Assembly (NCBI GenBank): GCA_000002445.1
Contig: CM000208.1
Span: 3,360,001 to 3,424,000 of the forward strand
Direction of reading: 5' to 3'
Source: Trypanosoma brucei
Taxonomy: Eukaryota
Length of the DNA: 64,000 nt
The notes beneath the pieces were generated by a model, which had not been told where the DNA came from, did no database searches, and was given only the letters and a program-made list of their open reading frames with translations. Positions within the stretch are counted from its first letter, which is position 1; the number at the start of each line of letters is the position of its first letter. The position numbers and the translations under genes are program-made. This document shows positions 1-64,000 of this stretch, one piece after another.

Positions 1-157
1 TGGGGGGGGGGCTGTGAGCTCGAAGTGGGGGTCAGAGGTAATAGTGGGGAAAAGCAGACAACTTTAGGGATACCACTCTTTACGAGAGCAGCAGGTTTAA
101 CTTGTGGTTCGCTCGTCCAGCTGTGCGGGAAAACCACGACAAGAGGGTTGAAATGTT

Positions 158-517
158 TTACGACACTGCGCTTTCACGATGACCCTTCTTGGCGTCACTG
201 GAACCTGTGAGGCCGGAAGATTCCTTGCGCGCCTTGACTAACAAACTTTTTGATTCCTGCAATATCCCTTTGAACGACTCCGAAGTGTCCCTGATGACTC
301 TGTCGAGCTCAGACCTCATCGCTGTCTTTTTTGCCAGGCTTTCATTCAGGGATACCAAACGCTCATTCAACGCGTTTACCTCGGTGAGTGTGCGGGCCCG
401 CTCCTCTTCCTCCCGCCGAATGTTTCGGTCAAGTGCCGCACGGCGCTCTTTGAGTTCTTCAATGACAGCCACTAACTCATTGCTGGTTGCCTGTGCTTCA
501 GAGCCGAACGAGGCCAT
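158..517 (-). CDS. Small coiled-coil protein (119 aa), hypothetical
   Basis: ORF 158..745(-). The N-terminal 76 codons translate a poly-T/low-complexity stretch, so the likely start is the internal ATG (cat at 515-517), giving MASFGSEAQ... The rest is heptad-like, charged and coiled-coil-like with coding-like composition. Same strand as the neighbouring genes. Confidence 0.45.
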   Translation of the reverse strand: MASFGSEAQATSNELVAVIEELKERRAALDRNIRREEEERARTLTEVNALNERLVSLNESLAKKTAMRSELDRVIRDTSESFKGILQESKSLLVKARKESSGLTGSSDAKKGHRESAVS

Positions 518-1397
518 TCTTCTATTCACCGCTACCACAAAGTTAGGCGTAAAAATGAAGCGACGTAACCAAAAACGTTGTAGGAAGAAGTGAGTGAAGT
601 GACGAACACAAATTAAAATGACACCATAGATCTGTGGGCATATATTATACAGCACACCGCCCCCACCACATTTCCCTTTTGTAGTTTTTTTTGACAGAAA
701 TAAACTGGTCAGATGCACCCACCACCGGGAACAAAAGGTCCCCATGCCTATGACAGGCCGCGCTTTATTTTAAATAATTGCTTGTTTTGTGGAATTAGTC
801 GGATGGACTCAGGAAGCCAACCTATAGGCGAGTGCAGGTGCTGCACAACACAATAGTACACGACAAGCGCTTTCTCGAAAGTGGAGTAATAAAGGGTGCA
901 GTCAAAAAAAAAAAAGATAATAATGAGATAACCGTCAACACAGTCCCCTTCCCATTTCCGCAAACATGGCGACGAAGAACAGTGAAATAGGTTGCCTACT
1001 CTACGGTTTCTGCTCACAAAACCGTTCCACATAACGCCAGTTTCCTGTGCGTCAAAACGCAAGTGCGATGACACCGACCAATAAATCAAACACAATCGTG
1101 GCCCACCGCCGCGCAGGTACATCCATTCCCATGCGCAGGAAAAAAGAAAAAGAGCACACCTCACACACGCAAAGTCACTTACTTGCATCAACGCGCACAC
1201 TAAAGTCTACGGCAAGAAGCACAGGTACTCGGATCCATCATGATGGGTTCAGGTGAAATGAAGGAGGGTGGGGGAGGAAAAGGAAAGACAGAGAGGAGAG
1301 GAAGGTAAAATGTCACAACAATAGTTCACCCTCTCCAGCAGCTCAGTCCAATATCCCGCGCTTCTCCTCCAAACCGATCCCATGTGAGACACCGCCT

Positions 1398-1856
1398 CTA
1401 CTTTTTCCGTGTGTTGGCAGTCTGTGAGGCCGCCGCGGCTTCGGCCTGTTTTTTCAACGCGTGCTGTATTTTTATTAGTGCAGATACCCGGCGCAAGAGC
1501 TCCATTTTGTTGGGGATATCTTCCACGGTCACGCCCCGTGTTTGCGTGTCGAAATCACTCTTCGGAATGTAGTGCTCACCTTTAGGCCGCTTAATCGCCA
1601 CCTTCACACATCCTTTTGGGGGCATAATGTACTTGATTGAGCCCTGGGATCGCGGAAACGAAGCGGAGGGTTCAACGAAGATATCTGTGTAACCCAATTC
1701 TTTTAACGCTTCGACAACTTCGTTAGTTGTGGGATCATCTACAGCTTGCGTACGAGTAAGGCGCCGACCATCGTGGGGTGTCAACTCCGCGTCAAGGTAC
1801 TGTGGGTATATGGTCTGATACGCCCGCTTATCGTACGACGGTTGAGACGGTTTCAT
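1398..1856 (-). CDS. SRP19: Signal recognition particle 19 kDa protein (SRP19)
   Basis: 152 aa. The segment IYPQYLDAELTPHDGRRLTRTQAVDDPTTNEVVEALKELGY aligns with the SRP19 core (human ICIYPAYLNNKKTIAEGRRIPISKAVENPTATEIQDVCSAVGL). It has the lysine-rich C-terminal tail typical of SRP19. Confidence 0.75.
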   Translation of the reverse strand: MKPSQPSYDKRAYQTIYPQYLDAELTPHDGRRLTRTQAVDDPTTNEVVEALKELGYTDIFVEPSASFPRSQGSIKYIMPPKGCVKVAIKRPKGEHYIPKSDFDTQTRGVTVEDIPNKMELLRRVSALIKIQHALKKQAEAAAASQTANTRKK

Positions 1857-2588
1857 TTCTTCAGTGAAAGTGTTATATGTGTAAGTTTATTTCAAATTTA
1901 TCATCGGAGTTTGCAAACAAGGTATCAAACAAAAAGGTGAGGGAAGTTGGGGGGAGGGAGGGGGAAGAGAAGAGAAGAGACATGTAACTTGCCGTACCGT
2001 AAGGTGACATCAAGGGGAGGAAGGAGCAATTATGACTCTAAACTCCGTGTTCGCGTATATATCTTAATGAGCACAGCTACTGGCTCACAGGTGAATTACG
2101 TACGGAACGGAAACAGAATAAAGGGAAATGGGAAACGTGTTAGGGTTATTCCCCAATGGTCCCACAGCACGGAGTACTCCGCGACAAAACTACAGCAAGA
2201 CCACAAATCAAATGACTACTCCACCCTTCAACGTGGAAAAGAAGTCCAAATCAAGTGCGCAACCCCTTTCCGTTGTCTTAGCGCTATCAACGATACACCA
2301 CCAACAAAATTCACCCGTCATGGCACTCACCCGCTGAAAAAAATTTCAGTGCTTGCTCGTATTGAAAACATTAAGAGATTCACCACTTTCCACCATCACT
2401 ACACTTTCCTTCCCTTGTAGCCTAATAACATTAACAGCTCCCCTTTTCGGTAGTACAGCTTAGAAACATCACCAAGGATTGCCAGAAGATATGAAGAAAA
2501 GCGCTGTTTTATCCATTTTAGTAACATGAGATGATAGCAGAACAAAAAAATTAGATAATACAACCACACAGAGACGTGCAAAAAGAAG

Positions 2589-2616
2589 ATATATATATAT
2601 ATATATATATATATAT
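2589..2616. repeat. (AT)14 microsatellite
   Basis: Perfect AT dinucleotide run read directly at 2589-2616. Confidence 0.9.
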
Positions 2617-2712
2617 CAAATAAACAGTCAAATAGGGATATTATTGCTTTAAATTTAAATAGCAAGAACCAAAAGAAAAATCAAAAAGGGGGCGAAGAAA
2701 GGGAGATTTCTC

Positions 2713-2939
2713 AGCAATACTCACCTCTCCCTTCCTATATTCCACTTATTTGGCACAGGATGCTCTTTTTTTAACGGCATCGCGCCACCTCAGTTTGCAT
2801 ATCCCTAACTTTCCACGCTTTCTGCGACACTTGTCCCATCGTCACATATGAATCTGAGGGGATGGCGCACGTAGTTTTTGGACATCAGTTTGTTCACCCT
2901 TATACCCTTCACTTACATGCTATATAGCTTCAATGCATC
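2713..2939. repeat. 227-bp direct repeat, copy 1 (downstream flank of pyruvate kinase)
   Basis: agcaatactcacctctcccttcctatattccacttatttggcacagg...cttcaatgcatc is near-identical to 5137..5362. The only difference is one T in a T-run. Confidence 0.9.
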
Positions 2940-3141
2940 CCCCCCGGTTTATCATCTTACATACAAATATATTCCCCATTCTTAAAGTTTATCCCTCCCA
3001 GATCAATAATATCCCCTAATATTAATTCTTCCTCCATTTTACTCTTTTCCTCCCGAATAAAATAAATTGCTGCAGTGACCAGCATATCGCATTTTTTTTT
3101 TCATTAACCCCTCATTACATTGCTCACCCACACACCAATGC

Positions 3142-4641
3142 TTAAGGAAGATAGATGAGGCGAGTTTGGTTCGGGTACCCCTTCACAGAGTGGTCGGCAT
3201 GCACGACAACCACCACGTCTCCAGTGCTGGCATATTTCTCCTTCTTCGCAAAATCCAAACCGAGTTTCACGCGCTTTTCCTTATCCTTGTCCTCACCACT
3301 CTTTGCGGCGTCGTAGAAAACACTCACGACGGAGCGCGTCACGTTGAGTTGACGGCACGTTTGCAGACGTGTGGTGACACAAATGATGGGGCAGTTCGGG
3401 CGGTACTTGCTGATGAGGCGAGCACTTCGGCCCGTGTTGCTTAGCACGAGCATTGCCTTGGCTTGTACCTCAAATGCAGAGGCGACGGCGCTGCTGCAAA
3501 CGGCCTCTTCGGGGCACATGGGGATTTTCTGCAGGTTCTTAATGCTGTTGAACATAACAGTATCGTGCGTTGCGCTCTGCGCCTCGACACAGATGCGAGC
3601 CATGTACTGTACCACTTCGTTGGGGTACTTCCCTTTGGCCGTTTCACCGGAAAGCATGACACAGTCGGCTCCGTTGAGAACAGCATTGGCAACATCGGAT
3701 ACTTCGGCACGTGTGGGGCGGGGGTTTGACGTCATGCTCTCGAGCATTTGCGTGGCACAGATGACAGGTTTGCCCACCACGTTGCACTTGCTGATGATGC
3801 ACATCTGCGCCACACACACCTTCTCGGCGGGGATCTCGACGCCAAGATCACCACGAGCAACCATAATGCCATTGCTCGCTTCAATGATGGAGTCAATGTT
3901 CTGCACACCCTGGTGGTTTTCAATCTTGGAAATGATAAGGATGTCTTTTCCCTTCTCACCGAGGGCGGCGCGCACCTCACGAACCTGCTCAGCCGTGCGG
4001 ATGAACGAGGCAAAAATCATATCAACACCTTGTGCCACACCGAACTCCAAGTCCTTGCGGTCCTTCTCGGAAACGGCGGGCAGATCCACCTCACAACCTG
4101 GGAGGTTGATACCCCTGCGGTCGGTCAGGCGGTGGTGATTGTTCACGTGGCACTTCAGCGTCCGATCGTCTTCCTTGCTCACCACGCGGAGAGTCATCAC
4201 ACCGTCGTCAACATAAATGGAACCGCCCACGGGCACTGCCTTCGTCAGTTGTGGGTAGTCGATATAGAACTTTTCCTTTGTGCCAACCTTCTCATAGGCG
4301 GGATCGGTAGTGACACACACGATGTCACCAGGGGCGAAGCTCACCTCACCATCCTTGAAGAGGCCTGTACGGATTTCAGGACCTTTCGTGTCCAGCGCAA
4401 TACCAATATGAAGGCCAAGTTCAGCAGCAGCTGCGCGAACGTTGTTTATCGTCGTCTGGTGGTATTCATGGGATCCATGGGAGAAGTTCATACGGGCAAC
4501 AGACATACCACTCTTCATTAGGTTTTTCAGGGCTTCAACGCTCTGTGTGCTGGGTCCGATGGTGCACACAATGCGGTTGGCACGGTGTTTGGCCACCGGC
4601 TCAAAAATGGAGAGCCCAATGTTGTGCTCTAGCTGCGACAT
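3142..4641 (-). CDS. PYK1: Pyruvate kinase
   Basis: 499 aa. The N-terminus MSQLEHNIGLSIFEPVAKHRANRIVCTIGPSTQSVEALKNLMKSGMSVARMNFSHGSHEYH matches trypanosomatid PYK. PK-family motifs are present (MVARGDLG, GETAKGKYP, the effector-site region). Full-length ORF. Confidence 0.95.
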   Translation of the reverse strand: MSQLEHNIGLSIFEPVAKHRANRIVCTIGPSTQSVEALKNLMKSGMSVARMNFSHGSHEYHQTTINNVRAAAAELGLHIGIALDTKGPEIRTGLFKDGEVSFAPGDIVCVTTDPAYEKVGTKEKFYIDYPQLTKAVPVGGSIYVDDGVMTLRVVSKEDDRTLKCHVNNHHRLTDRRGINLPGCEVDLPAVSEKDRKDLEFGVAQGVDMIFASFIRTAEQVREVRAALGEKGKDILIISKIENHQGVQNIDSIIEASNGIMVARGDLGVEIPAEKVCVAQMCIISKCNVVGKPVICATQMLESMTSNPRPTRAEVSDVANAVLNGADCVMLSGETAKGKYPNEVVQYMARICVEAQSATHDTVMFNSIKNLQKIPMCPEEAVCSSAVASAFEVQAKAMLVLSNTGRSARLISKYRPNCPIICVTTRLQTCRQLNVTRSVVSVFYDAAKSGEDKDKEKRVKLGLDFAKKEKYASTGDVVVVVHADHSVKGYPNQTRLIYLP

Positions 4642-5136
4642 GGACTCTTCGGAATAAATCTGTTTTGTCTGAATTGTTCCTTTATTAGGTGATAATTAGT
4701 ATACCACAATTTGTTCTTTTTTTCCTTGGTTATTTGTGTTTAGATGCTTTATGCTGCTGTAGTTCTATATGAAGAAAAGGGTAGAAAGCAAACGAAAATG
4801 TAATTGTGGAAGTGGAGGGTACCAATCCTTTTCTTTACTTTTTTACGTTTAAAACCCTCAGTGTAACTTGTCGCTAGATCCATTCGTCGTTGATTGACTG
4901 TTGATGAGTTGGGAGTTAACCCATCAACAGTCACAAGCTCCACGGAAGGAAGGAGCAAGAAGGTGGAGGAGGAGATGTTTCACTTACTCAGCTACGTGTT
5001 GACAGCGAAAGGGAGTCCATTTCCTCCCTATCCCATACCTAAACTGACGCAGCGGTTTTGAGCAACAGGAAAACTGTTGTGCAGCAACAAAAAGGCACAT
5101 TACAGAGGATGGGGAGCGAAGAGTGGGAGGTCGCTG

Positions 5137-5362
5137 AGCAATACTCACCTCTCCCTTCCTATATTCCACTTATTTGGCACAGGATGCTCTTTTTTTAACG
5201 GCATCGCGCCACCTCAGTTTGCATATCCCTAACTTTCCACGCTTTCTGCGACACTTGTCCCATCGTCACATATGAATCTGAGGGGATGGCGCACGTAGTT
5301 TTGGACATCAGTTTGTTCACCCTTATACCCTTCACTTACATGCTATATAGCTTCAATGCATC
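5137..5362. repeat. 227-bp direct repeat, copy 2 (upstream flank of pyruvate kinase)
   Basis: Near-identical to 2713..2939. The two copies bracket the PYK CDS in direct orientation. Confidence 0.9.
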
Positions 5363-5910
5363 GTTTCCTTCCATCAATTCTACAACATGATTAACTAGAG
5401 AAATTATATATAGTAGCGAAGGTACACCACAAGGAGACAAAGGGCGTGCACAAGAGCAAAGTTAAAAAGAAGGCAAGCTCCTTTCCTGTTATTTTTTGTC
5501 GTGTTGGTATGGACCTGTAAATGGCCCTGCTTTAAGCACGGTGCAGGTGCCGCATGCTCACCCACGCTGCATTAGTGGCACCTTCTCACTAACCAGTTGA
5601 TTGTTATACGCCCCAATAATATTCAACGTGATATTCTTTTTTCCTCCGCATTCTTCCCCGCCACTTACCCCCCCCCTTTACTCCGCTGCGCTTTCTGGCC
5701 CTAACCCTGCTGCTTTTTCCCTTTCCCTTCCCTTCCATTTCCTTTACTTTTTTGTCCTCTCTAGACTCTTTTCCATCTCCATACGAGTCACCTTCCGCCT
5801 TGACCGCGCGGACCGCGTGCGCGGTTTGTTGATAGAAAGGGGTAGTTAAAACGTGTACAGGACGAGAAAAGCATGGGACCAGCAACATCCCTACCTCACG
5901 ACACAATTAT

Positions 5911-7350
5911 TTACGCAAAATCCTCCCCCTCTCCCTCATTGGTTTCATCTTCTTTAGCGACTGCCTCTTCCTCACCTTCTTGCTCTTTCTTCTCCTCATC
6001 CTCCTCGTCATCGCTGGAGAGTTCTGGTTCGCCTGTTTTGATGTGACTGGAGTACTCCTTCAGTTTGGCACGGATATTTTCCATGATTCCACCAATGTCT
6101 TCCAGGAACCTCGGTGGCTGCTCGTCAACAAGCTTGAACAATTCCAACTTCTCTTCACTATGCTTGATGACTCGCGGTTTCGGCGCCGAATCCCTCTTTG
6201 CTTTATTGGCTTGTTGCTTCTGCTTCTTGCTGTCGCCTCCGTTCTGATGACTCATGCCATCGTTCAAGACCACGGCACCTTCTGGGGCAAACTCCGCTGG
6301 GTCAAAGTTTGCCGCTGCCTCCCTCCTGGCCCGCTCCTCATTCTCGCGTTGAACCATAATCTTTTGGTCCCTCAAATACTGTAGAAGGGTGTCGCATGCC
6401 GCGATTTCCACCTCGTATGGGTTCATGCGACGCAGCGCACGCTCACGCTTCTCCGCCAACTTGGGGGCATTCTTTCGTTCCAGGAACCTGCGGTGGCGTT
6501 CCTTGCGCACTTCCTCCATTTTGGCCATGTGCTTAGCGCGGGCTTCATCACACCACGACTTCCACACCTCCATTGCCTTCTGGAAGTCCTCAGAAAGTGC
6601 GTTCATTTCCTTGGTAATACTGGTGATCTTTGCGCTGATCTCATCACACTTTTTGAATACTTCCTGCCGATTCGCCCCAGTGCTCCTCATTTTGTCATCT
6701 TTCTCCATTTTGGTTGATCGTTGTCCCTTGTATTCTTCATTGAGACCCCGAATGCGCTCGTTAATTTCTTGGATCTCACGTTGCAACGTCGCCTCGCAGT
6801 GCTTTGCCTCCGCGATGGCCTCGGAAACAGGCTGCAGCTCCTGCAAGTACCGTTTAGCATCCTCAAGTTGGCCTATTTGTCGCATGATGCGCTTCTCGGC
6901 GGCGAGTCCACCGCCACTTGTCTCCATTTTTTTCGTCATGTACTCGATGGCCTCGTCGAACTCCTCCACGCTTTTAAAGCCGCCCAGGTCATCTGTCAGA
7001 GAGCGGAGTTTCTTCACGTACTCGTCGTGTTTCTTCCTTACTTCAATAATCTCCTCTGACTTTTTGGAGCGCATTTCTTGTTCAGCCTTCCGTTTGTCAT
7101 CAAGCTCCTTGAGCCTCTGTCGGATCTCGTCGCGCTCCTTGTCAGGCTCACTTTTTGGTCCCAACGAAGCACGTAGCTCCTTGATTTGGGCGATAAGAGC
7201 CCCTTTCTCCTGCGAAAGTGCTTTCATCTTGGTTCGGTGCTCCATTACATCTGGTCTCGGAGGCGCCCCCGGAGCTGTCATCCACCGCGGTTGAGGACGC
7301 CTTTCCGTCGGCGCGGGCGCAGCTTCAGGTGCCGTCTCTGTCTTGCTCAT
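5911..7350 (-). CDS. Conserved coiled-coil protein (479 aa), hypothetical
   Basis: Long minus-strand ORF rich in E/K/R/L heptads with an acidic C-terminal tail (DDEEDEEKKEQEGEEE). No catalytic motifs recognised. Confidence 0.6.
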   Translation of the reverse strand: MSKTETAPEAAPAPTERRPQPRWMTAPGAPPRPDVMEHRTKMKALSQEKGALIAQIKELRASLGPKSEPDKERDEIRQRLKELDDKRKAEQEMRSKKSEEIIEVRKKHDEYVKKLRSLTDDLGGFKSVEEFDEAIEYMTKKMETSGGGLAAEKRIMRQIGQLEDAKRYLQELQPVSEAIAEAKHCEATLQREIQEINERIRGLNEEYKGQRSTKMEKDDKMRSTGANRQEVFKKCDEISAKITSITKEMNALSEDFQKAMEVWKSWCDEARAKHMAKMEEVRKERHRRFLERKNAPKLAEKRERALRRMNPYEVEIAACDTLLQYLRDQKIMVQRENEERARREAAANFDPAEFAPEGAVVLNDGMSHQNGGDSKKQKQQANKAKRDSAPKPRVIKHSEEKLELFKLVDEQPPRFLEDIGGIMENIRAKLKEYSSHIKTGEPELSSDDEEDEEKKEQEGEEEAVAKEDETNEGEGEDFA

Positions 7351-8210
7351 TGCTGCTGATGCTTTTTGGCAGAACCTTTCCCCCTTGGTACACTAATCGT
7401 GCAAATTAATGAGGCAACTTCCTCAATCTAATTATATTATTCTTATTTTGTTCCTTTTTCCACTCTTACAACGTATTCCCTTATTGTTGTCAATTAATCG
7501 CCTCTCCAATGCAACTTTAGCCAACTCTCTGCCCCCTTTGAAATTCCTTGCTATTGTTGTCTAAACAGAGTTATTAGTTGACCAAGAGAAGAGGCACTCT
7601 GATTCGTGGGAGGTGAGCAAAAGCGCATACAGAGCAGAAAAAAAAAGGGAGACAATACCCCTAGAGGATGCCAAACACATGGCGCTATCGTCGGCGAGCT
7701 TTTGCGTTGCTGCGCCACGTATTGGCCCGCATAAATTCAAATGGTGGCAATAGGAGTTGTGCGAGTACACATGCGACTACCATAAACTTGATGACGCAGC
7801 CGGTGGAGTTTTCCTGCTTCCCCCTCTCCTCTTCCTTTGAGAATTCCCCTGAGTTGCCAAACCGATCCACTGGTGTGCACCTCCGGATGCGGAGCGGTGC
7901 AAAGCAGCCCAAACAAAAGACATGTGTACAGAAATAAAAGGGTAATGCCCACCCCCGCCTCGCCCCCACATTACATAAATCGGGAACATATTCTTTTCCT
8001 TCTTCTTCATGTACTCCAGCATGTAAATAAATGGATGTGCTTACGTATTCTTTCGCTGAGAGTGTGCTGCAAAGGGCATCTAAAGGGGCAGATGTGATTA
8101 TATCCGCTTCCTCAAACAAATTTTAGTGGAGGTGGCGGAAACATAACGAACATGTTCCGTCCCCTTCCACACCCCAGGAACAGCGTTCCCATCAAGTTCA
8201 CAATTCATAA

Positions 8211-8430
8211 GGTGAAAAATATTCCCCTTGCATTTTACCTTTGCTTTTAATCAGGCACCATAAATGTTATTTGGAACTCCATTTAGTATTATAATTCTTC
8301 CCTTTTCCTTCATGCAGATTAGTGTGGCACAAAATATTTGTACAGAAAAAGTCCAAAGATACCTCCAAACAATGGAATAACTAGTGGAACCCAGAAATAA
8401 TAATTTGCATGTGAAAACACCTTCCCACCA
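8211..8430 (-). pseudogene. Relic of an aquaglyceroporin 3' end (last 36 codons, stop and about 108 nt of 3'UTR)
   Basis: The 220 bp is about 97% identical to 9351..9570 (AQP3 3'UTR plus C-terminal coding). The reverse-complement of 8319..8428 reads [36 protein letters not shown]. Homology stops abruptly at 8430 and there is no upstream ORF. Confidence 0.8.
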
Positions 8431-9050
8431 AAGTGAATGGTCTCCGTGAGTGGGTAAGAAACTTCCTCTCAGGGTCCCTATCCATCGTGCTGACGAAAAT
8501 TACGAAAATAAACGAAACCTTCAATGTAATATTTACTGGTTAAACTGGCTGCCGTTTTCTCTTTTCCCACGCGAATTCGGAAGTCGCTCTCCACCTCCCT
8601 TTGTTTGTGTGGAGGAGCTCCAGGTATCAAACAAAGTAAAAATAAAGAAAGCTCATTAAAATCTATAATAACAATCAAATATTCCCCAATAGAATGCACC
8701 ACCACCTCATTTGTAAAACAGAAGTGAATCATCAAGTGCGAATTTGCCCCGGCATACTATCCCTCACCTCCCAACACAACAAAATCAGCGGTTAAAACAC
8801 ACATGCAAACAGCTGTGGGATGAAGAGAAGTAAAGTGCAACAACAAAGAGATGTACGACATGAGTGAAGTAAACCGAGATTCACCTTAACGTCTTCCCAA
8901 AATATGTATTTAAATGACGTTAGGGGTGCAACGAGGGATTATCCAAGTGGTTCAGCGCTATTCAGTGACAAATTTTATGTGTGTATTCTTCCATTGGTGC
9001 CCTGAGCGAACATAATCGGGGTGGCTCGAAAAAAAAAAACACATGAACAA

Positions 9051-9057
9051 GCGCGCG

Positions 9058-9094
<37 letters not shown>
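9051..9094. repeat. Compound microsatellite (GC)4(AC)8(AT)9
   Basis: Read directly: gcgcgcgc acacacacacacacac atatatatatatatatat. Confidence 0.9.
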
Positions 9095-9095
<1 letters not shown>

Positions 9096-9350
9096 AGAAA
9101 AAAGTAAACATGAGATTAGTGATGGGGAAAGACTTTCTTACGCTGCTGAAGGGAGCAACAGCACCTATGGATTGCGCCATCTGTTCACCTTATTTATCTC
9201 TAAAAATTAGTGTCCCCTTCGATCATTGTACTTAATACAATGAAACAAAACGGCAACCAGAAAGGCAGCTCATGCACTCAAAAACAGGAAAAGAATCGTT
9301 TTTTTTTAAACACGAATTAAAATAACGCTTTTTATATACTTAGTACATAC

Positions 9351-10650
9351 GGTGAAAAATATTCCCCTTGCGTTTTACCTTTGCTTTTAACCAGGCACCA
9401 TAAATGTTATTTGGAATTCCATTTAGTATTATAATTCTTCCTTTTTCCTTCATGCAGATTAGTGTGGCACAAAATATTTGTACAGAAAAAGTCCAAAGAT
9501 ACCTCCAAACAATGGAATAACTAGTGGAACCCAGAAATAATAATTTGCATGTGAAAACACCTTCCCACCATAAAGAAAAGAAGAGAAGACCCTGGGACCG
9601 AAGTCACGAGCCGGATTTATTGCGTAACCCGTTGAGTAACCGATGTTATTGCCAATGGCGAAGACAAGAGCACCAACTGCCAACGGCTCGTGTCCCTTGG
9701 CAGGAGAGTTATTGGGGTCGAAGATACCGCAGACACAGAACAATAGCATCGCCGTACATATAAACTCACCAAAGATACAAGAAAATAGACCATTTGAATC
9801 CCTTGGGTAGGTGCTGAACACACCTGCGGTCCCCTTTTCACCGAAGGCAATCAACTCACCACCACCATGCGCCTTCAGGAGATCAGCAAACACTCCGTAA
9901 GCGCAGGCAGCACCAAGAAAGGCACCGAGCATCTGCGCCGCGATGTAGCCGGGGACTTTTCTCCAAGGGAAATCACCGAAAACCGCATTGCCAACGGTGA
10001 CGGCGGGATTAAGGTGGCCGCTCGAGATACCCAATGAAACATACAGAGCCATCGTGACGGCAATGCCCCAACCAAGCGTAATGCTGAGGAACCCCAGTTT
10101 CCCATCAATGATAACCGTGGCGACCACACCATTACCCATAAAGAGCAGGACGAAGGTTCCCAGCAGCTCCCCCATGTAGTCGCGGTAATTTAGCCGCAGT
10201 TCCCGTGGTGCCCAAAAGTTGATGCCTCCCGGTACTTCCTCTTGAGCCTCCGCCACCTCATGTTTCCGGTTGCTACTGTCGTCGTTTCCCTGAACACGGA
10301 CCTCCACTGTTCCATCCTTATTAACCGCTTGTAGCTCCATGGGATACGCCACATTGTCTGGTTGGCTCTGCATTCTGATTTTCTGGAGCTTTTTTTTCTT
10401 GTTGCTCGAATTCAATTTTTAAATAATGTCTGATGTGCTGAAGGCGCTACCTAACAATTGTTTTTGTTTCCTCCTACACTGTTACACAAATAGTCAGCAG
10501 CGGGCGATAGAATAGGGGGAACGGGGTTTATAAGGTAGCAAAGCACCTTGCGTGACGCAAGAATGAATGTTCGGAAGTGAGGAAAGTAATATCGACAGCA
10601 TTAACAAGGAATTCCCACATGCGCATGCGTGTGCGTAGAGGAGTGAAACG
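9351..10650. repeat. Tandem duplication unit 1 (AQP3 gene with 3'UTR and 235-bp 5' flank)
   Basis: Paralogous to 11120..12446. The 5' flank 10416..10650 is identical to 12212..12446, and the first about 130 nt of CDS are identical. The 3'UTRs are about 80% identical. Confidence 0.85.
9459..10415 (-). CDS. AQP3: Aquaglyceroporin 3 (canonical NPA/NPA plus Arg filter)
   Basis: 318 aa MIP-family protein. First motif [11 protein letters not shown], second motif [11 protein letters not shown] (NPA followed by the conserved Arg). Six predicted TM segments. The N-terminal 44 aa are identical to the paralogue downstream. Confidence 0.9.
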
Positions 10651-11119
10651 AAGAGCAATATCGCTAATCGTAATTTGAATGCCTCTCCGAGGCACATCGT
10701 TGCGTGGTAACGTAAACAAATGGGATGGGGAGAGGAAAGTGAAAGAGGGTGGAAGATGTGGCAACCTACTAAGGTTCCGTCATGTATTCCCTTCCTCCAC
10801 ATTATTATTGTTATATATTTCTACCCGCTGAATAAAAATAGACAAGTGATAAAAATAAGGGATGATGAAAAGACAAACACAGCATTTACCTCTACAGGGG
10901 CACCGCACCCTCTCGGTTAAACCGCTATAAACTCCTTACAACACATCCTTATTGTTTGATCCCATTCTCTTTCTTTTATGCCCCTTAGGTTAAATTATAA
11001 TGTGACATAACAGAGCAGTTTGCCTTCGCCTTTGGAGAAGGCAAAAACTTCAACGCTCACCGTTTCACCCGCATTCTTCGGGAGAAACAAAACCTCTCTG
11101 TTATATTCTTAACTCATAT

Positions 11120-12446
11120 GGTGAAAAATGATCCCTTCGTTTTATTTTTCATCTTTCCTTTTAGCTAGGCACCATCAATGTTATTTGGAATTCCACTAAC
11201 CGTCAATACCCTTCGCCCTACCCTGGCCGATTAGTGTGGAAGAAAATATTTGTACAGAAAAAGTCCAAGGATAGCTCCAAAGAATGGAACAACTAGTGGA
11301 ACCCAGAAATAATAATTTGCATGTGAAAAAACTTCCCCCCCGAGAAGGATCGCACCGAAGACCCTGGGACCGAAATCAAGTGAGGGATTCATCGCAAGGG
11401 GAGACGCTAAGCCGAAGTTGTTGACCATGACGAAGACAAGAGCACCAATAGCTACCGTTTCGTACCCCTTGGCAGGAGAGTTATTGGGGTCAAAGATACC
11501 GCAGACACAGAGCAGTAGCACTGCGGTGGAAATGAGTTCAGCAAAAATTGGATAAAATATACCATTTCCTTCCGCGGGGTACATGGCAAACACCCACGCA
11601 ATCCCCTTTTCACCGAAGGCAATCAACTCACCACCACCATGCGCCTTCAGGAGATCAGCAAACACTCCGTAAGCGCAGGCAGCACCAAGGAAAGTGCCGA
11701 GCATCTGCGCCGCGATGTAGCCGGGGACTTTTCTCCAAGGGAAATCACCGAAAACCGCATTGCCAACGGTGACGGCAGAGTTGAGATGGCCACCGGAGAT
11801 GCCCAGTGAAACATACAGAGCCATCGTGACAGCCACACCAATACCAATCGTAAGACCGAGAAGCCCAAAATCTGGAACAAGTAGTGAGGTGATAACCGCG
11901 CCCTTAGCGATATATATGAGGACGAAGTTTCCCAGAAATTCAGCCACGTAGTCGCGGTAATTTAGCCGCAGTTCCCGTGGTGCCCAAAAGTTGATGCCTC
12001 CCACGGGTTTCTCTTGAGCCTCCGCCACCTCATGTTTTTGTACATCTGCATCCCACCGCTCATTGCTACTGTTGTCAACGTTTCCCTGAACACGGACCTC
12101 CACTGTTCCATCCTTATTAACCGCTTGTAGCTCCATGGGATACGCCACATTGTCTGGTTGGCTCTGCATTCTGATTTTCTGGAGCTTTTTTTTCTTGTTG
12201 CTCGAATTCAATTTTTAAATAATGTCTGATGTGCTGAAGGCGCTACCTAACAATTGTTTTTGTTTCCTCCTACACTGTTACACAAATAGTCAGCAGCGGG
12301 CGATAGAATAGGGGGAACGGGGTTTATAAGGTAGCAAAGCACCTTGCGTGACGCAAGAATGAATGTTCGGAAGTGAGGAAAGTAATATCGACAGCATTAA
12401 CAAGGAATTCCCACATGCGCATGCGTGTGCGTAGAGGAGTGAAACG
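11120..12446. repeat. Tandem duplication unit 2 (AQP2 gene with flanks)
   Basis: See unit 1. The offset is 1769-1796 bp; the 27-bp difference comes from 24 extra coding nt in AQP2. Confidence 0.85.
11231..12211 (-). CDS. AQP2: Aquaglyceroporin 2 (atypical NSA/NPS motifs, Arg replaced by Leu)
   Basis: 326 aa MIP-family protein. First motif [11 protein letters not shown] (NSA, at about 11774-11782). Second motif [11 protein letters not shown] (NPS plus Leu, at about 11378-11389). These are the hallmark residues of TbAQP2, the pentamidine/melarsoprol uptake channel. Confidence 0.9.
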
Positions 12447-12799
12447 GAAGGAAGAAAGAAAACAACAAGTGGAGTTTCAGCCTTCTTTTTCTCGATTATT
12501 CTGATCTGATTTCCCCCTTTCCACTATGATGCTTGTATATGATCCCTCCTTGGAGAGCGGTGCAATGCAAAAGGTTATACTGACAGGGTCAAGATGATGC
12601 CGACAAAAAAACTAGGAGGGTGAACTGTGCTCAGGAGGACCATCAAAACCCTCTACCAGCTGTTGCCATGCACCACGCGGTAACCGCCTTACCTCCGCAC
12701 TTCTTCCCATAGTCCTCATTTCCCCTTCTCCTCCCACCCATCCAACCGACCTCCCGTTGTAAATATCTCTCCACCATATCTTGTTCAAACAAGTTGTCG

Positions 12800-13936
12800 T
12801 CAGTGAACCCGCTGATTTTGGTTTTCGTATTCGCTGAGAGGTGTTTTAAACCATGGTTGGCAAAACTCATTGCCTTCACGGAGGATAAACACTTCCGAAT
12901 TGCCAGTTGTAACCACCAGCATGCCTCCAGTGGGCGACCACGAGAGACGCCATACCGGCTCATCGAAGAGGACGCAACTGCGCTCCCAACCACCGCTCAC
13001 CTCTCCCATGGCATCCCTTCCCCCTTCGCCGCTCCGCAACCCCCGGTCATCAATACAAGTCGTGAGGTGACTCCACTGTTTGCGGTGAATGATGACACTC
13101 CTGTCCTGTCCGCAACTAGCAATAACTGCGTATCGCGTCGCAGCGGAAAGAGGTTCGAAAGCAACGTCTCGCACCCAGTCTGTGTGACCTTCGAGCAACT
13201 CCAGGAAGTGATAGGGATGGGCCCCAGCAGCGCCGCCTTCGGGTAAGTACCACAAACGAACTCGTGAGTCACATCCACCAGAGACCAAAAGCCTCCCGTT
13301 ACCCAACTGTGGACAAGTGGGCGCAAATGATACGCATGTGGCTCCCATGGCATGTGCGATGTTGTTGCTGTTGTTACTCAGTTTAACGCTCTCACGCCAG
13401 GCACCCTCTTCATATGTTGTTACTGCCACGGTGCCATCACTACTCGCCGTCGCAAGCATGGGAGATTCGGGTGCCCACTGTACGGCATTGACGCTACCCT
13501 GGTGAATGTCAATCACATGCACTGGTCGCCATTGGCGTGTGGGTTGCGACACTTCTTTCCATACAATTGCCTTGTGATCGTAGCCAGCCGATGCCAAGAC
13601 AGTGCCAAAGCGCGGGTGTGCCCAACTCACCATCCACACGGGACCCTCATGACCTATGAGGGTCGCAACTCGCTGCATCTGACCGTCTCGGACCGTGTGA
13701 ATGCCTATAGTGCGGTCGGAGCTTGCGGTCGCGAGTTGCTGTCCGTAGTAGTCGAATTGCGTGTCGTGGATTATGTCCTGATGTTCCTGAGGTTGCTGCT
13801 GCTGGAATTGTTGGGGCTGCTGTGGTTGTCTCTGTTGATGCATATCATGGGGTGCCACTGGTGCTGCCTGGCCGTAGCCACCAATAGTGCGGTTTTGCGA
13901 CGGGTATCTAGTTGAATGAAGCATTATTGGTATCAA
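12800..13936 (-). CDS. SEC13: Sec13-like WD40 protein (COPII / nuclear pore)
   Basis: HDTQFDYYGQQLATASSDRTIGIH...GHEGPVWMVSWAHPRFGTVLASAGYDHKAIVWKE...VNAVQWAP aligns closely with Sec13 ([24 protein letters not shown]...[32 protein letters not shown]). It carries an additional Q-rich N-terminal extension. Confidence 0.75.
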   Translation of the reverse strand: MIPIMLHSTRYPSQNRTIGGYGQAAPVAPHDMHQQRQPQQPQQFQQQQPQEHQDIIHDTQFDYYGQQLATASSDRTIGIHTVRDGQMQRVATLIGHEGPVWMVSWAHPRFGTVLASAGYDHKAIVWKEVSQPTRQWRPVHVIDIHQGSVNAVQWAPESPMLATASSDGTVAVTTYEEGAWRESVKLSNNSNNIAHAMGATCVSFAPTCPQLGNGRLLVSGGCDSRVRLWYLPEGGAAGAHPYHFLELLEGHTDWVRDVAFEPLSAATRYAVIASCGQDRSVIIHRKQWSHLTTCIDDRGLRSGEGGRDAMGEVSGGWERSCVLFDEPVWRLSWSPTGGMLVVTTGNSEVFILREGNEFCQPWFKTPLSEYENQNQRVH

Positions 13937-14473
13937 TATTCAATTTCTTCTCCTTTCCTCAGTTCCTGGTATTAGTTTTTTTTTTTTTCGCCCTTATCAC
14001 ACCTTATCAACTCCTGCCTTTTCTTATCCACCTAATGGAAGCAAATGGTAGTCCGCGGCGCCGCAGCGTAAAGGTCAAAAGGGGAAAATAACAACACGTC
14101 ATAAAAGATAGATAGCGATTGTTTCAAGTGACAATTTGGCACAGCAACGAATCGCACGAAACACGCACGATGATGGGCAACCCGCTCAGCGACAAAGGGC
14201 TCACTTGTGAGCCAAATCGCATAGCCAGCTTCCGCAACAACTGGTGGTACCCATTGAAATGGCTGTCGTAGCCTGCAAGCATATTCTCTCTGTTGTAAAA
14301 GCAACTATAGCGACATAGTTTCCCTTCACAACTTCTTCCACCGTTATCATCATAGACAGGGGGAGGGGTGTTGATAAAAAAAAACTACCCACTCTTTCCG
14401 AACACAACCATCGCATAAAATTAAGAAAATGATACTAATGAGATTGTATAGGATGGCTGACCCCAGAGCTCAC

Positions 14474-15856
14474 TCAACAATGCCGTCGCTCGATGGCCAT
14501 AACACTCTCCAGCGCTGCCGCGGCTCCCCTTCCAGTAACGCTATCATATGGTTCCCCGCCCAACTCGTTTTCACCCACCCACTCTCCCTGAAGGTCCTCG
14601 TCACTAGCCCAAAGTGTGCTGGCGTGCCCACCACCCGCGTGTGAAGAAGAGGATGGGAAACCCACGGAGGGGCTTACATCCCCGTCCAACACCGACAACC
14701 GACGCAACAGAGACAACTCATAAAGCACTATGTGTGTGTGCGCCAACTTCCACTCCTCGCGCTCCAGCACTGCCTGCGCTACCTTGAGTCCCGCAGTCGC
14801 AAGCATCTGCCGCTCCAACTCACCAACCTCAACTACCGTTTCGTCATTGTGATCTTCAATTTTAATGCCACTCTCACAGGATCGCCTTTCCCGCTTCCGT
14901 CCAACTACTTCCTTCTGTCCACCGTTTTCCCCTCCCGTGTTTTCTTCCCTTGCCGCGCAACGAGGCAGAAGCCTCTTTACCAGTGGCACAGGGCAATCCC
15001 TGTAGCTAAACGGAAGTGGGCAATATTGAAGAATGTCGCTATGGCACAGGCTATTCTGGTTGTCCTCTCTCACGTCCATGCGAAGTGCCGGAATGCATGG
15101 TACGTTGCCACCTAATGCCTGCCGTTTTGAGAGCCAATACCTGCGGACCTCCTCTACCACTGTGGTGTCTGCGCCAGTGGCGGTGACACCTTCAAAAGTG
15201 GAAACGGGCTGCCGGTGTATGGGGACCTCCGCGTTCATGTATGAACCCAACTCGAATGCAGTGATGAGGTCCTCAAACAATGTTAGAGAAATTTTGTGAC
15301 GTGTTGCTTGAGGGGTAACCGACGATTCGATGCTCCCCGTTTTACCTTTCGTTGTGGTTGTCGCGACTGGGAGCTGTGTGAGCCACTGTCGATCATATTG
15401 GTCAGCGATGTAGTGCACTCTCACGTGTTTCTGCCTGTTCGGCGGGGAACCGCAAAGAAGTTGTTGAGGGAGAACGAATGGCTCTATGTCGTGGAGAGCA
15501 GTAGACCATTCATCGCGTCTCTTTATACCAGGGCGGGCGATAGAAGCTGGTGCGGTGCTATTTGTCCCACATCCAGTTAGCAAAGCATCGCGAGCATGCG
15601 GACGGGATTTCTGAATTGCGCTGGAAGCGGGTGTAGCTGACGGACCCGGAAACACTGTGCCTGGTGACAACGCCACTTCGCTTCGTGCTGAAGTGGTTCG
15701 TGACATGCCAGCGCTGCTGCCAGACGGGGTAATGGCAGTGGCGCCACCTCCCCCAATCTTGTCGGTGCCAACATACTGTGAAGCAAAACTCTGCTGTTGC
15801 ACATTTACCCTACGGAGGGCGAGCTCCTGATAAGGCATAAGCTTCGGATGAATCAT
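14474..15856 (-). CDS. Hypothetical protein with Enhancer-of-polycomb N-terminal (EPc-N)-like domain
   Basis: 460 aa. HVRVHYIADQYDRQWLTQL, ISLTLFEDLITAFE and VEEVRRYWLSKRQALGGNVPCIPALR resemble the Epl1/EPC EPcA blocks (YDmDeeDeeWL ... vYEYWknKR...PLiP). The N-terminus is S/T/G-rich and low-complexity. The assignment is tentative. Confidence 0.5.
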   Translation of the reverse strand: MIHPKLMPYQELALRRVNVQQQSFASQYVGTDKIGGGGATAITPSGSSAGMSRTTSARSEVALSPGTVFPGPSATPASSAIQKSRPHARDALLTGCGTNSTAPASIARPGIKRRDEWSTALHDIEPFVLPQQLLCGSPPNRQKHVRVHYIADQYDRQWLTQLPVATTTTKGKTGSIESSVTPQATRHKISLTLFEDLITAFELGSYMNAEVPIHRQPVSTFEGVTATGADTTVVEEVRRYWLSKRQALGGNVPCIPALRMDVREDNQNSLCHSDILQYCPLPFSYRDCPVPLVKRLLPRCAAREENTGGENGGQKEVVGRKRERRSCESGIKIEDHNDETVVEVGELERQMLATAGLKVAQAVLEREEWKLAHTHIVLYELSLLRRLSVLDGDVSPSVGFPSSSSHAGGGHASTLWASDEDLQGEWVGENELGGEPYDSVTGRGAAAALESVMAIERRHC

Positions 15857-16602
15857 TGGAATTATAGCGAGACGCCCGTCAACGTTCTACACAAGAGAGA
15901 TATTTCCCCTTCCTCCTGTCCTCTCCTTCCACCACGTACCTAACACAACAAAATTATCCAAGGGAAAGAAAAAACAAAGAAAAATCACATACGCATACAT
16001 ATGTATTCAAGAGACTGCTCAAAAAATGAAAGGTTCCCATGTGCTCCATTCTCTTTTCAAGTCTTTTAGTGAATTCCCGAACTTATGAGCCTCCATCTCT
16101 TCTCCTTTCCTCGCTTTTTAACCTTACGAACGTGAGCTCTAGCAGTGATTAAGGAAAACACGAGCGCTAACAGCTCCTCACTACACTCTTCCGTATGGTA
16201 TTACGACCGGAGATAAACCTGAATAAAATACGACGACAGGAGAGTAAAGGGCACGTGTAAAGATCGTCACAACGATATGGAAAACGGACCGTGAGTGGTC
16301 GTTAACGCAACGAGGGCACTTTAAACTGCCCCCCTTCCCAATAAGAAAAAAATGATACAACAGTGGGGGAAAAAGTTATATGAGCATCCTTTGTAACTGA
16401 GCATAGAGTCATACGCCCTCCACGCATGTATACGTGGCGAAATATGACATGTATTTCATTGCCTTGAGGCGGCACCACATTTGATTTCTCTCAGTGCTCA
16501 CTATTGAAGCCCGATCCGCTGCCACTTATTACCAACCATATTCCAGAGCCTCAGAGGTGAGGATGGAGCAAACGCCGACAATCCCAACAGAGGGGAAACG
16601 CA

Positions 16603-17586
16603 CTAGCGCACAACGAGAAACCCAAAGAACAGAAGGAAGAAGAACAGAACGGCAAATATTTTTATTATCAAACCGCGGTTGGAAGTGAGATTCGCCAAGT
16701 AGCGCAGCAGTTCGTTACTTCCAGCATTGACGTGCCGCAGTGATGTCTCAACGTTTGTGTCTATGCGGAGAACAATTTCGTTTTGTTCATGCACGAGACG
16801 AGTGAAATCATTGAACATTTCACCCACTTCAACTACCGCTGCCTCAATCTCCCGAACCGCCTCACTGCGCTGTTTATAATACTGCACATTTTCTCCTCTA
16901 CTCGCCAATTGCATTTGTTGTTGCTGCTGCATCTCCTGATCGTGAAATAATGCGCTTTCAAATGTTTGTGGTCGATCCCCCGTGGTAAACATGTGACGAC
17001 GTTGTGCATTACTTTTCATTTCCTTTGTCTGTTGCTGGAGGGTTGAGCGAAATGTTTGTCCAGTTCGTGCCAGACGTGTGCGCAATGTTTCTACAATAGT
17101 GTCACTATGCTTTGTCTGGGACTGCACAAGTGAGTCAACGTCCGCCCTCCCTCCCCACAAACTGTGTGCTTCACTGCCACTAGAGGCCCTCGTTCGCGCA
17201 AGCACCACCTTCTCAGCATCTAAAGCACGCGCTTTAAGTTCGTCGAGGGTATTCAAATCTGCATGAAGACGCTGTAATGACGTTTTAACCACTTGTGTGA
17301 GGGCTGTCACTTCGGATGAGCGATCTTCAAACACAGTCTGCCGTTGTGTCAGTTGCGTCAGCCGCATGATGGACTCCGACACTTTCGCCAAGTCGGCGGC
17401 GAATGCCTGGGCAAAACGATTAAATATTTGTGTCTCGTTACTCGAACGGAGGCCGGAGTTCGACTGCAGAAGTTCTCCCCGAGAAGGGTCGATATGTCGC
17501 ACGCCGTTGTGCAGTAAAACTTCACCATGCTTCATGCCGTTGAAGATGCTGTGCAGCTCATTTGAACGGTCGCGCTCTACAACCAT
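16603..17586 (-). CDS. Syntaxin (Qa-SNARE, syntaxin-5/Sed5-like)
   Basis: 327 aa. The C-terminal SNARE heptad region RSEAVREIEAAVVEVGEMFNDFTRLVHEQNEIVLRIDTNVE is followed directly by a single hydrophobic TM anchor (IIKIFAVLFFFLLFFGFLVV). An N-terminal Habc-like helical region is present. Confidence 0.75.
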   Translation of the reverse strand: MVVERDRSNELHSIFNGMKHGEVLLHNGVRHIDPSRGELLQSNSGLRSSNETQIFNRFAQAFAADLAKVSESIMRLTQLTQRQTVFEDRSSEVTALTQVVKTSLQRLHADLNTLDELKARALDAEKVVLARTRASSGSEAHSLWGGRADVDSLVQSQTKHSDTIVETLRTRLARTGQTFRSTLQQQTKEMKSNAQRRHMFTTGDRPQTFESALFHDQEMQQQQQMQLASRGENVQYYKQRSEAVREIEAAVVEVGEMFNDFTRLVHEQNEIVLRIDTNVETSLRHVNAGSNELLRYLANLTSNRGLIIKIFAVLFFFLLFFGFLVVR

Positions 17587-17909
17587 AGTTGGAGGTCAGA
17601 ATTCGGCTCGCTAACTGGAGGCCCCTTCCCTTCTTAGTCCTTTCCTTGAAGTTTTCTCTGGTCCCTCTTACCAGGAGAGGAAAAGAGGGCATATGTTTGA
17701 GCAGGATTCGAGTCTACACAAAGAAGAACAAAAAAAACAAAGTAACAAGAACTGCAATGCCTTCTCTTCCCCAAAGAAAATTTGCGTAACGCCGTCGCCA
17801 CCTCTGATATATGTTTTTTTGGTGATCGTTTGACATTTGCAGCCAGAATCGTTTTGCTGTGGCAACATGGTAGTGAGTGGAGAAACGGACACGATGACAC
17901 ACCAAACCC

Positions 17910-18401
17910 TTAGACTGACCGGAAAGAATCGGCGTCGTCACATTCATCAGTATCTACGTCGCTATCAATGTCTGTCACTTCGTTGTCGTCAACCTCATCG
18001 CGTTTTCGTTTGGTTCTGTTTGCTTCGCCTCGACCACGGAATGGATCCAGCCACTTCTGCATCTCATCCTCGAGAAAAGCGCCATAGGCTTTTGGGATGA
18101 AAACCATGCGCAGTTCTTCCACGTGTCTGGATCGGTCCGCCATCACGCGACCTTCGCCGATTCCTTCCCCACTTCCAGATGCATCCCCTCCCAAGCCACA
18201 CGCCGCATTTCCTTTCGAGAGGACAGCAGAGACAAGATTTCCGTTGTGTCGCTTGTTTAACCGCATCACCATTTCAAAAGCTGGTTCGTCGCGAAAGGAA
18301 ACCAACGAGCCAACCTCGACACGAACACCTTTCAGTTTGGAGCGAAGCTCACTGACTGAGGAGGGCGAAAGGTCTGACTGCGCCCTCATGCCGCCATGCA
18401 A
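17910..18401 (-). CDS. Hypothetical small protein (163 aa) with acidic C-terminal tail
   Basis: ORF on the cluster strand ending DEVDDNEVTDIDSDVDTDECDDADSF. No confident family assignment. Confidence 0.45.
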   Translation of the reverse strand: MHGGMRAQSDLSPSSVSELRSKLKGVRVEVGSLVSFRDEPAFEMVMRLNKRHNGNLVSAVLSKGNAACGLGGDASGSGEGIGEGRVMADRSRHVEELRMVFIPKAYGAFLEDEMQKWLDPFRGRGEANRTKRKRDEVDDNEVTDIDSDVDTDECDDADSFRSV

Positions 18402-18655
18402 AATGGATGATGTGCCCTGAGCCTTCTATTAGGAAGACAATGGGAAAAATTAATGGGAGAGTTGCAGTTCCAGAAATGTTGATAGCGGACAAACATTCCA
18501 CGAAGTTCTTTACCGAATACGATTTGATGCAATTCACAAGAGGACCCCCCCCCCCCGAACCCTCGCCACGTAGTTTACATAATCTTTGAGCGTTGCGTTG
18601 CCTGTTTATCTTCCAAACACCTCCCATTTGCGCTTTACAGGCATAAAACGCACTT

Positions 18656-19687
18656 TTAGTCGTCAAGTTGCGTATGCTCCGTGCCATACCGTTCCTTAGC
18701 CATCAACTCGTTCATGAGAACATTCCTCCTAGTGGAGTAGAAGCTCATCGCACAATCAGCAGCTAGAGCGAGATGATAATCCCTCTGCTGGAGCATTAGG
18801 TTGATCCTACCTGTCGTCTCTTCAGCTGCTAGACTCCTACTTGCCTCCGCTGACAACAAACGCTGCAACAGTTCATATTTTTTCTGATGGTACCGTGCCT
18901 CTCTGACCTCTGTAAATTGCCGGGAAGCGATGTGTCTGAAGTGGAGGCCTTGAAGGCCTTCGATGTCCGACCGCTCCTTTTGCTCTGTCTCCATAAACGC
19001 AAAGATTTGGTTTGCTTCTCGTTGCCTCCAGACGAGCCGCAGTGCTGCGGCCTCTTCTGCCTTCTTCATCCTTATCTCTTCCTCCCTGCGCTCGCGCTCT
19101 ACCTGTTTCTTATGTGCTTTGATCCAATCCCTTGTTTCCCCATCCTCAAATACCTTCATGCCCGCTGGTTCCTCGACAAACATAATCACCCTCCGGTGTA
19201 GACACTCTAGCGTGAATGTTATTTCTATCAGCATGTCATAGTACTCACTCTCGATGACCCTCCGTTCAACTTCTTCTGCCTCAATTGGATGGATCGATGA
19301 AAAGTACACTTGATACACAGATTCAAATCCCAACACACTGGCTGCTGAGTTGCAGATGGCAAGGAACTCAACAAACTCGTATTCTTTCAGGTTGGCCCGC
19401 TCCGTGGCTTCATGCGTGAGTACTTCTCCTATTAAGGCAACGATGTACTTACTGTCCCGTCCCTTGAAAGAGTCATAAAAGCATTTGAAGTATCTCCTCT
19501 CATCAGCAGCTCTTTTTCTCCTGTTTTCCGTGCTGTCCTCGTCACCGAAAAGGAGATGGTTCTCTTCGACCCGCATCGTATACCACGCGTCATCGTACTC
19601 AAGGAGCCGCTTGCACACTAGGTCGAACCGATCAACCGACTCATCTAAGTTCACTTCCCCCGCCGCTACTGCTTCCGTCATTTGCAC
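18656..19687 (-). CDS. Hypothetical conserved protein (343 aa)
   Basis: Uninterrupted minus-strand ORF with coding-like composition. Helical and charged. No motif recognised. Confidence 0.55.
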   Translation of the reverse strand: MQMTEAVAAGEVNLDESVDRFDLVCKRLLEYDDAWYTMRVEENHLLFGDEDSTENRRKRAADERRYFKCFYDSFKGRDSKYIVALIGEVLTHEATERANLKEYEFVEFLAICNSAASVLGFESVYQVYFSSIHPIEAEEVERRVIESEYYDMLIEITFTLECLHRRVIMFVEEPAGMKVFEDGETRDWIKAHKKQVERERREEEIRMKKAEEAAALRLVWRQREANQIFAFMETEQKERSDIEGLQGLHFRHIASRQFTEVREARYHQKKYELLQRLLSAEASRSLAAEETTGRINLMLQQRDYHLALAADCAMSFYSTRRNVLMNELMAKERYGTEHTQLDD

Positions 19688-20683
19688 CTCAGGCCACGAG
19701 CAAACGGAAGCGATCGTTAAATAAGAAAAGACACTGGGCCCCTCCCCCCCTCCCGCTTCCTACAGCAAATCTTATATATAACACCCCCGGCTCACGCATG
19801 GATCAAGTGAAGCAAAATGGAAGATGAGCACAAATCAGTCTGCAGAGTAGTAGAACGTAACCCAAGCATGTAAGTTTCATAGTTGATGATCCATACAATA
19901 CAAAGGGGGGGGTGTTCCAACTGAGGAAGGTGCGACAACAGAAGGCACCGGAGCGTCCTCCCCGAAAATAAAACCAGTTTGAACCACACCTTTTTGCATT
20001 ACATGAAAAGATAAACCCGATTGTGTTTTGGGCGAAATATTACACATTCATCCAGAAAGAAGGGAAATCAGCAGCACCTCCCTCGCTTCCCCACCCTCCA
20101 ATAACCCCAACCCCCTGTGTTTTGGTGCACACTATGCACGGGTACTGTGGTACCGGGTGGAGAAAACAACAACCGCAACAAAAAAGGGCTAGGCATCCTT
20201 TTTTTGGAGTTTAACCCATTGCCCTCTTCGCCAGTGTATTTTTTTAAAAAAAAAAGACCAACGAAACAGCACTGTTCCAAGGTGAGGGGAGGGAAGAAAT
20301 AAGGTGGTGCACGCAAGCGCGAGGGGGACAAAATAAGGCGATGGAGACACTTGCCTTCTTCCCACACACCTCATTCATGCACATACGAGTTTGCTTCGTA
20401 AGGAATGGCAGCTGCAGCAAGAAGTGACCGTCATATACACATACATGTATATATATATATATATGTGTGTATGTGTGTGTTCGTACATGACGCAGTGAAA
20501 TGTGAAGGTAATGTAGAAAAAGCAACGAAAAGGGGGGGAGAACCTAGTTAGAATCAGATAGAAAAATGGTTACAAAATTTGTACATGTGGGACGAAAAAA
20601 AAAAACACTCTCATGAGGTAGGACAATCGAAACCCCATCAACGCTCAGGGTTCTCCCGACTCACTACCTGTTTCAGCCTGCTG

Positions 20684-23600
20684 TCAGTCACTCGCGTAGC
20701 CTAACTTTGAAAACTTTGTCTCGTGCAGAACGACCAAGTGGCCGTCGTCGGCACCAACTGCGAGCTCGAACACACTACCGTCACTTCCATCGAAGCCAAT
20801 GCTATTTCTCCCGTTGGGGAATCCCGAGTTTTCTTTTTGTTCGTATCCCTCAAACAATACACATACGCTTGCAATCCTGAAACTATGTTTATACATCTGC
20901 AACGGATGTGAACAACTCTGCCTAAAATGGTAAATCCATCCCTCGCTTGTGCTGATGAGTAGGTCCCCATTTCGTTCTTTCAGCAGCGAGATGTTCACTA
21001 CGTATCCCTTTTCATTTCTCCGTTTGGTTCCCCCGAACGAGTTATTCACCTCTTTCGATAGAAAAAGACCACTGTTGTTTCTTGCGGCGGAAGGCACACC
21101 TCCGGCCAAAAGTGTCTGCCTTGTCACATCCCTTTCCGTCACCGAATTCAGGTAGTATTCGCGCACCAGTATGCCGTTAACAAGATCCCACAGGAACACC
21201 CGACCATCTTCGCCCCCGGAGAAGACGAAATTTCCGTCCACCAGCAGAGCCGTGACACCATCCGTGTGGTAGATGCCCTTGACCCTTATTACCGGTTCGG
21301 GCTCTTCTCGATTCACTTTCCGCGCCGAAAACCTCCTCACCGTTTTTTCAGAAAGTTTGGCGAACCTCGGCACCCACGGTGCCGGTGGCTCGGATGGAAT
21401 GGAGAATCGGGGTTCCAGTTTGTGTGCACTCCACGTGCTAATCGTCCCTACGGTGTCACCCACAACGAAATATTGACCAACTTCACTGAAGTCAACACAC
21501 AACAACTCATTACTGGAAACCTTGGTAGAAAGGTAAGGAACTGCCTTTGCCTCATTAGCTCCTCCCCACAGTTTCAAGTGGCCGTCGTAGGAGACAGTTG
21601 CAAGAACGTCGATACACCCCAACCGTGCAACATCATCATCCCTCATTCCTTGGGACGACAGAGCTTGTTGCACGCACCATCTAGAAATGCGGGCCCCAAC
21701 AACTCCACTGACCGTATTTTGATGAAGACCCTTAAACCATGCACATTTCGGGAGTTGTTGCCCACAATGCCAATAACGAATGCTGCCATCGTCGTGCCCT
21801 GTCACCGCAGTATTCCACCGCAAGTTGTAATAAAAGCATGCAGTGTCATAATATCTACCTAGTTTTTCCACCTCTGCAGAATTGGCCGTTCGCTTACCTG
21901 GTTCCACACTCATTCTTTCTACCATGGGTGTCGTGTGCTCAAACCCTTGCGCAGAGTTTACGACGGAAACACGAAGCTCTGCAAAGTCCTTCTTCAGCGA
22001 TTCGTTATTATAACTACAGATGGGGTGGAAATAGCTCCCCCACACGTGAATGATGCCGTCTCCAGAGCACGTGAGAACCCGCGGTTGGTAATGTTCATCT
22101 ACCTCGTGCACCTGACACATAAGCTCCTCCTCTGTGAATAGTTCTGCAGGTTCATTGTCACTTGAGCTACATGTGAATTTAAACTTTCCAAGGCAATTGG
22201 GCGCAGCAGTGTGTGGCCGCATCAGCCTCTCACTGATCGACGATTCTTCAAGTTCCATATGATCGCTTGGTGACGGCGGCTTCTTCAATATATCGTCAAA
22301 AATACCGTTGGTATTGATTGGGGATGGCGACAGAGTATAACGGGACGAGGTGCCTGAGGGTTGCTGGACGGCAAAGATCCCCACCACCCTGTCGCTGTGT
22401 GGTTTGAACTCTAACTCCGCGTACACAGATATAACCAGGTCATACAGTTCCAATCCCATCGTGCACGCTACAAAGAAAGGGATCCTCGTCACTCCTGGCT
22501 GCTGTCGTTGCCGTTGCACAGATGCTGCTTGGTAATGGGAAGTTGACCGAGACCGGGGGCTCTCTGAGGCATCCGAGAAGCCCTGGCCGCCGTTTTCCCC
22601 GGTCGGATGTTCACCCTCATAGTAACGCGTTCCAGAAGGAAGCAGATGAAACGCAACATTGTTTCGCCCCCCATCGCTCACGTCCGGAACCTTGTACGAC
22701 GCCACCATTTTGTTTGAAGTGTTATCCCAGACAAAAACAGTATTCCGGTTGTCGAGTAAGATCATGTAGTCCAGGGCATTGATATACAAAAGATCCAGAA
22801 AACGCAACGCCTCGCCACAACCTCGTACCTGCGCATGGGATGCGGAGGAGATCAGTTTGTGGCTTTTTAGCTGTGTGCTCCCTCCACTCGATGGTCGGTG
22901 TTGCTTCTTGTCTCGCGTCGAGAGACCGGAAGCGTGAGGGCCTACTTTACTTAGCGCTGTAAGGCTCGGATGCACCACCATGGAGGTGAGTTTCAACCGT
23001 GATATGTCTAAGAAACGCACCGACGGGCTATATCCAACAACAGCTAGGATATTATGCCTGTGCATGGGGAACATGCGTGTGATGGAGTTGGTGCTTTCAC
23101 TACCCTTGACACCAGAAAGTTCGATTGAACGTGCTAGCCTTGATTCCTCGCTGATTGTACGCATTGTGCGCGTTAATTGAAGCCTGGATGGTGAATCACC
23201 CCTATGAGAAACCGATATGGGGGCTTTCCCTCCCCCTTCTTTAGCCAAGTTGCCGCTGAAGAGCGAAGAAGAGAACTCACTGTTGATTTGTCTTGTGCTA
23301 CAAGACTCCCCTTCCCTTACTAGTTGGACACGCTGCGCCTTTCTTACTTCTGCTCTTGCAGCCACTGCTCTTTGGTTGCGAAGTGCCTCCAAAAGGGGTT
23401 TCCCCCACCGACTAGATCCCTGGAACAACCCAACATTCCCCCGTGGAGACACCTCACCACTTTTAAGGTAACTTATAACCCCATCTTCGCTACATATCAT
23501 GATGTCCCCTCCATGCGAGACGCGATCCCCGGCGTAGCAAATGTGCCGCACCCACCCATTGCAGTGAAATACCTGATACCCAAGATACTGAGGTAATCCA

Positions 23601-24799
23601 GATGCGGAGCCAAACACAGTTTTCTCAGAGTTTTGCCACACTCTCACCGTACCGTCCATTCCCCCACTCAGAAGCAAATCACCATATACTTCTAAGGAAG
23701 TTACAGATCCATTGTGCACATGCCCAATGGACTGCACTAACTTTCGTGTCTGGACGTGGTGGGTAAAGTGTTGGAGGGTCCTTGTCTCGCGATTGTCCTC
23801 ATCGCAGTTCTTTTTGTCGCGCAACACCTGTCGGTATCGGTTGTGCACATCCCACACCAACAGACTGCCGTCCACACCACCTGAGACGGCTAGATCGTTA
23901 ATGGGATGATAAACGAGAGAAGTAACGCTACACGAACCGTGGTAACCGAGCAACGAAACACCTCGGGGGGCCTGCTCATATAAACACAGGAGTTCAGCCT
24001 CGTCGGCATCTCCTTCCGCTCCCCTATCTGATGAGCCGTGCTCGCTTCCCTCCACTGGCCTCTGCTCACCATCATCATCATCATCGTCATCGTCCCCGCC
24101 TTTGTTTGAAGAAGCGGTCTCGCTTGCACTATTGCCTCTACGCCGCACTCGCTTCGATTCCCCAGCAGACTGTCGCATCGCCCGGAGGTGAGAAGCAAAG
24201 GGATAGAAGGTAACGTGAACTACCGCTCCGGTACTGTATCCCCACAGCGCCTCACGGTCCTCTTGCGTTGCTTCATTATCTCCCCTCTGCGGCAGAGGCC
24301 CAGGATTTCCTTTTCCTGCTTTGCCTGTTCTTTTTTGAACAAACCGCCGCACGAGCTCGACAGCCGTCAGACGCGACGAGTCAACCTCCGAAAATACGCA
24401 GCCTGATCGGTTGACTTGGCTACAGTACGCATCGTTGCTCGGCACTGTGTGCACGCCATACGCGAGGCGGCAGCCCGCTCCCTTTTCCTCCAGCCGGTTA
24501 CTGGGGCTCTTATCAAGTTTGATATTTGTTTGTGGCAAAGGTGGTTTTCTCTCCAGCAGACCATTAGCGCGGTTTCCAACCACATCTCTCATGGCGCTGC
24601 CATCACAGTCGCCAAATGAAGGGAATACTTGCCCTAGTTGCGGCTTTAGCGCCTCGAGTAACGACAGAAGTCCAAGGCCCATCAAGTGGTATCGGGCCGC
24701 ATGTTCACGGAGGAGGATTTCAGGTGGAATGCGCGGAAAGCATTCCCGCCGCACTATTTCCGTACTGGTTGGAAGAGGCGCGCTGCATGGATCATCCAT
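20684..24799 (-). CDS. Large WD40-repeat protein (1371 aa)
   Basis: Multiple WD-like repeats (e.g. LVYHPINDLAVSGGVDGSLLVWDV, LEVYGDLLLSGGMDGTVRVWQ, GHDDGSIRYWH, SGGEDGRVFLWDL). Very long ORF with an internal poly-Asp tract. Confidence 0.8.
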   Translation of the reverse strand: MDDPCSAPLPTSTEIVRRECFPRIPPEILLREHAARYHLMGLGLLSLLEALKPQLGQVFPSFGDCDGSAMRDVVGNRANGLLERKPPLPQTNIKLDKSPSNRLEEKGAGCRLAYGVHTVPSNDAYCSQVNRSGCVFSEVDSSRLTAVELVRRFVQKRTGKAGKGNPGPLPQRGDNEATQEDREALWGYSTGAVVHVTFYPFASHLRAMRQSAGESKRVRRRGNSASETASSNKGGDDDDDDDDGEQRPVEGSEHGSSDRGAEGDADEAELLCLYEQAPRGVSLLGYHGSCSVTSLVYHPINDLAVSGGVDGSLLVWDVHNRYRQVLRDKKNCDEDNRETRTLQHFTHHVQTRKLVQSIGHVHNGSVTSLEVYGDLLLSGGMDGTVRVWQNSEKTVFGSASGLPQYLGYQVFHCNGWVRHICYAGDRVSHGGDIMICSEDGVISYLKSGEVSPRGNVGLFQGSSRWGKPLLEALRNQRAVAARAEVRKAQRVQLVREGESCSTRQINSEFSSSLFSGNLAKEGGGKAPISVSHRGDSPSRLQLTRTMRTISEESRLARSIELSGVKGSESTNSITRMFPMHRHNILAVVGYSPSVRFLDISRLKLTSMVVHPSLTALSKVGPHASGLSTRDKKQHRPSSGGSTQLKSHKLISSASHAQVRGCGEALRFLDLLYINALDYMILLDNRNTVFVWDNTSNKMVASYKVPDVSDGGRNNVAFHLLPSGTRYYEGEHPTGENGGQGFSDASESPRSRSTSHYQAASVQRQRQQPGVTRIPFFVACTMGLELYDLVISVYAELEFKPHSDRVVGIFAVQQPSGTSSRYTLSPSPINTNGIFDDILKKPPSPSDHMELEESSISERLMRPHTAAPNCLGKFKFTCSSSDNEPAELFTEEELMCQVHEVDEHYQPRVLTCSGDGIIHVWGSYFHPICSYNNESLKKDFAELRVSVVNSAQGFEHTTPMVERMSVEPGKRTANSAEVEKLGRYYDTACFYYNLRWNTAVTGHDDGSIRYWHCGQQLPKCAWFKGLHQNTVSGVVGARISRWCVQQALSSQGMRDDDVARLGCIDVLATVSYDGHLKLWGGANEAKAVPYLSTKVSSNELLCVDFSEVGQYFVVGDTVGTISTWSAHKLEPRFSIPSEPPAPWVPRFAKLSEKTVRRFSARKVNREEPEPVIRVKGIYHTDGVTALLVDGNFVFSGGEDGRVFLWDLVNGILVREYYLNSVTERDVTRQTLLAGGVPSAARNNSGLFLSKEVNNSFGGTKRRNEKGYVVNISLLKERNGDLLISTSEGWIYHFRQSCSHPLQMYKHSFRIASVCVLFEGYEQKENSGFPNGRNSIGFDGSDGSVFELAVGADDGHLVVLHETKFSKLGYASD

Positions 24800-26209
24800 C
24801 CACGCGTGCTGGGATGAAATAAGAGCAGCCGTATACTAAGTGTCAGTGTAACAGTTGCTCTTCCTCCTTCCTAATGTCAAACTTCCTCCACCTCTTCCTT
24901 CCTCTGTTTCTTGATATTTCCGTCCTCTCTAAATGACAGTTTCAACTTGATAAATATTCTCTTTCCAATTATCTCAGCCGGCTCCTACCGTCGCCGTCTG
25001 GAGCCCCGCGAGATTGACGCAAAGTTCACCTCAATGGTGCCCTCAGGAAGCGCACTTATTCCTTGTGTTGATGTGTTGAGAAATAAGTGCTTAGTGTGGG
25101 CATTTCAAACACAGGGGAAAACAGTATGCCGAAAGCTCAAGCAGAAACATCGATAACAGGTAAAACAGAAGAAAAAAAAAGAAACAAGCGTAAACGGAGA
25201 CGATGGCGTTAGCTGGCGCTCACAGTGATTGCCACATTTGTCTTAATAGGCATAATTCCCTCGACAGTACGCCACCATCAGAGGTGTCCCCACAAGTGCC
25301 ACCTCATGGAAAAGAGGAAGAAAAAAGAATGAGGTAAAAAGAGGAGGAAAGATATGTTCGGGGAAAATAATGACCAATCGAGATTGAGATGTGTGTCAAG
25401 GAGGGGAAACACACTAACAAGTAGCAGTGCACCAAACAAAAAAAAAGGTGGGTGGAAAGAACAACGTGAAAAACTGACCTTCATCATCACAGACCCTGAC
25501 GAAGAGGGATATGTCAGAATGGGAAGAGTAAGTGGCATAAGCTGCTTTATGAGCTACTGCACGCAAAACAGGGAGTATGTGAGCACTAAACATAATTCGG
25601 TTAATTGTTATGCTTTCCCCTTTGATTGCCACACAAAAGTCACCGGACATGGAAGGGTAAACAAAATAAATGCGCAGCTCCCGTAATGAAGTGCCGGCCG
25701 TGAGAGTGCATGCAACGGTGCCAATCACCTCCCTCTGTCCCTCGCGCTTTGACGTAGGAATGTAAAGGGTAAATGGGTTCACGAATTCTCTCGCCTCCGG
25801 CTTGTTTCGTTTCTCCTTCGGGTTTCACCGAGCTTATCCAACCGATGTACTTCTCTTACCAATCAGCCCGCATCCACCTTCAAATATATTACAATCTCCT
25901 CATCCCACCCATCCACCACAAGTACCACCCTCTACTCCCCTGCCGCTTCTCCCCCTCACCGATATTTTCCAACATTTCGGCATTATCACCCTTCTTCAAT
26001 GATCGTCATTCTTCCCACATACTTTGCCCATATCCCTTTCGCCCGGTGCACTGCTTGTTACACCCCGTTCATTTTCTTCCCCACCTTCACAGAGGCCTCA
26101 GCATCCTTGCGTTCACCACATCCCAATTAATATTCTCAACTGACGTCTTCCCTTCTTCTCGTTGATATACCTCAAACATTTGGGCGGTAATTACAGTTCG
26201 CCACCAACG

Positions 26210-27550
26210 TTAAACCATCACAAGACCAACTTCATTAGCCGGAATGCTCGGATAAGACCAGTTGTAGAAGTAGTAGTAAAGGTTTCCGTCCCCGGGGCTG
26301 AATTTAAGTTCTTTTAAATACGTCCCATTGTCGTAAATGTCAACAACGTTGCAAACATCGAATCCATTAAGCTTCACGATGATAAGAAGATCATTCACCA
26401 ACTGTGTTATGCTAACGCTGGTTGCAGCGGTGTAGTATACGTACGCTACCTTCAACAACGAGTGGTTACTGTTGCCGATAATGGTAGAAGGAAGTGAATA
26501 GAACGAGAAAAAATCCGTAATCACCTTCTCACAGCCCCCTGTGACACACTTTGTCCCTGTGGGTGTGCCCTTTGAGGCTTTACCGGCATTCTCTTCGTCT
26601 TTTCCTGGACCCACCGGCGACTCCACAACGTAGGAGAATACGACACCCTCGCGGGGGAGGAAGTAATGTGCCACCTCCTCCTCATTGAACACGGGAGCAA
26701 CATCAAACGACGCCAACCTCTTAAGGAGAAGCTGCGTCACCTGTGGGACATCTGCTGGTTCCATGAGTCGCAAACCACGCGTTTTGGTTTTGTCGGGAAG
26801 TCGGTACAGGCGCTCCATAACCGCAACTGGATTCTGAAACCGCTTGTAATGTGGTGGAATCCCAGAAAATTTAACGTCCACAAGCTTCTGTGAGTTCAGG
26901 CTGCGGTGGAAGTAATGGCCTTTGGCAAACGGTGTTGGAAGAAGAGTCCCAGATGTGTAGACGGCGTGCCAAATGTTCATGAGATTAACCCGACGCGTCA
27001 CCTCCTTGATGAGGATGGGCCCAAGTCTTCTCTGCCGAAGTTTTTTGTGCACGCAAAGAAAATTAATCTCGCAAATAGTCTGAGGCTCTAAGTAATCGTT
27101 TATAACCTCTTCTCCTCCATCCTCCCCGTGCTCTCTCTTCTCTAGAACCATTTTTGGAGTGCCTAGGCGCATCGTGATCGGGACACCGGCAACGAACCCG
27201 AGCACCGACTTGTTGGATTTTAGCCGCACACCAACGTGCCACGACTGGTGATATCCCGGAGGCATAAGTGCCCAGCGCAAAAACTCCTCCGAATAGTTGA
27301 ATCGAAACATGCTTTCGCTGTCCTCAACATAATTATCACGAAGAAGTTCGTGGACACCTCGAAGGTCCTCAGGGTTGGCTACATCGGGTGACCACCACTC
27401 AAATGTTGAGGGAAGACTGTACGGCTCAGCAGGTACCGCATCTAAGGATGATTCCATAATAAACCCAACCTTATCGGCATCAGGAGCACCAGGTTGCCGC
27501 ACAGGCTGCGTGCTCCAGAACTGGTGTTCCGTAAATGCTTTGTCAGTCAT
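26210..27550 (-). CDS. NMT: Glycylpeptide N-tetradecanoyltransferase (N-myristoyltransferase)
   Basis: 446 aa. Matches NMT: FWSTQPV near the N-terminus, EINFLCVHKKLRQRRLGPILIKEVTRRVN (acetyl-CoA/myristoyl-CoA-binding fold), and a hydrophobic C-terminus ending ...GLVMV as in NMTs. Confidence 0.9.
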   Translation of the reverse strand: MTDKAFTEHQFWSTQPVRQPGAPDADKVGFIMESSLDAVPAEPYSLPSTFEWWSPDVANPEDLRGVHELLRDNYVEDSESMFRFNYSEEFLRWALMPPGYHQSWHVGVRLKSNKSVLGFVAGVPITMRLGTPKMVLEKREHGEDGGEEVINDYLEPQTICEINFLCVHKKLRQRRLGPILIKEVTRRVNLMNIWHAVYTSGTLLPTPFAKGHYFHRSLNSQKLVDVKFSGIPPHYKRFQNPVAVMERLYRLPDKTKTRGLRLMEPADVPQVTQLLLKRLASFDVAPVFNEEEVAHYFLPREGVVFSYVVESPVGPGKDEENAGKASKGTPTGTKCVTGGCEKVITDFFSFYSLPSTIIGNSNHSLLKVAYVYYTAATSVSITQLVNDLLIIVKLNGFDVCNVVDIYDNGTYLKELKFSPGDGNLYYYFYNWSYPSIPANEVGLVMV

Positions 27551-28094
27551 TTTTCAACAGCGGGCAGACTTCTTCAAGTGATTTAAAACAGTGTCCCTTC
27601 CCCTTCAGTGTGTGTTGCAGCTGTTCCTCGTCGTAATGTGCGGTTGACGTGTCCTATGTGTCACTTCTGTTAATTTATCTTCCCCCTTTCTATTTCGCTA
27701 GATCGACAAAAAAAAACGATATTGCTGGAGCAGAACATTCCGATCGAAACTAAATATAGGCGCTTTAAAAGAAGATTGCACTTTTGTGCCGCAGGACCAC
27801 TCGGAGAAAGCAACAACAAATCCATAAGTCAAGGACGTGCTCATGCTTGTGAGCAACCTCTGGGTTCAACAGCGGATGCATACACATCTGCATTTAGCTC
27901 CCTTATGTGAGATGCGATTCATCCGGTTTGCGGTACACTACTTTTAAACCCACCACTACAACCGTCGCGTCGTATCGACACCCCTTCCCTCCTAAGGAAA
28001 GACAACATCACCCCCATTGAACTCCTACACAAACACACATCAAATGTTCGTTTCACCCACTAACTACGCTACACATATCCGCACACCTTTCCAG

Positions 28095-29003
28095 CTACTG
28101 AACAAAGTCTGGCATCTCTGGCATATCGAGGAGGTCTTGAAGCACACGTGCAGCCACAAGAATACTAGCCCAAAACCACCACTCCCACCGACGTCGTGCT
28201 TCCTCCAGCGAAACCCACCAGATTTCGCGACCCAGTGGCACGGAGTGGCGGGTATTGTGTGTTTCCTTGAGAACAACAACCCCACGCGATGCTTTAATCA
28301 ACTGCGCTACCTCCTCGTGTAGCTTCCCCACGTCTACATCATTGCGACTCAAAATTCGCCTTGTTTGTAGCGACTGCTGCAGAGATCCGTTGATGGCAGC
28401 AACACCAGCGGCGATGCCGGTCTCCATTTTGCTCAAACCACCACCCGCAAATGAGGCGGCTGCCGTGTGGTTCACCTTTACCAAAAAGTTATCGTCTTCA
28501 GCCCTTGTCCCCGTCAGAGGGGTCATGAGGGCCTCACTGCGGTGAGATCCATGTGAAGGCACTATCATTGAGGGGGATACTGGCGTGAACACCGGTCCAG
28601 GCCCGACATATGGACTTGGCAGCTCGACAGCTTGCAGGTATTTTTCGTCCCACTTCGGTATGTGTCGCGTGTAGAAGAACCAACGACGGAATTCCCATTG
28701 CCTCCTCCGACGGAAGCGCATGATGTTCTTGTGGCGAAGGCGTGAATATGTCGGGTATGCGCCCCACCAGGTCCACATTAATAGCATGGTACCGGAAGCA
28801 TACAAGTAGTCACGATACATAACGCTAATTGCCCCAAACAAAAAGTCGGCGCTGCACTCGAATGGGTTCTTATTCTGTCTGGCGATATCCTCCATCAGCT
28901 TCTTCTCGTGAGCCTCATACTTACTATCATCCGCCGTGCGCACCCCTATCTGAGAGACTACCATTCTCACTATGAAGCTGATTTGCAACAGTTGTTTCCC
29001 CAA
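28095..29003 (-). CDS. Hypothetical protein (302 aa), W/R-rich, possibly membrane-associated
   Basis: Minus-strand ORF. Contains hydrophobic stretches (TMLLMWTWWGAYPTY; WWFWASILVAARVL). No family recognised. Confidence 0.45.
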   Translation of the reverse strand: MGKQLLQISFIVRMVVSQIGVRTADDSKYEAHEKKLMEDIARQNKNPFECSADFLFGAISVMYRDYLYASGTMLLMWTWWGAYPTYSRLRHKNIMRFRRRRQWEFRRWFFYTRHIPKWDEKYLQAVELPSPYVGPGPVFTPVSPSMIVPSHGSHRSEALMTPLTGTRAEDDNFLVKVNHTAAASFAGGGLSKMETGIAAGVAAINGSLQQSLQTRRILSRNDVDVGKLHEEVAQLIKASRGVVVLKETHNTRHSVPLGREIWWVSLEEARRRWEWWFWASILVAARVLQDLLDMPEMPDFVQ

Positions 29004-29690
29004 TTTCTTTTTGTTGTTTTTGTTGTTGTTGCTGCCTCTGTGCCTCTATTATATTTCACTCACTTTCTCGGTGACAACAAAACTATTTGCATTTAACGCA
29101 ACGGTTTGCGTCGGCAAGCACTAACCAACCTCCTCGTGTCACCCCGCCTTGGAATCGAAGAGAGCGGAACAGAAGTTAAGGCATTTCTCATCCTTGAAGA
29201 TTAACAGTGCAGGCATCGGACTCCGGGTTCAGGGTGGAGGAGCGTTGCAACGTACGTGTGCCCGTAAATGTACAGGAAAATAAAACCGAAAAAAATAATA
29301 ATAATAAGAGTTGTGATTCAACAACTTCGGCGACGTGAAAGCGCGTTCCAGGCGAGTAAACAGTGATAGCCCTCGTCCTCGCTTTCTCTTAGTCTCGCAA
29401 CCTTACTACCCCCTGCTGCAACTTTCTAGCCTCCCGGCTTGAAAAGGGGCTAGAGAGGGAAAATAAGCCTTAGGAAGTAGTGCATACCGACAGAATAATT
29501 GCACGCCAGTACAGTACCATGTGACACAAGTAGGAAAATACGCGAGTAGTGGGCTCCGGCTCAGCAAGTTGTGCGTAGCCACGAAGACACATCTTTGGGC
29601 AAGAGTACAAAGCTGAACAGATGATACGGGAAAACTTGCATTAAATGCTACACAGGCAGCCCGAGTCTCGTGTTTTGTCGCTCCCCTTTC

Positions 29691-30224
29691 CTACAGTCCT
29701 TTTGATTCTTTGTCCATCATAACCACCGGTTGCAGCACTAAGAGTTTGTTAGTTTCTCCAACCCGACCATTCACAAACATCTCCTCAACGATAAAATGAA
29801 CCTTCTCCAAGTTAAACATAACATCGAGCTCACACACATTCCCAAAGTACTTATCTAATGTCTCCACGAGAAGTTGAATGAACTCGTAAATCGCCAGTTC
29901 CCCTCCTTGTGTCTGCTCCTCAAACGTGTCAGTGTCGAAACCGTTTGCGGGGACTAAACTAAAAGATTTGCCGTTCACTTCCTCACGAAGCGCCTTACGG
30001 TTGTTTAATCCAACGATGAAGAAAAGAGACGCGTAACGCCGATAAACGAGTTTGTAGTGAAGATGATCAAGGAAATTACAATCCGTGTCTCGTCGTTGCA
30101 AACACTTTCGCACAACTTCTCCCTCCAACGCAGTACGCTCAACTATGGGCATAAAAGTGCTATACTGCGCTAACCGGGTTTGGCCCTGTCTGTTCACGAG
30201 AAATATGAACTCAATTGTCGTCAT
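29691..30224 (-). CDS. Adaptor protein (AP) complex sigma subunit
   Basis: MTTIEFIFLVNRQGQTRLAQY...KLVYRRYASLFFIVG...LDKYFGNVCELDVMFNLEKVHFIVEEMFVNGRVGET matches the sigma-adaptin fold (MIxFxLxxNRQGKTRLAKWY...YRRYAGLYF...LDEYFxNVCELDLVFNFxKVYxxxDEMFLAGEIxET). The start is set at the ATG at 30224. An upstream in-frame ATG at 30272 would add 16 aa. There is an about 30-aa insertion relative to typical sigma chains. Confidence 0.8.
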   Translation of the reverse strand: MTTIEFIFLVNRQGQTRLAQYSTFMPIVERTALEGEVVRKCLQRRDTDCNFLDHLHYKLVYRRYASLFFIVGLNNRKALREEVNGKSFSLVPANGFDTDTFEEQTQGGELAIYEFIQLLVETLDKYFGNVCELDVMFNLEKVHFIVEEMFVNGRVGETNKLLVLQPVVMMDKESKGL

Positions 30225-30272
30225 ACAAATGAAGTTGACCTTCACTTCACTTTTTTTTTCCCGCTTCGCCAC

Positions 30273-33200
30273 GCCGTGTTGCGGATATTTGCGGGTCTGG
30301 TGAGGTGGAGGAGGAGGGGGGGGGGGATGGAAATAAAATAAAAAATAAAAACAACAACAGAAAAGTGAAGAAGAGAGAAATGGTGAGAATGGAAGGCGTA
30401 GAAGGAATTGTGCAGAAACGGGATGACAAAATAGATGGGACCCTCATGAGCGTATAATACATTTATTTGTTGATAGATACAGAGGATTCCGCTTTCAACA
30501 AAGGCTCCGTTCCATAAACAACAAAGCGAATCCTAACATGATTTGTTTTTTTTTTAATTTGGCAGTCATATCTTCGCCGTAAAAATATAGAAGAAAAAAA
30601 AGAGATTGCGAGGCCCGTGCGAGAGTAAAGGATAGCACTAGCGACATTAAGATCAAAAGAAAAAGAAACACAACATCACAAAACAAAACAAAAGAATTTA
30701 ACTTTTATCATAAAAATTCAAAAAAAAGCAAAATTAGTGATAATAGCAATAACACCAGTAATAACAGTAGAGAAGTTGTTGAATAGTAATAAAGAAAAAA
30801 AAAAGGAAAACAATCAAAAGAACACCACATAAAAAAAACAAAAGGAAAGGAAGGGGGAAAAAAAGGACAAACAAACAAACAAACAGAAACAACTCTTTTC
30901 TTTGGTTTGCTTTATTACTGTTACTGTTATCGTTATTATTAATTCCTTCGTTTTCTTTCATCATCATGCCTTCAGTTTGCCCGTTGCTTAGTAATTATTT
31001 ATGGTTATAATGATAGTTGCAGCAGCAGTTGCCGAAGCAACAAGTGCGGTCGAAGCAAATAACAGAGAAAACGAAAAAGGAAAAGGAAGAATAGGATGAA
31101 TAAAATAGGCAGGAAAAAAAAAAAAGAGGAAAGAAATGCAGAGAGGAAAAACGAGAGAATAAAAGACAAGAATAAAACAAAAATAGCTTTCGAAAAAAGT
31201 AGCATTTCGTTGGACACACATTAACGGACTTATTAATTAATATGTACCACACCGTAAGATTTTTTTCCCCTTTTTAAAAAAAAGATTTCACCTCTCCCTC
31301 CTCTCATATTTCCTCTGTTTACTTTTGTTGTTTGTTTTTGATTTCGATGCCTTCTTATCCTTTCTTCCGTTGTAGTGAACATATGAATTTCTTTTTTTTT
31401 TTCTTCAAATGTTAATTTATAACTTCAAATATGAACATTAAAATATTTATGCATTTTTGCTTTTTTTTTGTCATTGTGGGCGTTCACTTTTCACTGATGC
31501 CATTAGCAGTACGATCACTTTTTTTTTTCCTCCACTTGACTTAACTTGTCGTTTTGATTTTTAACTATTTATTTGAAATTTTTTTTAAAAAAAGGAGGGG
31601 AAAAAACATTGCCTGTTGCTCCTCTCCCTTTTTTTTTTTTTTTGGGGGGGGGCGTATGTTCCTCGCACAGAACCATTTTGTGCATTTATAATAATTATAA
31701 TTACAATAATAATAATAATAAAACCAGGGGAGCATATCGCAAGGAGGAAAAGTGAGTGAGGGACAAGACTGGGAGAAGCATCAAAACTAAAACTAAAACT
31801 AAAACTAAAACAAAAACAAAAAAAAACAGTTAAATAAAATAAAATCAAGTGACAATTTATGAAAAGAACAAAGAAAAAAACTTTAATAGTGAATTGAATT
31901 GAAAAGCAACTTAACCCATCAATCGACAACAGAGTGTGGGTACTTTTTTTTAAAAAAAAAAGAAAAAAAAGAAAAAAGAAACTGAACTAAAGAGAAGGGG
32001 GAAAAAAATTTAAAAAGAACGAAAAGACAGGAACACACATACACATACACATACATTTATAAATTTATAAATATATAAATGTGTATGGAGATTTTTTTCT
32101 TTTAAAAAAAAAGAGGGGGAAGTAGAAAGGAAGAGAGAAAGAGGAGCAAACTAACTAACTGACTGACAAGAATTAATAATAGAAAGGGGATAATTGGATT
32201 AACACAGGAAAAAACAAAAAACAATAACAATAACAACACATAAACACGCAGACATACACACACACACACACATTTTTTTTAAAAAAAGAAGTGACATAAA
32301 AGAAGAATTAAATGTCCATGAATTCGTTTTATTATTTTAAGTTTTTATGTCTCCCAACACCAACACTAACCGTTTCCATTCCTTTCCTACGAGAGATCAT
32401 GTTGCCAATGGTATTAATAGTTATAATCATAACAGTAACAATAACAATACTAATAATAACAATATTAATAACAACACAAACATGACGCGCCGGATATAAG
32501 TAAGATTAAGAAGTGGAGGGTGGAGATCCTCCGTTACTTCCTTCCTTCCCATTGCGAAGAGGAAAACAAACAAAACAAACAAAACAAAACAAAAAAAAAA
32601 AGAGTGGCACTCAAAAGTACGCGATTGGATGAAGGATAAATAAAAATAAAAAGAACGAAAACGAAATCGGTCAAGATTTTTTTTTTTAAAAAAAAGAAAG
32701 GGAAGAAAAAAGGACGTAGAGACGTACACATGCATATATATAAATATATATATATATATATAAAATAAGCATAGTTAACATATACGCATGGATGTGTACA
32801 GGCATATCTAAACACATATTCGAAGAAAAAAGAAAAAAAGTCCAAAGTAAGCTGAAAACGAAAAAAAAAGAAATTGAAAAAGAGGTAAATAATTAAAAAT
32901 AATTATAATAACAATATATATATATATATATATATAAAGTCGTACATATATAAATATCAATAATTCATTATAATAAAATATAAAAATCTCATCTGTATCC
33001 GAAACACATGACGCAAAAAAAAAAAGAAGTGAGTGAATGGATGTGAACGAGTGGAAGCTCTTTTCACTTAATTTCCTTTTCCTCACCTCTGCACAAACGT
33101 ATTATCAGAAATTTCAGAGGAAATACATATAATAATAACAATAATAATAAAAAAAAAAAGAACAAAACAAAACAAAATAAAACAACAACGACAACAACAT

Positions 33201-36200
33201 GAAAAGAAAAGGAAAGGAAAGGAAAGGCGTGTGTGCGTGTGTATGTGTGTGTATGTTTATGTTTGTGTGATGAAACGGGTATTAGGAGGTTCTGACTCTC
33301 TCTTTTATTTTCATCATCGTCTCAGTCAAAAATTACTTTGTTAAGCTTTAAACAACACATTAAACAAAAAAAAAAAAGAAAAAATGAAAAGGGGATTGAT
33401 AAGGAGGAACAATAACCAAAAAAAAAACAACAACAACAAGAGACTGTGAGTATCATTTTCTTTTCTTTTTTTATTTTTTATATTTTATTTTAAAAAAAGA
33501 GAGGGAAAAATAGAGGGAGAGACGAGGAAAAGGTGAAATGTGTCGGGAGGACACGCAACCCAAGACGAGGGAAGGAAAATATTTTTACTCAAATATTTCA
33601 AACTTCTTCTTTGTTTTTTGTTTTTTTTTCAAGTTTATTTATAAGAACAAACAAAAGATAAGTTCCCCCCACTCAAATCATTTCTAAAAGAGGGAACATA
33701 CTCAAGAAAGAGGTGTAATAAAAGGGAACTGAAGGAACACCCCCCAATTCCCTTCAAAATTTTTAAAAAAAAGAAAAAGAAAGGAAAATATAACTTTCAT
33801 TTCTGAGAATGCGCACAAATAAAGAGTAAGATAAGAGAGAAAGAAGGATTTTAAAAAAAGAAAAAGAAAAAGAAAAAAAGAGAGAGAGAGAGGAATGTAT
33901 GATAATAGATGGAAAAAGAAAGGAGAGGGGTCCAGCAACCGACAAAAATCACAAAACGCACAACAAAAGGAGCCGCACAAAAATAATAAATATTTTGATT
34001 TTTTTATTTTTCATTTCTTTTTCCTCTTCACCTCTTTACCTCTTCATTTTTCATCTCTTTCTTTCTTTTTTTTTCTTTCCACCTTCATCTCCTCTTGTGT
34101 CGTGACGTCGCCGTGCCTTCCACCCCTTTTAAATTAAGATAAAAGTGGGGAAACAAAAAGAATCTCTTCTTTTCCTTTCATTTCATTTTGTTTTTTTTCT
34201 TTCTTCCGGAATGGGCGGATTCATCTTTCTTTTTTTTTCCTCTTTTCTATAAGCACACATGTGCGGCTCGCAATGTTGTGTCCGCCGTGCGAAACAAGTC
34301 CGTGTTTTTTTTTTCTTATCTTTCTCTTTTTTTTACTTTTCTTAAATTTAACTCCTCCTCCCCCCTTCCCCAGTCCTGTTTCTCGCCCTTTCACTCTCGT
34401 ATCAAATCTACTTATGTCTTTTCTTACTTTTCACCTCTCCTCCACTTCTTTCTTTTCTCCTTTTTTTTTCTTTTTAAAGGTACAATACTTTGATCATATC
34501 TTGGATGCTCTCGAGGGATAAGTTTACCAATTTTGTTTTGTCTTCGTTACACTTTACCCCCTTTTCAAACACAAGCAATGCATTGGTATTTTATTTCCCT
34601 TTGTTGCTTGTTCCTTTCTCTATAAATATATAAATATATATAAATATAAATATATATATATATATTATATATATAGTTGTGTATTAAATATACTGCCTCT
34701 TCACTTACCGTTTTGTTGAAGTTCTCCCTTCTTCTTCTTTTCCATTTGTCATTCCTTTTCTTTTTTCGCTTTCTCGACGCTCAACTTTCGCACTTGTGGT
34801 TCTTTAAAATTCCTCTTCCGTTCCCTCTGCTCTTCAGTCACCACTGTAAAAATAATAAATCACAAGTTACATGTCAGTCAAAAATAAACAAATATATATA
34901 TATATATATTTGTTTATTTATAAATATATAATTTCCCCCTTCTTTTTATTCTTCTCTCCCTCCCCTTTTTTCTGCCACCGCCAATTAGAGCTGAACTCTC
35001 CCTCTTTTTTAATTCATTTCCTGTTCCCTGCGCTCAGAGTGAAAAAAAAATGGGAAGCAAAATCATTTAAAGAAACCAAAAGACAAGAACAAAAAAAAAA
35101 GAAAGAGAGATAACACTGGAGGAGGGGATTTTCATACGGCAGAGGTGGTAAAAAGAATCTGAAGGAGGAAACTTAAGTGAAGCTACAAAACAAAGAAGAA
35201 GTAAACAACCGAACAAAGCGAAACAAAAAAAAGAAAAGGAGAACTGGGAAAATAGAAGGGACGAGAAAATAACCAAACATGAATAAGCGAGAAGAGCGCG
35301 CAAACAAACACTTCACAGAAACACACCTCGTCTCGTCAGCCACTTGTGCTTGTGGACGAGGAAATATTTGTCTCTGTTTTAAACATGTCGTGTGATATAT
35401 ATATATATATATATATATATTTGTGTGTGTTGTGTGTGTGTGTAAAAAAGAAAAAAAAAGCGCGCATACACATTTTTTTTAAAAAATTGCAGTGACCGAG
35501 AGATGTAGCCAAAACACTTCATGGTTTTCTGCAGTGGGAAATACACCTGCACGTGCACGTACATGTACATATATATATGTATATATATATATATTGTGTG
35601 TGTGTGTGTGTGAGTTTGTGTGTATGGGAAGGAGGGTGTTGCATAAATAACAGCGGTAGAAGATCTATGCGTACCGTACACACATGACTCTTTGTATCCC
35701 TTTTTTCCCCTATTTTATTCCTTCATGCACAGAACTTTCTTTTACTTCTTCTTGTTCCTTTTCTTTTCACTCCGATACCCCTATTTTTTTTTTCTTGTCT
35801 TCTCTTCTCTTCCCTTCTTTTTTTCTTCTTTGTTTTTTTTTTTCAATTAAATCCATACACATACCACCCTGTCGCTTTTCACGAATACTTCCCCACATAT
35901 CAACTGTTGCAAGGAAAAATAATGTTTTTTTTTGTTTTATCTCAAAACGAAAACGAAAAAACAAACAAACAAAAAACAAAAAAAGATGCTACTTGGCTTT
36001 CTCCACTCACCCCCTCCCCAAGTAAGGCTCGTGCTCACGTTGGAACGTTCATTAACACAAACAAACTAGCTGTATTTTACCCAGTGGGAGGCGCGACTTT
36101 TCTTTTTTCTTTTCTTTGTTGTTGTTATTTTTCCTTCTCTCTTTTTTGTTACCTTTATTTATCTTCGCTTTCCCTCTAGTCGTAAACCCCATCTCCATCC

Positions 36201-36376
36201 CCATCCCCAAGTGATCCGAAATGGAAATCATTATTGGCGCTTTGGCACATAATCTCTCGGATTCGAGTCCTTTGATCCAGACGAAAAGAAAGAGAAGTCA
36301 AAAAGGAAAAAAAAAGAAAAAAAGAAAAAAAAAAGAAAGAAAACAAAAATCAGAGTGCTGTACCCTGTTGGAATAA
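30273..36376. repeat. 6.1-kb ORF-free low-complexity block (homopolymer, oligo-purine/oligo-pyrimidine and short tandem repeats)
   Basis: Alternating A/G-rich and T/C-rich blocks, e.g. (AAAACT)5 at about 31790, (GGAAA)n at about 33205, (TA)n and (TG/CA)n tracts, and long A- and T-runs. Every six-frame ORF here is short and low-complexity (F/L/K-rich). Confidence 0.8.
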
Positions 36377-38410
36377 CTACTCGGGTGGTGAAGGTACGTC
36401 TTCCTCCCACACCCTCGCGACGGCATCTTGATAATCCCTCATGGCTTGCAACATCAAATACGGTGGCAGCGTGGCCAGCGTCCTCAGCAACTTGAGAAAG
36501 CTGCTTAAGACATCATCACCCTGAGTCCGTTGCAACGCGTCATCCATTTCCTCAATGATGAAGGGATCACAGAAGAGAACATTGTTCGGTTGAAAACTCA
36601 CCTCCGGCCCGCGGTCATCCAAAAGAATTACACGATCGAGTGGCCGCCCCAACAGTGAAAGGTCTTTTTTATAGGTATCCCCCACGGCCGTGCAGTGGTG
36701 CCTGTAGAGCCGATGTGCTTTATGGTGAGGGTCCAGATGGTCGAAGATCGAGGTCGCGTACTCCTCTGTACCCGTAGTAAAGAATACAACTTCAAATGTT
36801 TCAAAGCAGTACTCCAGAAGCTCCTTTGCGAAGGGTCTGATACAAACATAAAGACGTTGTTGGAGGCGAGAGCGTGCGCTACACATTGGCGAGAGTTGTG
36901 CTTTCCGGTTGACTAGTTGTGGTGATGAGGGTTGTGATGGGGTGGAGGCACACGCCTTATCTGGTTCATAACCCTCACTACCACAACCTGCGCTGGCTGC
37001 CGCATAGGTGCCGACCTGATCAGCAGAAGTTGGTATGTTCAGTTCGATCTCCAAATGAAAGGAATTCTCCGCCGGGTTCCACCACGAGGGGCGCCTCTCA
37101 AAGGTATGCACAAGGGTGTCATCCAAGTCGAGACAACACGTTGTACGTCCTACATGTTCGCTGCGCTGTTCTGGGAGAAGATACTGCGTTACTTTTCCCC
37201 GGTCCACAGACCCCTGGCGAACAGGTGAGAAATAACCCGAATGATGCGGAGCTGCCTGGACGTCGGGAACATGGAGCTCAGGAGAAGCGCTTGCGCACCT
37301 CTGGGGAGCACAATCTTCCATATGTTCCTGTCGTCGATGGTTACAATGCGGTTCTTCAGCACCCACGCACCTACTAGTAGTAAACCCACGGTCTACCTCC
37401 AAGTAAGAAAGCAGATCGCGCAATAACTGTCCTACAGGCCTGTCAGGGGGCGCCACCGAACTCGCTACCGGTTGAGTGGTCTCCGGCACATATATTTCCC
37501 CTTCGCCGCTGTCGGTGATGTTGGGTGGTTGAATAGTTGACCAGCAATCCGAAAGCCCGCCGTGCCCGCTGGGGCGATCGTGGTTTTTCGCACTTCCACT
37601 GAAAGTTGTTTGATTTTTTGTGTGCCGGGACTGGGAGCTAGGAGCTGAGTTCGTGTCCGATTCATTGGATGAAGGAGTAAGGCCATCCGGTATCAACTGA
37701 TCCAATTCTTTTTTAGGTGATGGGTGCAGCACCTGCGTCGGTTGACGGGAGCTTTTGCGAGTAAGAACACTGGTCATGCCGCCGAAAGCTGCTACTGCTC
37801 CCCCACAGGACACTGGACTGCTATTCTGCGTGCTGGGATACACCGTACCACATTCTACATCTAGTTGTCCGTCTCTCCCACCAAACCGACTCCATGGTGA
37901 GAGCCAACAGGACGTGAGAGCGGGAGACGACTGCGATGGCGTATCTGTTGGGGTGTCGGGTTTACTCAGCTCCTCGAAGCATCCAACAGAAGCGGACCTG
38001 TAAGCTCGGTGGGGAGGAATGTTACCAACTGCCCGCGCTGCAACGTCCTGTTTATCAACTGATGGGTGAATATCAGAACGGCGACCTGCCACAGCTGGAA
38101 CGAGGGTGCTAGGAAGAGCAGAAAATATATTGAATGAGGTGCCATACGGACTGTGACGATATTTCTGGTGGTGCACATTATGCTTCACCTTTCCGCAACT
38201 AGTAGTCGAGATGCCTGATGATCCGCCCATCCCCCAAGTTGTCGATAGTCCTGGATATGGCACGCTGTAGGCACGTGCGAGGCGCAGCGGACTTTGCTGA
38301 TGAGCGCGTACTGAACTATCATGTGGTGAACCCCACTCTTCATAATCCCGTGTCTCCATCTTTCCGTATTGTGGGTTGTCAGGCGGTGCGACGAATCCAC
38401 TACGTCGCAT
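36377..38410 (-). CDS. NIF/FCP1-homology (CTD small phosphatase-like) domain protein
   Basis: 677 aa. The C-terminal region has the DxDxT catalytic signature in context (LDLDDTLVHT). The NIF-domain core follows (YVCIRPFAKELLEYCFETFEVVFFTTGTEEYATSIFDHLDP...VILLDDRGPEVSFQPNNVL). The N-terminal 400 aa are S/P-rich and low-complexity. Confidence 0.7.
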   Translation of the reverse strand: MRRSGFVAPPDNPQYGKMETRDYEEWGSPHDSSVRAHQQSPLRLARAYSVPYPGLSTTWGMGGSSGISTTSCGKVKHNVHHQKYRHSPYGTSFNIFSALPSTLVPAVAGRRSDIHPSVDKQDVAARAVGNIPPHRAYRSASVGCFEELSKPDTPTDTPSQSSPALTSCWLSPWSRFGGRDGQLDVECGTVYPSTQNSSPVSCGGAVAAFGGMTSVLTRKSSRQPTQVLHPSPKKELDQLIPDGLTPSSNESDTNSAPSSQSRHTKNQTTFSGSAKNHDRPSGHGGLSDCWSTIQPPNITDSGEGEIYVPETTQPVASSVAPPDRPVGQLLRDLLSYLEVDRGFTTSRCVGAEEPHCNHRRQEHMEDCAPQRCASASPELHVPDVQAAPHHSGYFSPVRQGSVDRGKVTQYLLPEQRSEHVGRTTCCLDLDDTLVHTFERRPSWWNPAENSFHLEIELNIPTSADQVGTYAAASAGCGSEGYEPDKACASTPSQPSSPQLVNRKAQLSPMCSARSRLQQRLYVCIRPFAKELLEYCFETFEVVFFTTGTEEYATSIFDHLDPHHKAHRLYRHHCTAVGDTYKKDLSLLGRPLDRVILLDDRGPEVSFQPNNVLFCDPFIIEEMDDALQRTQGDDVLSSFLKLLRTLATLPPYLMLQAMRDYQDAVARVWEEDVPSPPE

Positions 38411-39164
38411 TGCTGACCCTGTTGCACCGGTTCCTTAGTGATATTAAGACGACTCTGATAATTGATATCTGGGTACAACTTAGGTTTTTTACTGTGCACA
38501 AATTTAACAACACGACCACACGCGAATAAAAATGCAAATTATATAAAAAAAAAGCGAAACAGAGGGGGAAAAAATAAAGAGCAATGATAAAGGGTGAAAA
38601 CAGGAAGTAAACGAAAGGGACCTAGCACTATAAAATAGCGAGAGGTGAAATGCGAGAGTAGAAACAAACAAAAAACCGCAGAACAAAATGAAAGCAGAGA
38701 ATGTAAGCACCGAAGGTGAGAAAAGGCGAAAAAGAAATCTCGCTTCCCTTCCTTTGGTTCACCCCTTCCCCGTCCTCACACATTCGTCGTAGGGCCGCAA
38801 CGTCGTTAAAAAAGATAAACGGATACGTCAAATTAGTTTTCTCCTGGTGAGATGTACACCAACCAGCCGTCTTCTTTAAGAAATTCGATACGAAGAAAGC
38901 TATGGCGTTTTATTTGCTGTTTGTACCACGCGAGCTGAACGTCAAAACCAACCGCCTCTCTCTCTCAAACAACCAACCAAAAGGAAAATGAAAAAAAAAG
39001 GCAATCTTCCGGCTCTCCACACACACACACATACACACATACATACGCAAACACTCCATGAAGGCTTAAAAAGCCAACCACCGGTGACACCACCACCAGG
39101 AACAAAAGGGACAACAACATCACCACCGTGTTGTAACGGCCAACACACCAAGTATGCATTAGTG

Positions 39165-40076
39165 TTATTTTTCATGGAAACGATAACAACTACAATAACG
39201 ACGAACCACTTCGTATGTTGTAAAGAAGACACTACCGCCGATGGAAATCCACGTTACGCGAGGAACTGCACCGCGGAAGAATCGCTGCATGGGCCCCCAC
39301 CTATCCGTTGGGCGCGGTACTTCATGAAGTAACTCCTGAAGCGCACCACACACCACTGAAAGTTTTTTTGGGCGCCCCGCCCTCGGGCTGCTCACCTGTC
39401 CAAGCATAATGCGCGTCTTCAGAAGGTCTAGCGGTGTTGTAATAAATGCGGCGGTAGCGCCTCCTAATGCGCCACATAGTGGTAAGTAATGGGGCCGTCT
39501 GTCTGTGTGCAGTGCCACTTTGAGTGCCTCATAGCACAACATCTGTATGACAGCGAAAGGGACATCACGTAGCAGCATGACAGGTATCCCACTGAGAAGG
39601 TTCGGAATACCTCGTACTCGCATGCTTGTTGGTGCTGTATCCGTAGCAACACCAGGTGTAACACCGTGAGTTATGTGTACCAATGCGCTGCGCAGGTTCC
39701 TGTGTTGCCCCGCCTGAAGCCGCTGCTTCAGCATCTCTATCGGGACACGAATGCAGGAGGCTGTTGTTTCACCCACCACAGCGGCAGTCGCCTGCGACGC
39801 AAGTTGCCACTGTTTTCTCCCTGCATAAGTCACATCACTTTGCCCATCATCTTCCCCCAACAGAGCCCGCTTTGTCAAGTCGTAACCAACAAAAAATGCC
39901 GCACCACTCGGAACGGAACCAATGGCCACGGCACTGAGGCCACGATAAACGCCGACGAATCCCCCCGCACGGCGGAATCCGTCTCGTGACTGCAGTCGAG
40001 TTTTGATAGTGTCAATCGGGTACAGTGTAAAGTCCACGACAAGACCAGCCGCCGCACCTGCCACAAACGAGTCCAT
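39165..40076 (-). CDS. Mitochondrial carrier family protein, S-adenosylmethionine carrier (SAMC/Pet8)-like
   Basis: 303 aa with tripartite MCF structure. The N-terminus FVAGAAAGLVVDFTLYPIDTIKTRLQSRDGFRRAGGFVGVYRGL...GSVPSGAAFFVGYD matches SAMC (FVASLVAGAAAG...LFPLDTIKTRLQS..GF..AGGF.GIYAGVPS..GSFPNAAAFF.TYE). Confidence 0.8.
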   Translation of the reverse strand: MDSFVAGAAAGLVVDFTLYPIDTIKTRLQSRDGFRRAGGFVGVYRGLSAVAIGSVPSGAAFFVGYDLTKRALLGEDDGQSDVTYAGRKQWQLASQATAAVVGETTASCIRVPIEMLKQRLQAGQHRNLRSALVHITHGVTPGVATDTAPTSMRVRGIPNLLSGIPVMLLRDVPFAVIQMLCYEALKVALHTDRRPHYLPLCGALGGATAAFITTPLDLLKTRIMLGQVSSPRAGRPKKLSVVCGALQELLHEVPRPTDRWGPMQRFFRGAVPRVTWISIGGSVFFTTYEVVRRYCSCYRFHEK

Positions 40077-41938
40077 TCACGTGGCCTCTTTTATGGTGCG
40101 CAACCACTTGCAAACAAAACAAATATAATATAAATACGAGAAGTTCGAGGTTAGGAAGAAGAAGGGAGAAATAAATACAGTTGACAACATATCAAAAGTG
40201 AAAAAGGAAGGTACAATACAAGTAAGGTACGCACAAAAATTCTGTGTGTGTGTGTGTGTGGAAATCAGAACAAGTCACATCCATTCCTACCACTAGGAAA
40301 GGGTAAAACAAGTAACGCGGGAGGTGGGGGTGGGAGGCAGAGGAAGTATCAAAAAATGAAAAAAAAAATAAATGAATAGCATTGTTTCTCCTTACCCCCT
40401 CACTTCAGCTGACTTTCAGTGCTCGTCTTTCTTCTCCCCCGCTTTTTTTTTTGCTTTTTCTCACCTTCAGAACATAACATCCTCATCTAATAAAGTAGCC
40501 ATTTACGACACCCTTAACCACCTGTCCGTCACGCCAACGTTTGAGAGGGACCGCACATAATCACACAAATAATTAAATAGATTGAACAGAGAAAACGAGA
40601 AAAAGGTGGTGGAAATAAACACATAGACAAGACAGTGCAGGAGGGAAAATAAATTTGTGTTCGTGGCGCCAGCACAAAATGACGCGACACGCTCAATGGG
40701 GAGGGGAGTTTAAAAAAAAAAAAGCAAAGCAAAACAGTGAGGAAGAGCGCCAAGACACACTCTGCGCATGACTGCAGCACCTTTCCCCTTTTCAGTCGGT
40801 GAACAAATAGGTCGAACCCCTGTTACCCCCTCCTGCAAATAGATAAATTGCCTCTTCTTCTTCCGCTTCCCCTTTACCCCGTGATTTTCTCTGTTGTCAT
40901 TCTTTTTTCTTTACCTTAAAAAAAAATACATTTCCTCCCGCCAAAGGAAATACCCTCATCGTAAAGACTGAACTTCACAGAGACGGGTAGAGGGGTGAAG
41001 GGACAGCGACGACAAAGGGAGACGGCACATAATTCCTGGTGTTTCAATTTTTCCTTCTCCCTTTCCCTCTCCTTTATTTCCCATTTTCAACATTGTTCGT
41101 CGCGTCACTTCGCAAAAAGAAAAGAAAGGAGGGACATTCCCCCCTACCCCTTACACACGGCCCCATACACAAACAAAAAAACATGATACATTTCTTTACC
41201 CCCTCTCTCTCTCTCTCTTCCTTTCTCTTTTCCCTTTCCCTTTCCCAGATAGGGCAACTTTTTTTCTTTCGTTAATCCCTCAACATGCTATTAGGAAGTG
41301 TGGAATAGAGTGAAATGGGTTATGTTGGGGTAAAAGGACAGCACACAAATACGGCAGCAACTAAACAAAAGGCAAGTCTCCCCCTCCTCCTCCTGCTACC
41401 TCTCGCGGTGACGGAGAGAGGGGAGAAAAGGCCAGGGATCAAATGAGAAATGTTGACAGCCACAAAAGAGGGAAGACAGAAAGAACCGTACTTTAAAAAA
41501 ATGAAGAAAAGAGTCCACGATGATGAAAATGCAAATAAAAGCAAGGAAAAGTCAGGGAAAACGAAGATGTGTGTGTGCGTGTGTGTGTATAGACACATTC
41601 CAGACACGCGAACAGTTGTAATGCATGTCAAACACCAATTACCGCACAGAAACTGGCGGTCCATCACAAAACTGAAAGAATATGAAATGCACTAAGTGAG
41701 ATCCCCCAACGTTACATAAATACATACACGCACAGGAGTGAACATCGTCGTACTTGAATTATTAATATTATTTGTTTGTTTGCATGGCTCCTTCTACACA
41801 CCTCGTCCCTCTTTTTTCCCATGCACCTAGGGTGCATGTGTGTGGATAGAGGCTTCAAAAAAGTCATCTTAACACAGAGGATTCACACACACACACACAC
41901 ACGAACAAAAAAAAAAACACTTTTCTTACATTCACATA

Positions 41939-44900
41939 TTACACATCCCCTGAATGCGTGGGTGTCCTTCCATCAGTAGATGACGAATAGGTTAGCGAAG
42001 CGCACAAACTACTACCACTTCTTCGTCCTTGATAATTGTGTGGATGCGGATCAGAAACCGCCACTACACTCTTCGTTATTGAGGCTAGATTCCGTGGCCG
42101 CGATGTGCTTCCCAAACTGTGGCGAACATTAGGTGACGCTCGCACAGTTCCTCTGAAGAAGGAGTTGCCAACTCGCGATACAGTCGAGTGTCCTTCCAAA
42201 CCGCTCTCGACGTTATCAGTGGTACCGGTGGCCGACAATTCATTCATTTTGGCCGTGATTTGTGCTTTAATGTTGTCACTAAAGGTCACCACGAGACTGG
42301 GAGACCGCTCAATGACCTTGCATTGAACGTCTTCTGGATCAATATTCAGCGGAATGCGAAGACATTTCTCAGGGTCACCCGTAGGAACGGGAAAGCACAT
42401 GCATAACCTTCCATTCACGTCACGTTTTACATTTTCTGGCAGACGCGATCTTATTGAAGAAGGTAGTAGATGACTTGCCCCTTCACGCGGGACATCCTCG
42501 CTGCTTTGAGCTGTGGAGGGAGATGTGGGTTTCGGCGACGACGGCGTCACTCTTGTCAGTGGCTGGAGACATTGCGATGTTGTTGGCGAAATGTTTAACG
42601 CCTGTTGAGAGTACCGCGACGGAGAGACAACACGTGACCCAAAGGAGGAACTTGACAGGAGCGACATGCTTTGATTGTGTGCTAATGGTACAAAGCGGCT
42701 GTTGCGGCACGTGGAGCTTCGTACGGTAGACGTAAGTGATACATTACTGTTGTCATTGCTTGCCGGGTCCACTTGCGGTGTGTTACAAGGGGAGTTTGAC
42801 AGGACGTTAGCCCCGGGTCCGTTAATACTGCCCGGATAAACGGGAGTTTTGCTGCATGCATCGAGGGTGAAGTTGTGCTTGCCGTCCGTGCGCACACGAG
42901 GAACATTCAGAAAGGCGTCGTCTATATCAGCGCTTACTTCCACCTGATCGTCGTCAGCGACAGTAGCGAACTCTAAGTTTCCATCGTCAGTGATACGCAA
43001 ATACTGGGGGGAGGTCAATGAGGTCGAGAACGAGGTGCTCTGAGGGAAAACAAAGTTTCCGGCCGACGCCCCACGGGGTACGGTGTAGCTGAAGGTGTCA
43101 TGGAGTGCTGCATCTAAGCAAATGGTTGGGCTTGTCGAGGCACCACCTGCACCGCTGAAACAGCTAGCCGCTGGACTTTCAGAGCGGCTGTTACCCATCG
43201 TTGCCTGAAGCTCTAAGGGACGTCTTTCACCTGCGCTAAGTGTATTCGTGATGTCATCGCTCTTGTGCTGCAGCTCAGTTTGCTGAGAAACACGTAAGGG
43301 GGTAGCGGGTACTCCCTTGATTCCACCGGCAATCCATACATTGCACATCTCCACCGAGATACGGGCAGAAACCTCCTCAAGTTCATTCTGGCACAACTGC
43401 TCCTCATCTGCTACACCGTACGTGGACTGCCAATTTTGACTAACGGACACTCCAGCGCCTGTGAAGAGAGAGTCAGGATGTAGCCTCCGCCCCGTGATCC
43501 ACGGGTGCTTAAGAAGTTCCACTGCTTCGGGTCTCTGGGACACGTTACGAATGAAGCACTGCTCCAAAAAGTGAATGAACTCTGGGCTAAAGTCAAATTC
43601 CTCTTCGTTCGGCGGCAGTACAAGTGGGGACTCACTTGTTGTGGTGATGTAAAACATAAGAGGAATATGATCACGCACACCCGTGTGGTACCACGGTAAT
43701 TTACCCGTTGCAAGTTCAAACAGCGAGCATCCCATCGACCAGATATCGGATTTGTGAGTCCCCTCTCCTTTGATGAACTCGGGTGCCATGTACAAGGGTG
43801 TTCCAATTACGCAATTTGTGGACTTATTCAGTTCATTTACACGCTTGCAGCATCCGAAATCACACAACTTCACCACGCCATCATGGCTCACAAGGATATT
43901 AGCTGGTTTAATATCACGGTGCAAGAACCCCTTTTGGTGAATGAAGGCTATAGCCTCCAACAAATGCCGAGAAAATCTGCGCAGTATCGTCTCCTGAAGG
44001 GGCCCAAACCGCTCCAATAGAGAAAGTGTCGATCCACCCGTATGCAGTTCCATCACAATTCGACACACTTTTTGCGAAACACTGTGCTCAAAAAATATGT
44101 ACGAGACAATATTCGGGTGTTTCAGAGACTTCAGAACGCCAAATTCCTTACTAATGGCGCGAAACCCCTCTTGATCATTCACCTCCGCCATATTAATCTC
44201 CTTAATGGCGACGAGGCTCCCAGTGACACAGTCCACCCCAGCATAAACTTTCGCGAAGCCACCCACCCCAATTAGCGGGCCTTTATGGATGTCCACTGGG
44301 TGAGTCGTGTTCCCATTACCGATTGGTGTTCCGGTGAGCGCTATGTGGGATGCGAGTGATCGCACAAGCCCTGACAGTTCTTTCCTTGCCGCAGACGTAA
44401 AGCACCCACTACCTCCCCTGTTCACCAACCGCGGGGAACCACCCATAGCGTAGTAAGCAACCGATCTTGGGGGCGTTCCTCCGCTGGCTGCCATCGACGG
44501 CAGACCGAACCAGTACATTCCTGGAAGCGGACTAGGTGAAGCAGACGAAGGTGATGCACGACCGGTGACATGAGAGTTGCTTGCATTGACTCCACCGGCA
44601 TCTCCTGTGCCAGCAGGACCACTAATGCTTGCACCGTGTGAAGGACTAAAAGGAATTGAGTGACGCCAGCCATCCAACCGTGGTGACTCTATACAGGGGC
44701 GTGGTGACACACTCAACGACGAGTGGGCCCCACCGTTCGGTAGGGGCACGTAACCTCCACCCAGTGACATTCGTTGACTGAACAAAAACGACCTTTGAGG
44801 CGGAGCCGCTGCTCGTCCAGGACTGAACATGCAAAAGGAACAACTCCATTCCTGTACACTACCCATAAGGCTGGCGACAGTACTTGTGTTGCTCAGGCTT

Positions 44901-45193
44901 CTCCCGTTACGTGAGTGCTGTTTGCTTGAAAATGCAACGCGATAACTCCCATTGCGTTTTGCTGCGCCGCTGCGCCTGTAACCCCGCGGCGGAGGGGTGT
45001 TTGGTGACTTGTTGCTTATCACAGACGATTCCGCAACAAAACGGCGGTAGCGCCCCGTGCGCGTCGACCCAGGCGGACCAGCGGTAGACGTGCTGCTGTT
45101 ATCGTCATCGTCGTCATTGGGATCGCTCTCCGATGCATCGTTAAAGCGTTGGGGTGGAGGTGTTGCGTGTAATTCCTCCATCGAACTCATCAA
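41939..45193 (-). CDS. Serine/threonine protein kinase (STE/MAP3K-like catalytic domain, long C-terminal extension)
   Basis: 1084 aa. Catalytic domain includes GxGxFAKVY, VAIKEI (VAIK), HRDIKPANILV, DFG (LCDFGCCK), GTPLYMAPE, SDIWSMGC. Low-complexity S/P-rich regions follow. Confidence 0.85.
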   Translation of the reverse strand: MMSSMEELHATPPPQRFNDASESDPNDDDDDNSSTSTAGPPGSTRTGRYRRFVAESSVISNKSPNTPPPRGYRRSGAAKRNGSYRVAFSSKQHSRNGRSLSNTSTVASLMGSVQEWSCSFCMFSPGRAAAPPQRSFLFSQRMSLGGGYVPLPNGGAHSSLSVSPRPCIESPRLDGWRHSIPFSPSHGASISGPAGTGDAGGVNASNSHVTGRASPSSASPSPLPGMYWFGLPSMAASGGTPPRSVAYYAMGGSPRLVNRGGSGCFTSAARKELSGLVRSLASHIALTGTPIGNGNTTHPVDIHKGPLIGVGGFAKVYAGVDCVTGSLVAIKEINMAEVNDQEGFRAISKEFGVLKSLKHPNIVSYIFFEHSVSQKVCRIVMELHTGGSTLSLLERFGPLQETILRRFSRHLLEAIAFIHQKGFLHRDIKPANILVSHDGVVKLCDFGCCKRVNELNKSTNCVIGTPLYMAPEFIKGEGTHKSDIWSMGCSLFELATGKLPWYHTGVRDHIPLMFYITTTSESPLVLPPNEEEFDFSPEFIHFLEQCFIRNVSQRPEAVELLKHPWITGRRLHPDSLFTGAGVSVSQNWQSTYGVADEEQLCQNELEEVSARISVEMCNVWIAGGIKGVPATPLRVSQQTELQHKSDDITNTLSAGERRPLELQATMGNSRSESPAASCFSGAGGASTSPTICLDAALHDTFSYTVPRGASAGNFVFPQSTSFSTSLTSPQYLRITDDGNLEFATVADDDQVEVSADIDDAFLNVPRVRTDGKHNFTLDACSKTPVYPGSINGPGANVLSNSPCNTPQVDPASNDNSNVSLTSTVRSSTCRNSRFVPLAHNQSMSLLSSSSFGSRVVSPSRYSQQALNISPTTSQCLQPLTRVTPSSPKPTSPSTAQSSEDVPREGASHLLPSSIRSRLPENVKRDVNGRLCMCFPVPTGDPEKCLRIPLNIDPEDVQCKVIERSPSLVVTFSDNIKAQITAKMNELSATGTTDNVESGLEGHSTVSRVGNSFFRGTVRASPNVRHSLGSTSRPRNLASITKSVVAVSDPHPHNYQGRRSGSSLCASLTYSSSTDGRTPTHSGDV

Positions 45194-45812
45194 GAAGGTG
45201 TCAGTGTTTCGCTTCTGCGGATAACCCCAACAATAACCCCTTTTTGGATGCGGCTTTGCTTTTCAATGTTCACAGGTTATGCTCGAAAAAATTTCCCCTC
45301 TTTCACCCCCTCCTCCTTTCTTTAACACGAGATTACCTTAACTTGTACGTATACACACGTATATACCCCCGTCCGACTTGTTATGATGAAATGCTTCCTC
45401 TCTTTTCCTCTCCAGATGGTCTGGGCAAACCAGACACGCACACAAGAGCAAAGAAAATACCAAAAAAAACCGACGGAATAAGCGCTGCTTACCGTTTCCT
45501 TAACCGCCGCGAAAACCTAAAAGAAGCCACACTGATGCACTCAGGGACATTAAACGGGGTGTGGAAGGGAACAACACGAAAAGGCGGAGCGATGAAGTAC
45601 AGAGATGTGTAAGCGGTGGAAACACGAGGAGGGGAAAGAGCAAATTCAGAACGTGACAGTGAGGTAAGGAAGGTAAGGCACTGGGACTGACAAACGCAAG
45701 CATAACATCTATTCTCCACCCCAACACGACCCGCACAAAAGCCATTAAAAGTCCGCACACTTATGCATACGTGGGTGCATGCAACACACGCACCTGTATG
45801 TGCAAAACCACG

Positions 45813-46826
45813 TCAGTTTTTTGCATGGTTGTCGGGGCGGAGGAATGGGAACTGATAATAAAGGGGCTCTAGCTCATCTTCCGTCATTGGTCGCTGTAAA
45901 CCACTTAACTGCAACAACTCCTCTTCAGACGATGCGTTAAGAGCTAGAGACGCAATAAAGGCGCATGTCAGTTGACGCAGTGGCTCCACAAGAAGAAAGT
46001 CACTCAAAAGCGCGACCTCCAGCAGCAGATCCACGGACCGCGGCGCCTTTTCCAAAATCGTTGAATAATAACTAGGTCTGGTGTCGTTTGTTGGAGCTCG
46101 TCCCCGTTTATCTGCGGTACCATCTTCGTCAATATGAGTTATGGCGTTCCTTACGTCGTCACCCATACAGCTGTACAGTAGGAATTCCAACTCCCACGGT
46201 TGCACAAGTTCTTCAAGGGGAGCACGAAGCGGCTTACTGAGCATGCTCGGCACCCGCTTGGTAATTAAGTCCAGGTATGTGAAGAGCGCCACACAACCCT
46301 TCTGCGTCGCTTGCGGTAGTATCACTGGTGGAAGGGAATTCGCAGGGTTCCCCTCAGTGCCGTTTGGCCTGCGCCCCATGTTGGGATCTTTAGGATCATA
46401 GTGCAGTGGCTCGAGCTGCAAATCTGAGGAATCCAACATTGTTTCCAACAACCGGCAGTACCGTGCCCCACGCACATGCAGCGCGAACTCATGCCGCTGT
46501 ACCGCTTCCTCTTTCGAGTTGATTAGAGACATGGCATTGTCACCCCATTTTTGTGTAGCGGTCACCGGGGGTCTTGGCCGGACATTGGTCTTCGTTGGGC
46601 TCCTTCGCCCATTAACTCTTGCAGACCTTTCCCTGCAATTTCGAGCACTGTGCAAGGTTGAACCTTCACTATCGGGGGGCGGTGGCGCCTTGCTGAGGGC
46701 AACCAACCTCAAGTACTCCTCTGATGGCAGCGGAGCATTGGGTGTTAGTTGAACAAAAATTGGCCGAATACCACCTTCGTTGCCTCCGACTCGGTTACTG
46801 TTTTCCACATCATCGAAAATGACCAT
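45813..46826 (-). CDS. Hypothetical conserved protein (337 aa)
   Basis: Uninterrupted ORF on the cluster strand with coding-like composition. No recognisable motif. Confidence 0.55.
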   Translation of the reverse strand: MVIFDDVENSNRVGGNEGGIRPIFVQLTPNAPLPSEEYLRLVALSKAPPPPDSEGSTLHSARNCRERSARVNGRRSPTKTNVRPRPPVTATQKWGDNAMSLINSKEEAVQRHEFALHVRGARYCRLLETMLDSSDLQLEPLHYDPKDPNMGRRPNGTEGNPANSLPPVILPQATQKGCVALFTYLDLITKRVPSMLSKPLRAPLEELVQPWELEFLLYSCMGDDVRNAITHIDEDGTADKRGRAPTNDTRPSYYSTILEKAPRSVDLLLEVALLSDFLLVEPLRQLTCAFIASLALNASSEEELLQLSGLQRPMTEDELEPLYYQFPFLRPDNHAKN

Positions 46827-47231
46827 GGGTGACTCTCCTTCTCAAGCGGTTGTTCCTTCTTCTGAGTGGTAGGATCCGTGTAGCATACGTTTTTTAGAGG
46901 GCGCTGGTAAGCCGGCGACTCAGCACACAAATTAATGTGTTGCGTGGACGCACAACAAACGCGGAGTGACCCAAATGTTGTTTCTGCGGTTCCGTTTCCT
47001 TAAATAGCACTCCCGCAGCCTTTTACGCCTTATCCGATTGCGTCTAGAAACTCCTCCTTTTCGCACGTGGAATGTTCTGACGTTACGCGCGCCCTTATCT
47101 ACCTCAACACCGACCCCTTAGCTACTTACCTGCGTGAATCAAACCCTTCAAGCAGTGCGTGAATGTGTATATGCGTGTGTGCAAGGAAGGAGGAAACGAA
47201 AGGTAATAAAGGTCAGACAAGTGGTGTAACC

Positions 47232-47371
47232 GGGGGGGGGGTTCTGATACGGCCCACTAGGTGGTAAACACGAGTACAATTCATTCATTAAACAATTTCT
47301 ATGTAGGGAGCAAGGGACGTAGAGGCACAGCGTGCGCTGAAAATTTTAATACACAGTCTTCCCCCCCCCCC
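47232..47371. repeat. Inverted homopolymer pair G10 ... C11 (about 120-bp spacer)
   Basis: Runs read directly at 47232-47241 (G10) and 47361-47371 (C11). They lie in the 1.3-kb intergenic region upstream of the ARM-repeat gene. Confidence 0.85.
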
Positions 47372-48110
47372 TACGGATGGGTACAGGCTGTGCTCTTTCT
47401 GGATTCATAATTTGTGATGGTGATCTTGTACTGATGTTTCCCCTCTATACACCACGCTAGCGCATGGGCACATACCAGTCTGACAACAGTGAGGAAGGAG
47501 TATAATCTACTACATGTGCTCCCTGCTCTTCTTTTGCAAGGTGATCCTTCCCTTCCCCCCTTCACCTGACCTCACAATAAACATTTGCTTGCGAAAACAC
47601 AACAACAACAAAAAAAAAAGAGACAGCCGCCATCGGCGACGAACGCACACTAACACCACGCGAGGAGACTCAGGGCGGTGACCGCTCCCCAATCCTCCTC
47701 CACTACCCCTAAGGGGCAGCGAAGAAAAATAGAATGAGAAAAAAAACAACAAAAAAGTGCTCTGGTGCGTGAATCCAGTAGTGTAAGAGAGGGGTTAGGG
47801 GGAACTGACAAAAAAAGGAAGGAAAAGCGAAGGCAAGGAAGACATGCGAGCAAATATATGAGAAAGCAAACACATCCTCACCAGAATGCGGAAGTGCCCG
47901 AACATTTTGTAGCATGGAACGAAATGAGGTGCGGGTAAATGTATGCGTGTCGCCACCGAGTTAATCACATATCACTGGCAGAAACAGGGCAGGACCAGAA
48001 GTAATGCCCGCGCAACGAAAGTTGAAAATATTTCTATCCACCACCCCTTTACCTCCTAACACATCTCCCTTGTTTCGTTCCATAGCCACTTCACGTCCCT
48101 CCGCGCAACG

Positions 48111-51100
48111 CTAACGCTTTCGTGCACGGGCAAGCGAATGCAGCGTCATTGCTGCTGCTCTTCGAACGGAGTCAGTAGAACCCCGCTCCGCAAGGCCCCC
48201 AAGGACTTCCACCGCATCCTGAGCAATCAGGGAATCTAACGCTGTGGCATGTCCACACAAGTTTTTAACACAAAGCACCGCCTCGCGAGCACAGTCCTCG
48301 GAACCGTGCTGAATAATGTACAGCAGCGAGTTTGTGAAGGATGAGGCTGCCGCGGTATTTCCCTTCGCATTCGGGTCCTTCCACTCGGCGACACAGCAAA
48401 GATTCTCGTCATTCGACGATGTGCTATTGCGAACTGCCAGAAGGCCATTCAGTACAGCATAGGCATGTGACACCGTGTTCTCTTTCTTGACGGTACCCGT
48501 ACCAAAAGTGCTTGAAGAAGTTGTCGCGCGGTTTACCGTGATAGTTGATGCTGTCGCAGTTGCAGTGTTAGCCGCTGATGCAGCGCCACTCGCACCCGCC
48601 GACTGGGGTGGGAAGGCAAGCGGCGCCTTCTCCGCAATAAGTTGAAGAAGGGCATGCAACCCGCCAAATTCACGCAGTTTTGCTCGGTTTTCTCGGCTGT
48701 TTACGGTTAATGACGATAGTGCTCCAGCAGCCTGTTCCAACACTACAGAAGGCTGGTCGGGCTCTAGCAGGAACCGGCAAAGGAGCTCTAGACCCCGTTC
48801 CTCTCGGGGCACCACCTTGTCGTCCCGCGAAAGATACCACAGAGCCGAAGCCACCGTCTCTTTGAGCTGAAGCGATGGTTGTTGCTGCTGCTGGCTTTGT
48901 GAAGTGTTCGACGAAGAACGCCTGGTGTTTTGACAACTTTCAGGGTACTGGTAGCAGTCGTCCACAACGTATACAAGTGCGCGCACAACTCCAGCCGAAA
49001 CCATCGTCTGCCTATTTTCCTGCACAGTCGAGCAGTTGCGAAGAATACCAACTATCTTCTCCTTCACACTCAACATCACCGGCACCACCACCTTCGCATT
49101 CTTCTCTTTTGCAGCCGTGGTTGATGATATTTCCAAGATCTTTGTTAGCAGAGGTATTCCCCCACTCAGTCGCACGCTATGCTTTATTTCAGGGGATATG
49201 GTGAGAATCCATAGGGTTGACGCTATTTTGTCAAGCGTTGGCATAATTATGCTCGACGGCTGTTGCACAATGCCTTGTTCAAGCTTCTTCAACAACAGTT
49301 CTACTCCACCAGCCTCACGAATAACTGGCTTATTTTGGTCGTTGATGGCACAGTTACGCAGTGTACCAGCCACATTATCAAGTATTTTGTCACTGATGGG
49401 AAGGTTTCCCCCGAGGTCATCCTTTGACCCTGAAGTAGTTGGAGCTTCGTTTCTCGACCTGCGCGGGTTGGTAGTCTGTGATTTCCTGTCTAGAACAGAT
49501 AAAAGCACAGGGATTGCACCCGCCTTGCGGATGGCGGGTCGCGTCTCCACTGCGGCACTGCAGTTCCACAACGTGCCGGAGGCGTTCTCCACAACACTCA
49601 CACTCGTGCTTTTTGCTATAAGATGGGCAAGCTCTGTGATACCACCATATTCAAGAATCTGTGTTTTGTTTTCGGAATCGACGCTAAGATTCCACAGTGC
49701 TCCAGCGGCGTTCTCTTGCACAAATTGTTGCGGGGAGCTTAAAAGTTCTATCAATGCGGGAATGCAGCCAATGTAACGAAGATAAGTCCGGTTCTCAGCG
49801 TTGCTGGCGCAGTTCCACACGGCCCCCGCTACCTTCGTCTGAATGGACTCATAGGGATGACGTAGTGTCGCAGTCAACTTCTCTAATCCGCCTGCCTCGC
49901 GGATGGCCACCTTAGAAGCCTCTTCTCGAGTGATATATCCAATAGTCATGGCAACATTCTCCAATATTGGTATAGAATCCGTATAGAGGAGATCGAGCAC
50001 CGCCCGGAGACCGCCGAGACGCCGCACCTCGTCACGCACCTTGTCTTCATCGTCATTGCGTGCTAAAAGGCTCCATAGAAGCACAAGTGATCTCTCAAGC
50101 ACTGCTTCCGAAGTGCAGGATGCTACAATGTTTACCAACGGCTGCAGACCACCTGCGGCAATGAATTCCTTCCTCCCATCCGGAAGTTGCCTCCTTCCCT
50201 CACCTGCGGGGTCTAGCACTTTGGAGGAAAGGCTCCTGCTGCCGCTGTTGGCGTTACTATTATTATTGTTATTGTTGCTGTTGATAATGAGAGGTGAAAG
50301 ACACTCCAGAACCTCGCACTTCACATCATCGTTGACGCTCTGAAGAAGGCGAATAAACGTGGTCACAACCGCACCATCCTTTAGCATTGTGTGAAGAAGT
50401 GACACGGCCACTGCCTCAGGTATCAATGTGGGTGAGCGCGACATGGGAACTGAGGGTGAATCAACCGTGCTTTGATTCCCAAACGCGGCTCTTACAACAT
50501 GCCCAAGTATCCGCAGCTCAGCCAGTTGTATCGGCGGGCGCGGATGCAAAATGTGCTTTAGCAAACCAACGAGAACTGTCGATACCTCCTTTTGTTGTGT
50601 TAACGTCCATGAAGACCTGCGGAAATTTTGTTCGTCATAACTCTCAATCGCATGTAGAAGAGTTGTCTCCTTCACATCGGGTAAACGTAACATAGAGAGG
50701 AGTGCATTCCCACTCGGACAGTTATTGTTGCCACTTCCACTACTGCCTCGAAACGACGAGTTCCCTTTGTCCGGTGGAGACCGGCGCGCTTGAATGTCGC
50801 CTTCGCTGCTTGACGACTCCTCGCTGCTTTCATCGGGGGCTACCTTTTCGCCTCTCTTTTCTCCTGTAGTATCAGGCGAGCTCGCGTCACCGCCATTTTC
50901 CGCTGGCATTCGTTGCTGAAACTTACCTGACACAACGGAGCGAGCGGAACGCCTTGGTGAGTTGGAGCTGGTTGGAACCTCGTTAGGCCCATCAATGGTG
51001 GCAGCGGCAGCAACTTCCGTGGTTGCGCCGACGTTCTCGCGCGGGGAGCGGCCAACCACATCGACCTCGCGCTCGAAGAATTCAGGCAACTCACCCATCA

Positions 51101-51512
51101 CCAACATGTTCATAGCAGTCTTGCAGAACGCCTTTTGTTGTGCCACCTCCTGGGCGCGACGCTCCAGTGACTGCAGCTGCGCCTCGACACGCGCCACCTC
51201 CGCTCGAAGCTTATCGTATGTGAGACGCACCGCCTCCATGTCTCGCAGTATTGCTTCTTCCTCGTTCGTAAGAGCCAACGACCGTTCAGCCACTATATCA
51301 CTTAAATGAGACATGGCCGAAGCAGCACGCGATGACAAGTCGCCATGGGCGAGGCCACCATTTGAAGAGCGCTGCTGCTGTGCCTTTGATGACTCACGAA
51401 TACTACGGACGAATTTCGAAAGCGGGCACTGGCCAGCCTCGTCGCCCTCTGAGAGTACAAGAACCAGTGCCGCAATGCGACCGTTCAGCATGTTCGGAGA
51501 AAGCGAGCACAT
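48111..51512 (-). CDS. Armadillo-repeat protein (1133 aa) with N-terminal coiled coil
   Basis: Repeated ARM consensus (GALWNLS, GTLWNCS, GAVWNCAS, NVAGTLRNCA, ASALWYLS). Helical 42-residue periodicity, with poly-N and poly-Q tracts. Confidence 0.8.
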   Translation of the reverse strand: MCSLSPNMLNGRIAALVLVLSEGDEAGQCPLSKFVRSIRESSKAQQQRSSNGGLAHGDLSSRAASAMSHLSDIVAERSLALTNEEEAILRDMEAVRLTYDKLRAEVARVEAQLQSLERRAQEVAQQKAFCKTAMNMLVMGELPEFFEREVDVVGRSPRENVGATTEVAAAATIDGPNEVPTSSNSPRRSARSVVSGKFQQRMPAENGGDASSPDTTGEKRGEKVAPDESSEESSSSEGDIQARRSPPDKGNSSFRGSSGSGNNNCPSGNALLSMLRLPDVKETTLLHAIESYDEQNFRRSSWTLTQQKEVSTVLVGLLKHILHPRPPIQLAELRILGHVVRAAFGNQSTVDSPSVPMSRSPTLIPEAVAVSLLHTMLKDGAVVTTFIRLLQSVNDDVKCEVLECLSPLIINSNNNNNNSNANSGSRSLSSKVLDPAGEGRRQLPDGRKEFIAAGGLQPLVNIVASCTSEAVLERSLVLLWSLLARNDDEDKVRDEVRRLGGLRAVLDLLYTDSIPILENVAMTIGYITREEASKVAIREAGGLEKLTATLRHPYESIQTKVAGAVWNCASNAENRTYLRYIGCIPALIELLSSPQQFVQENAAGALWNLSVDSENKTQILEYGGITELAHLIAKSTSVSVVENASGTLWNCSAAVETRPAIRKAGAIPVLLSVLDRKSQTTNPRRSRNEAPTTSGSKDDLGGNLPISDKILDNVAGTLRNCAINDQNKPVIREAGGVELLLKKLEQGIVQQPSSIIMPTLDKIASTLWILTISPEIKHSVRLSGGIPLLTKILEISSTTAAKEKNAKVVVPVMLSVKEKIVGILRNCSTVQENRQTMVSAGVVRALVYVVDDCYQYPESCQNTRRSSSNTSQSQQQQQPSLQLKETVASALWYLSRDDKVVPREERGLELLCRFLLEPDQPSVVLEQAAGALSSLTVNSRENRAKLREFGGLHALLQLIAEKAPLAFPPQSAGASGAASAANTATATASTITVNRATTSSSTFGTGTVKKENTVSHAYAVLNGLLAVRNSTSSNDENLCCVAEWKDPNAKGNTAAASSFTNSLLYIIQHGSEDCAREAVLCVKNLCGHATALDSLIAQDAVEVLGGLAERGSTDSVRRAAAMTLHSLARARKR

Positions 51513-52619
51513 GAGTGAACACAGCTACGGCAAATAGGGGGGGGGGCAAAAAGTATGCACTCACACTCTGCGGTATGATAAGAAGAAACGACCAATGATA
51601 TTGATAGCGCGCTCGACACCGGGGACAAATTATTGCTCCTTACCGGTGCTTCAATTTTTCTTCTAAGGTCTACACCCTAAACTAAAGGTAACCCTACAAA
51701 AAAATATGTAGATTCAATAGAGCAATGGGAGTATGGGTTCTCGCAAAATAAAAAAAAAGGTGCAAAAAATTGTGAATACGTACCACGTGCGAGACATGTT
51801 TTTTTTATGATGCTGTTAACAGCAATTGTAGTTTCGTTACGGCTTCCTTCCTCTCACTTCATATATATACAGTAAAAAAATTCGACAACATGATCGTACA
51901 TTCTCAACACATTCCTACCTTTTTGCTCCATACCATTAGCTCACTTCAATCGACCTAGTATACATTGCAGTATCGCTCTCGCTGTGAAGGTGATGACAAT
52001 AACATTTATAGAAAGAAAGCCCTCCTCAGTTGCTCTCGCACACTAACATTTCAAATAAACAGCATCGGTTAATTCAACACGACAGTCGACACACTTACGA
52101 ACATCCGCTAATCATACCAGCGACCGAGGCTTCTTTGATCCGTACCACCTGTCAATAGCTAAACAGAGAATTGACGTAAACTTTGCCACGCTGCGAAACG
52201 TCAAGAAGGAGAAATTGGAGGAAAAAAAGAGAAAGTGATATCGTTCACGATGATGTTCAGACGGTATCCTCGCTCAAGGTCTGTGAAGTCGTGAGCGACA
52301 CCAGTAAAACACACACTGTAGAGCAGTAGCGGTAGCAGGGAGTGATCGCCCACACTGCCTTCTTAAACGTAAAATTTTTATACTTTCATGAGAAGGAAGT
52401 GGTTAGCCACTCCTGTTAATGGCGTTATAATAGTTTAGTTACACATGAAGTAGAACACCAAGGAGCCAGGAAAAGTTTCCCTGCGGAAGGGATCCACGAC
52501 ATCAGAACTGGATTTGCGCATAGCCCGAAGGTGTCAAACAGTGCACCTACGATTGCACATGGACACTCATATACCGTATTCAGGTCACGCAGAAGACAAA
52601 AAATGCTGAGTGTGAGCAC

Positions 52620-55600
52620 CTACACGCGTGTTGTTATCTCACCTTTACGTCTCTTGGTCTTTGCAACCTTCTTCCCACGTAGCGAGAGATCAAGCGGCGC
52701 CACCACGTGACCTTGCCGTACTTCCACACGTGGCTGGTTTGCTTCCTTGAAAGAAATGGCAGAATTCCACTCAGGACCGTACGGGTGCCGCATTGAACGT
52801 GCAAACTCAGTTGGGTTACTAAAAGGGCGCGGAATCATGTGCAACAACATCCGATCTGGCACAAGCTCTACACCGTCATGATTGATGATAACATGATCAA
52901 GCGCGGCATCGGCACGGCTTTTTAGCAACGTTGTCTTCTGGATTTCTCGCTGTAGCTCCATTTCATGTAACTTCGCCTGATGCTTAATATTCAGGCGGGG
53001 GTCACTCCCTCCCCACTCCCCCCACCCGGGAAGAGTGGCGTTCTTGTCCACAGGCTTCATGATGTTGGTTACTTGTGCAGTCTTCTCAGCAAGAAAGTCG
53101 GCATCGACATCATCCTGCGCGAATGCACGAGCGATAAGATACTCCTGCTGCTTCAGAAGGGCTTCCTCATCGTCTCCTTCCTCCCGCGAATTTTCTTGCT
53201 GAGCGACGCCCATTTTGTTGGTGGGGTTTGACGCAGTTGTCCCCTTTCTCTCGCTTTCGCCAAATGAAGAGGACTGATCTCGAGGTCGCTTAGTCACTTT
53301 AGGGAGGATAGTTGTGCGCGTGCTGATCGATCTCTTTCCCGCCGTGGAAGGTGTGGGGGTATCTATGCTTAACGCGGGAGGTGGAACAGTTTTGGCCTTC
53401 CGCAATCCGGCAAATTCACCTTTTGGCTTGGTCCTGTCCACCTTTCCCTTCACAATAGGAGCAGGCCTAGTATTCTCAATCACAGCCTCATCATCACTTC
53501 CGCTCTCTCTCATCGGCCCCTCTTCATCCCCTCCTTCAGACGACTCACCGACGTTGTTCTGGGAGGTTTCTTTTTGTTGCCCCTCTCTGGCATCAATACC
53601 GCGCCTGCGCTTAAGTTGGATGTTTTCCATCACCTTAACAGTTGTTTTGCCACCATCCTCTTTACCCTCTTTCTGGAAAGTTAAACGACCGAGGCTAGCG
53701 TTGGACTTCGCGGGGAGACTACGGGGCGCTCCGACACGCCTGGGTTCAGCCGCGTCCAAATCCTCAACGTCCTCAGGGAAATCGGACGGCTCGTCGTCAC
53801 TGTCGACGGCTTCACCACATGCTTTCCGGCGAATATCCTCCTGAATTTGATCCAATACCTCCTCGTAGCGTTTCTCCTCGCGCTCCTTTGCTTGTTGCAT
53901 AAACTTCATCCCACGTAGCTCAGCACGTGCCTTTTCAGTTGGTGTCATGTTGGCCGCTGCAACTACCTGACTCTCCTCCACATCATCATCAACACCGCGC
54001 CAAAGAAGAGAGGTCAACTTCTTTTTACTGCTATCGGTGCCGTGGGCCCCTTCTTGGCCTGAAAGTTTTTCAGTGGCATCAGCAATGATACGGTCAACCA
54101 CACGTTCTTCCTCACTTGAAGCCTCGCTCCCACCGCCATCCTCATTTGCGGCATTAAGAAAGGCATCGGCATCGGCATCCTCCTCCATTTTGCGCATAAG
54201 TCGGTCGTGTAACATGTGTTGTTCGTTTATCGCATCCTTTGTGGCCTCGTCGAACTGGGCAAAACGTTTCGCGTGCCGCACCCACTTGCTTGTGTTTTTG
54301 TGCTTCTGAGTTATCCGCTCCTCCACTCGAGCCTTCATCAGCCTCTCGGCAAGTTTGGCGCGTGCCTTTTCTGGATGGAGCAGCTCAAAAGCCTTTTCCC
54401 GCCGCTCCCTCTCGCGCTCCTTTTCGTGTCGTAATATACGACGGTAAGTTTTGCTTTTAATGCGATTGACGCGGCGGCGGCGTGCGTTCTCATACGACAG
54501 CATCGCTTTCAACTTTGCCATATAACTCGTTGTCGGGGCGTCGCTCTCCCGGCCTCTGCGTCGGCACAAGTCGCCTGTGTCTTCAACACCGTCATCATTA
54601 TCGTTAGTGTCAAACGGTACGATGCCATCGCCCCTTTGCTCAGACACTAGTTGGGCTTTTGAAATTCCCGCCTTCGTCAGCAATGAGTTGACCTTTCCCG
54701 CTAACCGAAATGCGGACGTGCGCGTCGCATTTCCGGTCATACCATCTGTAGCAATTGACGTTGCAGAAGTGGTCGCTCCCTCATGTTTGTCCACGACAAG
54801 ATTTGCTTCAGCCGCTGCAACAATTGCACCTAGTGTCGACGGCACTGGATTGCTTTCTGGCATTCGCATAGGTAGTTGTATGTGCTTCGACTCATGGTAG
54901 CTTCGCAAAAAACTCTTATATTTCTCCAGGTCTTGTGACACCACCTCCCGAACTTTTTCGCGCATTGCTCTCTCTTTTGTATAATCGTCCACGTCAACGC
55001 TTATAAGGTTATTCTTGTTAGCCAAGCTCCGCTGCAACCTTGATTGCGCCGCCGTTTTGGGAGCTGCAGCAATCATTTCCTGCATAGCGCTACCGAACTT
55101 GCTATCTGTCACACCAGAGGCAGGTCCATAAATCGACTCGTCCTCCTCTGTTACCCCCGAGCGGCGGCGTTTCTTGGTAATTCCGTCCTCGTCGACTCTC
55201 TTCTTTTTCTTTTTTCTTCGAGTTGCAGCTGTTTCACCTCGGTTGCTGTCCTCAGCACCCTGGGCGGCATCGAGCATGTCGGCAATGTCTATGCAATCAT
55301 CATCATCATCATCGTCCTTTTCGTGGAAATCCAAGTCTTCGGGGCCGTCAATCTCGCCGAGGGCACGAAGCTGCTGGAGCAGCAGCGCATTATCTTCACC
55401 GTCCATATCGTCCTCTCCTTCACATCGTTTGCCACTTGGCTTCTTGCCGTTTTGCTTCGACCTCGCTTTTGGGGGAGCCAGGGCCTCACTGGTCCTCTTC
55501 TTGGTGAAGAAGTGCCCATACATTTCTTCATCGTCGCTATTGAAGGCTAAGTCGTCATCGATATCCTCATCAAATTCTGGAGGTATTAACGGATTGTTTA

Positions 55601-55775
55601 AATTTAGTACGCCTGATCTCTGCACACCGTCTCCGTCCCTTTCCCTGCGAGGTTTCCGCCCCAGCTTCATTTTACCAGTGGCCCTAGCAGCCGGCTTCTT
55701 ACTTATCTTGCCCCCACCGTTGCCATCACGGCGTAAGACCATCGGTACAGAATAGCTCAAATTTCTCGCACACAC
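52620..55775 (-). CDS. Utp14-like nucleolar protein (SSU processome component), tentative
   Basis: 1051 aa, highly charged with acidic runs. Contains the central block RRVNRIKSKTYRRILRHEKERERERREK, resembling the conserved Utp14 motif (SKKYHRIxKKER...). The remainder is low-complexity and K/E/D-rich. Confidence 0.55.
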   Translation of the reverse strand: MCARNLSYSVPMVLRRDGNGGGKISKKPAARATGKMKLGRKPRRERDGDGVQRSGVLNLNNPLIPPEFDEDIDDDLAFNSDDEEMYGHFFTKKRTSEALAPPKARSKQNGKKPSGKRCEGEDDMDGEDNALLLQQLRALGEIDGPEDLDFHEKDDDDDDDCIDIADMLDAAQGAEDSNRGETAATRRKKKKKRVDEDGITKKRRRSGVTEEDESIYGPASGVTDSKFGSAMQEMIAAAPKTAAQSRLQRSLANKNNLISVDVDDYTKERAMREKVREVVSQDLEKYKSFLRSYHESKHIQLPMRMPESNPVPSTLGAIVAAAEANLVVDKHEGATTSATSIATDGMTGNATRTSAFRLAGKVNSLLTKAGISKAQLVSEQRGDGIVPFDTNDNDDGVEDTGDLCRRRGRESDAPTTSYMAKLKAMLSYENARRRRVNRIKSKTYRRILRHEKERERERREKAFELLHPEKARAKLAERLMKARVEERITQKHKNTSKWVRHAKRFAQFDEATKDAINEQHMLHDRLMRKMEEDADADAFLNAANEDGGGSEASSEEERVVDRIIADATEKLSGQEGAHGTDSSKKKLTSLLWRGVDDDVEESQVVAAANMTPTEKARAELRGMKFMQQAKEREEKRYEEVLDQIQEDIRRKACGEAVDSDDEPSDFPEDVEDLDAAEPRRVGAPRSLPAKSNASLGRLTFQKEGKEDGGKTTVKVMENIQLKRRRGIDAREGQQKETSQNNVGESSEGGDEEGPMRESGSDDEAVIENTRPAPIVKGKVDRTKPKGEFAGLRKAKTVPPPALSIDTPTPSTAGKRSISTRTTILPKVTKRPRDQSSSFGESERKGTTASNPTNKMGVAQQENSREEGDDEEALLKQQEYLIARAFAQDDVDADFLAEKTAQVTNIMKPVDKNATLPGWGEWGGSDPRLNIKHQAKLHEMELQREIQKTTLLKSRADAALDHVIINHDGVELVPDRMLLHMIPRPFSNPTEFARSMRHPYGPEWNSAISFKEANQPRVEVRQGHVVAPLDLSLRGKKVAKTKRRKGEITTRV

Positions 55776-56474
55776 TTAAATGAAAGAAGCTCTACCACCA
55801 AACAGGTCTCTTCGTTGCACTTGCTAGACGGCGAGCGAAAGGGGCACCGCCAATGCGTTGGGTAATAGTGGAAAGGAGGGAAAAGGAGCCATTACATACA
55901 GAGTTTGGTCGAAAGGAAAAGAAAATAGAGTAAGAAAGGTGTTCAAAAAATATTCACTTCCTCATTGTTGTTGAGAACTCAATGATGAGAGACTACCTAC
56001 ATTTACACAACACATATGGTGCTCGTGCAATCAATGACTTTCTTTTTCCTCCTTTCCCCTGTCTTCGTTTCAAACTTGCACACACACACATACATACGTA
56101 TATATATATATATATGTAATTATCTACATTCCGCCGATACTCCGCACACAATAAGGTTACCTTCACCAAGAAGATCATACAAAAACCAATATCAGTACAC
56201 CTCTGCTTCTAAACGAAACGAAACTAGAAACAGAGTGGAAAACACGACCGTATATTTTGAAATCTAAACTCTAACTCCACCACTACAATCGTCCCAGCTA
56301 GTCGTAGTTCTGGTGCCGGCACCTTCACTTCCAACCATCAACAGCAGGTTGACGAAGAGGTATCGTATTCCATAGCTCACAAAAGGGTGGAGAGAAGTGA
56401 GTACGGTCCCCCAACGCGTATTGGCAAAAAGGGCTTCCAACGCCATATAATTTCACCCAATTTCGTAAACTCAC

Positions 56475-59400
56475 CTATTTGGACTTAACGAGTGAGGCGA
56501 GGGCACGTATTTCCTGGCTCCCAAAAGATTTGGACGTGGGCTTCCGATGAAGGCGCCTGCGAGGAGAGAAATCTTCCACTTCGGGTATACTCGGAAGCCG
56601 AGGAAGGACGGGACGCCGCGGTAAACCTTTTCCCGCCCTCCCGTCACCCATGGCTATCCTCTTAAGACCAAGTAGCCTGAAGGGATCCCTACCGTCTCCC
56701 GCATGCTCACCTTCAGCCTTCTTTTTCTCTTCCTCTTGATTGGAGAATATTACGGTCGGTGGCTCCCATTTGAAGGAACGCGCAACCGCATGCTGCCCTG
56801 GGCCCTTTTGGTTCTTCGGAAGATAGGCTTGACTTTTCCTTCCGTCCTCACTAAACGCGACCCCGCTAACATTTGCGTGTTGCTGTCCAGAAGAAGGTCG
56901 CGCGACGCCCTCCCTCGTTGCGCCCCCGTGCTTAGGGCCTGCGCCTTGCATCATCGCAGATGTTACGCGCCCCTCTCTGCCCTTTTCTGCACCCACTCCT
57001 GCAAAGTTATTCCAGTGATATCTCCCTTCGGGCGTGACCCAGTCACCACCATCTGCTAAGAGATTAGGGCGTTTATACCCACTTACAACTGGAGCGACCT
57101 CATTTCGCCACTGCCCCTTGCTGCCAGATGGTGCCTTCCCCTTTGCGTTTTCTTGTGGATTTATCCATTTTTCAACTACAACACCAGGTTCCGGAACCAC
57201 CTCGGCCACAACCTTTGTTTGCTTCCCTTCCTCATGATGGGGGCTCTGTTGACCACTCTCTTCCAAAACTGAATCAGGAGTGGATGGTTTCGGGGTAGTG
57301 TAAAACATGCTCTCATAAGCAGCCCTTTCGGCAGCCTCCTTTCTGCGACGTTGGCGTTCTTCCAAGTCCCGTCTTTGCTTTCGTGAAAGAAAGATCAAAC
57401 TCCTCCTCCCCCGAACACTGATCTCAGTCTTTGACGACTGCGATTGGGTTTGTAGATCCTTTTGCTCCGCGTCACCACTCTCATCCTCATCATGCGAGAC
57501 CTGAAAGGACACTCGTCCCTCTTCCGTGATCCCAACCCTCAATTTTTCGTTACGCCCCCCAACAAAAATATTTTCGGGTGGAGGAGGGGCCTCACTCGTC
57601 TTAGGTCTGGAAGCAGGCTTGCCGTTCCGCCCAGTTGTCCCCTCATTGTCTTTGCCGCATCTTCTCCCCGGCCTGGCTCCGACTGCTACGGTGGAAACAT
57701 CTCCATCTTCTATATAAAGAAGCGTCTCCGCCATATGGTATGGTTGGTTGCCGCTGGTGCTCGTGAAGCCCGTGTTTAGGCCACCATGAGTTATTTGTCT
57801 CATTGCCCTTCCCCAGTCATCTTCGTCATAGTTTGCCTGCGTCATTGCATCATCACGAAGCGAGGACAGCACACTTCCGGAGCAGCCCTTCGAGGTAAGT
57901 TTACCTCTGCTGAGTTTCTCCACTGTCGGCGTAAGCTGTCGGCCCTCGCTCCGATGGAATACCGGGCTATCGATTGCGGCGGGGTTGATAACAGATCGAC
58001 CCCGCCTCGACCCATCGGCAGTATGTACGGCGCTACCTTTGCTGGCCAGAAGCCCATAGGGGTCCCCAGAAGCTGAGAGGCTGCGTCCCTTCTTTCGGTT
58101 ATGTTGCCTTTCAGAAAGAAGTTTTCCCTTATCAGTCTCTTGTTGATCAACCCGTGGTGTGGATAATGGTGGTACAACATAACGAGCATAGTCGTCGATT
58201 GGGACCATACGGGGAGGCGTTCCGGGACTTCCACCGTCCCCTTCATCTAGAGCCAACACGGATGAACAATGTGGCTTCACTTCTGCAGTGTGCTGTGCTG
58301 TAGCCAGCGAATCCCCGATGGTGCTTTCACTCATAAGCACCTCACTCACATTTCTATCCAAGGAAGAAAGGAATCGAGCAAATGTCGAATTGGCCACGTG
58401 ACTGCTGTTGCGCTGCGCCTTGCTATCGATGCCAAAATCAAATTGTGCATTGTGCGAGCTCGCTATTTCTCCTGTACTTTGGTGGAACGAAAGAATTGCG
58501 TTACTATCGAGCAGTGATGGACAGCGAGCCCAGATGGGAAGCATACCGAGGTACGTGGAGCATTCATTGGCCTCGACGAGAAAATCGTTTGCAACATCAA
58601 CAACTCCCTGGCAAGATTGCTGGCACTCCGGTTTCGACCCTTTTCCTTCTCGGGCATTATCACGACGGATGGCAAGACTCTCACATATCTCGGTCTCCAG
58701 CTTTATAGGTTCGTGCGGGCGCTCGGGAATGAAAGATTGCGCCAGTGTGGTATGTAACTCATCCCATGTGGAAAGGGCAGTGTAGGCATTAGCTATCGTA
58801 TCAAAGAAGCGAGAAACATACATCTCGGCGGCTGCATTAATAATATCACAGCATATAGCTTCGCAGTGCATTTCAGCCGCGAGACGTTCCGTAGCCTCCA
58901 AGACAAGCACATCGGCCATGCTAACCACGGGGCACGGTTGACTTGTTTCCGAGGCCTGCGCTTCTGAACAATTCTGATGAGAGCCGACACTTTTCGAAAG
59001 CAAGCTCTGCACAGATGGGGCTCTCATCCTCGCCGTCCGCGGCGACGTAGTCGCGGGTGTGGAAGTTGCTGGTGTGGCAACTGTTGTTGTGGGAGACGGG
59101 AGAAATTTCACAGGCACAATTAATTTAAAGTCGTTTTGCTGCTGCAACTTAGTGATCTTCACTGCTGCAACGCGTGCCCCACGAGTTGCATTTGCCAGTC
59201 CAATCTTTTCTGCGTTTTCAATGACCTCCACCGAATGCGAGGCGGAAAACTCTACTTTGGGTACAGTGAGGAGCGAAACCGGCGGCCTCCCTTCTTGAGA
59301 ATCAGCCAATTCCCATCCAGCACGCAAATTCCTACCAACAGAGGTGGCTCCACCTTCTGCATGTGACGCGTGAGTGAGGGACAACTCACATGCCCCGGTA

Positions 59401-60050
59401 CCGTGTAGTCCTTGATCTGCTGCTCCCCTTTCATCTACTGCCTCGGAACTCTTGAAAAAAATGACACCCTCCGGGGAAGGTGCACCTCCTTTCCTATCAT
59501 CAGTGTCAATTGATCGCAGACGTCTACGCTTGGCGCTCGCCACAGTTCGGGTCGTGTCAGGCTGAGGAGCACTACCGACTCGAAAAACGTCAGCTGAAGT
59601 TGCCCTCTCTGACTCCTGCACCGTGTTGCACACCGTCTCGGGCGAAGGCTCAACATTTGTCCCGCGGGGAATGCTACTTGTGGTTCCATCAACGCTCTTC
59701 TCTGACCTTTTCGCCAGACGTTCCTGCATGAGTTGTGCACGGGGATAAAGCATCTCTACCGCCGTGTCGTACTCCTTTGTAAGGAGTTCTTCACAGTAAA
59801 CTTTGAGGTGTACGTCCTCCGCGTCCAATGCTATGGGATCAGGAAAGAATGCTGGCATAACAGGCATTAATGGGACGTCATCGGTAGACGTTCCTCGTGT
59901 TCCTGATAAGGCACTAAGCCGCCCACTTGACGGTGCAGACCGCTGGCCGCGGCCGGTGCCAGAGCGCGGTCTCACGTCCGGTGTGTGAGCACTCATTGTT
60001 TGTGACACTGCACTCCGCAATCCACCTCTATCGAGGGGAACAATAATCAA
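56475..60050 (-). CDS. Large hypothetical protein (1191 aa), S/R/G/P-rich, low complexity
   Basis: 3.6-kb uninterrupted ORF on the cluster strand. No domain recognised. Confidence 0.6.
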   Translation of the reverse strand: MIIVPLDRGGLRSAVSQTMSAHTPDVRPRSGTGRGQRSAPSSGRLSALSGTRGTSTDDVPLMPVMPAFFPDPIALDAEDVHLKVYCEELLTKEYDTAVEMLYPRAQLMQERLAKRSEKSVDGTTSSIPRGTNVEPSPETVCNTVQESERATSADVFRVGSAPQPDTTRTVASAKRRRLRSIDTDDRKGGAPSPEGVIFFKSSEAVDERGAADQGLHGTGACELSLTHASHAEGGATSVGRNLRAGWELADSQEGRPPVSLLTVPKVEFSASHSVEVIENAEKIGLANATRGARVAAVKITKLQQQNDFKLIVPVKFLPSPTTTVATPATSTPATTSPRTARMRAPSVQSLLSKSVGSHQNCSEAQASETSQPCPVVSMADVLVLEATERLAAEMHCEAICCDIINAAAEMYVSRFFDTIANAYTALSTWDELHTTLAQSFIPERPHEPIKLETEICESLAIRRDNAREGKGSKPECQQSCQGVVDVANDFLVEANECSTYLGMLPIWARCPSLLDSNAILSFHQSTGEIASSHNAQFDFGIDSKAQRNSSHVANSTFARFLSSLDRNVSEVLMSESTIGDSLATAQHTAEVKPHCSSVLALDEGDGGSPGTPPRMVPIDDYARYVVPPLSTPRVDQQETDKGKLLSERQHNRKKGRSLSASGDPYGLLASKGSAVHTADGSRRGRSVINPAAIDSPVFHRSEGRQLTPTVEKLSRGKLTSKGCSGSVLSSLRDDAMTQANYDEDDWGRAMRQITHGGLNTGFTSTSGNQPYHMAETLLYIEDGDVSTVAVGARPGRRCGKDNEGTTGRNGKPASRPKTSEAPPPPENIFVGGRNEKLRVGITEEGRVSFQVSHDEDESGDAEQKDLQTQSQSSKTEISVRGRRSLIFLSRKQRRDLEERQRRRKEAAERAAYESMFYTTPKPSTPDSVLEESGQQSPHHEEGKQTKVVAEVVPEPGVVVEKWINPQENAKGKAPSGSKGQWRNEVAPVVSGYKRPNLLADGGDWVTPEGRYHWNNFAGVGAEKGREGRVTSAMMQGAGPKHGGATREGVARPSSGQQHANVSGVAFSEDGRKSQAYLPKNQKGPGQHAVARSFKWEPPTVIFSNQEEEKKKAEGEHAGDGRDPFRLLGLKRIAMGDGRAGKGLPRRPVLPRLPSIPEVEDFSPRRRLHRKPTSKSFGSQEIRALASLVKSK

Positions 60051-60154
60051 TATATGCTCTAATCACAATTGATTTGAGACGTAAGAGCTGAAAGGGAAGA
60101 AAATACATATGTGCAGACAAGTACTTGTATACTTTTGCTAATAAGCAGTCGGAA

Positions 60155-60405
60155 ATATATATATATATATATATATCAAAGCGAGATATGGACATTACCC
60201 CCGTCCGTGCAAAACGTGCCACAACAATTTAAACGATTGAGTGAACATGGAGTCTTCACAACCCTCCCCCCCCTCCCCATCACACACGTACATCCGTATA
60301 AAATAATGCCAGCAAACCAGCACGTGCACACATACATGTATACGTGTACGTAGAGCTCCCGATGTCGGCAGACCACATTGATTTAAACCTACTTCCTCTG
60401 GTGCA

Positions 60406-60438
<33 letters not shown>
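60155..60438. repeat. Two (TA)n microsatellites ((TA)11 at 60155-60176 and (AT)15 at 60409-60438) bracketing a 230-bp intergenic segment
   Basis: Read directly from the sequence. Confidence 0.85.
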
Positions 60439-60440
<2 letters not shown>

Positions 60441-60839
60441 TCACGCGGTACCGCTTTTTGGCGTTAATTTCGTAGGAGGCTTCGGAGTAAACTCCAGTCC
60501 ACTGTAATGCGCTGCCCGTTTAGCTCGTTCAATGTCACTCTGTTTGACAGCATAAGTATTCTGAAGGCTTCTGTAGTGTTCCACCTTCTCCAACAACAGG
60601 GCGTATTCTGGACCGCTTAACGGGCATGATTCATCATTTTTCATTTCTTCAAATCGCTTGGCAAAAGAAAACTGTTGCAAATTTGCCGTAGAGGTTCCTG
60701 CAGCACAAAGAAGCTGCGGAGAAATGCGCCACATGTGTTCGCTACTGGTCACACTTGAACCGGTGTTACCCTTAATGGAAAAGTGGCGCAGCGAAACTCC
60801 ACAAATAGGCAACCAAGCCTTTAAGCTTAACGATAGCAC
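60441..60839 (-). CDS. Hypothetical small protein (132 aa), possible mitochondrial presequence
   Basis: N-terminus MLSLSLKAWLPICGVSLRHFSIKG is amphipathic and basic. The ORF lies on the cluster strand between two longer genes. Confidence 0.4.
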   Translation of the reverse strand: MLSLSLKAWLPICGVSLRHFSIKGNTGSSVTSSEHMWRISPQLLCAAGTSTANLQQFSFAKRFEEMKNDESCPLSGPEYALLLEKVEHYRSLQNTYAVKQSDIERAKRAAHYSGLEFTPKPPTKLTPKSGTA

Positions 60840-61310
60840 GCGCCAAAAATAAAAGGGAGGAAATAGGTTTTTACGGGGGGTTTAAATAATAGAGCCACAA
60901 ACACCACAACGTTACCCTCTCGGTCCGTCGGGATTTTGCATAAGCGAATATCAGTGGTGATAGTGACACGTAGTTGTTGTTATAATAACTTGGAAAGAAA
61001 ATAGACCGCAACGAAGGAAGAGAACAGACTTTAAATAGGCAAGCATACCATTTTTCATCCATACCATCTTTCAGGGACATGTGCCATTGGAGCGCCACGA
61101 TGTCTATTTAATCGCCACTTCCCAACTGTCGCTTTTACCTCCGACTGTAACGGCCCCCTTCCCCAAATCCTTCTCTCGCGTACACACAAACAATCTTGTT
61201 ATTTCTCTCAACAACATTCCCACAGGGGTCAGTGGCTTTCCTCACTACTGCAAGTAAGCCAAAACACGTGGACACCATCCACAACTCCACACACCTCAAG
61301 TCGGCGACTG

Positions 61311-62288
61311 TTATGATGTGCGAGTCTTCTTTGTCCCTTTAGAAGCCTGCTGATGCTTCATTAAGGTCTCCAACTCCGTGAGTTCCTGCTGAAGTTCCAT
61401 TAGTTCCTCTTCTGTCTCCGCTGCTGCCATCTTTTCCTCTAGAGCCTCGAGCCGGGCTTGCAGGGCGTTGCTTGCCTCCTCCTCCTCACCAGCTTCTGCT
61501 GCAACAGGAGTAGCGAAAGTTTCCACCTTAGATGCCGCCGGTTCAGGTGCAGTATCGGCACTGCCGTTTTTGGAAGCTGCCTCACGTGCGTGGCGACTGC
61601 GTTTTCGTATTTTCTTAACAGATTCTGAGGCACTCGCATCGGCTTCAGTGGGTGCACTGTTTTGTTGCAGGAGTTGTTTCGCCTCAAGGCGGCGCCATCC
61701 CTCCACAAGCCCAACAAACTCTTTCCGCATCGTTTCCACGTTCTGCCTGTCGACCTGTGTAACGCGTTGGTAGTTGACTAGTTTCAGAGTTGGGCACAAA
61801 AAAACGACAAATGCCCGGAGGCGCGCATTATCTTCGCTAATGGTAATTGGATTGTGCTCAATAGAGAGAATTTCCAATTTCTTCCAGTGTGAAAGGAACA
61901 AAAGATCACGCAGTTCCCGGAACTCGTTGTGGTCCGCTACGAAGGCACGCAAATTCGGTAGCACAGTTGCACATGTTGCTTCACTCACATGTGTAAGACG
62001 GTTACGGTGCACAACAAGCGTTTGTAACCGCAGCATCATCCTACTCGCCGGTTTGGCTGAGCCGTTCTGAGCCGCTGCCGTCGCTAACGGCGCGCTGTCG
62101 CCAGGAAAGTACTCCAGCCGCGCCAGCGGGTTTTGCGAAAGATTCAGTACGTCAAAGCTGTCATTCAAAAATGTAAGCGTGTGCTCCTCAAGGACGGTTA
62201 TCCCGAGGCCACGAAGGTCCAATTCGCGCTGACGCAACGCATTGGTGAACTGCGGTGCCCGTCTGATGGTGTCAAGAGTCAGCCTCAT
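61311..62288 (-). CDS. U2 snRNP A-prime (U2-40K) leucine-rich-repeat protein
   Basis: MRLTLDTIRRAPQFTNALRQRELDLRGLGITVLEEHTLTFLNDSFDVLNLSQNPL...LQTLVVHRNRLTHV...LRAFVADHNEF...HNPIT...YRAFVVFLCPTLKLVNYQRVT follows the U2A-prime LRR plus LRRcap architecture (VKLTAELIEQAAQYTNAVRDRELDLRGYKIPVIEN...NPVTNKKHYRLYVIYKVPQVRVLDFQKV). C-terminal acidic/coiled-coil tail. Confidence 0.7.
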   Translation of the reverse strand: MRLTLDTIRRAPQFTNALRQRELDLRGLGITVLEEHTLTFLNDSFDVLNLSQNPLARLEYFPGDSAPLATAAAQNGSAKPASRMMLRLQTLVVHRNRLTHVSEATCATVLPNLRAFVADHNEFRELRDLLFLSHWKKLEILSIEHNPITISEDNARLRAFVVFLCPTLKLVNYQRVTQVDRQNVETMRKEFVGLVEGWRRLEAKQLLQQNSAPTEADASASESVKKIRKRSRHAREAASKNGSADTAPEPAASKVETFATPVAAEAGEEEEASNALQARLEALEEKMAAAETEEELMELQQELTELETLMKHQQASKGTKKTRTS

Positions 62289-62833
62289 AAAGTGTTTTTG
62301 CCTTCGGGCTCTTTGCCGTCTCTCGTCTCAACCACCTCAGCCTGTAACGAAATCAAAGTGAGGGCATTTGATGGTAACGTTATTATGAGATTAGTCGAGA
62401 AAGGGAGAAGGAACAATAAGATAAAAGGACTGACGTACGTTACCGCAGCACGAGGTTTTATTACGTGAAACATGTACAGTGTCGGCGACACTAGAATGGA
62501 TGCCACCCCACGAAAAGAGATTTCACGGTAACACCATGGCAACCAAATGTGAAAACTACGCAATAAAATACGCTCGACAACAAACGAAATAAAGAAAAAT
62601 AAGTGCACAACAGAGTCCACACCCCCCCCCCAACTCAACAACTGGGAGAATTACTTGCATGTAGAGAAACGTATGTACGGTCGCTACGCCCCACAAGTCT
62701 CCCCTTCCCACTGAGACTAAGCCACCCAACAGAAGTGGAAGTAAGAAACACCTTCACCTCGGATCGCAGCATCCACAAGTGCTTGCTTTTTTTTTTTTTT
62801 CAATGCACGAGCCTTCACAAACTGTGCAAGCCA

Positions 62834-63196
62834 CTAAGATTCGTGCGAAGTCTTAGCCTCTTTGTCCTGCTTTATGAAAATGCGACGATACCCCTTCAGC
62901 TCACCCTTTTCGTTATGTATAGGCTCTAATCTGTAAGATGACATGGGTGCTGTATTTGGTTGCAAACCTTGTGTCAATTTGTCCATTGGCGCCAATGTCG
63001 GAGCAAAGTACGCAATGCCTAAAGCAAGTAATAGCAGTGGCCCGGCAAGTACAAACTCACGGAATCCCATGGGAATATGGGCATAGCATGTTGCGATACG
63101 AAGAAGATATGGGTTCTTCTTTGGTACCGGAACTGCGTTAGCAATACCCTGAGACGTGGGGATGGCACTTGACCGTCGCTGCACCTCCTCGCTCAT
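62834..63196 (-). CDS. Hypothetical small membrane protein (120 aa)
   Basis: One clear hydrophobic segment (FVLAGPLLLLALGIAYFAPTLAP). ORF on the cluster strand. Weak evidence. Confidence 0.35.
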   Translation of the reverse strand: MSEEVQRRSSAIPTSQGIANAVPVPKKNPYLLRIATCYAHIPMGFREFVLAGPLLLLALGIAYFAPTLAPMDKLTQGLQPNTAPMSSYRLEPIHNEKGELKGYRRIFIKQDKEAKTSHES

Positions 63197-63730
63197 GTTT
63201 GCTCCACACGGGAAGACCCCCTACGCTTTGATAGCAAGGTTACTACTAATACTCTTCGTCAGAGCAGGAATGATCACTTCGCTTCAGATCGAAACACTCT
63301 GCGTTCTGTAATGGGGAACTAATCTTTCACAAACCCCACCTACAAGGACAGACAGCACTTCGCTTCGTTAACTTGTCCTCGGTAACAGAAAAAAAAAGTA
63401 ATTGATCATAGAGGTGAACGAAGGTCATAAGGGCTACGCACTCTAGAATGAACCATGCAGGAGAGTGCGTTATACGTGCTAATGACGCAAGGCGAGAGGG
63501 TAAAGGAGGTCACGCATGGATGCTATAACTCTCTTCTGAAGGTACATAGCTTCTGCCGTTGTCTCCGTTTGGGGGAGTGATGGAACCATTACTACTATTA
63601 TTACCATTACCGTTACAACGCATATACAAGTATACATATGAATACACATACTTGTACATGTCGTCAAAGATACTCACGTTTACGTTACGAGATGCACCAC
63701 TGCGTAATTCTCGCTGTTGATTTGCTTCTC

Positions 63731-64000
63731 TTACAAATCCACCATAACGCTCGCCTGCAGGTTACTCGACATCACGACTTGTGGTTCAGCCGCCTCAGAT
63801 GTAGTGCGCACCAACTGCACTGCCAAGTTCATAAATTTCGCCGTGCTCACCCCAGAAATACGCACTCTACCATTTACACTCCCGACTTCTTCACCATCGA
63901 GATCTCCACGATTTCCAGCATTGGAGGGACGAAGCGTGAAGACAACATAATATTTATGTTCGCCGCCGTCAGTTGGTCCCCCCAGCACAAGGCCCTTATC
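63731..64000 (-). CDS. 3' end of a CDS probably running off the window edge (C-terminal 85+ aa), unknown product
   Basis: Minus-strand open frame terminating at 63731. The listed 85-aa ORF ends at 63988, within 12 nt of the window edge, so whether a gene continues upstream cannot be judged. Confidence 0.3.
   Translation of the reverse strand, partial: DKGLVLGGPTDGGEHKYYVVFTLRPSNAGNRGDLDGEEVGSVNGRVRISGVSTAKFMNLAVQLVRTTSEAAEPQVVMSSNLQASVMVDL

What the first reader, a model, noticed from the sequence alone, without database searches (positions are those of the whole stretch)
2713..5362. Pyruvate kinase gene bracketed by 227-bp near-identical direct repeats, consistent with a tandem PYK array, possibly collapsed
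The sequence immediately 3' of the PYK CDS (2713-2939) recurs almost perfectly 5' of it (5137-5362). The two differ by a single base. This means a 2.42-kb unit (repeat, intergenic, PYK, intergenic) is bounded by the same intergenic element. Such flank re-use is what one sees at the edges of a head-to-tail tandem gene array. T. brucei is reported to carry two nearly identical tandem PYK genes. So either one array member has been collapsed or deleted here, or the repeats are the footprint of the duplication. Either way, the pair is a ready-made substrate for copy-number change of a glycolytic enzyme.
Basis: partly seen in the sequence, partly recalled or inferred. Interest (0 to 1): 0.5.

Follow-up and report, generated by a model that had tools for sequence, protein, structure and literature searches.

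The report
Leftover of a missing pyruvate-kinase copy
The repeat is real: it is the tail of the 3' untranslated region of a second, upstream pyruvate kinase gene that other Trypanosoma brucei-group genomes have but this reference sequence (strain TREU927) lacks, so it marks a known tandem gene pair with one member missing.

Summary
Observation confirmed. Window 2713-2939 equals 5137-5362 apart from one T-run indel, with 2424-bp spacing and only two copies in 64 kb.

The window is T. b. brucei TREU927 chromosome 10. T. b. gambiense DAL972, T. b. equiperdum IVM-t1 and T. equiperdum OVI all carry two tandem PYK genes here, and RNA-seq contigs from a further strain fit the same structure. The assembled copies are exactly 2424 bp apart.

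Relative to them, the window lacks one 2292-bp block:
- a unique 422-bp segment Z, the distal 3'UTR of the upstream gene;
- the PYK1-type gene;
- the first 201 nt of that gene's 3'UTR.

Repeat copy B is what remains of the PYK1 3'UTR, followed by the normal inter-copy spacer and the surviving PYK2-type gene.

The junction (5362|5363) has no homology or microhomology, so this is not a classic homologous collapse.

Published read depth from the original TREU927 reads gives PYK 1.57, against 0.80-0.95 for three neighbouring genes. Eight other datasets give about 2.0. This suggests the strain's DNA holds more PYK than the assembly shows. A heterozygous deletion allele, collapsed identical units or a misjoin would explain that; none can be excluded here.

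The tandem pair is already known and interest is low. The practical point is a caveat about the reference genome.

The parts
2688..2939 (-). Repeat copy A (core 2713-2939). It is the distal part of the 3'UTR of the retained PYK gene, nt +203 to +454 after the stop. Its tail (2688-2712) carries the copy-2-type variants and leads into unique downstream sequence.
   Evidence: It is 100% identical to T. equiperdum OVI copy 2. RNA-seq contigs L004 and L005 run through the equivalent stretch as 3'UTR.
2940..3141 (-). Proximal 201-202 nt of the PYK 3'UTR. This stretch is present once in the window. The matching stretch of the upstream copy is part of the missing block.
3142..4641 (-). Pyruvate kinase CDS, 499 aa, of the PYK2/downstream-copy type (K134, P137, V138, V154, R160). 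It is identical to the downstream copy of T. b. gambiense DAL972 and is the only PYK in the 64 kb.
4642..4810 (-). 5'UTR (4642-4764, 123 nt), trans-splice acceptor AG (4766-4765) and polypyrimidine tract. The duplicated unit of the two-copy strains starts at 4810.
   Evidence: Contig L004 begins with 27 nt of the spliced leader, joined at this position. Duplication boundary.
4811..5111 (-). Inter-copy spacer 'd' (301 nt). In two-copy strains it lies only between PYK1 and PYK2. PYK1-type mRNA extends at least 196 nt into it, to window 4916.
5112..5362 (-). Repeat copy B (core 5137-5362). It is an orphan tail of the 3'UTR of the missing upstream PYK1-type gene. Its tail (5112-5136) carries the copy-1-type variants and is contiguous with spacer d.
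5362..5363 (.). Breakpoint. Here the window departs from all other Trypanozoon sources, and 2292 bp found in them (Z 422 bp, 169 bp 5' region, PYK1 1500 bp, 201 bp 3'UTR) are absent. There is no microhomology at the junction.
5363..5910 (-). Proximal 548 nt of the 3'UTR of the upstream gene ('nuclear segregation protein', Tb927.10.14150). In other strains this 3'UTR continues 361 nt into Z; here it abuts repeat copy B.
   Evidence: RNA-seq contigs L009, L010 and L013.
5911..7350 (-). Upstream gene, 479 aa, identical to EAN78783/XP_827895 (TREU927) and to T. equiperdum OVI.

Best explanation
The 227-bp repeat is not an independent element. It is the distal part of the PYK 3'UTR, and it occurs twice because T. 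brucei-group trypanosomes carry a tandem PYK1-PYK2 pair.

In that pair the duplicated unit comprises the polypyrimidine tract, 5'UTR, CDS and the first 454 nt of 3'UTR. The two units are separated by a 301-bp spacer, giving a period of 2424 bp.

The window is the TREU927 reference, chromosome 10. It lacks one contiguous 2292-bp block present in the other genomes. That block holds the end of the upstream gene's 3'UTR (Z), the PYK1-type gene and the first 201 nt of its 3'UTR. What remains upstream of the surviving PYK2-type gene is the tail of the PYK1 3'UTR (copy B) plus the spacer. This is why the gene looks bracketed by direct repeats.

Shown: the anatomy, the comparison with four other sources, the transcript ends and the blunt junction.

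Inferred, from published depth: TREU927 DNA still contains about 1.5-2 PYK coding sequences per haploid genome, so the reference under-represents the locus. My split is:
- 0.35: the reference captured a deletion-bearing haplotype while the other haplotype keeps two copies.
- 0.30: a misjoin in the assembly.
- 0.15: a deletion allele later re-amplified into identical units that collapsed in assembly.
- 0.12: a true homozygous single copy.

Inferred consequences if the junction is real:
- The upstream gene's mRNA would end at the old PYK1 poly(A) region and carry a chimeric 3'UTR.
- The two roughly 250-bp direct repeats would allow loss or re-duplication of PYK by homologous recombination.
For: - Strain identity. 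Eight of eight window proteins match TREU927 GenBank entries exactly, and three of them are unique to that strain.
- Two tandem PYK genes 2424 bp apart in DAL972. IVM-t1 is colinear with DAL972 throughout.
- Colinearity. Window 12344-5363 aligns to L001 1-6985, and window 5362-2 aligns to L001 9278-14639.
- T. equiperdum OVI is 99.97% identical to the window up to 5363. It then carries 424 bp of Z that are absent from the window, and then runs 100% identical into PYK. Its second contig shows R-tail|spacer|PYK|3'UTR|R|SRP19.
- Z is unique and absent from the whole window.
- Transcript evidence. The upstream gene's 3'UTR runs 361 nt into Z. PYK1 mRNA starts at a spliced-leader junction and runs through R into the spacer.
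- The window copy has copy-2 variants at both diagnostic clusters.
- One PYK lies at the syntenic site in T. cruzi long-read assemblies, and one in the T. vivax contig as far as it reaches.
- Read depth (PMC4696300, Additional file 2). PYK1 is 1.57 in the original TREU927 reads. Neighbouring genes .14180.14190 and .14210 are 0.80-0.95. Eight usable non-reference datasets give 1.9-2.4. Other genes that are about two-copy elsewhere give 1.3-2.4 in the TREU927 reads.
Against: - No TREU927 reads could be examined here, so real deletion and assembly error cannot be separated.
- The TREU927 depth column is noisy. Most genes at 1.57-1.60 in that column are single-copy in other strains, including the nearby Tb927.10.14030.
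- The junction has no microhomology. That is unusual for a natural deletion in an organism thought to rely on microhomology-mediated joining (my own knowledge). It is equally unlike a homologous assembly collapse.
- The closest relative, OVI, is 100% identical in R and the spacer and keeps both copies. Any real deletion must therefore be very recent.
Confidence: 0.85

Rival explanations
1. True homozygous single-copy state. TREU927 really lost Z, PYK1 and 201 nt of 3'UTR on both homologues, and the reference is correct.
For: The junction is non-homologous, which repeat collapse does not produce. PMC4696300 states that TREU927 generally has fewer copies of repeated genes. The assembled sequence is internally consistent, with an intact ORF and an intact splice region.
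Against: Original TREU927 reads give PYK 1.57 against 0.80-0.95 for three neighbouring genes. That is the same PYK-to-neighbour ratio as in two-copy strains. The near-identical relative OVI has both copies.
Confidence: 0.12
2. Assembly misjoin. TREU927 has the same two-copy structure as OVI, and two contig ends (one ending in X, one starting in the PYK1 3'UTR) were joined without the intervening 2.3 kb.
For: Read depth looks two-copy. The junction is blunt with no microhomology. OVI is essentially identical in sequence yet two-copy. Tandem arrays such as HSP70 are stated to have been eliminated during TREU927 assembly (PMC8459984).
Against: A collapse of near-identical copies should join at homologous positions and keep Z. 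A zero-length butt join with no run of N is unusual in a finished chromosome. No reads were available to test this.
Confidence: 0.3
3. A deletion allele later re-expanded. After the deletion, unequal exchange between the two R copies rebuilt two or more identical 2424-bp units (all PYK2-type). The assembler then collapsed these to the 1.1 units seen.
For: The window layout (R, unit, R) is exactly what collapse of identical units leaves. Depth of 1.57 matches the two-copy class. The two R copies share three lineage-specific bases and differ by only one indel.
Against: It needs two successive events. The shared R alleles are equally explained by gene conversion, which is evident in other strains. 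There is no direct evidence.
Confidence: 0.15
4. The 227-bp element is a dispersed repeat or an independent functional element (regulatory element or non-coding RNA) that happens to flank PYK.
For: None found.
Against: There are only two copies in 64 kb. In every locus held it occurs only in the PYK 3'UTR context. There is no Rfam match. It is part of a longer duplicated unit in other strains.
Confidence: 0.01
5. The window shows an ancestral or intermediate state, with the flank duplicated before the gene, and the two-copy structure arose from it.
For: A single PYK is the state in T. cruzi, and T. vivax shows one PYK as far as its contig reaches.
Against: The window carries the inter-copy spacer and the copy-1-type R tail, which make sense only as parts of a two-copy array. 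Deriving the two-copy form from the window would need a precise insertion of Z plus a gene copy between X and R. Four other Trypanozoon sources agree on X|Z.
Confidence: 0.02

Closest known systems
Tandemly linked PYK1/PYK2 genes of Trypanosoma brucei (Allert et al. 1991, Eur J Biochem 200:19, reference as listed in PMC7175467; UniProt P30615 and P30616)
   Same: It is the same locus and the same gene. The 2424-bp repeat period equals the inter-copy distance in assembled two-copy genomes. The window copy carries the PYK2-type residues K134/P137/V138.
   Different: Only one CDS is present in this sequence. The PYK1-type member and 422 bp of unique upstream sequence are missing, leaving an orphan 3'UTR tail.
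[quoted passage not shown]
   Same: The reference shows fewer copies than read depth suggests. PYK reads 1.57 against about 0.85 for neighbouring genes in the original reads (PMC4696300).
   Different: The junction here is not between homologous positions of two units. Unique sequence Z is lost and the spacer is kept, so ordinary collapse does not explain it.
Recombination between repeated sequences causing gene loss or dosage change in T. brucei (FRDg/FRDm2 deletion, PMC8065229). The adjacent AQP2/AQP3 pair is known, from my own knowledge, to form chimeras and deletions.
   Same: Direct repeats flanking a metabolic gene are potential substrates for deletion or amplification. The locus lies about 4.8 kb from the AQP3/AQP2 tandem pair.
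   Different: No recombination event between the two R copies is documented. The event that created the present layout was not homology-mediated.

Membership tests
T. brucei tandem PYK1-PYK2 array | Two head-to-tail PYK coding sequences | tested here: not met
   tblastn finds a single PYK in the 64-kb window. DAL972 and IVM-t1 have two.
T. brucei tandem PYK1-PYK2 array | Unit period and inter-copy spacer (R + 301-bp d) as in two-copy genomes | tested here: met
   Repeat spacing is 2424 bp, equal to the copy spacing in DAL972. Window 5362-4811 is colinear with L001 9278-9831.
T. brucei tandem PYK1-PYK2 array | Presence of the PYK1-type paralogue (N134, R137, P138) | tested here: not met
   The window copy is PYK2-type at both variant clusters.
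Homologous collapse of a tandem repeat in an assembly | Join at homologous positions, with the unique flanks of the array retained | tested here: not met
   Unique Z is absent, the spacer d is retained, and the X|R junction shares no homology.
Homologous collapse of a tandem repeat in an assembly | Excess read depth over the collapsed unit | not testable with these tools
   No reads were available. A published table gives PYK 1.57 against 0.80-0.95 for neighbouring genes in the original TREU927 reads, but that column is noisy.
Microhomology-mediated deletion | Shared bases (a few nt or more) at the two breakpoints | tested here: not met
   The three junction sequences are ...GGAAAC|ATCAATGC...GGGGGG|GATGCATT and ...GGAAAC|GATGCATT. 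They share 0 nt at the breakpoint.
Dispersed repeat or mobile element | Many copies in unrelated contexts | tested here: not met
   There are two copies in the window, and in all fetched loci the element occurs only in the PYK 3'UTR context. A whole-genome search was not possible.
Pyruvate kinase (Pfam PK + PK_C) | Barrel and C-terminal domains above the Pfam thresholds, and identity to solved TbPYK | tested here: met
   PF00224 scores 489 bits and PF02887 scores 95 bits. The best PDB match is 4HYV, 1107 bits over residues 1-499.

The most novel reading that the evidence does not exclude
TREU927 carries a genuine, very recent 2.29-kb deletion allele, made without microhomology. It removes the PYK1-type gene and the poly(A) region of the upstream 'nuclear segregation protein' gene. 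That gene would then acquire the distal PYK1 3'UTR as a chimeric 3'UTR. PYK dosage would be maintained either by the other haplotype or by re-amplification between the two R repeats. This would be a natural example of 3'UTR swapping and dosage compensation at a glycolytic gene, in an organism that controls expression post-transcriptionally.
Probability: 0.45. Interest if true: 0.35.

Novelty: already known. Interest (0 to 1): 0.22.

Why it matters
The tandem PYK pair has been known since 1991, so the biology is not new. The practical point concerns TREU927, the coordinate system for almost all T. brucei functional genomics. At this locus the reference lacks the PYK1-type gene and 422 bp of the 3'UTR of Tb927.10.14150.

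Consequences:
- Reads from two genes pile onto one gene model, so expression and copy-number values for PYK are distorted.
- Variant calls at codons 134-160 will look heterozygous.
- The annotated 3'UTR of the upstream gene is probably wrong for most strains.
- Knock-out or tagging designs based on the reference will miss a copy.

If the junction is real, it is also a small natural experiment in 3'UTR exchange.

Tried and rejected
- I looked up a 34-aa ORF spanning the X|R junction (5286-5390) in public assemblies, to find independent contigs with that junction. Nothing is on record.
- I looked up the 351-aa TREU927 GenBank PYK1 model. It is not in the position index.
- The exact window PYK and the exact upstream protein retrieved only DAL972 and OVI respectively. 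No TREU927 resequencing data could be reached.
- I tested whether Z is a diverged copy of R plus spacer, or whether the spacer resembles the sequence downstream of copy A. All scores fell within the shuffle range.
- I searched for microhomology at the breakpoints and found none.
- Rfam and tandem-repeat scans found nothing relevant.
- Literature searches for PYK copy number in TREU927 found no explicit statement.
- The S2 table of PMC8459984, which includes TREU927 copy numbers, is truncated in the held copy and lacks the gene.
- PMC11739655 concerns strain 427 and does not help.
- The look-up only re-fetched the DAL972 locus.
Full report
**1. Observation**

The pyruvate kinase ORF lies on the minus strand at 3142-4641 (499 aa).

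The repeat finder and a MAFFT alignment show that 2713-2939 and 5137-5362 are identical except for one base of a T run (T5 versus T4). Similarity continues more weakly for about 25 nt (2688-2712 / 5112-5136). It ends abruptly on the other side at 2939|2940 and 5362|5363. Spacing is 2424/2423 bp.

Long probes from the element hit only these two sites in 64 kb, with none expected by chance. In the direction of transcription, copy A starts 202 nt after the stop codon and copy B ends 470 nt before the ATG. The single difference is an indel.

**2. Source of the window**

Eight window ORFs are exact matches to GenBank proteins EAN78781-EAN78800 of T. brucei brucei TREU927 chromosome 10. Three of them occur in that strain only.

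The gene order, all on the minus strand, is:
- SSNA1
- SRP19 (1398-1856)
- PYK
- a 479-aa 'nuclear segregation protein' (5911-7350, Tb927.10.14150)
- AQP3 (9459-10373)
- AQP2 (11231-12169)

Supporting calls are 2, 43 and 69. GenBank lists one PYK between SRP19 and the 479-aa gene.

**3. What other genomes have at this locus**

The exact PYK protein led to T. b. gambiense DAL972 chromosome 10 (L001). DAL972 has two tandem PYK genes whose starts are 2424 bp apart, the same figure as the repeat spacing.

blastn shows window 12344-5363 colinear with L001 1-6985, and window 5362-2 colinear with L001 9278-14639. L001 6986-9277 (2292 bp) therefore has no counterpart in the window. That block consists of:
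- a unique 422-bp segment (Z);
- 169 bp of 5' region;
- the upstream PYK copy (1500 bp);
- the first 201 nt after its stop codon.

The chromosome-level assembly of T. b. equiperdum IVM-t1 (L002) is colinear with DAL972 throughout.

T. equiperdum OVI is nearly identical to the window: 99.97% upstream of the junction, and 100% in the repeat and in the spacer. One OVI contig reads X|Z|PYK-start. Another reads R-tail|spacer|PYK|3'UTR|R|SRP19|SSNA1.

RNA-seq contigs from a further strain (ERR79291xx) show the same X|Z continuity.

Z occurs nowhere in the window. It resembles neither the repeat plus spacer nor the downstream flank.

At the syntenic site, T. cruzi long-read assemblies have a single PYK. 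The T. vivax contig also shows one, although it starts only 1.4 kb upstream of PYK and cannot exclude an upstream copy. The duplication is therefore absent from T. cruzi and is a derived feature of the T. brucei group. The window's layout contains pieces that exist only because of that duplication, so it is a secondary state.

**4. What the pieces are**

- Contig L004 starts with 27 nt of the spliced leader joined to the PYK 5'UTR. This places the acceptor AG at window 4766-4765 and gives a 123-nt 5'UTR.
- The same transcript (PYK1-type protein P30615) continues 650 nt past the stop. It runs through the 201-nt proximal 3'UTR and the whole repeat, then 196 nt into the spacer, to window 4916.
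- The repeat is therefore 3'UTR sequence.
- The duplicated unit of two-copy strains starts 44 nt upstream of the AG, at the polypyrimidine tract, and ends at the repeat tail.
- Transcripts of the 479-aa gene have a 909-nt 3'UTR: 551 nt of X plus 361 nt of Z. They end about 107 nt upstream of the PYK1 acceptor.

That arrangement is the usual one in trypanosomes, where polyadenylation is coupled to the downstream trans-splice site (established knowledge). Z is thus the distal 3'UTR and poly(A) region of the upstream gene.

**5. Which copy is retained**

Copies 1 and 2 differ in two clusters in the CDS and in the repeat tail:
- window 4240-4225 (codons 134-139);
- window 4183-4162 (codons 153-160);
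- the repeat tail, 2712-2688.

The window gene is copy-2 type at both CDS clusters and is identical in protein to the DAL972 downstream copy. Copy B's tail is copy-1 type and contiguous with the spacer.

The clusters are mosaic among strains, and the two repeat copies share lineage-specific bases within each strain. Both facts indicate ongoing gene conversion.

**6. The junction**

The three sequences are:
- X|Z: ...GATGGAAGGAAAC|ATCAATGC...
- 3'UTR|R: ...GATAAACGGGGGG|GATGCATTG...
- window: ...GATGGAAGGAAAC|GATGCATTG...

There is no shared base at the breakpoints. A homologous collapse of the two copies would give X|Z|PYK|R|Y, keeping Z and losing the spacer. The window shows the opposite. 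The layout therefore corresponds to a non-homologous loss of 2292 bp, either in the organism or during cloning and assembly.

**7. Is the copy missing from the strain or only from the assembly?**

No reads are available to me. PMC4696300 (Additional file 2) tabulates read depth per ORF divided by the modal value. It used 'the original reads for TREU927' and nine other datasets.

| Gene | TREU927 reads | Other datasets |
|---|---|---|
| PYK1 (Tb927.10.14140) | 1.57 | 1.90-2.40 in eight usable sets |
| Tb927.10.14180 | 0.85 | 1.13-1.58 |
| Tb927.10.14190 | 0.80 | 1.04-1.36 |
| Tb927.10.14210 | 0.95 | 1.03-1.42 |

The PYK-to-neighbour ratio is about 1.8 in TREU927 and about 1.7 elsewhere. Other genes that are about two-copy in the other strains read 1.3-2.4 in the TREU927 column.

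This favours more than one PYK CDS per haploid genome in TREU927. The caveat is that this column is noisy. Most genes at 1.57-1.60 are single-copy elsewhere, including Tb927.10.14030 nearby. The same group notes that tandem HSP70 repeats were eliminated during TREU927 assembly.

My estimates are:
- heterozygous deletion allele captured by the assembly: 0.35;
- misjoin: 0.30;
- deletion allele re-expanded into identical units and then collapsed: 0.15;
- true homozygous single copy: 0.12.

**8. How it would work, if the sequence is real (inferred)**

The surviving gene keeps its normal upstream spacer, polypyrimidine tract and acceptor, so its processing is unchanged.

The upstream gene loses its own poly(A) region. 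It should be polyadenylated about 100-150 nt upstream of the PYK acceptor, near window 4870-4916. That would give a chimeric 3'UTR of roughly 1 kb, made of X, then R, then part of the spacer.

The two repeats (about 250 bp, one indel) are long enough for homologous recombination. That could excise PYK or, by unequal exchange, rebuild a tandem pair. Recombination between repeats with gene loss is documented in T. brucei (PMC8065229). No such event is shown here.

**9. Comparison with known systems and verdict**

This is the PYK1/PYK2 tandem locus of Allert et al. 1991 (reference listed in PMC7175467; UniProt entries). The protein is an ordinary pyruvate kinase. The element is not a dispersed repeat or a known RNA.

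The finding is real and correctly interpreted in outline, and it belongs to an already known arrangement. The new detail is the exact structure of the reference at this locus. Its practical value is a warning about the TREU927 reference.

Noticed in passing
window 8206-8437 (minus strand): An orphan fragment of an aquaglyceroporin gene: the last 36 codons of AQP3 ([36 protein letters not shown]) plus 113 nt of its 3'UTR. It is 97% identical to 9346-9577 and lies 1140 bp downstream of AQP3, with no similarity further upstream. It looks like a relic of a third array member, analogous to the PYK repeat. It is also present in DAL972 and IVM-t1.
   Followed up: partly
window 9459-10373 and 11231-12169 (minus strand): The AQP3 (304 aa) and AQP2 (312 aa) tandem pair, with repeated flanks (families D1-D3, D6 and D7; spacing 1772 bp; 83-85% identity). 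A 102-aa ORF lies between them (10494-10802) and is annotated as a gene in DAL972. From my own knowledge, this is the drug-uptake locus known for chimera formation.
   Followed up: partly
window 3142-4641: The GenBank TREU927 model for this gene (EAN78782/XP_827894) is only 351 aa and starts at M149. The window has an intact 499-aa ORF. The truncated model begins just after the first cluster of paralogue-specific variants.
   Followed up: partly
window 4240-4225 and 4183-4162; L002 and L004: The paralogue-specific variant clusters are mosaic between strains. IVM-t1 copy 2 and the RNA-seq PYK1 each combine one cluster of each type. The two R copies share strain-specific bases. Both facts point to gene conversion between the tandem copies.
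   Followed up: partly
L002 7409-9530 (position equivalent to window 3391): The upstream PYK copy of T. b. equiperdum IVM-t1 has a 1-nt deletion in the CDS, which explains why no gene was called there. It is probably a long-read consensus error rather than a pseudogene.
   Followed up: no
window 2589-2616: A perfect (AT)14 microsatellite lies about 70 nt beyond the downstream end of repeat copy A, in the region where the retained PYK mRNA would be expected to end.
   Followed up: no
L015 and L016 (T. cruzi), L014 (T. vivax): Synteny is conserved (syntaxin 5, a 466-aa gene, a WD40 gene, an NSP homologue, PYK, SRP19, SSNA1). T. cruzi has no aquaglyceroporin genes between the WD40 gene and the NSP homologue, so the AQP2/3 pair is an insertion on the T. 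brucei side.
   Followed up: no

Follow-up and report, generated by a model that had tools for sequence, protein, structure and literature searches.

Gene content and repeat structure of the AQP2/AQP3 locus

The window, meaning the whole 64,000-nt stretch of Trypanosoma brucei DNA that was analysed, carries the aquaglyceroporin genes AQP2 and AQP3 on its minus strand. The nearest database proteins to the two products are aquaglyceroporins of T. brucei, T. evansi and T. b. gambiense, together with AQP2/3 chimeras, and the window AQP2 product is identical to the AQP2 of T. b. gambiense DAL972 and of assembly GCA_003543875.1. In the literature, AQP2 is Tb927.10.14170 and AQP3 is Tb927.10.14160. 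The features of the locus are listed below, where R is the 3' segment of AQP3 that recurs downstream of the gene and the downstream copy of R is called the relic.

3142-4641, minus strand: pyruvate kinase gene
5911-7350, minus strand: gene of 479 aa, the next gene after the relic
7351-8205, minus strand: sequence D, unique, between the relic and the 479-aa gene
8206-8430, minus strand: the relic (R-frag), 225 nt, matching the AQP3 3' end by blastn
8206-8318, minus strand: 3'UTR part of the relic, the first 113 nt
8319-8321, minus strand: TAA stop codon of the relic
8322-8430, minus strand: coding part of the relic, 109 nt (36 codons plus 1 nt)
8431-9345, minus strand: spacer S, unique, 915 nt, separating the two R copies
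9332-10650, minus strand: AQP3 repeat unit, 83.7% identical to the AQP2 unit at 11101-12446
9346-9570, minus strand: parent segment (R-AQP3) in the intact AQP3 gene, running from the final 109 coding nt through the stop codon into the 3'UTR for 113 nt
9459-10373, minus strand: coding sequence of AQP3 including the stop codon, 304 aa, with its ATG at 10373
10651-11100: spacer J, unique, 450 nt, between AQP2 and AQP3
11111-11340, minus strand: AQP2 counterpart of R, with 79.8% identity to the relic
11231-12169, minus strand: AQP2 coding sequence, 312 aa
12800-13924, minus strand: WD40/SEC13-like gene

The homology between the AQP2 and AQP3 units spans from ~277 nt upstream of the ATG to ~127 nt beyond the stop codon. 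The 479-aa gene is probably ERBP1 (Tb927.10.14150), judged from gene numbering and size only; ERBP1 is described in the literature as a 55-kDa protein. The polypyrimidine tract of this gene lies within D, at ~7600-7650. Exact-protein look-ups with AQP3 and with an 84-aa ORF in S gave no match, nor did Pfam searches with the small ORFs of S, D and J. An ORF of 102 aa in the AQP2-AQP3 interval (10494-10802, minus strand), to which the DAL972 record gives gene status, is without a Pfam match. It shares sequence with the polypyrimidine tracts 5' of AQP3 and is probably no real gene. Within S, on the minus strand at ~9025-9100, lies a compound (TA)n(TG)n(CG)n microsatellite, with a T-run and an AG after it. 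The microsatellite varies in length between the window and DAL972, and contigs of T. equiperdum OVI stop there. The T-run and AG resemble an acceptor signal for trans-splicing; no ORF is recognisable downstream of it, and the relic might sit in an orphan transcript.

An orphan copy of the AQP3 3' end

A first-pass annotation of this DNA had described an orphan AQP3 3' end consisting of 36 codons, a stop codon and 3'UTR, placed at 8211-8430 (220 bp), about 97% identical to the AQP3 3' terminus and ending abruptly at 8430. When 7900-8900 was compared with the whole window by blastn, 8206-8430 aligned ungapped with 9346-9570, with 220 of 225 positions identical (97.8%, five mismatches, E=2e-108). 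This alignment and the minus-strand translation bear out the description in kind, in degree of identity and in the end at 8430; the start needs correction, because the true start is 8206 and the segment is 225 nt long. Identity collapses right outside both edges (8430/8431 and 8206/8205). All five mismatches (8210, 8232, 8251, 8277 and 8302) lie in the UTR part, an arrangement with P ~0.03 under random placement, and the two copies form a perfect 128-nt repeat at 8303-8430 and 9443-9570. Over its last 80 nt, the AQP3 coding sequence is matched by the relic at 80/80 positions, and the 3'UTR over its first 80 nt at 77/80. The gap between the AQP3 stop codon and the relic is 1028 nt, and the two R copies are offset by 1140 nt.

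Over the R segment, AQP2 and AQP3 agree at 98 of 109 coding positions and 83 of 121 UTR positions, so the relic is far nearer to AQP3 than AQP2 is, as had been claimed from inspection. The blastn comparison with the two 3' ends that had been suggested as a check gave 97.8% identity for AQP3 and 79.8% for AQP2; the relic sequence is neither low-complexity nor, within the 64-kb window, a dispersed repeat, blastn having found no copies there beyond the AQP genes. AQP1 (L003 3206-3967) matches window 9458-10222 at 75%, starting ~150 nt into the AQP3 coding sequence and stopping exactly at the stop codon. At the AQP1 locus, nothing equivalent to the N-terminal coding part or to either UTR of the AQP2/AQP3 unit was detected. 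AQP1 was rejected as a source of the relic's UTR part or of the unit boundary because its homology with AQP3 ends at the stop codon. Separately, a 29-nt 3'UTR block, TGGAATTCCAAATAACATT(T/G)ATGGTGCCT, occurs on the minus strand at 9393-9421, 8253-8281 and 11167-11195. It is near-invariant in AQP2, AQP3 and the relic, while AQP2 and AQP3 have diverged by ~31% over the surrounding UTR, and it may be a regulatory element.

The relic is a non-coding gene fragment

On the minus strand, the relic reads as 36 AQP3 codons followed by the stop codon. The frame has in-frame stops 16 and 19 codons upstream and contains no ATG, so the relic is unable to code for a protein. Searches by tblastn with AQP2 and AQP3 found no other AQP-like coding sequence in 7351-9458, in agreement with the earlier claim that the fragment has no upstream coding sequence; a weak match at ~7714-7806 (E=0.2) was rejected as chance hydrophobic similarity. 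The 36 residues match only positions 191-222 of the 222 positions of the Pfam MIP profile (PF00230), scoring 17 bits against a cut-off of 25. A functional MIP/aquaglyceroporin gene, with six helices and two NPA-type motifs, is ruled out, since only the end of the profile is matched, and below threshold. The homology of the relic includes non-coding flank, the start and the rest of the gene are absent, and the fragment lies at the orthologous position in related genomes. The relic is a non-coding, 5'-truncated stub of AQP3 type, belonging to the class of non-processed pseudogene fragments, and forms one arm of a 225-nt direct repeat with the structure R-S-R.

Conservation and relative age of the relic

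The window was compared with T. b. gambiense DAL972 (L002), GCA_003543875.1 (L008, a chromosome-level assembly) and T. equiperdum OVI (L001 and L005); two Logan contigs with SEC13 were too short to reach the AQP locus. The relic is present in all four genomes examined, in OVI as pieces. DAL972 is collinear with the window and has the R-S-R layout too, with R copies at L002 6806-7028 and 7939-8163, the latter being the relic. GCA_003543875.1 is 99.5% identical to the window, with R copies at L008 7603-7827 and 8743-8967, again offset by 1140 nt. The cross-strain comparison proposed by the first-pass annotation thus recovered the relic in both, and its pieces in OVI. The same annotation took the fragment to mark a structurally unstable locus. 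The comparison lends this no support: the window, DAL972 and GCA_003543875.1 share the same place, the same breakpoints and the same four copy-specific differences, and the relic offers no sign of instability today.

The situation in T. equiperdum OVI is harder to read. The OVI short-read assembly is broken at the R repeat, and its AQP3 contig (L005) ends 29 nt past the AQP3 stop codon. Scaffold L001 (CZPT02000656, positions 1-1128) has the order S (3' part), R, S (5' part), N10, R tail and D, and the middle R is a hybrid with the relic 5' junction, AQP3-type UTR states and a 3-nt deletion. This layout is ambiguous, as it could come from an assembler going astray in the 128-nt perfect repeat or from a genuine unequal crossover between the R copies that added an R+S unit of 1140 nt. 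A misassembly is probable; GCA_003543875.1 shows plain R-S-R, unlike the OVI scaffold. Assemblers can create or shuffle repeats of such a size, as the OVI scaffold illustrates, and the relic itself could in principle be an assembly artefact, a chance similarity or a generic dispersed repeat. On the 64 kb and the assemblies compared, this explanation is highly improbable, since the relic recurs with its copy-specific differences in three other independently deposited assemblies, the E value is far below that of a chance match, and only AQP genes match in 64 kb. In the OVI AQP3 contig (L005 ~10675, equivalent to window 9563), the sequence is GGGGAGG instead of the GGGAAGG of the window and the relic. 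It encodes GGEVF, as in AQP2, and not GGKVF, and represents a small AQP2-type patch or a polymorphism at the 3' end.

The copy-specific differences, at R positions 129, 180, 199 and 221, are common to all three complete loci, which indicates that the R copies diverged before these lineages separated. At these positions the relic has G, A, T and T, and AQP3 has A, G, C and G. The two R copies differ at 4-5 of 225 sites, as compared with five substitutions between the window and DAL972 in the 2108-nt region from AQP3 to the next gene; hence, the duplication, or the last full homogenisation, would predate strain divergence. Given that the AQP2 and AQP3 UTRs agree at only 83/121 positions, the relic/AQP3 split would be much younger than the AQP2/AQP3 split. 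These small counts suggest a relative age for the relic that is greater than that of strain divergence and less than that of the AQP2/AQP3 duplication, and the relic appears to be old and fixed. Its retention across strains is uninformative about selection because the whole 2.1-kb intergenic region is near-identical (five substitutions), and the relic is presumably neutral, or inert.

Probable exchange between the relic and AQP3

Evidence for gene conversion between the relic and AQP3 comes from one site at which the two copies co-vary. R position 150 is T in both window copies and A in both copies of DAL972 and of GCA_003543875.1, with T in AQP2. With five substitutions observed, the chance that the same change strikes homologous sites of both copies is ~2e-4. 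At R position 154, all AQP3-type copies have G except the window AQP3. The simplest explanation that these sites point to is short-tract exchange between the relic and the AQP3 3'UTR, drawn from one site, possibly two, and perhaps reflecting a single event.

Silent VSG pseudogene fragments serve as donors in segmental gene conversion. By analogy, the relic would be a non-expressed fragment able to donate to an expressed paralogue. Unlike the VSG donors, it is a single fragment, the exchange is seen at one or two sites, and there is no sign of a selected donor role. A bolder reading makes the relic an active recombination partner, a silent cassette that exchanges with the 3' end of AQP3 and possibly of AQP2. 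Pairing between the R copies would then yield 1140-nt R+S copy-number variants, which OVI may show, and some 3'-end chimeras with breakpoints after nt 828 (e.g. the AQP2/3(880) type), or reversions, could involve the relic and not AQP3. This reading is considered unlikely.

The relic and the AQP3 mosaic of DAL972

In DAL972, the AQP3 gene (unit at L002 5724-7042, equivalent to window 9332-10650) is a mosaic of AQP3-type and AQP2-type tracts, the latter corresponding to window 10005-10175, 9810-9824 and 9468-9654. The last ~190 coding nt are AQP2-type, and the sequence is AQP3-type again exactly from the stop codon. This mosaic fits a published remark that DAL972 and TREU927 differ in AQP3. The DAL972 relic retains an AQP3-type tail (108/109), which is the sole AQP3-type C-terminal coding sequence left in that locus. 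This shows the AQP3-type tail to be ancestral in the gambiense lineage.

These observations bear on a remark by Graf et al. 2013, according to whom the 126 bases contributed by AQP3 to the AQP2/3(814) chimera were not to be found in the genome of DAL972. The DAL972 relic holds the last 112 of those 126 bases, stop codon included, with one mismatch. Nevertheless, the relic was rejected as the donor for this chimera: nt 814-827 are AQP3-specific and are missing from the relic, and the published PCR keeps the primer site at 9273-9294, within S.

In an alternative reading, the relic is a selected 3'UTR module. It could provide a transcript arising from the polypyrimidine/AG sequence at ~9027 with a signal for RNA processing or regulation, or serve as a protected donor that restores an AQP3-type 3' end. 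The relic is kept in all four genomes, the 29-nt UTR block is near-invariant amid ~31% divergence, the only AQP3-type C-terminal coding sequence of DAL972 resides in the relic, and exchange with AQP3 is evidenced. While these observations are consistent with a functional element, the near-identity of the 2.1-kb intergenic region between strains deprives the retention of its weight, and an Rfam scan of 7000-12800 found no family, only two sub-threshold chance matches. The consensus fold of the three UTRs is weak (-7.6 kcal/mol) with negligible compensatory support (2/21 pairs among three sequences), and the relic has no ORF. A selected function is therefore regarded as distinctly improbable.

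Origin of the relic

The edges of the relic differ in their relationship to the array. At its distal edge, 8206 (9346 in AQP3), the relic stops 14 nt short of the edge of the AQP2/AQP3 unit (9332/11101), or within about 14-17 nt of it, so the relic shares the array's repeat-unit boundary to 14 nt; a coincidence this close has a chance of roughly a few percent. The proximal edge falls inside the coding region. Because the distal edge coincides with the unit edge, an origin from a longer unit is favoured. According to this model, a longer AQP3-type unit would have lost its 5' part, or had it replaced, through a non-homologous event, leaving a stub. In an equivalent version, the relic would be the remnant of an older unit that was later homogenised by AQP3, with conversion bounded by pre-existing homology. 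The relic would have stayed AQP3-like through a split, or a last full homogenisation, long after the AQP2/AQP3 split, together with continuing short-tract conversion. Taken as a whole, the account of an inert, 5'-truncated relic of the AQP3 lineage, fixed in Trypanozoon before the sampled T. brucei-group genomes diverged, is considered probable.

Several observations complicate the idea of a once-complete third unit. The offset of 1140 nt differs from the ~1770-1796 nt between AQP2 and AQP3, with no homologous spacer, and no trace of upstream unit sequence (5' flank or 5' coding sequence) lies beside the relic. S (915 nt) is unlike J (450 nt) or any upstream unit sequence, and no simple three-unit array is visible, so a truncated third unit would need at least two events. 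As for an older unit, the relic carries no older signature than AQP3, and derived states at the diagnostic sites are split about evenly between the copies. Local alignments of S with J, of S with D, and with the region upstream of AQP2 all scored within shuffled controls. Given that S, J and D have no mutual similarity, a non-homologous breakpoint inside the gene is required. The first-pass annotation had proposed that an array member was lost by unequal crossover or, alternatively, that a duplication junction ran through the gene. Loss by unequal crossover is not supported, since homologous crossover gives whole-unit loss or chimeras, not a 3' stub beside unique DNA of 915 nt; on its own, such a crossover is unable to generate the structure of the relic.

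A direct partial duplication would avoid a third gene altogether. In this scenario, only 225 nt were ever copied, for example because a double-strand break at S/D was repaired from the AQP3 3' end (templated insertion together with microhomology-mediated joining) or by a replication template switch. One event is enough, both edges are sharp with unique flanks on each side, there is no upstream AQP trace, and, with branches of similar length, the relic and AQP3 have the look of sister copies. The scenario leaves the distal edge, 14-17 nt from the unit boundary, unexplained, and the junctions show no microhomology that can be read with clarity. Direct duplication is a serious but tentative alternative, and as between it and truncation of a longer unit, the truncated unit is the somewhat more probable.

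A 5'-truncated fragment with a common 3' end is also the classic signature of a processed retrocopy, here of the AQP3 mRNA and made by ingi-type machinery. In that case, the distal edge common to both copies would mark the poly(A) site, and it does coincide with the end of the conserved AQP2/AQP3 UTR. However, the sequence after 8206 is AATTGTGAACTTG, with no A-run, any target-site duplication is limited to a 4-nt flank match, and spliced-leader sequence is absent throughout the window. Moreover, relic and parent share a strand and are 1 kb apart, and the AQP2/AQP3 homology extends ~14 nt past the relic edge. A retrocopy is accordingly very improbable, and truncation of a longer AQP3-type unit remains the preferred origin.

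Related systems and practical implications

The recombinants already described at this locus (AQP2/3(814), AQP2/3(880), AQP2/3(678-880) and the DAL972 AQP3 mosaic) resemble the relic in locus, in sequences and in process, namely recombination or conversion between adjoining AQP segments, the relic giving signs of exchange of this kind with AQP3. They differ in that the chimeras are complete, expressed genes from homologous exchange, whereas the relic is a 225-nt non-coding stub with non-homologous junctions. Jackson 2007 (PMC1855330) and Jackson et al. 2010 (PMC2854126) described T. brucei tandem arrays with partial gene conversion and subspecies-specific mosaics, a pattern matched by the co-varying site of the relic and by the DAL972 AQP3 mosaic. 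Those surveys treat annotated gene copies and their UTRs, while the relic is an orphan 3' fragment, and text searches of both papers under "aquaporin" and "aquaglyceroporin" turned up neither the AQP array nor such a fragment. A report on FRDg/FRDm2 (PMC8065229) describes direct-repeat-mediated deletion between neighbouring paralogues. R-S-R likewise consists of two direct repeats that are a substrate for homologous deletion or amplification; unlike the case it presents, no allele with deletion or amplification of S has been demonstrated at the AQP locus, the OVI scaffold being ambiguous. Among the papers searched, namely AQP reviews, genotyping studies of the locus, surveys of tandem arrays and the DAL972 genome paper, none was found to describe the relic, and the sequence itself is in public reference genomes.

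The relic is an ordinary gene relic at a well-studied locus, with some practical and historical value. AQP2/AQP3 is the locus of melarsoprol-pentamidine cross-resistance and is routinely genotyped, edited and tagged. The first-pass annotation had warned that the relic, as a third homology target, could confuse both read-mapping and PCR genotyping. The warning holds for mapping: short reads within 8303-8430 or 9443-9570 are ambiguous and map to two places, and short-read assemblies can break or mis-join at the 128-nt perfect repeat, as the contig breaks and odd join in OVI illustrate. It is not borne out for PCR. Published AQP2/AQP3 locus primers match perfectly at 12466-12487 and 9273-9294 and define a 3.2-kb amplicon (12487 to 9273), so the standard locus PCR excludes the relic. 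C-terminal tagging arms or Cas9 guides designed for the 3' end of AQP3 could act on the relic as well, and four diagnostic UTR sites distinguish it from AQP3.

What the first reader, a model, noticed from the sequence alone, without database searches (positions are those of the whole stretch)
9351..12446. AQP3/AQP2 tandem duplication with mosaic perfect-identity patches (gene-conversion and chimera substrate)
The two paralogues are in direct tandem with a 1.77-1.80 kb period. Three segments are 100% identical by eye. These are the 235-bp 5' flanks (10416-10650 versus 12212-12446), the first 44 codons, and a central block ([30 protein letters not shown]...[14 protein letters not shown]). The TM1-3 region, the C-terminal third and the 3'UTRs are clearly diverged, at about 80% for the UTRs. 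This patchwork is the signature of recurrent gene conversion between copies. It supplies long perfect homology tracts for unequal crossover that would fuse AQP2 and AQP3 into a chimera and delete the spacer. That is a mechanistic basis for drug-resistance alleles.
Basis: seen in the sequence. Interest (0 to 1): 0.7.

Follow-up and report, generated by a model that had tools for sequence, protein, structure and literature searches.

The report
Trypanosome AQP2/AQP3 recombining gene pair

Summary
The window matches T. b. brucei TREU927 chromosome 10. AQP2 (12169..11231) and AQP3 (10373..9459) lie on the minus strand as direct repeats with a period of 1772-1796 bp. Overall identity is 83% over about 1350 bp, yet there are perfect runs of 368, 88, 80, 55 and 39 bp. 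In 20,000 shuffles of the difference positions the longest run averaged 35 bp and never exceeded 104 bp. The identical blocks are homogenised, not merely conserved. AQP2-AQP3 dS is 0.05-0.07 in the blocks against 0.95-1.1 in the diverged segments. The same blocks are saturated against AQP1. The 5' flank is 277/277 identical, against 90/132 for the 3' flank. Published junction coordinates (247MR 363, AQP2/3(814), (880), (678-880), B48 569-841) fall exactly on the edges of perfect runs in this window. The published AQP2-deletion allele is the product expected from a crossover in the 368-bp block. Small additions made here: the DAL972 reference 'AQP3' is itself a mosaic carrying 7 of 8 AQP2 pore residues. 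An AQP3 3' relic lies at 8206-8430. Pairwise dN/dS comes out at 0.38-0.50, not the published 2.0. Novelty: already known. Interest: low.

The parts
11231..12169 (-). AQP2 coding sequence (312 aa plus stop; NSA/NPS motifs at residues 130 and 261). This is the upstream copy in the direction of transcription.
   Evidence: Exact protein match to EAN78785.1 and CBH16553.1, 'Aquaglyceroporin-2'. Pfam MIP PF00230, 133.9 bits. Motif positions.
9459..10373 (-). AQP3 coding sequence (304 aa plus stop; NPA/NPA motifs at residues 122 and 253). This is the downstream copy.
   Evidence: Exact protein match to XP_827896.1 / EAN78784.1 of T. b. brucei TREU927 only. Pfam MIP, 165 bits.
12079..12446 (-). 368-bp perfect-identity block, AQP2 copy. 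It covers 276 bp of 5' flank plus the first 30 codons and 2 nt of codon 31 (CDS nt -276..91). Homology stops abruptly upstream of 12446.
   Evidence: Present in the DAL972 and T. b. equiperdum assemblies with 1-3 differences.
10283..10650 (-). 368-bp perfect-identity block, AQP3 copy.
12041..12064 (-). 24-bp (8-codon) segment present in AQP2 and absent from AQP3. It changes the repeat period from 1796 to 1772 bp. The exact placement depends on the alignment.
   Evidence: Alignment. AQP1 and the T. vivax AQP also lack it in the protein alignment.
11948..12002 (-). 55-bp perfect run (AQP2 nt 168-222; AQP3 copy at 10176-10230). It holds the junction of the T. evansi AQP2-N-terminus/AQP3 chimeras and one edge of the DAL972 AQP3 conversion tract.
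11807..11830 (-). 24-bp perfect run (nt 340-363; AQP3 copy at 10035-10058). The published 247MR chimera ('first 363 bp of AQP2') ends here.
   Evidence: against Munday 2014, PMC3922157.
11602..11776 (-). Central homogenised block (AQP3 copy at 9830-10004). It is an 80-bp run (nt 394-473) and an 88-bp run (nt 481-568) split by 4 mismatches at nt 474, 475, 477 and 480. It is bounded by the AQP2-specific pore residues S131 and I190.
   Evidence: The 4 mismatch positions are the East-African AQP2 polymorphisms reported by Graf 2013. The B48 and P0016 junctions lie in the 88-bp run.
11466..11511 (-). 19-bp and 26-bp perfect runs (nt 659-677 and 679-704; AQP3 copy at 9694-9739). They hold the 5' junction of AQP2/3(678-880) and of the T. 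evansi patch alleles.
11357..11374 (-). 18-bp perfect run (nt 796-813; AQP3 copy at 9585-9602). It holds the junction of the clinical AQP2/3(814) chimera.
   Evidence: against Graf 2013.
11291..11329 (-). 39-bp perfect run (nt 841-879; AQP3 copy at 9519-9557). It holds the junction of AQP2/3(880), the return junction of (678-880), and the 3' limit of the B48 272-nt tract.
11101..11230 (-). Diverged homologous 3' flank of AQP2 (the AQP3 counterpart is 9332-9458). Identity is 68% counting gaps.
10651..11100 (-). Unique 450-bp spacer between the two repeat units. It has no detectable homologue upstream of AQP2 or downstream of AQP3. It is lost, together with one gene-equivalent, in the fusion alleles.
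   Evidence: The PCR product drops from 3200 to about 1500 bp in chimeric isolates.
8206..8430 (-). Relic third copy: the last 36 codons plus stop of an AQP3-type gene and about 113 nt of 3'UTR. It is 97.8% identical to 9346-9570 and lies 1140 bp downstream of it. The upstream frame is closed by stop codons.
   Evidence: Present in all three strain assemblies.

Best explanation
This is the AQP2-AQP3 tandem locus of Trypanosoma brucei (chromosome 10, TREU927-type sequence). An ancestral single aquaglyceroporin gene at this position was duplicated. The duplication is old in neutral terms, at about 0.6-1 substitution per silent site in the unconverted segments. Since then, short-tract non-reciprocal exchange (interlocus gene conversion) between the two direct repeats has repeatedly re-homogenised parts of the unit. 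This left a mosaic of perfect tracts: 368 bp at the 5' end, 80 + 88 bp centrally, and 55, 39 and smaller runs elsewhere. The diverged segments in between carry every AQP2-specific pore residue.

Inferred step: selection for the AQP2 pore removes conversions that overwrite these residues, which would explain why the block edges abut S131 and I190.

The same identical tracts serve as junction sites when a break is repaired by unequal crossover or single-strand annealing between the repeats. An exchange inside the CDS deletes one 1772-bp period and leaves an in-frame AQP2/3 fusion. An exchange in the 368-bp block deletes 1796 bp and removes AQP2 entirely. A two-ended exchange replaces an internal piece of AQP2 with AQP3 sequence. 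All three outcomes abolish AQP2-mediated drug uptake and are selected by melarsoprol or pentamidine.

Shown here: the mosaic, its statistical significance, the homogenisation of silent sites, the strain polymorphism of tracts, and the coincidence of published junctions with the run edges. Taken from the literature: the resistance phenotype. Inferred: the repair pathway, and selection as the cause of the block boundaries.
For: Identity of the locus:
- Exact protein matches to TREU927 AQP3 and AQP2.
- Synteny with a Sec13-like WD40 gene and pyruvate kinase.

Mosaic:
- Perfect runs of 368/88/80/55/39 bp, against a shuffle mean of 35 bp and maximum of 104 bp.
- Shuffling third codon positions only: the second and third longest runs exceed all 20,000 shuffles.

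Homogenisation rather than constraint:
- AQP2-AQP3 dS is 0.05-0.07 in the blocks and 0.95-1.1 in the diverged segments, by NG86, YN00 and ML.
- The same blocks against AQP1 give dS 1.4-3.7.
- Four-fold sites differ at 3/76 against 18/44, P = 5e-7.
- The 5' flank is 277/277 identical; the 3' flank is 90/132, P = 1e-23.

Recurrence, from strain-specific exchanges:
- DAL972 AQP3 carries AQP2-type tracts at 11947-11777 and 11426-11240 (A2 coordinates), while DAL972 AQP2 is identical to the TREU927 AQP2.
- AQP3 CAG27022 carries an AQP2 'KPV' patch.
- T. b. rhodesiense AQP2 carries the AQP3 state inside the central block.
- T. evansi AQP3 carries an AQP2 'YETVAI' patch.

Junctions:
- 363, 813, 879, 677 and 569-840 coincide with run edges.
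- One K03048 allele is 'upstream region of AQP2 followed by the AQP3 ORF'.
- In B48, AQP3 was unchanged.

Pore residues: I110, S131, I190, W192, V249, L258, S263 and L264 all lie outside the perfect runs (residue roles from PMC7473772).

Single AQP at the syntenic T. vivax locus.
Against: - Junction preference for long runs is weak statistically. About 50% of the CDS downstream of the 368-bp block lies in runs of 18 bp or more anyway.
- Several patch junctions show only 0-11 bp of shared identity. These are AQP2/3(617-658) and several DAL972 AQP3 junctions.
- The DAL972 mosaic rests on one Sanger-era assembly and could be an assembly error. No independent sequence of it was found.
- The 368-bp block is nearly the same in all three strains. 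Its homogenisation could therefore be a single old event rather than a recurrent one.
- The literature dates the duplication to after the T. suis split. That sits uneasily with dS of about 1 in the diverged segments.
- Selection as the cause of the block boundaries is inferred, not tested.
Confidence: 0.88

Rival explanations
1. The duplication is recent, and the identical tracts are simply the unchanged original. The diverged patches arose afterwards by rapid adaptive evolution of AQP2 (pore widening), without any gene conversion.
For: Alghamdi 2020 reports that the duplication followed the T. suis split and gives dN/dS = 2.0 for AQP2 against AQP3. AQP2 is the fast copy in the diverged segments: dN to AQP1 is 0.29 for AQP2 against 0.12 for AQP3. 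All pore-specific residues sit in the diverged patches.
Against: Positive selection does not raise silent divergence, yet dS is 0.95-1.1 and four-fold sites differ at 41% in the diverged patches, against 4% in the blocks. The non-coding 3' flank is only 68% identical and the spacer is unalignable, while the 5' flank is 277/277. Pairwise dN/dS computed here is 0.38-0.50 for the whole gene and 0.32-0.36 in the diverged patches, not above 1. Strain-polymorphic tracts and the B48 allele show that conversion does occur.
Confidence: 0.06
2. The identical tracts are kept identical by purifying selection or by a locally low mutation rate. Candidates are a conserved channel core and conserved 5'UTR or trans-splicing signals.
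For: The central block encodes a conserved part of the MIP fold, and its protein sequence is also fairly conserved in AQP1 and the T. vivax AQP. The 5' block contains the pyrimidine-rich region and 5'UTR, where processing signals are expected (sequence; inference).
Against: Silent sites in the same blocks are saturated against AQP1 and T. vivax: dS 1.4-3.7, with four-fold sites 55-58% different. Within the blocks, 73 of 76 four-fold sites are identical between AQP2 and AQP3. 277 consecutive identical non-coding bases far exceed what signal conservation requires.
Confidence: 0.03
3. The diverged patches of AQP2 were imported from a third, now lost, divergent AQP paralogue (for example the gene whose relic lies at 8206-8430) into an otherwise recent duplicate.
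For: A relic of a third copy exists downstream of AQP3. dS of about 1 implies a donor of considerable age.
Against: The relic is AQP3-type: it is 97.8% identical to AQP3 and only 80% identical to AQP2. AQP1 is not the donor, because dS between AQP2 and AQP1 is about 1.9 in the diverged patches. No other AQP fragment is present in the 64-kb window. This reading needs more events than an old duplication followed by conversion.
Confidence: 0.02
4. The perfect identity is an assembly artefact, caused by collapse or cross-polishing of two paralogues in the reference.
For: Repeats do trouble assemblies. The T. equiperdum OVI scaffold has N-gaps exactly at the block edges.
Against: The same blocks appear in two other independent chromosome-level assemblies, DAL972 and T. 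b. equiperdum GCA_003543875.1, with only 1-3 differences. Independently PCR-sequenced alleles give junction numbers that match the run edges to the nucleotide.
Confidence: 0.01

Closest known systems
TbAQP2/TbAQP3 locus (Tb927.10.14170 / Tb927.10.14160) and its published resistance alleles: TbAQP2-3(569-841) in B48, 247MR, AQP2/3(814), (880), (678-880), (617-658), and the AQP2 deletion alleles
   Same: It is this locus. The proteins are identical to the TREU927 entries. The published junction numbers coincide with the perfect-run edges in the window. The literature already attributes the chimeras to homologous recombination or single-strand annealing enabled by the high AQP2-AQP3 identity.
   Different: Nothing essential differs. 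The open-access papers searched describe the similarity globally ('83% identity', 'very similar gene') and do not use the term gene conversion for the wild-type mosaic. They also call the DAL972 AQP3 differences 'minor'.
Interlocus gene conversion and concerted evolution of tandem paralogues, together with non-allelic homologous recombination fusions. Classic examples, from general knowledge: human alpha-globin and gamma-globin duplicates, the red/green opsin array, the CYP21A2/CYP21A1P and GBA/GBAP1 chimeras, haemoglobin Lepore.
   Same: All share direct repeats with a mosaic of homogenised tracts, silent sites homogenised along with coding sites, single-crossover deletion fusions that lose exactly one repeat period, and short patch conversions that leave the donor intact.
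   Different: Here the fusion or conversion is positively selected by drug pressure, because it destroys a drug-uptake channel. The organism also relies heavily on homologous recombination and microhomology pathways.
FRDg/FRDm2 chimera formation in T. brucei (PMC8065229)
   Same: This is another T. brucei case in which recombination between neighbouring paralogues deletes the intervening DNA, yields a chimeric gene, and is selected metabolically (abstract seen).
   Different: It involves a different gene family and a different selective agent. I did not analyse that locus here.

Membership tests
Major intrinsic protein (aquaporin/aquaglyceroporin) family | Match to the MIP profile (PF00230) above the curated cut-off across the six-helix core | tested here: met
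   AQP2 scores 133.9 bits and AQP3 165 bits, against a cut-off of 25. Profile positions 7-222 of 222 are matched.
Major intrinsic protein (aquaporin/aquaglyceroporin) family | Two NPA-type half-helix motifs | tested here: met
   AQP3 has NPA at residues 122 and 253. AQP2 has the known variant NSA at 130 and NPS at 261.
T. brucei AQP2/AQP3 locus (Tb927.10.14170/14160) | Protein sequences identical to the database entries | tested here: met
   AQP3 equals XP_827896.1/EAN78784.1 (TREU927 only). AQP2 equals EAN78785.1/CBH16553.1/RHW69761.1.
T. brucei AQP2/AQP3 locus (Tb927.10.14170/14160) | Head-to-tail tandem arrangement in the conserved chromosome-10 neighbourhood | tested here: met
   The window is collinear with the DAL972 and T. 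b. equiperdum chromosome 10 at 98.4-99.5% over 9.9 kb. The gene order is SNARE, 460-aa gene, WD40, AQP2, AQP3, 479-aa gene, with pyruvate kinase next in the window.
Interlocus gene conversion (concerted evolution) between paralogues | Identical tracts significantly longer than expected from the overall density of differences | tested here: met
   The top four runs (368, 88, 80, 55 bp) were exceeded in 0 of 20,000 shuffles. A shuffle of third codon positions only is also significant for ranks 2 and 3.
Interlocus gene conversion (concerted evolution) between paralogues | Silent and non-coding sites are homogenised inside the tracts but diverged outside, and the tracts are not slow-evolving against an outgroup paralogue | tested here: met
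   dS is 0.05-0.07 against 0.95-1.1. The blocks against AQP1 give dS 1.4-3.7. Four-fold sites differ at 3/76 against 18/44. The flanks are 277/277 against 90/132.
Interlocus gene conversion (concerted evolution) between paralogues | Non-reciprocal transfer: the recipient changes while the donor stays unchanged and both copies are retained | tested here: inconclusive
   DAL972 AQP3 carries AQP2-type tracts while DAL972 AQP2 is unchanged, but this rests on a single assembly. The literature case is clear: B48 has 272 nt of AQP2 replaced and AQP3 unchanged, and AQP2/3(617-658) occurs without loss of AQP3.
Interlocus gene conversion (concerted evolution) between paralogues | Segment-wise phylogenetic incongruence relative to orthologues in a close outgroup species | not testable with these tools
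   T. suis AQP sequences were not retrievable. The T. congolense protein P0019 has no contig on record. T. vivax and AQP1 are saturated at silent sites.
Non-allelic homologous recombination / single-strand-annealing deletion fusions | Junctions lie within sequence shared by the two direct repeats, and exactly one repeat period is lost | tested here: met
   The published junctions 363, 813, 879 and 677 fall on the 3' edges of the 24-, 18-, 39- and 19-bp perfect runs. The PCR product shrinks from about 3200 to about 1500 bp, against a period of 1772-1796 bp.
Non-allelic homologous recombination / single-strand-annealing deletion fusions | Dependence on a break between the repeats and on a specific repair pathway (RAD51-dependent HR, SSA or MMEJ) | not testable with these tools
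   Only the end products are visible. Graf 2015 calls single-strand annealing 'putative'.

The most novel reading that the evidence does not exclude
The AQP2/AQP3 duplication may be considerably older than it looks in whole-gene trees. Conversion-homogenised blocks pull the two genes together, and that could bias both the published 'post-T. suis' dating and the published pairwise dN/dS of 2.0 (I obtain 0.38-0.50). The mosaic would then be a balance between ongoing conversion and selection at the pore residues, with block edges abutting S131 and I190. Conversion would also run in the 'gain' direction in nature: the DAL972 reference 'AQP3' carries 7 of the 8 AQP2-specific pore residues, which would make it a possible second drug-permeable channel.
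Probability: 0.3. Interest if true: 0.4.

Novelty: already known. Interest (0 to 1): 0.18.

Why it matters
The locus matters medically. [quoted passage not shown] This finding adds no new principle. Its modest value is a nucleotide-level map of the perfect runs, which explains every published allele class from the reference sequence alone. It also raises three testable side points:
- whether the DAL972 AQP3 mosaic is real and functional;
- whether the age of the duplication and the dN/dS estimate are distorted by conversion;
- what the downstream AQP3 relic records.

Tried and rejected
- T. equiperdum OVI scaffold (L006) as a fourth strain. It has N-gaps exactly at the block edges and lacks the 5' half of AQP2, so it is uninformative.
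- Test of whether junctions prefer long runs. About 50% of the CDS lies in runs of 18 bp or more anyway. All five simple deletion chimeras use such runs, but small patch conversions (617-658; several DAL972 junctions) have only 0-11 bp of identity. The junctions are also not independent. I therefore make no strong claim.
- Search for homology between the 450-bp spacer and the DNA upstream of AQP2 or downstream of AQP3. None was found at blastn word size 11.
- Tandem Repeats Finder on 7-37 kb and Rfam on the whole window. Both returned nothing.
- Literature search for 'gene conversion' together with AQP2 and AQP3. It returned only one unrelated paper.
- T. congolense AQP (P0019). No contig is on record, so no DNA-level outgroup closer than T. 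vivax or AQP1 was available.
- Independent confirmation of the DAL972 AQP3 protein. Its cluster has one member from one contig.
- Rivals rejected: AQP1 as a conversion donor, assembly collapse, and purifying selection (see the rival explanations).
Full report
**Identity and anatomy**

All large ORFs in the window are on the minus strand. Two MIP-family genes lie head to tail:
- AQP2 at 12169..11231 (312 aa, NSA/NPS motifs).
- AQP3 at 10373..9459 (304 aa, NPA/NPA motifs).

An exact-sequence look-up finds the AQP3 protein only as T. b. brucei TREU927 XP_827896.1/EAN78784.1. It finds the AQP2 protein as TREU927, DAL972 and T. b. equiperdum 'Aquaglyceroporin-2'. The window is therefore TREU927-type chromosome 10.

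The neighbours are a Sec13-like WD40 gene at 12800-13936, a 479-aa gene at 5911-7350, and pyruvate kinase at 3142-4641. The ORF lister extends both AQP genes 14 codons upstream to a TTG.

**Checking the observation**

BLAST and MAFFT alignments of the two units show homology from 12446 to 11101 (AQP2 unit) and from 10650 to 9332 (AQP3 unit). Identity is 83% over 1348 columns. A unique 450-bp spacer lies at 10651-11100. An 8-codon indel changes the period from 1796 to 1772 bp.

The perfect runs are 368 bp (12446-12079 = 10650-10283), 88, 80, 55, 39, 27, 26, 26, 24, 19, 19, 18 and 18 bp. I redistributed the 200 difference events at random 20,000 times. The longest run averaged 35 bp and never exceeded 104 bp. 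None of the shuffles reached any of the observed top four runs.

- The central block is 80 + 88 bp, split by four mismatches.
- The 3' flank is 68% identical, not about 80%.
- The extreme C-terminus is about 92% identical rather than 'clearly diverged'.

**Conversion or constraint?**

I built a codon alignment with two outgroups. One is the unlinked paralogue AQP1 (L003). The other is the single T. vivax AQP, which sits at the syntenic locus (L004).

- AQP2-AQP3 dS is 0.05-0.07 in the identical blocks and 0.95-1.1 in the diverged segments, by NG86, YN00 and ML.
- The same blocks give dS 1.4-3.7 against AQP1, so they are not silent-site cold spots.
- Four-fold degenerate sites in codons with the same first two bases differ at 3/76 in the blocks and 18/44 outside (Fisher P = 5e-7). 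They differ at 55-58% against AQP1.
- The non-coding 5' flank is 277/277 identical. The non-coding 3' flank is 90/132 (P = 1e-23).
- The spacer has no detectable homologue elsewhere.

Purifying selection cannot produce this pattern. Recent duplication followed by adaptive divergence cannot either. An old duplication (0.6-1 silent substitution per site) with later homogenisation of tracts can.

**Recurrence**

Deposited alleles, painted against the window's AQP2 and AQP3, show exchanges that differ by strain:
- An AQP3 from T. b. brucei (CAG27022) carries the AQP2 'KPV' patch, flanked by the 27-bp and 55-bp runs.
- T. b. rhodesiense AQP2 (AGY30931) carries the AQP3 state inside the central block. 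This corresponds to the nt 474/475/477/480 polymorphisms of Graf 2013, which are exactly the four mismatches at window 11696-11690.
- T. evansi AQP3 alleles carry an AQP2 'YETVAI' patch.
- Several T. evansi genes are AQP2-N-terminus/AQP3 fusions joined in the 55-bp run.

At the DNA level I retrieved the T. b. equiperdum (L001) and T. b. gambiense DAL972 (L002) loci. The AQP2 units differ from the window by 1 and 0 bases respectively. The equiperdum AQP3 differs by 4 bases.

The DAL972 'AQP3' is a mosaic:
- AQP3-type at the 5' end.
- AQP2-type from 11947 to 11777 (A2 coordinates; 56 of 57 informative sites), bounded by the 55-bp and 80-bp runs.
- AQP3-type centrally.
- A 15-bp AQP2 patch.
- AQP2-type again from 11426 to 11240.
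- An AQP3-type 3'UTR.

It thereby carries 7 of the 8 AQP2-specific pore residues: I110, S131, W192, V249, L258, S263 and L264. This rests on one assembly and I could not verify it independently. [quoted passage not shown]

**The chimera substrate**

I converted the perfect runs to AQP2 CDS coordinates and compared them with published junction numbers.

| Allele | Published description | Position in this window | Source |
|---|---|---|---|
| 247MR | first 363 bp of AQP2 | end of the 24-bp run, nt 340-363 | Munday 2014, |
| AQP2/3(814) | first 813 bp | end of the 18-bp run, nt 796-813 | Graf 2013, |
| AQP2/3(880) | first 879 bp | end of the 39-bp run, nt 841-879 | |
| AQP2/3(678-880) | first 677 bp, then back at 880 | ends of the 19-bp and 39-bp runs | |
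| B48, TbAQP2-3(569-841) | 272 nt replaced | nt 569-840, the exact gap between the 88-bp and 39-bp runs | |

In B48, AQP3 was unchanged, so that allele is a conversion. [quoted passage not shown] That is the product expected from an exchange inside the 368-bp block. I infer this assignment; the junction itself has not been reported at nucleotide level in the text I read. The amplicon shrinks from about 3200 to about 1500 bp in chimeric isolates, which matches loss of one 1772-1796-bp period.

The authors already attribute these alleles to homologous recombination or single-strand annealing favoured by the high AQP2-AQP3 identity. T. brucei recombination is known to depend on substrate length, with a separate short-substrate pathway (Barnes and McCulloch 2007).

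A caution applies. Any junction must by definition sit in some run of identity, and about half of the CDS is in runs of 18 bp or more. The five simple deletion fusions all use such runs. Small patch conversions, namely (617-658) and several DAL972 junctions, show only 0-11 bp. I therefore do not claim a statistically demonstrated preference for long runs.

**Why the mosaic has this shape (inference)**

Every residue shown experimentally to make AQP2 drug-permeable lies outside the perfect runs: I110, S131, I190, W192, L258, S263 and L264 (PMC7473772). S131 directly abuts the start of the 80-bp run. I190 overlaps the end of the 88-bp run. This fits conversion tracts being trimmed by selection for the AQP2 pore.

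AQP2 is the fast-evolving copy in the diverged segments, with dN to AQP1 of 0.29 against 0.12 for AQP3. Pairwise dN/dS between AQP2 and AQP3 is 0.38-0.50 for the whole gene and 0.32-0.36 in the diverged segments by four estimators. I cannot reproduce the value of 2.0 stated by Alghamdi 2020. Their method may differ.

**Comparison with what is known, and verdict**

This is the TbAQP2/TbAQP3 locus itself. Formally it is a case of interlocus gene conversion plus non-allelic recombination or SSA fusion between tandem paralogues. It is analogous to the globin, opsin and CYP21 examples (general knowledge) and to the FRDg/FRDm2 chimera in T. brucei.

Novelty is 'already known' and interest is low. 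The residual points worth a specialist's glance are the DAL972 AQP3 mosaic, the silent-site evidence that the duplication is old and masked by conversion, the dN/dS discrepancy, and the AQP3-type relic at 8206-8430.

Noticed in passing
window 8206-8430 (minus strand): A relic third AQP copy lies here. It consists of the last 36 codons plus stop of an AQP3-type gene and about 113 nt of 3'UTR. It is 97.8% identical to 9346-9570 and sits 1140 bp downstream of it. The coding part is 100% identical to AQP3, and stop codons close the frame upstream. It is present in the TREU927, DAL972 and T. b. equiperdum assemblies. It could be the footprint of an earlier unequal exchange or of a lost third gene.
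   Followed up: partly
L002 (T. b. gambiense DAL972 FN554973.1) 6801-7715, compared with window 9459-10373: The DAL972 reference 'AQP3' is a mosaic with two long AQP2-type tracts. It carries NSA/NPS motifs and 7 of the 8 AQP2-specific pore residues, lacking only I190. Published schematics call its differences 'minor'. It is either a natural AQP2-to-AQP3 conversion product or an assembly error. No independent copy was found.
   Followed up: partly
window 9459-12169 (the AQP2 and AQP3 coding sequences): Pairwise dN/dS of AQP2 against AQP3 is 0.38-0.50 by NG86, LWL85, YN00 and ML, and 0.32-0.36 in the diverged segments. Alghamdi et al. 2020 state 2.0. Converted tracts would distort any whole-gene estimate.
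   Followed up: partly
L004 (T. vivax SOPI01000403.1) 5001-5882: The single T. vivax aquaporin sits between the Sec13-like WD40 gene and the 491-aa and pyruvate kinase genes. It is therefore positionally orthologous to the AQP2/AQP3 locus, not to the AQP1 position. The chromosome-10 site looks like the ancestral location, although the literature calls AQP1 the ancestral AQP.
   Followed up: no
window 29003-36377: A 7.4-kb stretch has no ORF of 250 aa or more inside an otherwise dense minus-strand polycistron. GC content is 0.29-0.34, against about 0.50 elsewhere. It is full of (TA)n, poly-A, poly-T and CT-rich low-complexity tracts. There is no Rfam hit.
   Followed up: no
window 10494-10802 (minus strand); L002 6372-6680: A 102-aa ORF spans the AQP2-AQP3 spacer and the 5' identical block. 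It is called as a gene in the DAL972 annotation. It is probably a spurious gene model in the AQP3 upstream region.
   Followed up: no
L006 (T. equiperdum OVI CZPT02000568.1) 3415-3424 and 4828-4837: The scaffold has N-gaps exactly at the edge of the 368-bp block (window 12447) and again near the AQP3 5' region. This shows that short-read assemblies break or mis-join at these identical tracts.
   Followed up: yes

Follow-up and report, generated by a model that had tools for sequence, protein, structure and literature searches.

The question raised by this locus is whether the gene at positions 11231-12211 of the window (the whole 64-kb stretch of DNA that was analysed), in which the NPA boxes and the ar/R arginine of an aquaglyceroporin are altered, encodes aquaglyceroporin 2 of Trypanosoma brucei (TbAQP2) in intact, wild-type form, and whether the altered filter makes a pore through which drugs pass. 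In sleeping sickness, cross-resistance to melarsoprol and pentamidine is determined genetically mainly by TbAQP2, which is also the first aquaporin for which transport of drug-sized molecules was shown. As the earlier note had recognised, the system is already described: the gene, its motifs, its structures with both drugs, its mutational landscape and the resistance chimeras are all published. The additions made here are marginal, and consist of a quantified rarity of the filter, a map of the tracts of perfect identity between AQP2 and AQP3, and a conserved AQP3-type 3' relic. The identity of the gene, its motif positions, intactness, tandem context and filter rarity are determined in the present analysis, and the pore geometry, drug binding, drug transport and resistance rest on published work with the identical sequence.

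Coding sequence and identity of the protein

The ORF listing and the translation place the open reading frame at 11231-12211 on the minus strand. The plus-strand reading of this region contains many stops and no open reading frame, indicating that the gene is located on the minus strand. The earlier note had assigned 326 residues to the product, but this length has to be corrected. The listing gives 326 codons because bacterial start rules begin the open reading frame at a TTG. The sequence MQSQPDN, with which the reference protein and the PDB chains start, begins at residue 15 of the 326-aa frame. The TTG start was rejected and the ATG start, which gives a 312-aa protein, was preferred, because the reference protein and the PDB chains match the latter end to end. 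The coding sequences of TbAQP2 and its neighbour TbAQP3 are located as follows.

11231-12169, minus strand: coding sequence of TbAQP2, 312 aa, with the ATG at 12169 and the stop codon at 11231-11233.
12170-12211, minus strand: 14 in-frame codons from the TTG, non-coding and within the 5' UTR, a product of the bacterial ORF rule.
9459-10373 (ORF 9459-10415), minus strand: TbAQP3, the canonical tandem paralogue, 304 aa, with NPA/NPA boxes and W102, G241, Y250 and R256.

TbAQP2 matches the Pfam MIP profile PF00230 with 133.7 bits (cutoff 25) over profile positions 7-222 of 222, and its ORF is not a chance one because the E-value of this match is 1.1e-38. TbAQP3 matches the same profile with 164.8 bits (cutoff 25). 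Judged by these scores, the AQP2 and AQP3 ORFs are real genes rather than chance ORFs.

The 312-aa product is 100% identical (312/312) to the chains named "Aquaglyceroporin 2" in six cryo-EM entries (PDB 8JY6, 8JY7, 8JY8, 8OFX, 8OFY and 8OFZ), with an E-value of about 1e-210 and with residues 15-326 of the query aligned with residues 1-312 of the chain. An exact-sequence look-up of this product retrieves UniProt AQP2_TRYBB, EAN78785.1 (TREU927), CBH16553.1 (T. b. gambiense DAL972) and RHW69761.1, and the identical protein is encoded in the assemblies of TREU927, DAL972 and equiperdum as well as in numerous deposited isolates. The full-length comparison of the 312 residues reveals neither a residue difference from the reference AQP2 nor a frameshift. 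Residue 159 is threonine, as in the TREU927-type allele, and the window gene does not differ from the reference TbAQP2 in anything tested (residues, boxes, filter, Thr159 and tandem position). These matches to AQP2_TRYBB/EAN78785.1 and to the chains of the six PDB entries bear out the identification as TbAQP2 made in the earlier note. The feature is very probably the intact wild-type TbAQP2 gene (Tb927.10.14170), whose product carries drugs by permeation through a wide pore; this high confidence applies jointly to the gene and to the mechanism.

The nearest solved relatives of TbAQP2 outside trypanosomes are the aquaglyceroporins AQP3/7/10, GlpF and PfAQP. When TbAQP2 is compared with solved structures, these aquaglyceroporins give E-values of 1e-28 to 1e-44, as compared with 1e-5 to 1e-16 for AqpZ, AqpM and AQP1/2/4/5. 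By these values, TbAQP2 is closer to the aquaglyceroporin (GLP) subfamily, which it shares with PfAQP (PDB 3C02), GlpF and human AQP3/7/10, than to water-selective aquaporins. It is an atypical GLP member by descent, without the canonical aromatic/arginine filter.

NPA boxes, selectivity filter and filter rarity

The residues of the altered boxes and of the filter are encoded at the following positions.

11774-11782, minus strand: NSA (Asn130-Ser131-Ala132, codons AAC TCT GCC) at the position of NPA motif 1.
11375-11389, minus strand: NPS-Leu-Asp (Asn261-Pro262-Ser263-Leu264-Asp265), which stands in the alignments in place of NPA-Arg-Asp.
11381-11389, minus strand: NPS, residues 261-263.
11378-11380, minus strand: Leu264 (CTT) at the position of the ar/R arginine, next to Asp265.
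11840-11842, minus strand: Ile110, at the ar/R position occupied by Trp102 in TbAQP3.
11393-11425, minus strand: segment of loop E and its half-helix, with Val249 (11423-11425), Leu258 (11396-11398) and Ala259 (11393-11395).

Both NSA and NPS-Leu are found in the minus-strand translation of the 11231-12211 frame as quoted in the earlier note, which had suggested aligning this translation with the TbAQP2 and TbAQP3 references. This alignment gives an exact match to AQP2, and in the BLASTP alignment with TbAQP3 the NSA lies on NPA and the NPS-L on NPA-R, with no gaps nearby. When TbAQP2 is aligned by HMMER with the solved mammalian AQP3 chains, its NSA region lies opposite "sgahlnpavt" and its NPS-Leu region is likewise aligned. 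The MAFFT alignment with 150 relatives places NSA, NPS and Leu264 in the same columns as the pairwise alignments. Thus, three alignments (with TbAQP3, with mammalian AQP3 and of 152 sequences) concur that the altered residues occupy the true NPA and ar/R positions. Asn130 and Asn261 lie on the asparagines of the two NPA boxes of TbAQP3, mammalian AQP3 and the 150 relatives, and the second or third positions of the boxes deviate. The earlier note had stated that both NPA alanines are lost, but this is not the case: in box 1 proline is replaced by serine and alanine is kept, and in box 2 alanine is replaced by serine and proline is kept. Its claim of an arginine-to-leucine substitution agrees with the alignment of Leu264 with the arginine column (R256 in TbAQP3), and the NPA-Arg that it ascribed to the adjacent paralogue is seen in TbAQP3, which has NPA/NPA and R256 in the alignment and HLNPAVTVG in its translation. 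Ile110, Val249, Leu258 and Leu264 replace the Trp, Gly, Tyr and Arg of the canonical filter; the equivalents of Val249, Leu258 and Ala259 in TbAQP3 are Gly241, Tyr250 and Ala251. Asp265 is kept beside Leu264.

The rarity of this filter was estimated from a HMMER scan of 1.84 billion cluster representatives, which yields 6657 MIP relatives at E <= 0.001. The best 150 of these 6657 relatives (representatives of 50%-identity clusters) and TbAQP3 serve as comparators (n=151), and 152 sequences are aligned when TbAQP2 is included. None of the 151 comparators (the best 150 of the 6657 relatives plus TbAQP3) has leucine in the column of Leu264; this column is occupied by arginine in 145 of them, by cysteine in two, by lysine in two, and by threonine and glycine in one each. 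Likewise, NSA is found in box 1 of none of the 151 comparators, leaving TbAQP2 as the sole sequence with NSA among the 152. Of the 152 aligned sequences, 126 have NPA in box 1, 128 have it in box 2, eight including TbAQP2 have NPS in box 2, and 119 have Trp, Phe or Tyr in the column of Ile110. The column of Asp265 is invariant across all 152. The closest cluster representative, with 59% identity, has the canonical W/G/Y/R filter and NPA/NPA boxes. As far as the aligned sequences tell, the filter combination of TbAQP2 is unique within this sample of its 151 nearest comparators.

The loss of the arginine with retention of the aspartate has been termed unique (PMC4734766). A neutral residue in the arginine column followed by the conserved aspartate is present in four of the 150 representatives, P0027, P0073, P0083 and P0125 (Cys, Cys, Thr and Gly, respectively), of which P0083 also has isoleucine in the column of Ile110. 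Although rare, the loss of arginine with retention of aspartate is thus apparently not confined to TbAQP2, occurring in a weaker form in these four representatives.

Pore geometry and drug transport

Cryo-EM structures of TbAQP2 show the canonical aquaporin fold and a tetramer, with a filter of I110, V249, A259 and L264 that is wider and more hydrophobic than that of BtAQP1 or PfAQP, a cytoplasmic neck that is also wider, pentamidine extended along the pore and melarsoprol located mid-pore (PMC11088622, PMC12803511). The unusually wide pore that the earlier note had predicted is confirmed by these structures of the identical sequence. S131 and S263 are off the drug path, and S263 forms a hydrogen bond with N261 (PMC11088622, PMC7473772, PMC12803511). 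PfAQP, GlpF and human AQP3/7/10 keep the ar/R arginine and the aromatic residues (W50/F190/R196 in PfAQP) and have a constriction of about 3.5 A, whereas TbAQP2 is without these residues, and its filter and neck are wider than those of PfAQP/GlpF-type aquaglyceroporins (PMC11088622). PfAQP also has non-canonical boxes (NLA/NPS), and the backbone geometry is conserved (PMC12803511).

Pentamidine transport is lowered by about 94-95% when NSA/NPS is changed to NPA/NPA, and is essentially abolished by any one of I110W, L258Y and L264R (PMC7473772). TbAQP3 carries neither pentamidine nor melarsoprol (PMC7473772, PMC12803511), and its triple reverse mutant gains weak pentamidine transport (PMC7473772). 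Pentamidine transport by TbAQP2 is independent of endocytosis (PMC7473772). When TbAQP2 is expressed in Leishmania, the uptake is indistinguishable from that of the trypanosome high-affinity pentamidine transporter HAPT1 (PMC3922157), and in molecular dynamics simulations under a physiological field pentamidine moved inward (PMC12803511). Uptake at high affinity of both pentamidine and the melaminophenyl arsenicals (HAPT1 activity) is established experimentally for the identical protein (PMC3922157, PMC7473772), and is assigned to the window gene through this identity.

According to the preferred mechanism, TbAQP2 is a tetramer of MIP fold that conducts water, glycerol and further small neutral solutes, in which the aliphatic Ile110, Val249, Leu258/Ala259 and Leu264 and the NSA/NPS boxes take the place of the Trp/Gly/Tyr/Arg constriction and the NPA boxes. 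The filter and neck are wider and more hydrophobic because of these replacements, and pentamidine and melarsoprol (340-400 Da) enter and traverse the monomer pore because the filter and neck are widened, with the membrane potential driving dicationic pentamidine. Loss of the gene leads to melarsoprol-pentamidine cross-resistance, and so does homologous recombination with AQP3 when it brings back pore residues that are bulky or charged, or makes the protein unstable. Resistance through deletion or AQP2/AQP3 chimerisation is reported for laboratory lines and T. b. gambiense field isolates; the field chimeras correlate with resistance, and isolates from the DRC retain a single gene, with 813 bp at its start that match AQP2 and 126 bp at its end that are from AQP3 (PMC3794916).

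An older model regards TbAQP2 as a high-affinity surface receptor, in which pentamidine plugs the Arg-less filter via Asp265 and both drug and channel are internalised by endocytosis at the flagellar pocket. It builds on assays in which TbAQP2 of yeast protoplasts excluded even small organic cations, formamidine among the impermeant ones, and in which pentamidine behaved as an inhibitor of glycerol flux with an IC50 of 130 nM and not as a detectable permeant; moreover, L264R abolishes pentamidine binding and sensitisation, and TbAQP2 is located in the flagellar pocket (Song et al., PMC4734766). Asp265 is present next to Leu264 in the window gene as well. The exclusion of small cations in these yeast assays is also a caveat to the "weakly selective" pore of the earlier note, of which the width is retained (PMC4734766). 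However, a partial block of endocytosis by CRK12 RNAi decreases the uptake of suramin but not that of pentamidine, the turnover of AQP2 is unchanged by pentamidine, procyclics and Leishmania, both of which have low endocytosis, show a pentamidine uptake raised about 10-fold, and neutral arsenicals require no proton gradient (PMC7473772). In addition, both drugs are found inside the pore by cryo-EM, and molecular dynamics indicates translocation under physiological potential (PMC11088622, PMC12803511). The receptor model is now poorly supported and very unlikely to be correct, and permeation of the drugs through the wide pore of TbAQP2 is preferred.

Mosaic identity with AQP3 and context of the locus

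AQP2 lies directly upstream of AQP3 on the same minus strand. The description of AQP2 as the second MIP gene in the earlier note holds in plus-strand order only; in the direction of transcription AQP2 is the first of the two. A repeat search detects the AQP duplication as long units with a start-to-start spacing of 1772-1796 nt, and Tandem Repeats Finder reports nothing for 7000-14000. TbAQP3 is an exact match only to EAN78784.1/XP_827896.1 of TREU927. It resembles TbAQP2 in its MIP fold, length class, identical 5' UTR and N-terminus and central segment, with 74% amino acid identity, but differs from it in its NPA/NPA boxes, its W102/G241/Y250/R256 filter and the lack of an 8-residue N-terminal insertion. 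The AQP2 tracts that are perfectly identical to AQP3 are as follows.

12079-12446, minus strand: 368-nt tract, identical to the AQP3 copy at 10283-10650, comprising 277 nt of 5' UTR/upstream sequence and the first 91 nt of the coding sequence.
11697-11776, minus strand: first mid-gene block identical to AQP3, 80 nt.
11602-11689, minus strand: second mid-gene block identical to AQP3, 88 nt, with 7 nt between the two blocks.

The 7 nt between the mid-gene blocks are the site of the T159A polymorphism, which is reported as a 4-SNP polymorphism in East African isolates (PMC3794916). The segments that encode pore residues are only 54-62% identical between AQP2 and AQP3 in 50-nt windows (11827-11926 with I110, 11527-11576, and 11377-11426 from V249 to L264), and the adjoining 11327-11376 is 72% identical. 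Positions 11243-11329 also count among the identical tracts. Gene conversion and chimera formation could plausibly act on these tracts, which may be linked in this way to the chimeras of the literature. Because perfectly identical tracts flank divergent pore-lining blocks, this mosaic suggests that gene conversion continues and that selection maintains the differences in the pore segments. When AQP2 and AQP3 are compared pairwise by the Nei-Gojobori method, the overall dN/dS is 0.38, a crude value obtained with no outgroup or branch model. The same comparison, applied to the whole gene and eight segments, reveals no convincing excess of dN over dS in the pore segments; residues 45-70 form the only segment with dN/dS >1, on six substitutions, too few to be informative. 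The published positive selection, which is branch-based, is not reproduced by this pairwise dN/dS and is neither supported nor refuted by it. A natural permeant larger than glycerol may explain why the pore is wide and aliphatic and why AQP2 stays different from AQP3 while gene conversion goes on, but this explanation is tentative and rather doubtful; the natural role of the wide pore has been raised as a question (PMC7473772).

A gene in such a locus might be an AQP2/AQP3 resistance chimera, or a degenerate or misassembled copy. The 368, 80 and 88 nt of perfect identity mark the locus as recombination-prone, and the deposited "chimeric aquaglyceroporin 2/3" alleles fall in the same 90% protein cluster as AQP2, of which they are separate members according to the exact-sequence look-up. 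However, the product is identical at 312 of 312 residues to wild-type AQP2_TRYBB and the cryo-EM protein, every filter residue is of the AQP2 type, a separate intact AQP3 lies downstream, and two further genomes, assembled independently, encode the same AQP2 protein. The probability of a chimera or a damaged copy is thus negligible; the exact wild-type match refutes a chimera, a resistance allele, a pseudogene and an assembly artefact alike. Sequencing errors in a canonical aquaglyceroporin are hardly conceivable as the source of the NSA, NPS and Leu codons, although one base change from AQP3 at the decisive position of the codon suffices for each of P->S, A->S and R->L (CCC/TCT, GCT/TCA and CGT/CTT), since the three changes are independent and stand among 73 substitutions and an 8-residue indel that separate the two proteins, and this reading is refuted by the identical protein in the TREU927, DAL972 and equiperdum assemblies and many deposited isolates and by the structure of the expressed protein solved with these NSA/NPS/Leu residues (PMC11088622). 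The gene is thus retained as wild-type TbAQP2.

A further AQP sequence is present outside AQP2.

8206-8432, minus strand: AQP3-type 3' end relic, 225 nt, consisting of the last 37 codons, the stop codon and about 113 nt of 3' UTR.

The codons of this relic are 97% identical at the amino acid level to residues 268-304 of AQP3, and its DNA is 97.8% identical to AQP3 and about 80% identical to AQP2. It lies 1140 nt downstream of the corresponding part of AQP3 and is 99.4-99.7% conserved in the loci of T. b. equiperdum and T. b. gambiense. Searches with tblastn and sensitive blastn detect no degenerate AQP sequence around it beyond the 225-nt fragment, and a quick literature search gave no relevant match for a described AQP pseudogene or relic. 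The relic may have been left by a third copy or by an old rearrangement, and its conservation as an AQP3-type 3' end would indicate a formerly larger, recombining array.

At the DNA level, the window shares 99.4% identity with the locus of T. b. equiperdum and 98.6% with that of DAL972. These values point to a third, closely related genome, and together with the exact match of AQP3 they make chromosome 10 of T. b. brucei TREU927 the most likely source. The window has the gene order SNARE, a gene without a Pfam match (460 aa in the window), WD40, AQP2, AQP3 and a 479-aa gene in common with equiperdum and DAL972, and the tandem order of AQP2 and AQP3 is the same in both chromosome records. DAL972 and TREU927 are reported to differ at the AQP2/AQP3 locus (PMC3794916). 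The AQP3 region of DAL972 (7521-8842 of its locus, L002) is 91.5% identical to the AQP2 unit of the window, and the AQP3 of the window and that of equiperdum are about 84-85% identical to the same unit. This difference (91.5% vs about 84-85%), as read from aligned DNA, indicates an AQP2-to-AQP3 conversion in the gambiense reference DAL972.

A 102-aa ORF is located at 10494-10802 on the minus strand between AQP2 and AQP3. It is annotated as a gene in DAL972 (L002 7372-7680) and is absent from the equiperdum annotation. This ORF is probably spurious, because the duplicated sequence upstream of the AQP genes overlaps with it and Pfam gives no match. All real-looking long ORFs of the 64-kb window are on the minus strand: 22 ORFs have at least 250 aa, less three on the plus strand that sit inside longer minus-strand ORFs. 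This arrangement fits a single polycistronic transcription unit of the kinetoplastid type that includes AQP2 and AQP3.

What the first reader, a model, noticed from the sequence alone, without database searches (positions are those of the whole stretch)
30273..36376. 6.1-kb ORF-free low-complexity island inside a directional gene cluster
The AP-sigma gene and the NIF-phosphatase gene are on the same strand and about 6.1 kb apart. That is many times the typical 0.4-1.5 kb spacing elsewhere in this window. The interval consists of alternating oligo(A/G) and oligo(T/C) blocks, (AAAACT)n, (GGAAA)n, (TA)n and (TG)n tracts and long homopolymers. It contains no credible ORF in any frame. Mirror-repeat purine/pyrimidine tracts can adopt triplex (H-DNA) conformations and are nucleosome-disfavouring. 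Inside a polycistronic unit, such a block could be an unusually long 3'UTR or 5'UTR, a lncRNA locus, or a replication or transcription pause site. It could also be an internal termination and re-initiation site marked by base J or H3.V. It is also a likely assembly-problem region.
Basis: partly seen in the sequence, partly recalled or inferred. Interest (0 to 1): 0.55.

Follow-up and report, generated by a model that had tools for sequence, protein, structure and literature searches.

The report
Long low-complexity 3'UTR in trypanosome
The 6.1-kb gene-free stretch is real, but almost all of it is the already annotated, unusually long 3' untranslated region of a Trypanosoma brucei phosphatase mRNA, so it is an ordinary if extreme feature of trypanosome gene regulation.

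Summary
The window is Trypanosoma brucei TREU927 chromosome 10. All genes lie on the minus strand. The gap between the FCP1/NIF-like phosphatase Tb927.10.14270 and AP-4 sigma Tb927.10.14260 is 6,152 bp. The median gap in the window is 806 bp and the next longest is 2,108 bp. The gap has 32% GC, is rich in repeats, and holds no credible ORF, tRNA or Rfam RNA.

A published table (Trenaman 2024, Supplementary Data 1) annotates a 5,899-nt 3'UTR for Tb927.10.14270. This maps to window 30478-36376, which is 96% of the gap. The rest fits a polypyrimidine tract, an AG splice acceptor and a ~72-nt 5'UTR for AP-4 sigma. An older table gives a 6,384-nt mRNA, so a proximal poly(A) site near 32.1 kb may also be used.

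On the mRNA strand, A-rich purine tracts are about 3-fold denser and U-rich pyrimidine tracts about 2-fold denser than in other gaps here. That matches a described class of long regulatory 3'UTRs.

The long spacer, but not its sequence, is kept in T. vivax, T. cruzi and T. theileri (4.0-4.8 kb). In Leptomonas it is 1.2 kb.

The sequence is not an assembly artefact, although two other assemblies break inside it.

Verdict: already known, low interest.

The parts
36377..38410 (-). [quoted passage not shown] This is the gene that owns the long 3'UTR.
   Evidence: Pfam NIF match, E = 1.1e-33. Exact match to EAN78795/XP_827907/Q388H5. Gene ID taken.
30478..36376 (-). Annotated 3'UTR of Tb927.10.14270: 5,899 nt, low-complexity, 96% of the 'island'. 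The coordinates are good to about 2 nt.
   Evidence: Trenaman 2024 Supplementary Data 1 gives UTR_Start 3461974 and UTR_End 3467872, minus strand, on Tb927_10_v5.1. I mapped this by placing UTR_End on the first base after the stop codon. The offset is 3,431,496 for genes 14270 and 14300 and 3,431,494 for genes 14240 and 14200.
31952..32150 (-). Internal cluster of polypyrimidine tracts: 47 nt at 32150->32104, then 22, 20 and 30 nt at 32033->31952, with AG dinucleotides at 31987 and 31943. This is a candidate signal for a proximal poly(A) site near 32.1 kb and a cryptic trans-splice site.
   Evidence: PPT/AG map. The older published mRNA length of 6,384 nt implies a 3'UTR of ~4.2-4.3 kb that would end here. 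This is an inference. A genome-encoded A-run at 32100-32086 (mRNA sense) could instead reflect oligo(dT) mispriming.
30297..30380 (-). Terminal polypyrimidine tracts (22 nt and 50 nt) and the first AG (30298-30297). This is the predicted trans-splice acceptor region of AP-4 sigma, which would also set the distal poly(A) site of Tb927.10.14270.
   Evidence: and the sequence. The annotated poly(A) site at ~30478 lies 98 nt upstream of the tract and 181 nt upstream of the AG. Published distances are 80-140 nt from poly(A) site to tract and a median of 142 nt from poly(A) site to splice site.
30225..30296 (-). Predicted 5'UTR (~72 nt) of AP-4 sigma, Tb927.10.14260.
   Evidence: Inferred from the first AG after the polypyrimidine tract. 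Not tested against spliced-leader reads.
29691..30224 (-). CDS of Tb927.10.14260, AP-4 complex sigma subunit (177 aa).
   Evidence: Pfam Clat_adaptor_s match. Exact match to EAN78794. Orthologues are named AP-4 sigma.
34054..34973 (-). Segment where the plus strand is T/C-rich, so the mRNA is rich in A/G tracts. Together with 35798-36147 it makes the proximal ~2.3 kb of the UTR rich in poly-purine tracts. The distal ~3.6 kb is rich in poly-pyrimidine tracts.
   Evidence: GC skew -0.44 and AT skew -0.38 for 34001-35000. List of purine/pyrimidine runs. Tract counts per 500 nt.
31579..35486 (.). Five palindromic T(8-11)A(6-10) junctions at 31579, 31944, 32273, 32677 and 35473. In the mRNA sense each usually follows a C/U tract.
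   Evidence: 5 observed against 0.2 expected from first-order Markov simulations, with at most 2 in any of 500 simulations. Only one more occurs in the rest of the window, and none in the T. cruzi, T. theileri or T. vivax spacers. Function unknown.

Best explanation
The interval is the 3' untranslated region of the FCP1/NIF-like phosphatase mRNA Tb927.10.14270 of Trypanosoma brucei TREU927 chromosome 10. After it come the ~180-nt processing spacer and the ~72-nt 5'UTR of the next gene in the same polycistron, AP-4 sigma (Tb927.10.14260).

RNA polymerase II reads through the whole region from right to left. The polypyrimidine tract at 30380-30302 directs trans-splicing of AP-4 sigma at the AG at 30298-30297. 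By the usual coupling, it also directs polyadenylation of the phosphatase mRNA about 180 nt upstream, at ~30478. This gives an mRNA of about 8 kb. An internal cluster of polypyrimidine tracts near 32.0-32.15 kb probably gives a second, shorter isoform of ~6.4 kb. In that case a ~1.5-kb non-coding by-product would also be made.

The alternating A-rich purine and U-rich pyrimidine tracts that make the DNA look odd are the typical content of long regulatory 3'UTRs in trypanosomes.

What is shown: the anatomy, the published UTR coordinates, the low mRNA level and the conserved spacer length.

What is inferred: the UTR acts as a platform for RNA-binding proteins and for masking of purine tracts by pyrimidine tracts, and its length keeps the mRNA scarce through slow processing or length-dependent loss of the precursor.
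For: - Identity. All window proteins tested match TREU927 entries exactly, and EAN78794 (AP-4 sigma) and EAN78795 (phosphatase) carry consecutive accession numbers.
- UTR coordinates. The published 3'UTR of Tb927.10.14270 is 3461974-3467872 on the minus strand, 5,899 nt. This maps to window 30478-36376.
- Processing geometry. The poly(A) site, polypyrimidine tract and AG are spaced as published norms predict.
- Older data. A 'filtered mRNA length' of 6,384 nt, 0.49 mRNAs per bloodstream-form cell, a half-life of 32.8 min, and an abundance 0.11 of the model prediction, class 'Low'. The authors read that class as slow or inefficient processing, and built length-dependent precursor loss into their model.
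- Nothing else is encoded there. No ORF, Pfam domain, tRNA or Rfam RNA, and no blastn or tblastx conservation across species.
- Tract density on the mRNA strand. 7.6 A-rich purine and 9.3 U-rich pyrimidine tracts per kb, against 2.4 and 4.3 per kb in the other gaps. Trenaman 2024 describes long (>2 kb) 3'UTRs dense in both tract types.
- Precedent. 3'UTRs of 5 kb or more with numerous low-complexity sequences are documented, for example RBP10 at 7.3 kb. DRBD12 has an 8.4-kb mRNA, and internal polypyrimidine tracts in long 3'UTRs are normally kept unused by DRBD18.
- Conservation of length. The spacer is long and ORF-free in T. vivax (4,841 bp), T. cruzi (4,251 and 4,286 bp) and T. theileri (4,041 bp), while the neighbouring gaps are 0.4-1.0 kb.
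Against: - I could not look at RNA-seq, spliced-leader or poly(A) reads myself. The UTR coordinates come from a published table, and I did not check how that annotation was made.
- The two published lengths disagree: a 5,899-nt UTR against the ~4.2-4.3 kb implied by a 6,384-nt mRNA. The isoform structure is therefore unsettled. The shorter value could be an oligo(dT) mispriming artefact at a genome-encoded A-run (32100-32086).
- Regulatory activity is not shown. One reporter fragment from the UTR had no reads. The other (window ~32524-34518) was only weakly 'increased' (log2 fold change 1.66, FDR 0.072, very low counts).
- In T. brucei the region has clearly lower GC than its neighbouring gaps. 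In the other species the long spacer has ordinary intergenic composition. The extreme low complexity may therefore be neutral microsatellite growth.
Confidence: 0.87

Rival explanations
1. The distal part of the interval (about window 30450-31990) is a separate spliced-leader-capped, polyadenylated non-coding RNA (a lncRNA or 'UTR-internal transcript'). It would be made when the internal polypyrimidine cluster near 32 kb is used.
For: - The older mRNA length of 6,384 nt implies a poly(A) site near 32.1 kb.
- That site would lie 120-200 nt upstream of AG dinucleotides that follow a dense cluster of polypyrimidine tracts.
- Kolev 2010 described UTR-internal transcripts with little coding potential, seen by Northern blot for other genes.
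- The sense-strand ATG ORFs in this stretch are all under 80 aa, the longest listed being 77 aa, and low-complexity.
Against: - The newer annotation runs the UTR through this stretch.
- The supplement of a nanopore lncRNA study does not mention either flanking gene.
- The 6,384-nt value could come from mispriming on a genome-encoded A-run.
- There is no sequence conservation outside Trypanozoon.
Confidence: 0.25
2. The interval is a boundary inside the polycistron: a site of transcription termination and re-initiation marked by base J/H3.V and H2A.Z/H4K10ac, or a replication or transcription pause site. Its large size would reflect broad chromatin domains.
For: - Internal initiation sites exist in T. 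brucei polycistrons.
- The spacer is exceptionally long, and this is conserved across Trypanosoma.
- It is rich in purine/pyrimidine and A/T tracts that disfavour nucleosomes.
Against: - A mature mRNA UTR is annotated across 96% of it.
- Genes 14240-14270 are absent from the supplementary text held for the base J/H3.V termination study.
- There is no tRNA gene.
- Gene orientation and the cumulative GC-skew trend continue unchanged across it.
- Chromatin data could not be examined.
Confidence: 0.05
3. The interval is neutral junk. It would be a 3'UTR or spacer that grew by microsatellite and homopolymer slippage, or by decay of an old gene or mobile element, and its length and composition would have no function.
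For: - Between TREU927 and T. b. equiperdum it has 17.8 substitutions per kb and 8.5 indel events per kb. That is no slower than the other gaps (8-28 substitutions and 0-4.3 indel events per kb). Most indels lie in repeats.
- There is no alignable sequence between species.
- UTR sequences are known to diverge quickly.
Against: - With that much indel turnover, a spacer of 4 kb or more kept in four Trypanosoma lineages, while all neighbouring gaps stay at 0.4-1.0 kb, points to constraint on length or on dispersed elements.
- There is no trace of a decayed coding sequence.
- Tracts of this kind act in reporter assays genome-wide.
Confidence: 0.2
4. The interval is an assembly artefact of the reference, such as a collapsed or chimeric repeat region.
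For: - T. equiperdum OVI has five N-gaps inside it.
- T. b. gambiense DAL972 breaks at window 34422-34580, with N-gaps on both sides.
- T. grayi contigs end 200 bp upstream of AP-4 sigma.
Against: - An independent T. b. equiperdum chromosome assembly with no N runs is collinear across the whole interval. It shows 98.2% identity at aligned bases and a net length difference of 270 bp.
- OVI is collinear between its gaps at 99.6% identity.
Confidence: 0.02

Closest known systems
Long, low-complexity regulatory 3'UTRs of T. brucei mRNAs, e.g. [quoted passage not shown]
   Same: - Multi-kb 3'UTR inside a polycistron.
- Numerous low-complexity elements, including (AU)n repeats.
- Many internal polypyrimidine tracts that could act as cryptic processing signals.
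- Enriched in both A-rich purine and U-rich pyrimidine tracts.
- Low mRNA copy number.

   Different: - The owner is an FCP1/NIF-like phosphatase. [quoted passage not shown]
- No regulatory fragment has been shown for this UTR. The reporter signal was not significant.
- Stage regulation was not examined here.
UTR-internal or intergenic non-coding transcripts and lncRNAs of T. brucei (Kolev 2010; Guegan 2022, 'grumpy')
   Same: A candidate internal splice and poly(A) signal could release a ~1.5-kb ORF-less RNA from the distal part of the UTR.
   Different: - No direct evidence that such an RNA exists.
- No snoRNA or structured element was detected.
- Not conserved in sequence.
Polycistron-internal termination and initiation sites marked by base J/H3.V and H2A.Z/H4K10ac
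   Same: An unusually wide gene-free gap between two genes on the same strand.
   Different: - A mature UTR spans the gap.
- The flanking genes are not in the supplementary text held for the base J/H3.V study.
- There is no tRNA gene.
- Chromatin was not examined.

Membership tests
Trypanosomatid mRNA 3'UTR (long regulatory class) | Lies between the stop codon and a mapped poly(A) site of the upstream gene, on the transcribed strand | tested here: met
   The published UTR coordinates 3461974-3467872 (minus strand) for Tb927.10.14270 map to window 30478-36376. I did not inspect the reads behind that annotation.
Trypanosomatid mRNA 3'UTR (long regulatory class) | The poly(A) site is followed by a U-rich polypyrimidine tract and an AG acceptor for the next gene, at the usual distances | tested here: met
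   The tract starts 98 nt after the annotated poly(A) site and the AG lies 181 nt after it. Published norms are 80-140 nt to the tract and a median of 142 nt to the splice site.
Trypanosomatid mRNA 3'UTR (long regulatory class) | No protein-coding or structured-RNA gene inside | tested here: met
   Only low-complexity ORFs of 113 aa or less from an ATG start, with no Pfam match. No tRNA, no Rfam match at gathering score, and no tblastx conservation across species.
Trypanosomatid mRNA 3'UTR (long regulatory class) | Longer than 2 kb, with a high density of both A-rich poly-purine and U-rich poly-pyrimidine tracts | tested here: met
   5.9 kb, with 7.6 purine and 9.3 pyrimidine tracts per kb against 2.4 and 4.3 per kb in the other gaps. 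I used a simple run-based proxy, not the FIMO motifs of the paper.
Trypanosomatid mRNA 3'UTR (long regulatory class) | Demonstrated effect on expression | tested here: inconclusive
   Reporter fragments: one had zero reads, and the other was 'increased' at FDR 0.072 with very low counts. The mRNA is 9-fold below the model prediction in bloodstream forms.
Independent lncRNA gene | Own spliced-leader acceptor site and poly(A) site giving a discrete stable RNA without an ORF | not testable with these tools
   Only sequence signals and an indirect discrepancy between two published lengths (against 75-76).
Polycistron-internal termination/initiation site (base J, H3.V, H2A.Z, H4K10ac) | Chromatin marks and a break in nascent transcription | not testable with these tools
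   No ChIP or nascent-RNA data are available here.
Polycistron-internal termination/initiation site (base J, H3.V, H2A.Z, H4K10ac) | Downstream genes listed as de-repressed when base J or H3.V is lost | tested here: not met
   Tb927.10.14240 to 14270 are absent from the 11 supplementary files held for PMC4721952. This is a weak test.
H-DNA (intramolecular triplex) forming sequence | Homopurine-homopyrimidine mirror repeat | tested here: met
   Three loci have perfect mirror arms of 10-13 nt (31956-31981, 33853-33879, 36307-36338), and none occurs elsewhere in the window. All three are very A-rich.
H-DNA (intramolecular triplex) forming sequence | Triplex formation in vivo or under supercoiling | not testable with these tools
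   This needs chemical probing.
Assembly artefact | Not reproduced in an independent contiguous assembly | tested here: not met
   Collinear in the T. b. equiperdum chromosome assembly CM010681, which has no N runs, at 98.2% identity.

The most novel reading that the evidence does not exclude
The length of this spacer, rather than its sequence, is under selection across the genus Trypanosoma. It stays at 4 kb or more in four lineages despite complete sequence turnover, but is only 1.2 kb in Leptomonas, where the phosphatase is a bare 225-aa domain. On this reading the UTR acts as a length-dependent 'dampener' that holds an FCP1-like phosphatase below one mRNA per cell. Alternatively, its distal 1.5 kb is released as a functional non-coding RNA.
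Probability: 0.15. Interest if true: 0.4.

Novelty: already known. Interest (0 to 1): 0.15.

Why it matters
It matters little for discovery. The interval is already annotated as a 3'UTR in the T. brucei reference, and it fits a well-described class.

It is still useful as a calibration case. In kinetoplastid polycistrons, a multi-kb, ORF-free, AT-rich, tract-rich gap downstream of a gene should first be read as a long regulatory 3'UTR.

The modest new points are these:
- The long spacer is conserved in length, not sequence, across Trypanosoma, and is short in Leptomonas.
- This goes together with an N-terminal extension of the phosphatase.
- Such UTRs are places where short-read and Sanger assemblies break.

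Tried and rejected
- Hidden genes. The Rfam gathering scan of the whole window found nothing. The permissive scan of the island gave only repeat-driven, sub-threshold miRNA and snoRNA look-alikes. ARAGORN found no tRNA. Pfam found nothing on the ten longest ORFs.
- Conserved elements. blastn (word size 7) and tblastx among the T. brucei, T. cruzi, T. theileri and T. vivax spacers gave only low-complexity matches of 42 nt or less, and no coding signal shared with T. brucei. Direct and inverted repeat searches gave only low-complexity families.
- Orthologue retrieval. A search with the full phosphatase found only T. grayi and one fragment. I switched to AP-4 sigma and the 289-aa neighbour as anchors. 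T. congolense was not found, so no footprinting at intermediate evolutionary distance was possible.
- Literature look-ups with no result:
  - A full-text search for the gene IDs gave one irrelevant hit.
  - No supplement text is held for the DRBD18, ZC3H28 and Guegan lncRNA papers.
  - There were no hits in the Kolev 2010 supplements, which are probably truncated or use old gene IDs, in the nanopore lncRNA supplement, or in the base J/H3.V supplements.
- An exact-protein look-up of the window's NMT found no contig, and the TREU927 record itself could not be fetched.
- Rejected ideas: an assembly artefact of the reference, a decayed gene or retroelement remnant, a snoRNA cluster, and a strand-switch region.

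Full report
**Where the window comes from**

Eight ORFs of the window, looked up from their ATG starts, match GenBank entries of Trypanosoma brucei brucei TREU927 chromosome 10 exactly. They run from EAN78784 (AQP3) and EAN78785 (AQP2) to EAN78798 and EAN78799. The phosphatase ORF matches EAN78795 in the same way. The accession numbers of AP-4 sigma (EAN78794) and the NIF phosphatase (EAN78795) are consecutive. This suggests that the record has no protein-coding gene between them.

Gene IDs from a published table:
- NMT: Tb927.10.14240
- 289-aa hypothetical protein: Tb927.10.14250
- AP-4 sigma: Tb927.10.14260
- 'TFIIF-stimulated CTD phosphatase, putative' (Pfam NIF): Tb927.10.14270
- MCP20: Tb927.10.14280

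Every large ORF taken as a gene is on the minus strand. Transcription therefore runs from high to low window coordinates. The interval lies downstream of the phosphatase stop codon and upstream of the AP-4 sigma start codon.

- The gap is 6,152 bp from stop codon to ATG. Across all 20 gaps in the window the median is 806 bp, and the next longest gap is 2,108 bp.
- GC is 0.324, against 0.443 pooled over the other gaps and 0.523 in coding sequence.
- Homopolymers of 8 or more bases cover 7.2% of the gap, against 1.7% in the other gaps.
- Pure purine or pyrimidine runs of 15 or more bases cover 17.0%, against 4.2%.
- 25 of the window's 36 such runs of 20 or more bases lie here.
- Tandem Repeats Finder reports the named repeats.
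- The ORFs are short and low-complexity, and the ten longest have no Pfam match.
- There is no tRNA and no Rfam family at gathering score. The permissive scan gave only repeat-driven matches far below threshold.

**What the interval is**

Supplementary Data 1 of Trenaman et al. 2024 (PMC11405848) lists, for UTR_Gene_ID Tb927.10.14270 on the minus strand, UTR_Start 3461974 and UTR_End 3467872 on Tb927_10_v5.1. That is 5,899 nt.

I placed UTR_End on the first base after the stop codon (window 36376). The UTR then spans window 30478-36376, which is 96% of the gap. The same offset (3,431,496) fits Tb927.10.14300. Genes 14240 and 14200 fit 3,431,494. The mapping is therefore good to about 2 nt.

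The remaining 253 nt fit standard trypanosome processing signals on the mRNA strand:
- polypyrimidine tracts of 22 and 50 nt at 30380->30302;
- the first AG at 30298-30297;
- about 72 nt of predicted 5'UTR before the AP-4 sigma ATG at 30224.

The annotated poly(A) site lies 98 nt upstream of the tract and 181 nt upstream of the AG. Published figures are 80-140 nt from poly(A) site to tract and a median of 142 nt from poly(A) site to splice site.

**Isoforms**

An older table (Antwi et al. 2016, PMC4845500, Table S1) gives a 'filtered mRNA length' of 6,384 nt for Tb927.10.14270. With a 2,034-nt CDS and a 5'UTR of roughly 80-120 nt, this implies a 3'UTR of ~4.2-4.3 kb that ends near window 32.1 kb.

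That position lies just upstream of a cluster of polypyrimidine tracts: 47 nt at 32150->32104, then three tracts at 32033->31952, with AGs at 31987 and 31943. A proximal poly(A) site coupled to a cryptic splice site is therefore plausible. It would release a ~1.5-kb ORF-less RNA from the distal part. Kolev et al. 2010 described such UTR-internal transcripts for other genes.

There is a caveat. The mRNA sense has a genome-encoded A-run at 32100-32086, so the shorter length could come from oligo(dT) mispriming.

The mRNA strand of the gap carries 35 polypyrimidine tracts of 20 nt or more. This is the situation in which DRBD18 is reported to suppress internal processing in long 3'UTRs.

**How it probably works (inference)**

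On the mRNA strand the interval has 7.6 A-rich purine tracts and 9.3 U-rich pyrimidine tracts per kb. The other gaps have 2.4 and 4.3 per kb. The purine tracts dominate the proximal ~2.3 kb and the pyrimidine tracts dominate the distal ~3.6 kb.

Trenaman et al. report the following:
- A-rich poly-purine tracts raise translation in a dose- and density-dependent way.
- U-rich tracts may mask them by base pairing.
- Long (>2 kb) 3'UTRs dense in both tract types are over-represented among mRNAs that are translationally up-regulated in bloodstream forms.

Purine and pyrimidine arms that could pair are present in the UTR. One example is 35783-35831 with 36302-36350, which are 76% complementary.

In bloodstream forms the mRNA is scarce, at 0.49 copies per cell. 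It is 9-fold below the level predicted from its 32.8-min half-life. The authors attribute that class to slow or inefficient processing, and they model length-dependent loss of precursors.

Direct regulatory evidence for this UTR is lacking. One reporter fragment had no reads. The other (window ~32524-34518) was 'increased' at FDR 0.072 on very low counts.

Very long, low-complexity 3'UTRs are documented elsewhere in T. brucei. RBP10 has a 7.3-kb 3'UTR with 'numerous low-complexity sequences' and (AU)n repeats. DRBD12 has an 8.4-kb mRNA. The genome-wide median 3'UTR is 388 nt, with a range up to about 6,000 nt.

**Comparison with other species**

| Species (locus) | Phosphatase -> AP-4 sigma spacer | Neighbouring gaps |
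|---|---|---|
| T. b. brucei TREU927 (window) | 6,152 bp | 544-754 bp |
| T. b. equiperdum (L003) | 5,882 bp | not measured |
| T. vivax (L011) | 4,841 bp | 717-919 bp |
| T. cruzi (L004, L005) | 4,251 and 4,286 bp | 446-865 bp |
| T. theileri (L007) | 4,041 bp | 645-1,033 bp |
| Leptomonas pyrrhocoris (L013) | 1,203 bp | 662-1,534 bp |

Sources. The neighbouring gaps are MCP->NIF, AP-4 sigma->289-aa gene and 289-aa gene->NMT.

- Gene order is the same in all six.
- In Leptomonas the positional orthologue of the phosphatase is only 225 aa, and its reading frame cannot be extended upstream.
- No sequence or coding similarity links the spacers of the four Trypanosoma species compared, as expected for UTRs.
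- Within Trypanozoon the interval shows 17.8 substitutions and 8.5 indel events per kb against T. b. equiperdum. The other gaps show 8-28 substitutions and 0-4.3 indel events per kb. Most indels lie in repeats.
- So length is retained while sequence turns over. This hints at constraint on length or on dispersed elements but does not prove it.

**Assembly**

- The reference sequence is sound. A T. b. equiperdum chromosome assembly with no N runs is collinear across the interval.
- T. equiperdum OVI has five N-gaps in the interval.
- T. b. gambiense DAL972 covers window 48335-34580 in one place and 34422-19709 in another. Each piece ends in an N-run, and about 108 kb of other genes sits between them in the scaffold. 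This is probably a scaffolding problem.
- T. grayi contigs end 200 bp upstream of AP-4 sigma.

**Rival readings**

- Polycistron boundary marked by base J/H3.V. Nothing supports it. A UTR spans the gap, there is no tRNA, the skew trend is unchanged, and the flanking genes are absent from the supplements of the base J/H3.V study. Chromatin data could not be checked.
- H-DNA. Three A-rich mirror-symmetric purine tracts exist. Triplex formation cannot be tested here.

**Verdict**

The feature is already annotated and belongs to a known class, so interest is low.

Noticed in passing
window 34422-34580; L002 13840-13940; L010 5057-5795: In the T. b. gambiense DAL972 chromosome 10 scaffold (FN554973.1) the two halves of this 3'UTR lie about 108 kb apart. 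Each half ends in an N-run. Between them sit unrelated genes (MFS/OATP, RRM, mevalonate diphosphate decarboxylase and others; the protein accession numbers differ by 68). TREU927, T. b. equiperdum and T. equiperdum OVI are contiguous here. This is probably a block placed wrongly into a sequencing gap. A real rearrangement is not excluded.
   Followed up: partly
window 31579, 31944, 32273, 32677, 35473 (and 20239): Palindromic T(7-11)A(6-10) junctions. Five occur in the island, against 0.2 expected from first-order Markov simulations, and one occurs in the rest of the window. A(n)T(n) junctions never occur. The motif is absent from the T. cruzi, T. theileri and T. vivax spacers. In the mRNA sense most sit right after a C/U tract. 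The genome-encoded A-runs could mislead oligo(dT)-based poly(A) site mapping.
   Followed up: partly
L013 6972-7649 versus window 36377-38410: The positional orthologue of the phosphatase in Leptomonas pyrrhocoris is only 225 aa, a bare NIF domain, and its frame cannot be extended upstream. In Trypanosoma species it is 636-757 aa. The N-terminal extension and the long 3'UTR occur in the same lineage.
   Followed up: partly
window 39165-40076 (-): MCP20 (Tb927.10.14280) is a 303-aa ORF here, identical to the T. equiperdum protein. The TREU927 GenBank protein EAN78796/XP_827908 is only 189 aa. This looks like an old start-codon annotation issue.
   Followed up: no
window 9459-12169 (-): The window contains the tandem AQP3-AQP2 aquaglyceroporin locus. 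The same protein clusters hold many AQP2/3 chimeras from T. b. gambiense and T. evansi. From my own knowledge, not checked here, this is the melarsoprol/pentamidine cross-resistance locus.
   Followed up: no
window 26210-36376 versus Tb927_10_v5.1: The offset between window and v5.1 coordinates is 3,431,494 for genes 14200 and 14240, but 3,431,496 for genes 14270 and 14300. This implies a 2-bp difference somewhere between 26.2 and 36.4 kb, probably in a homopolymer of the UTR, or else a difference in how the UTR ends were annotated.
   Followed up: no
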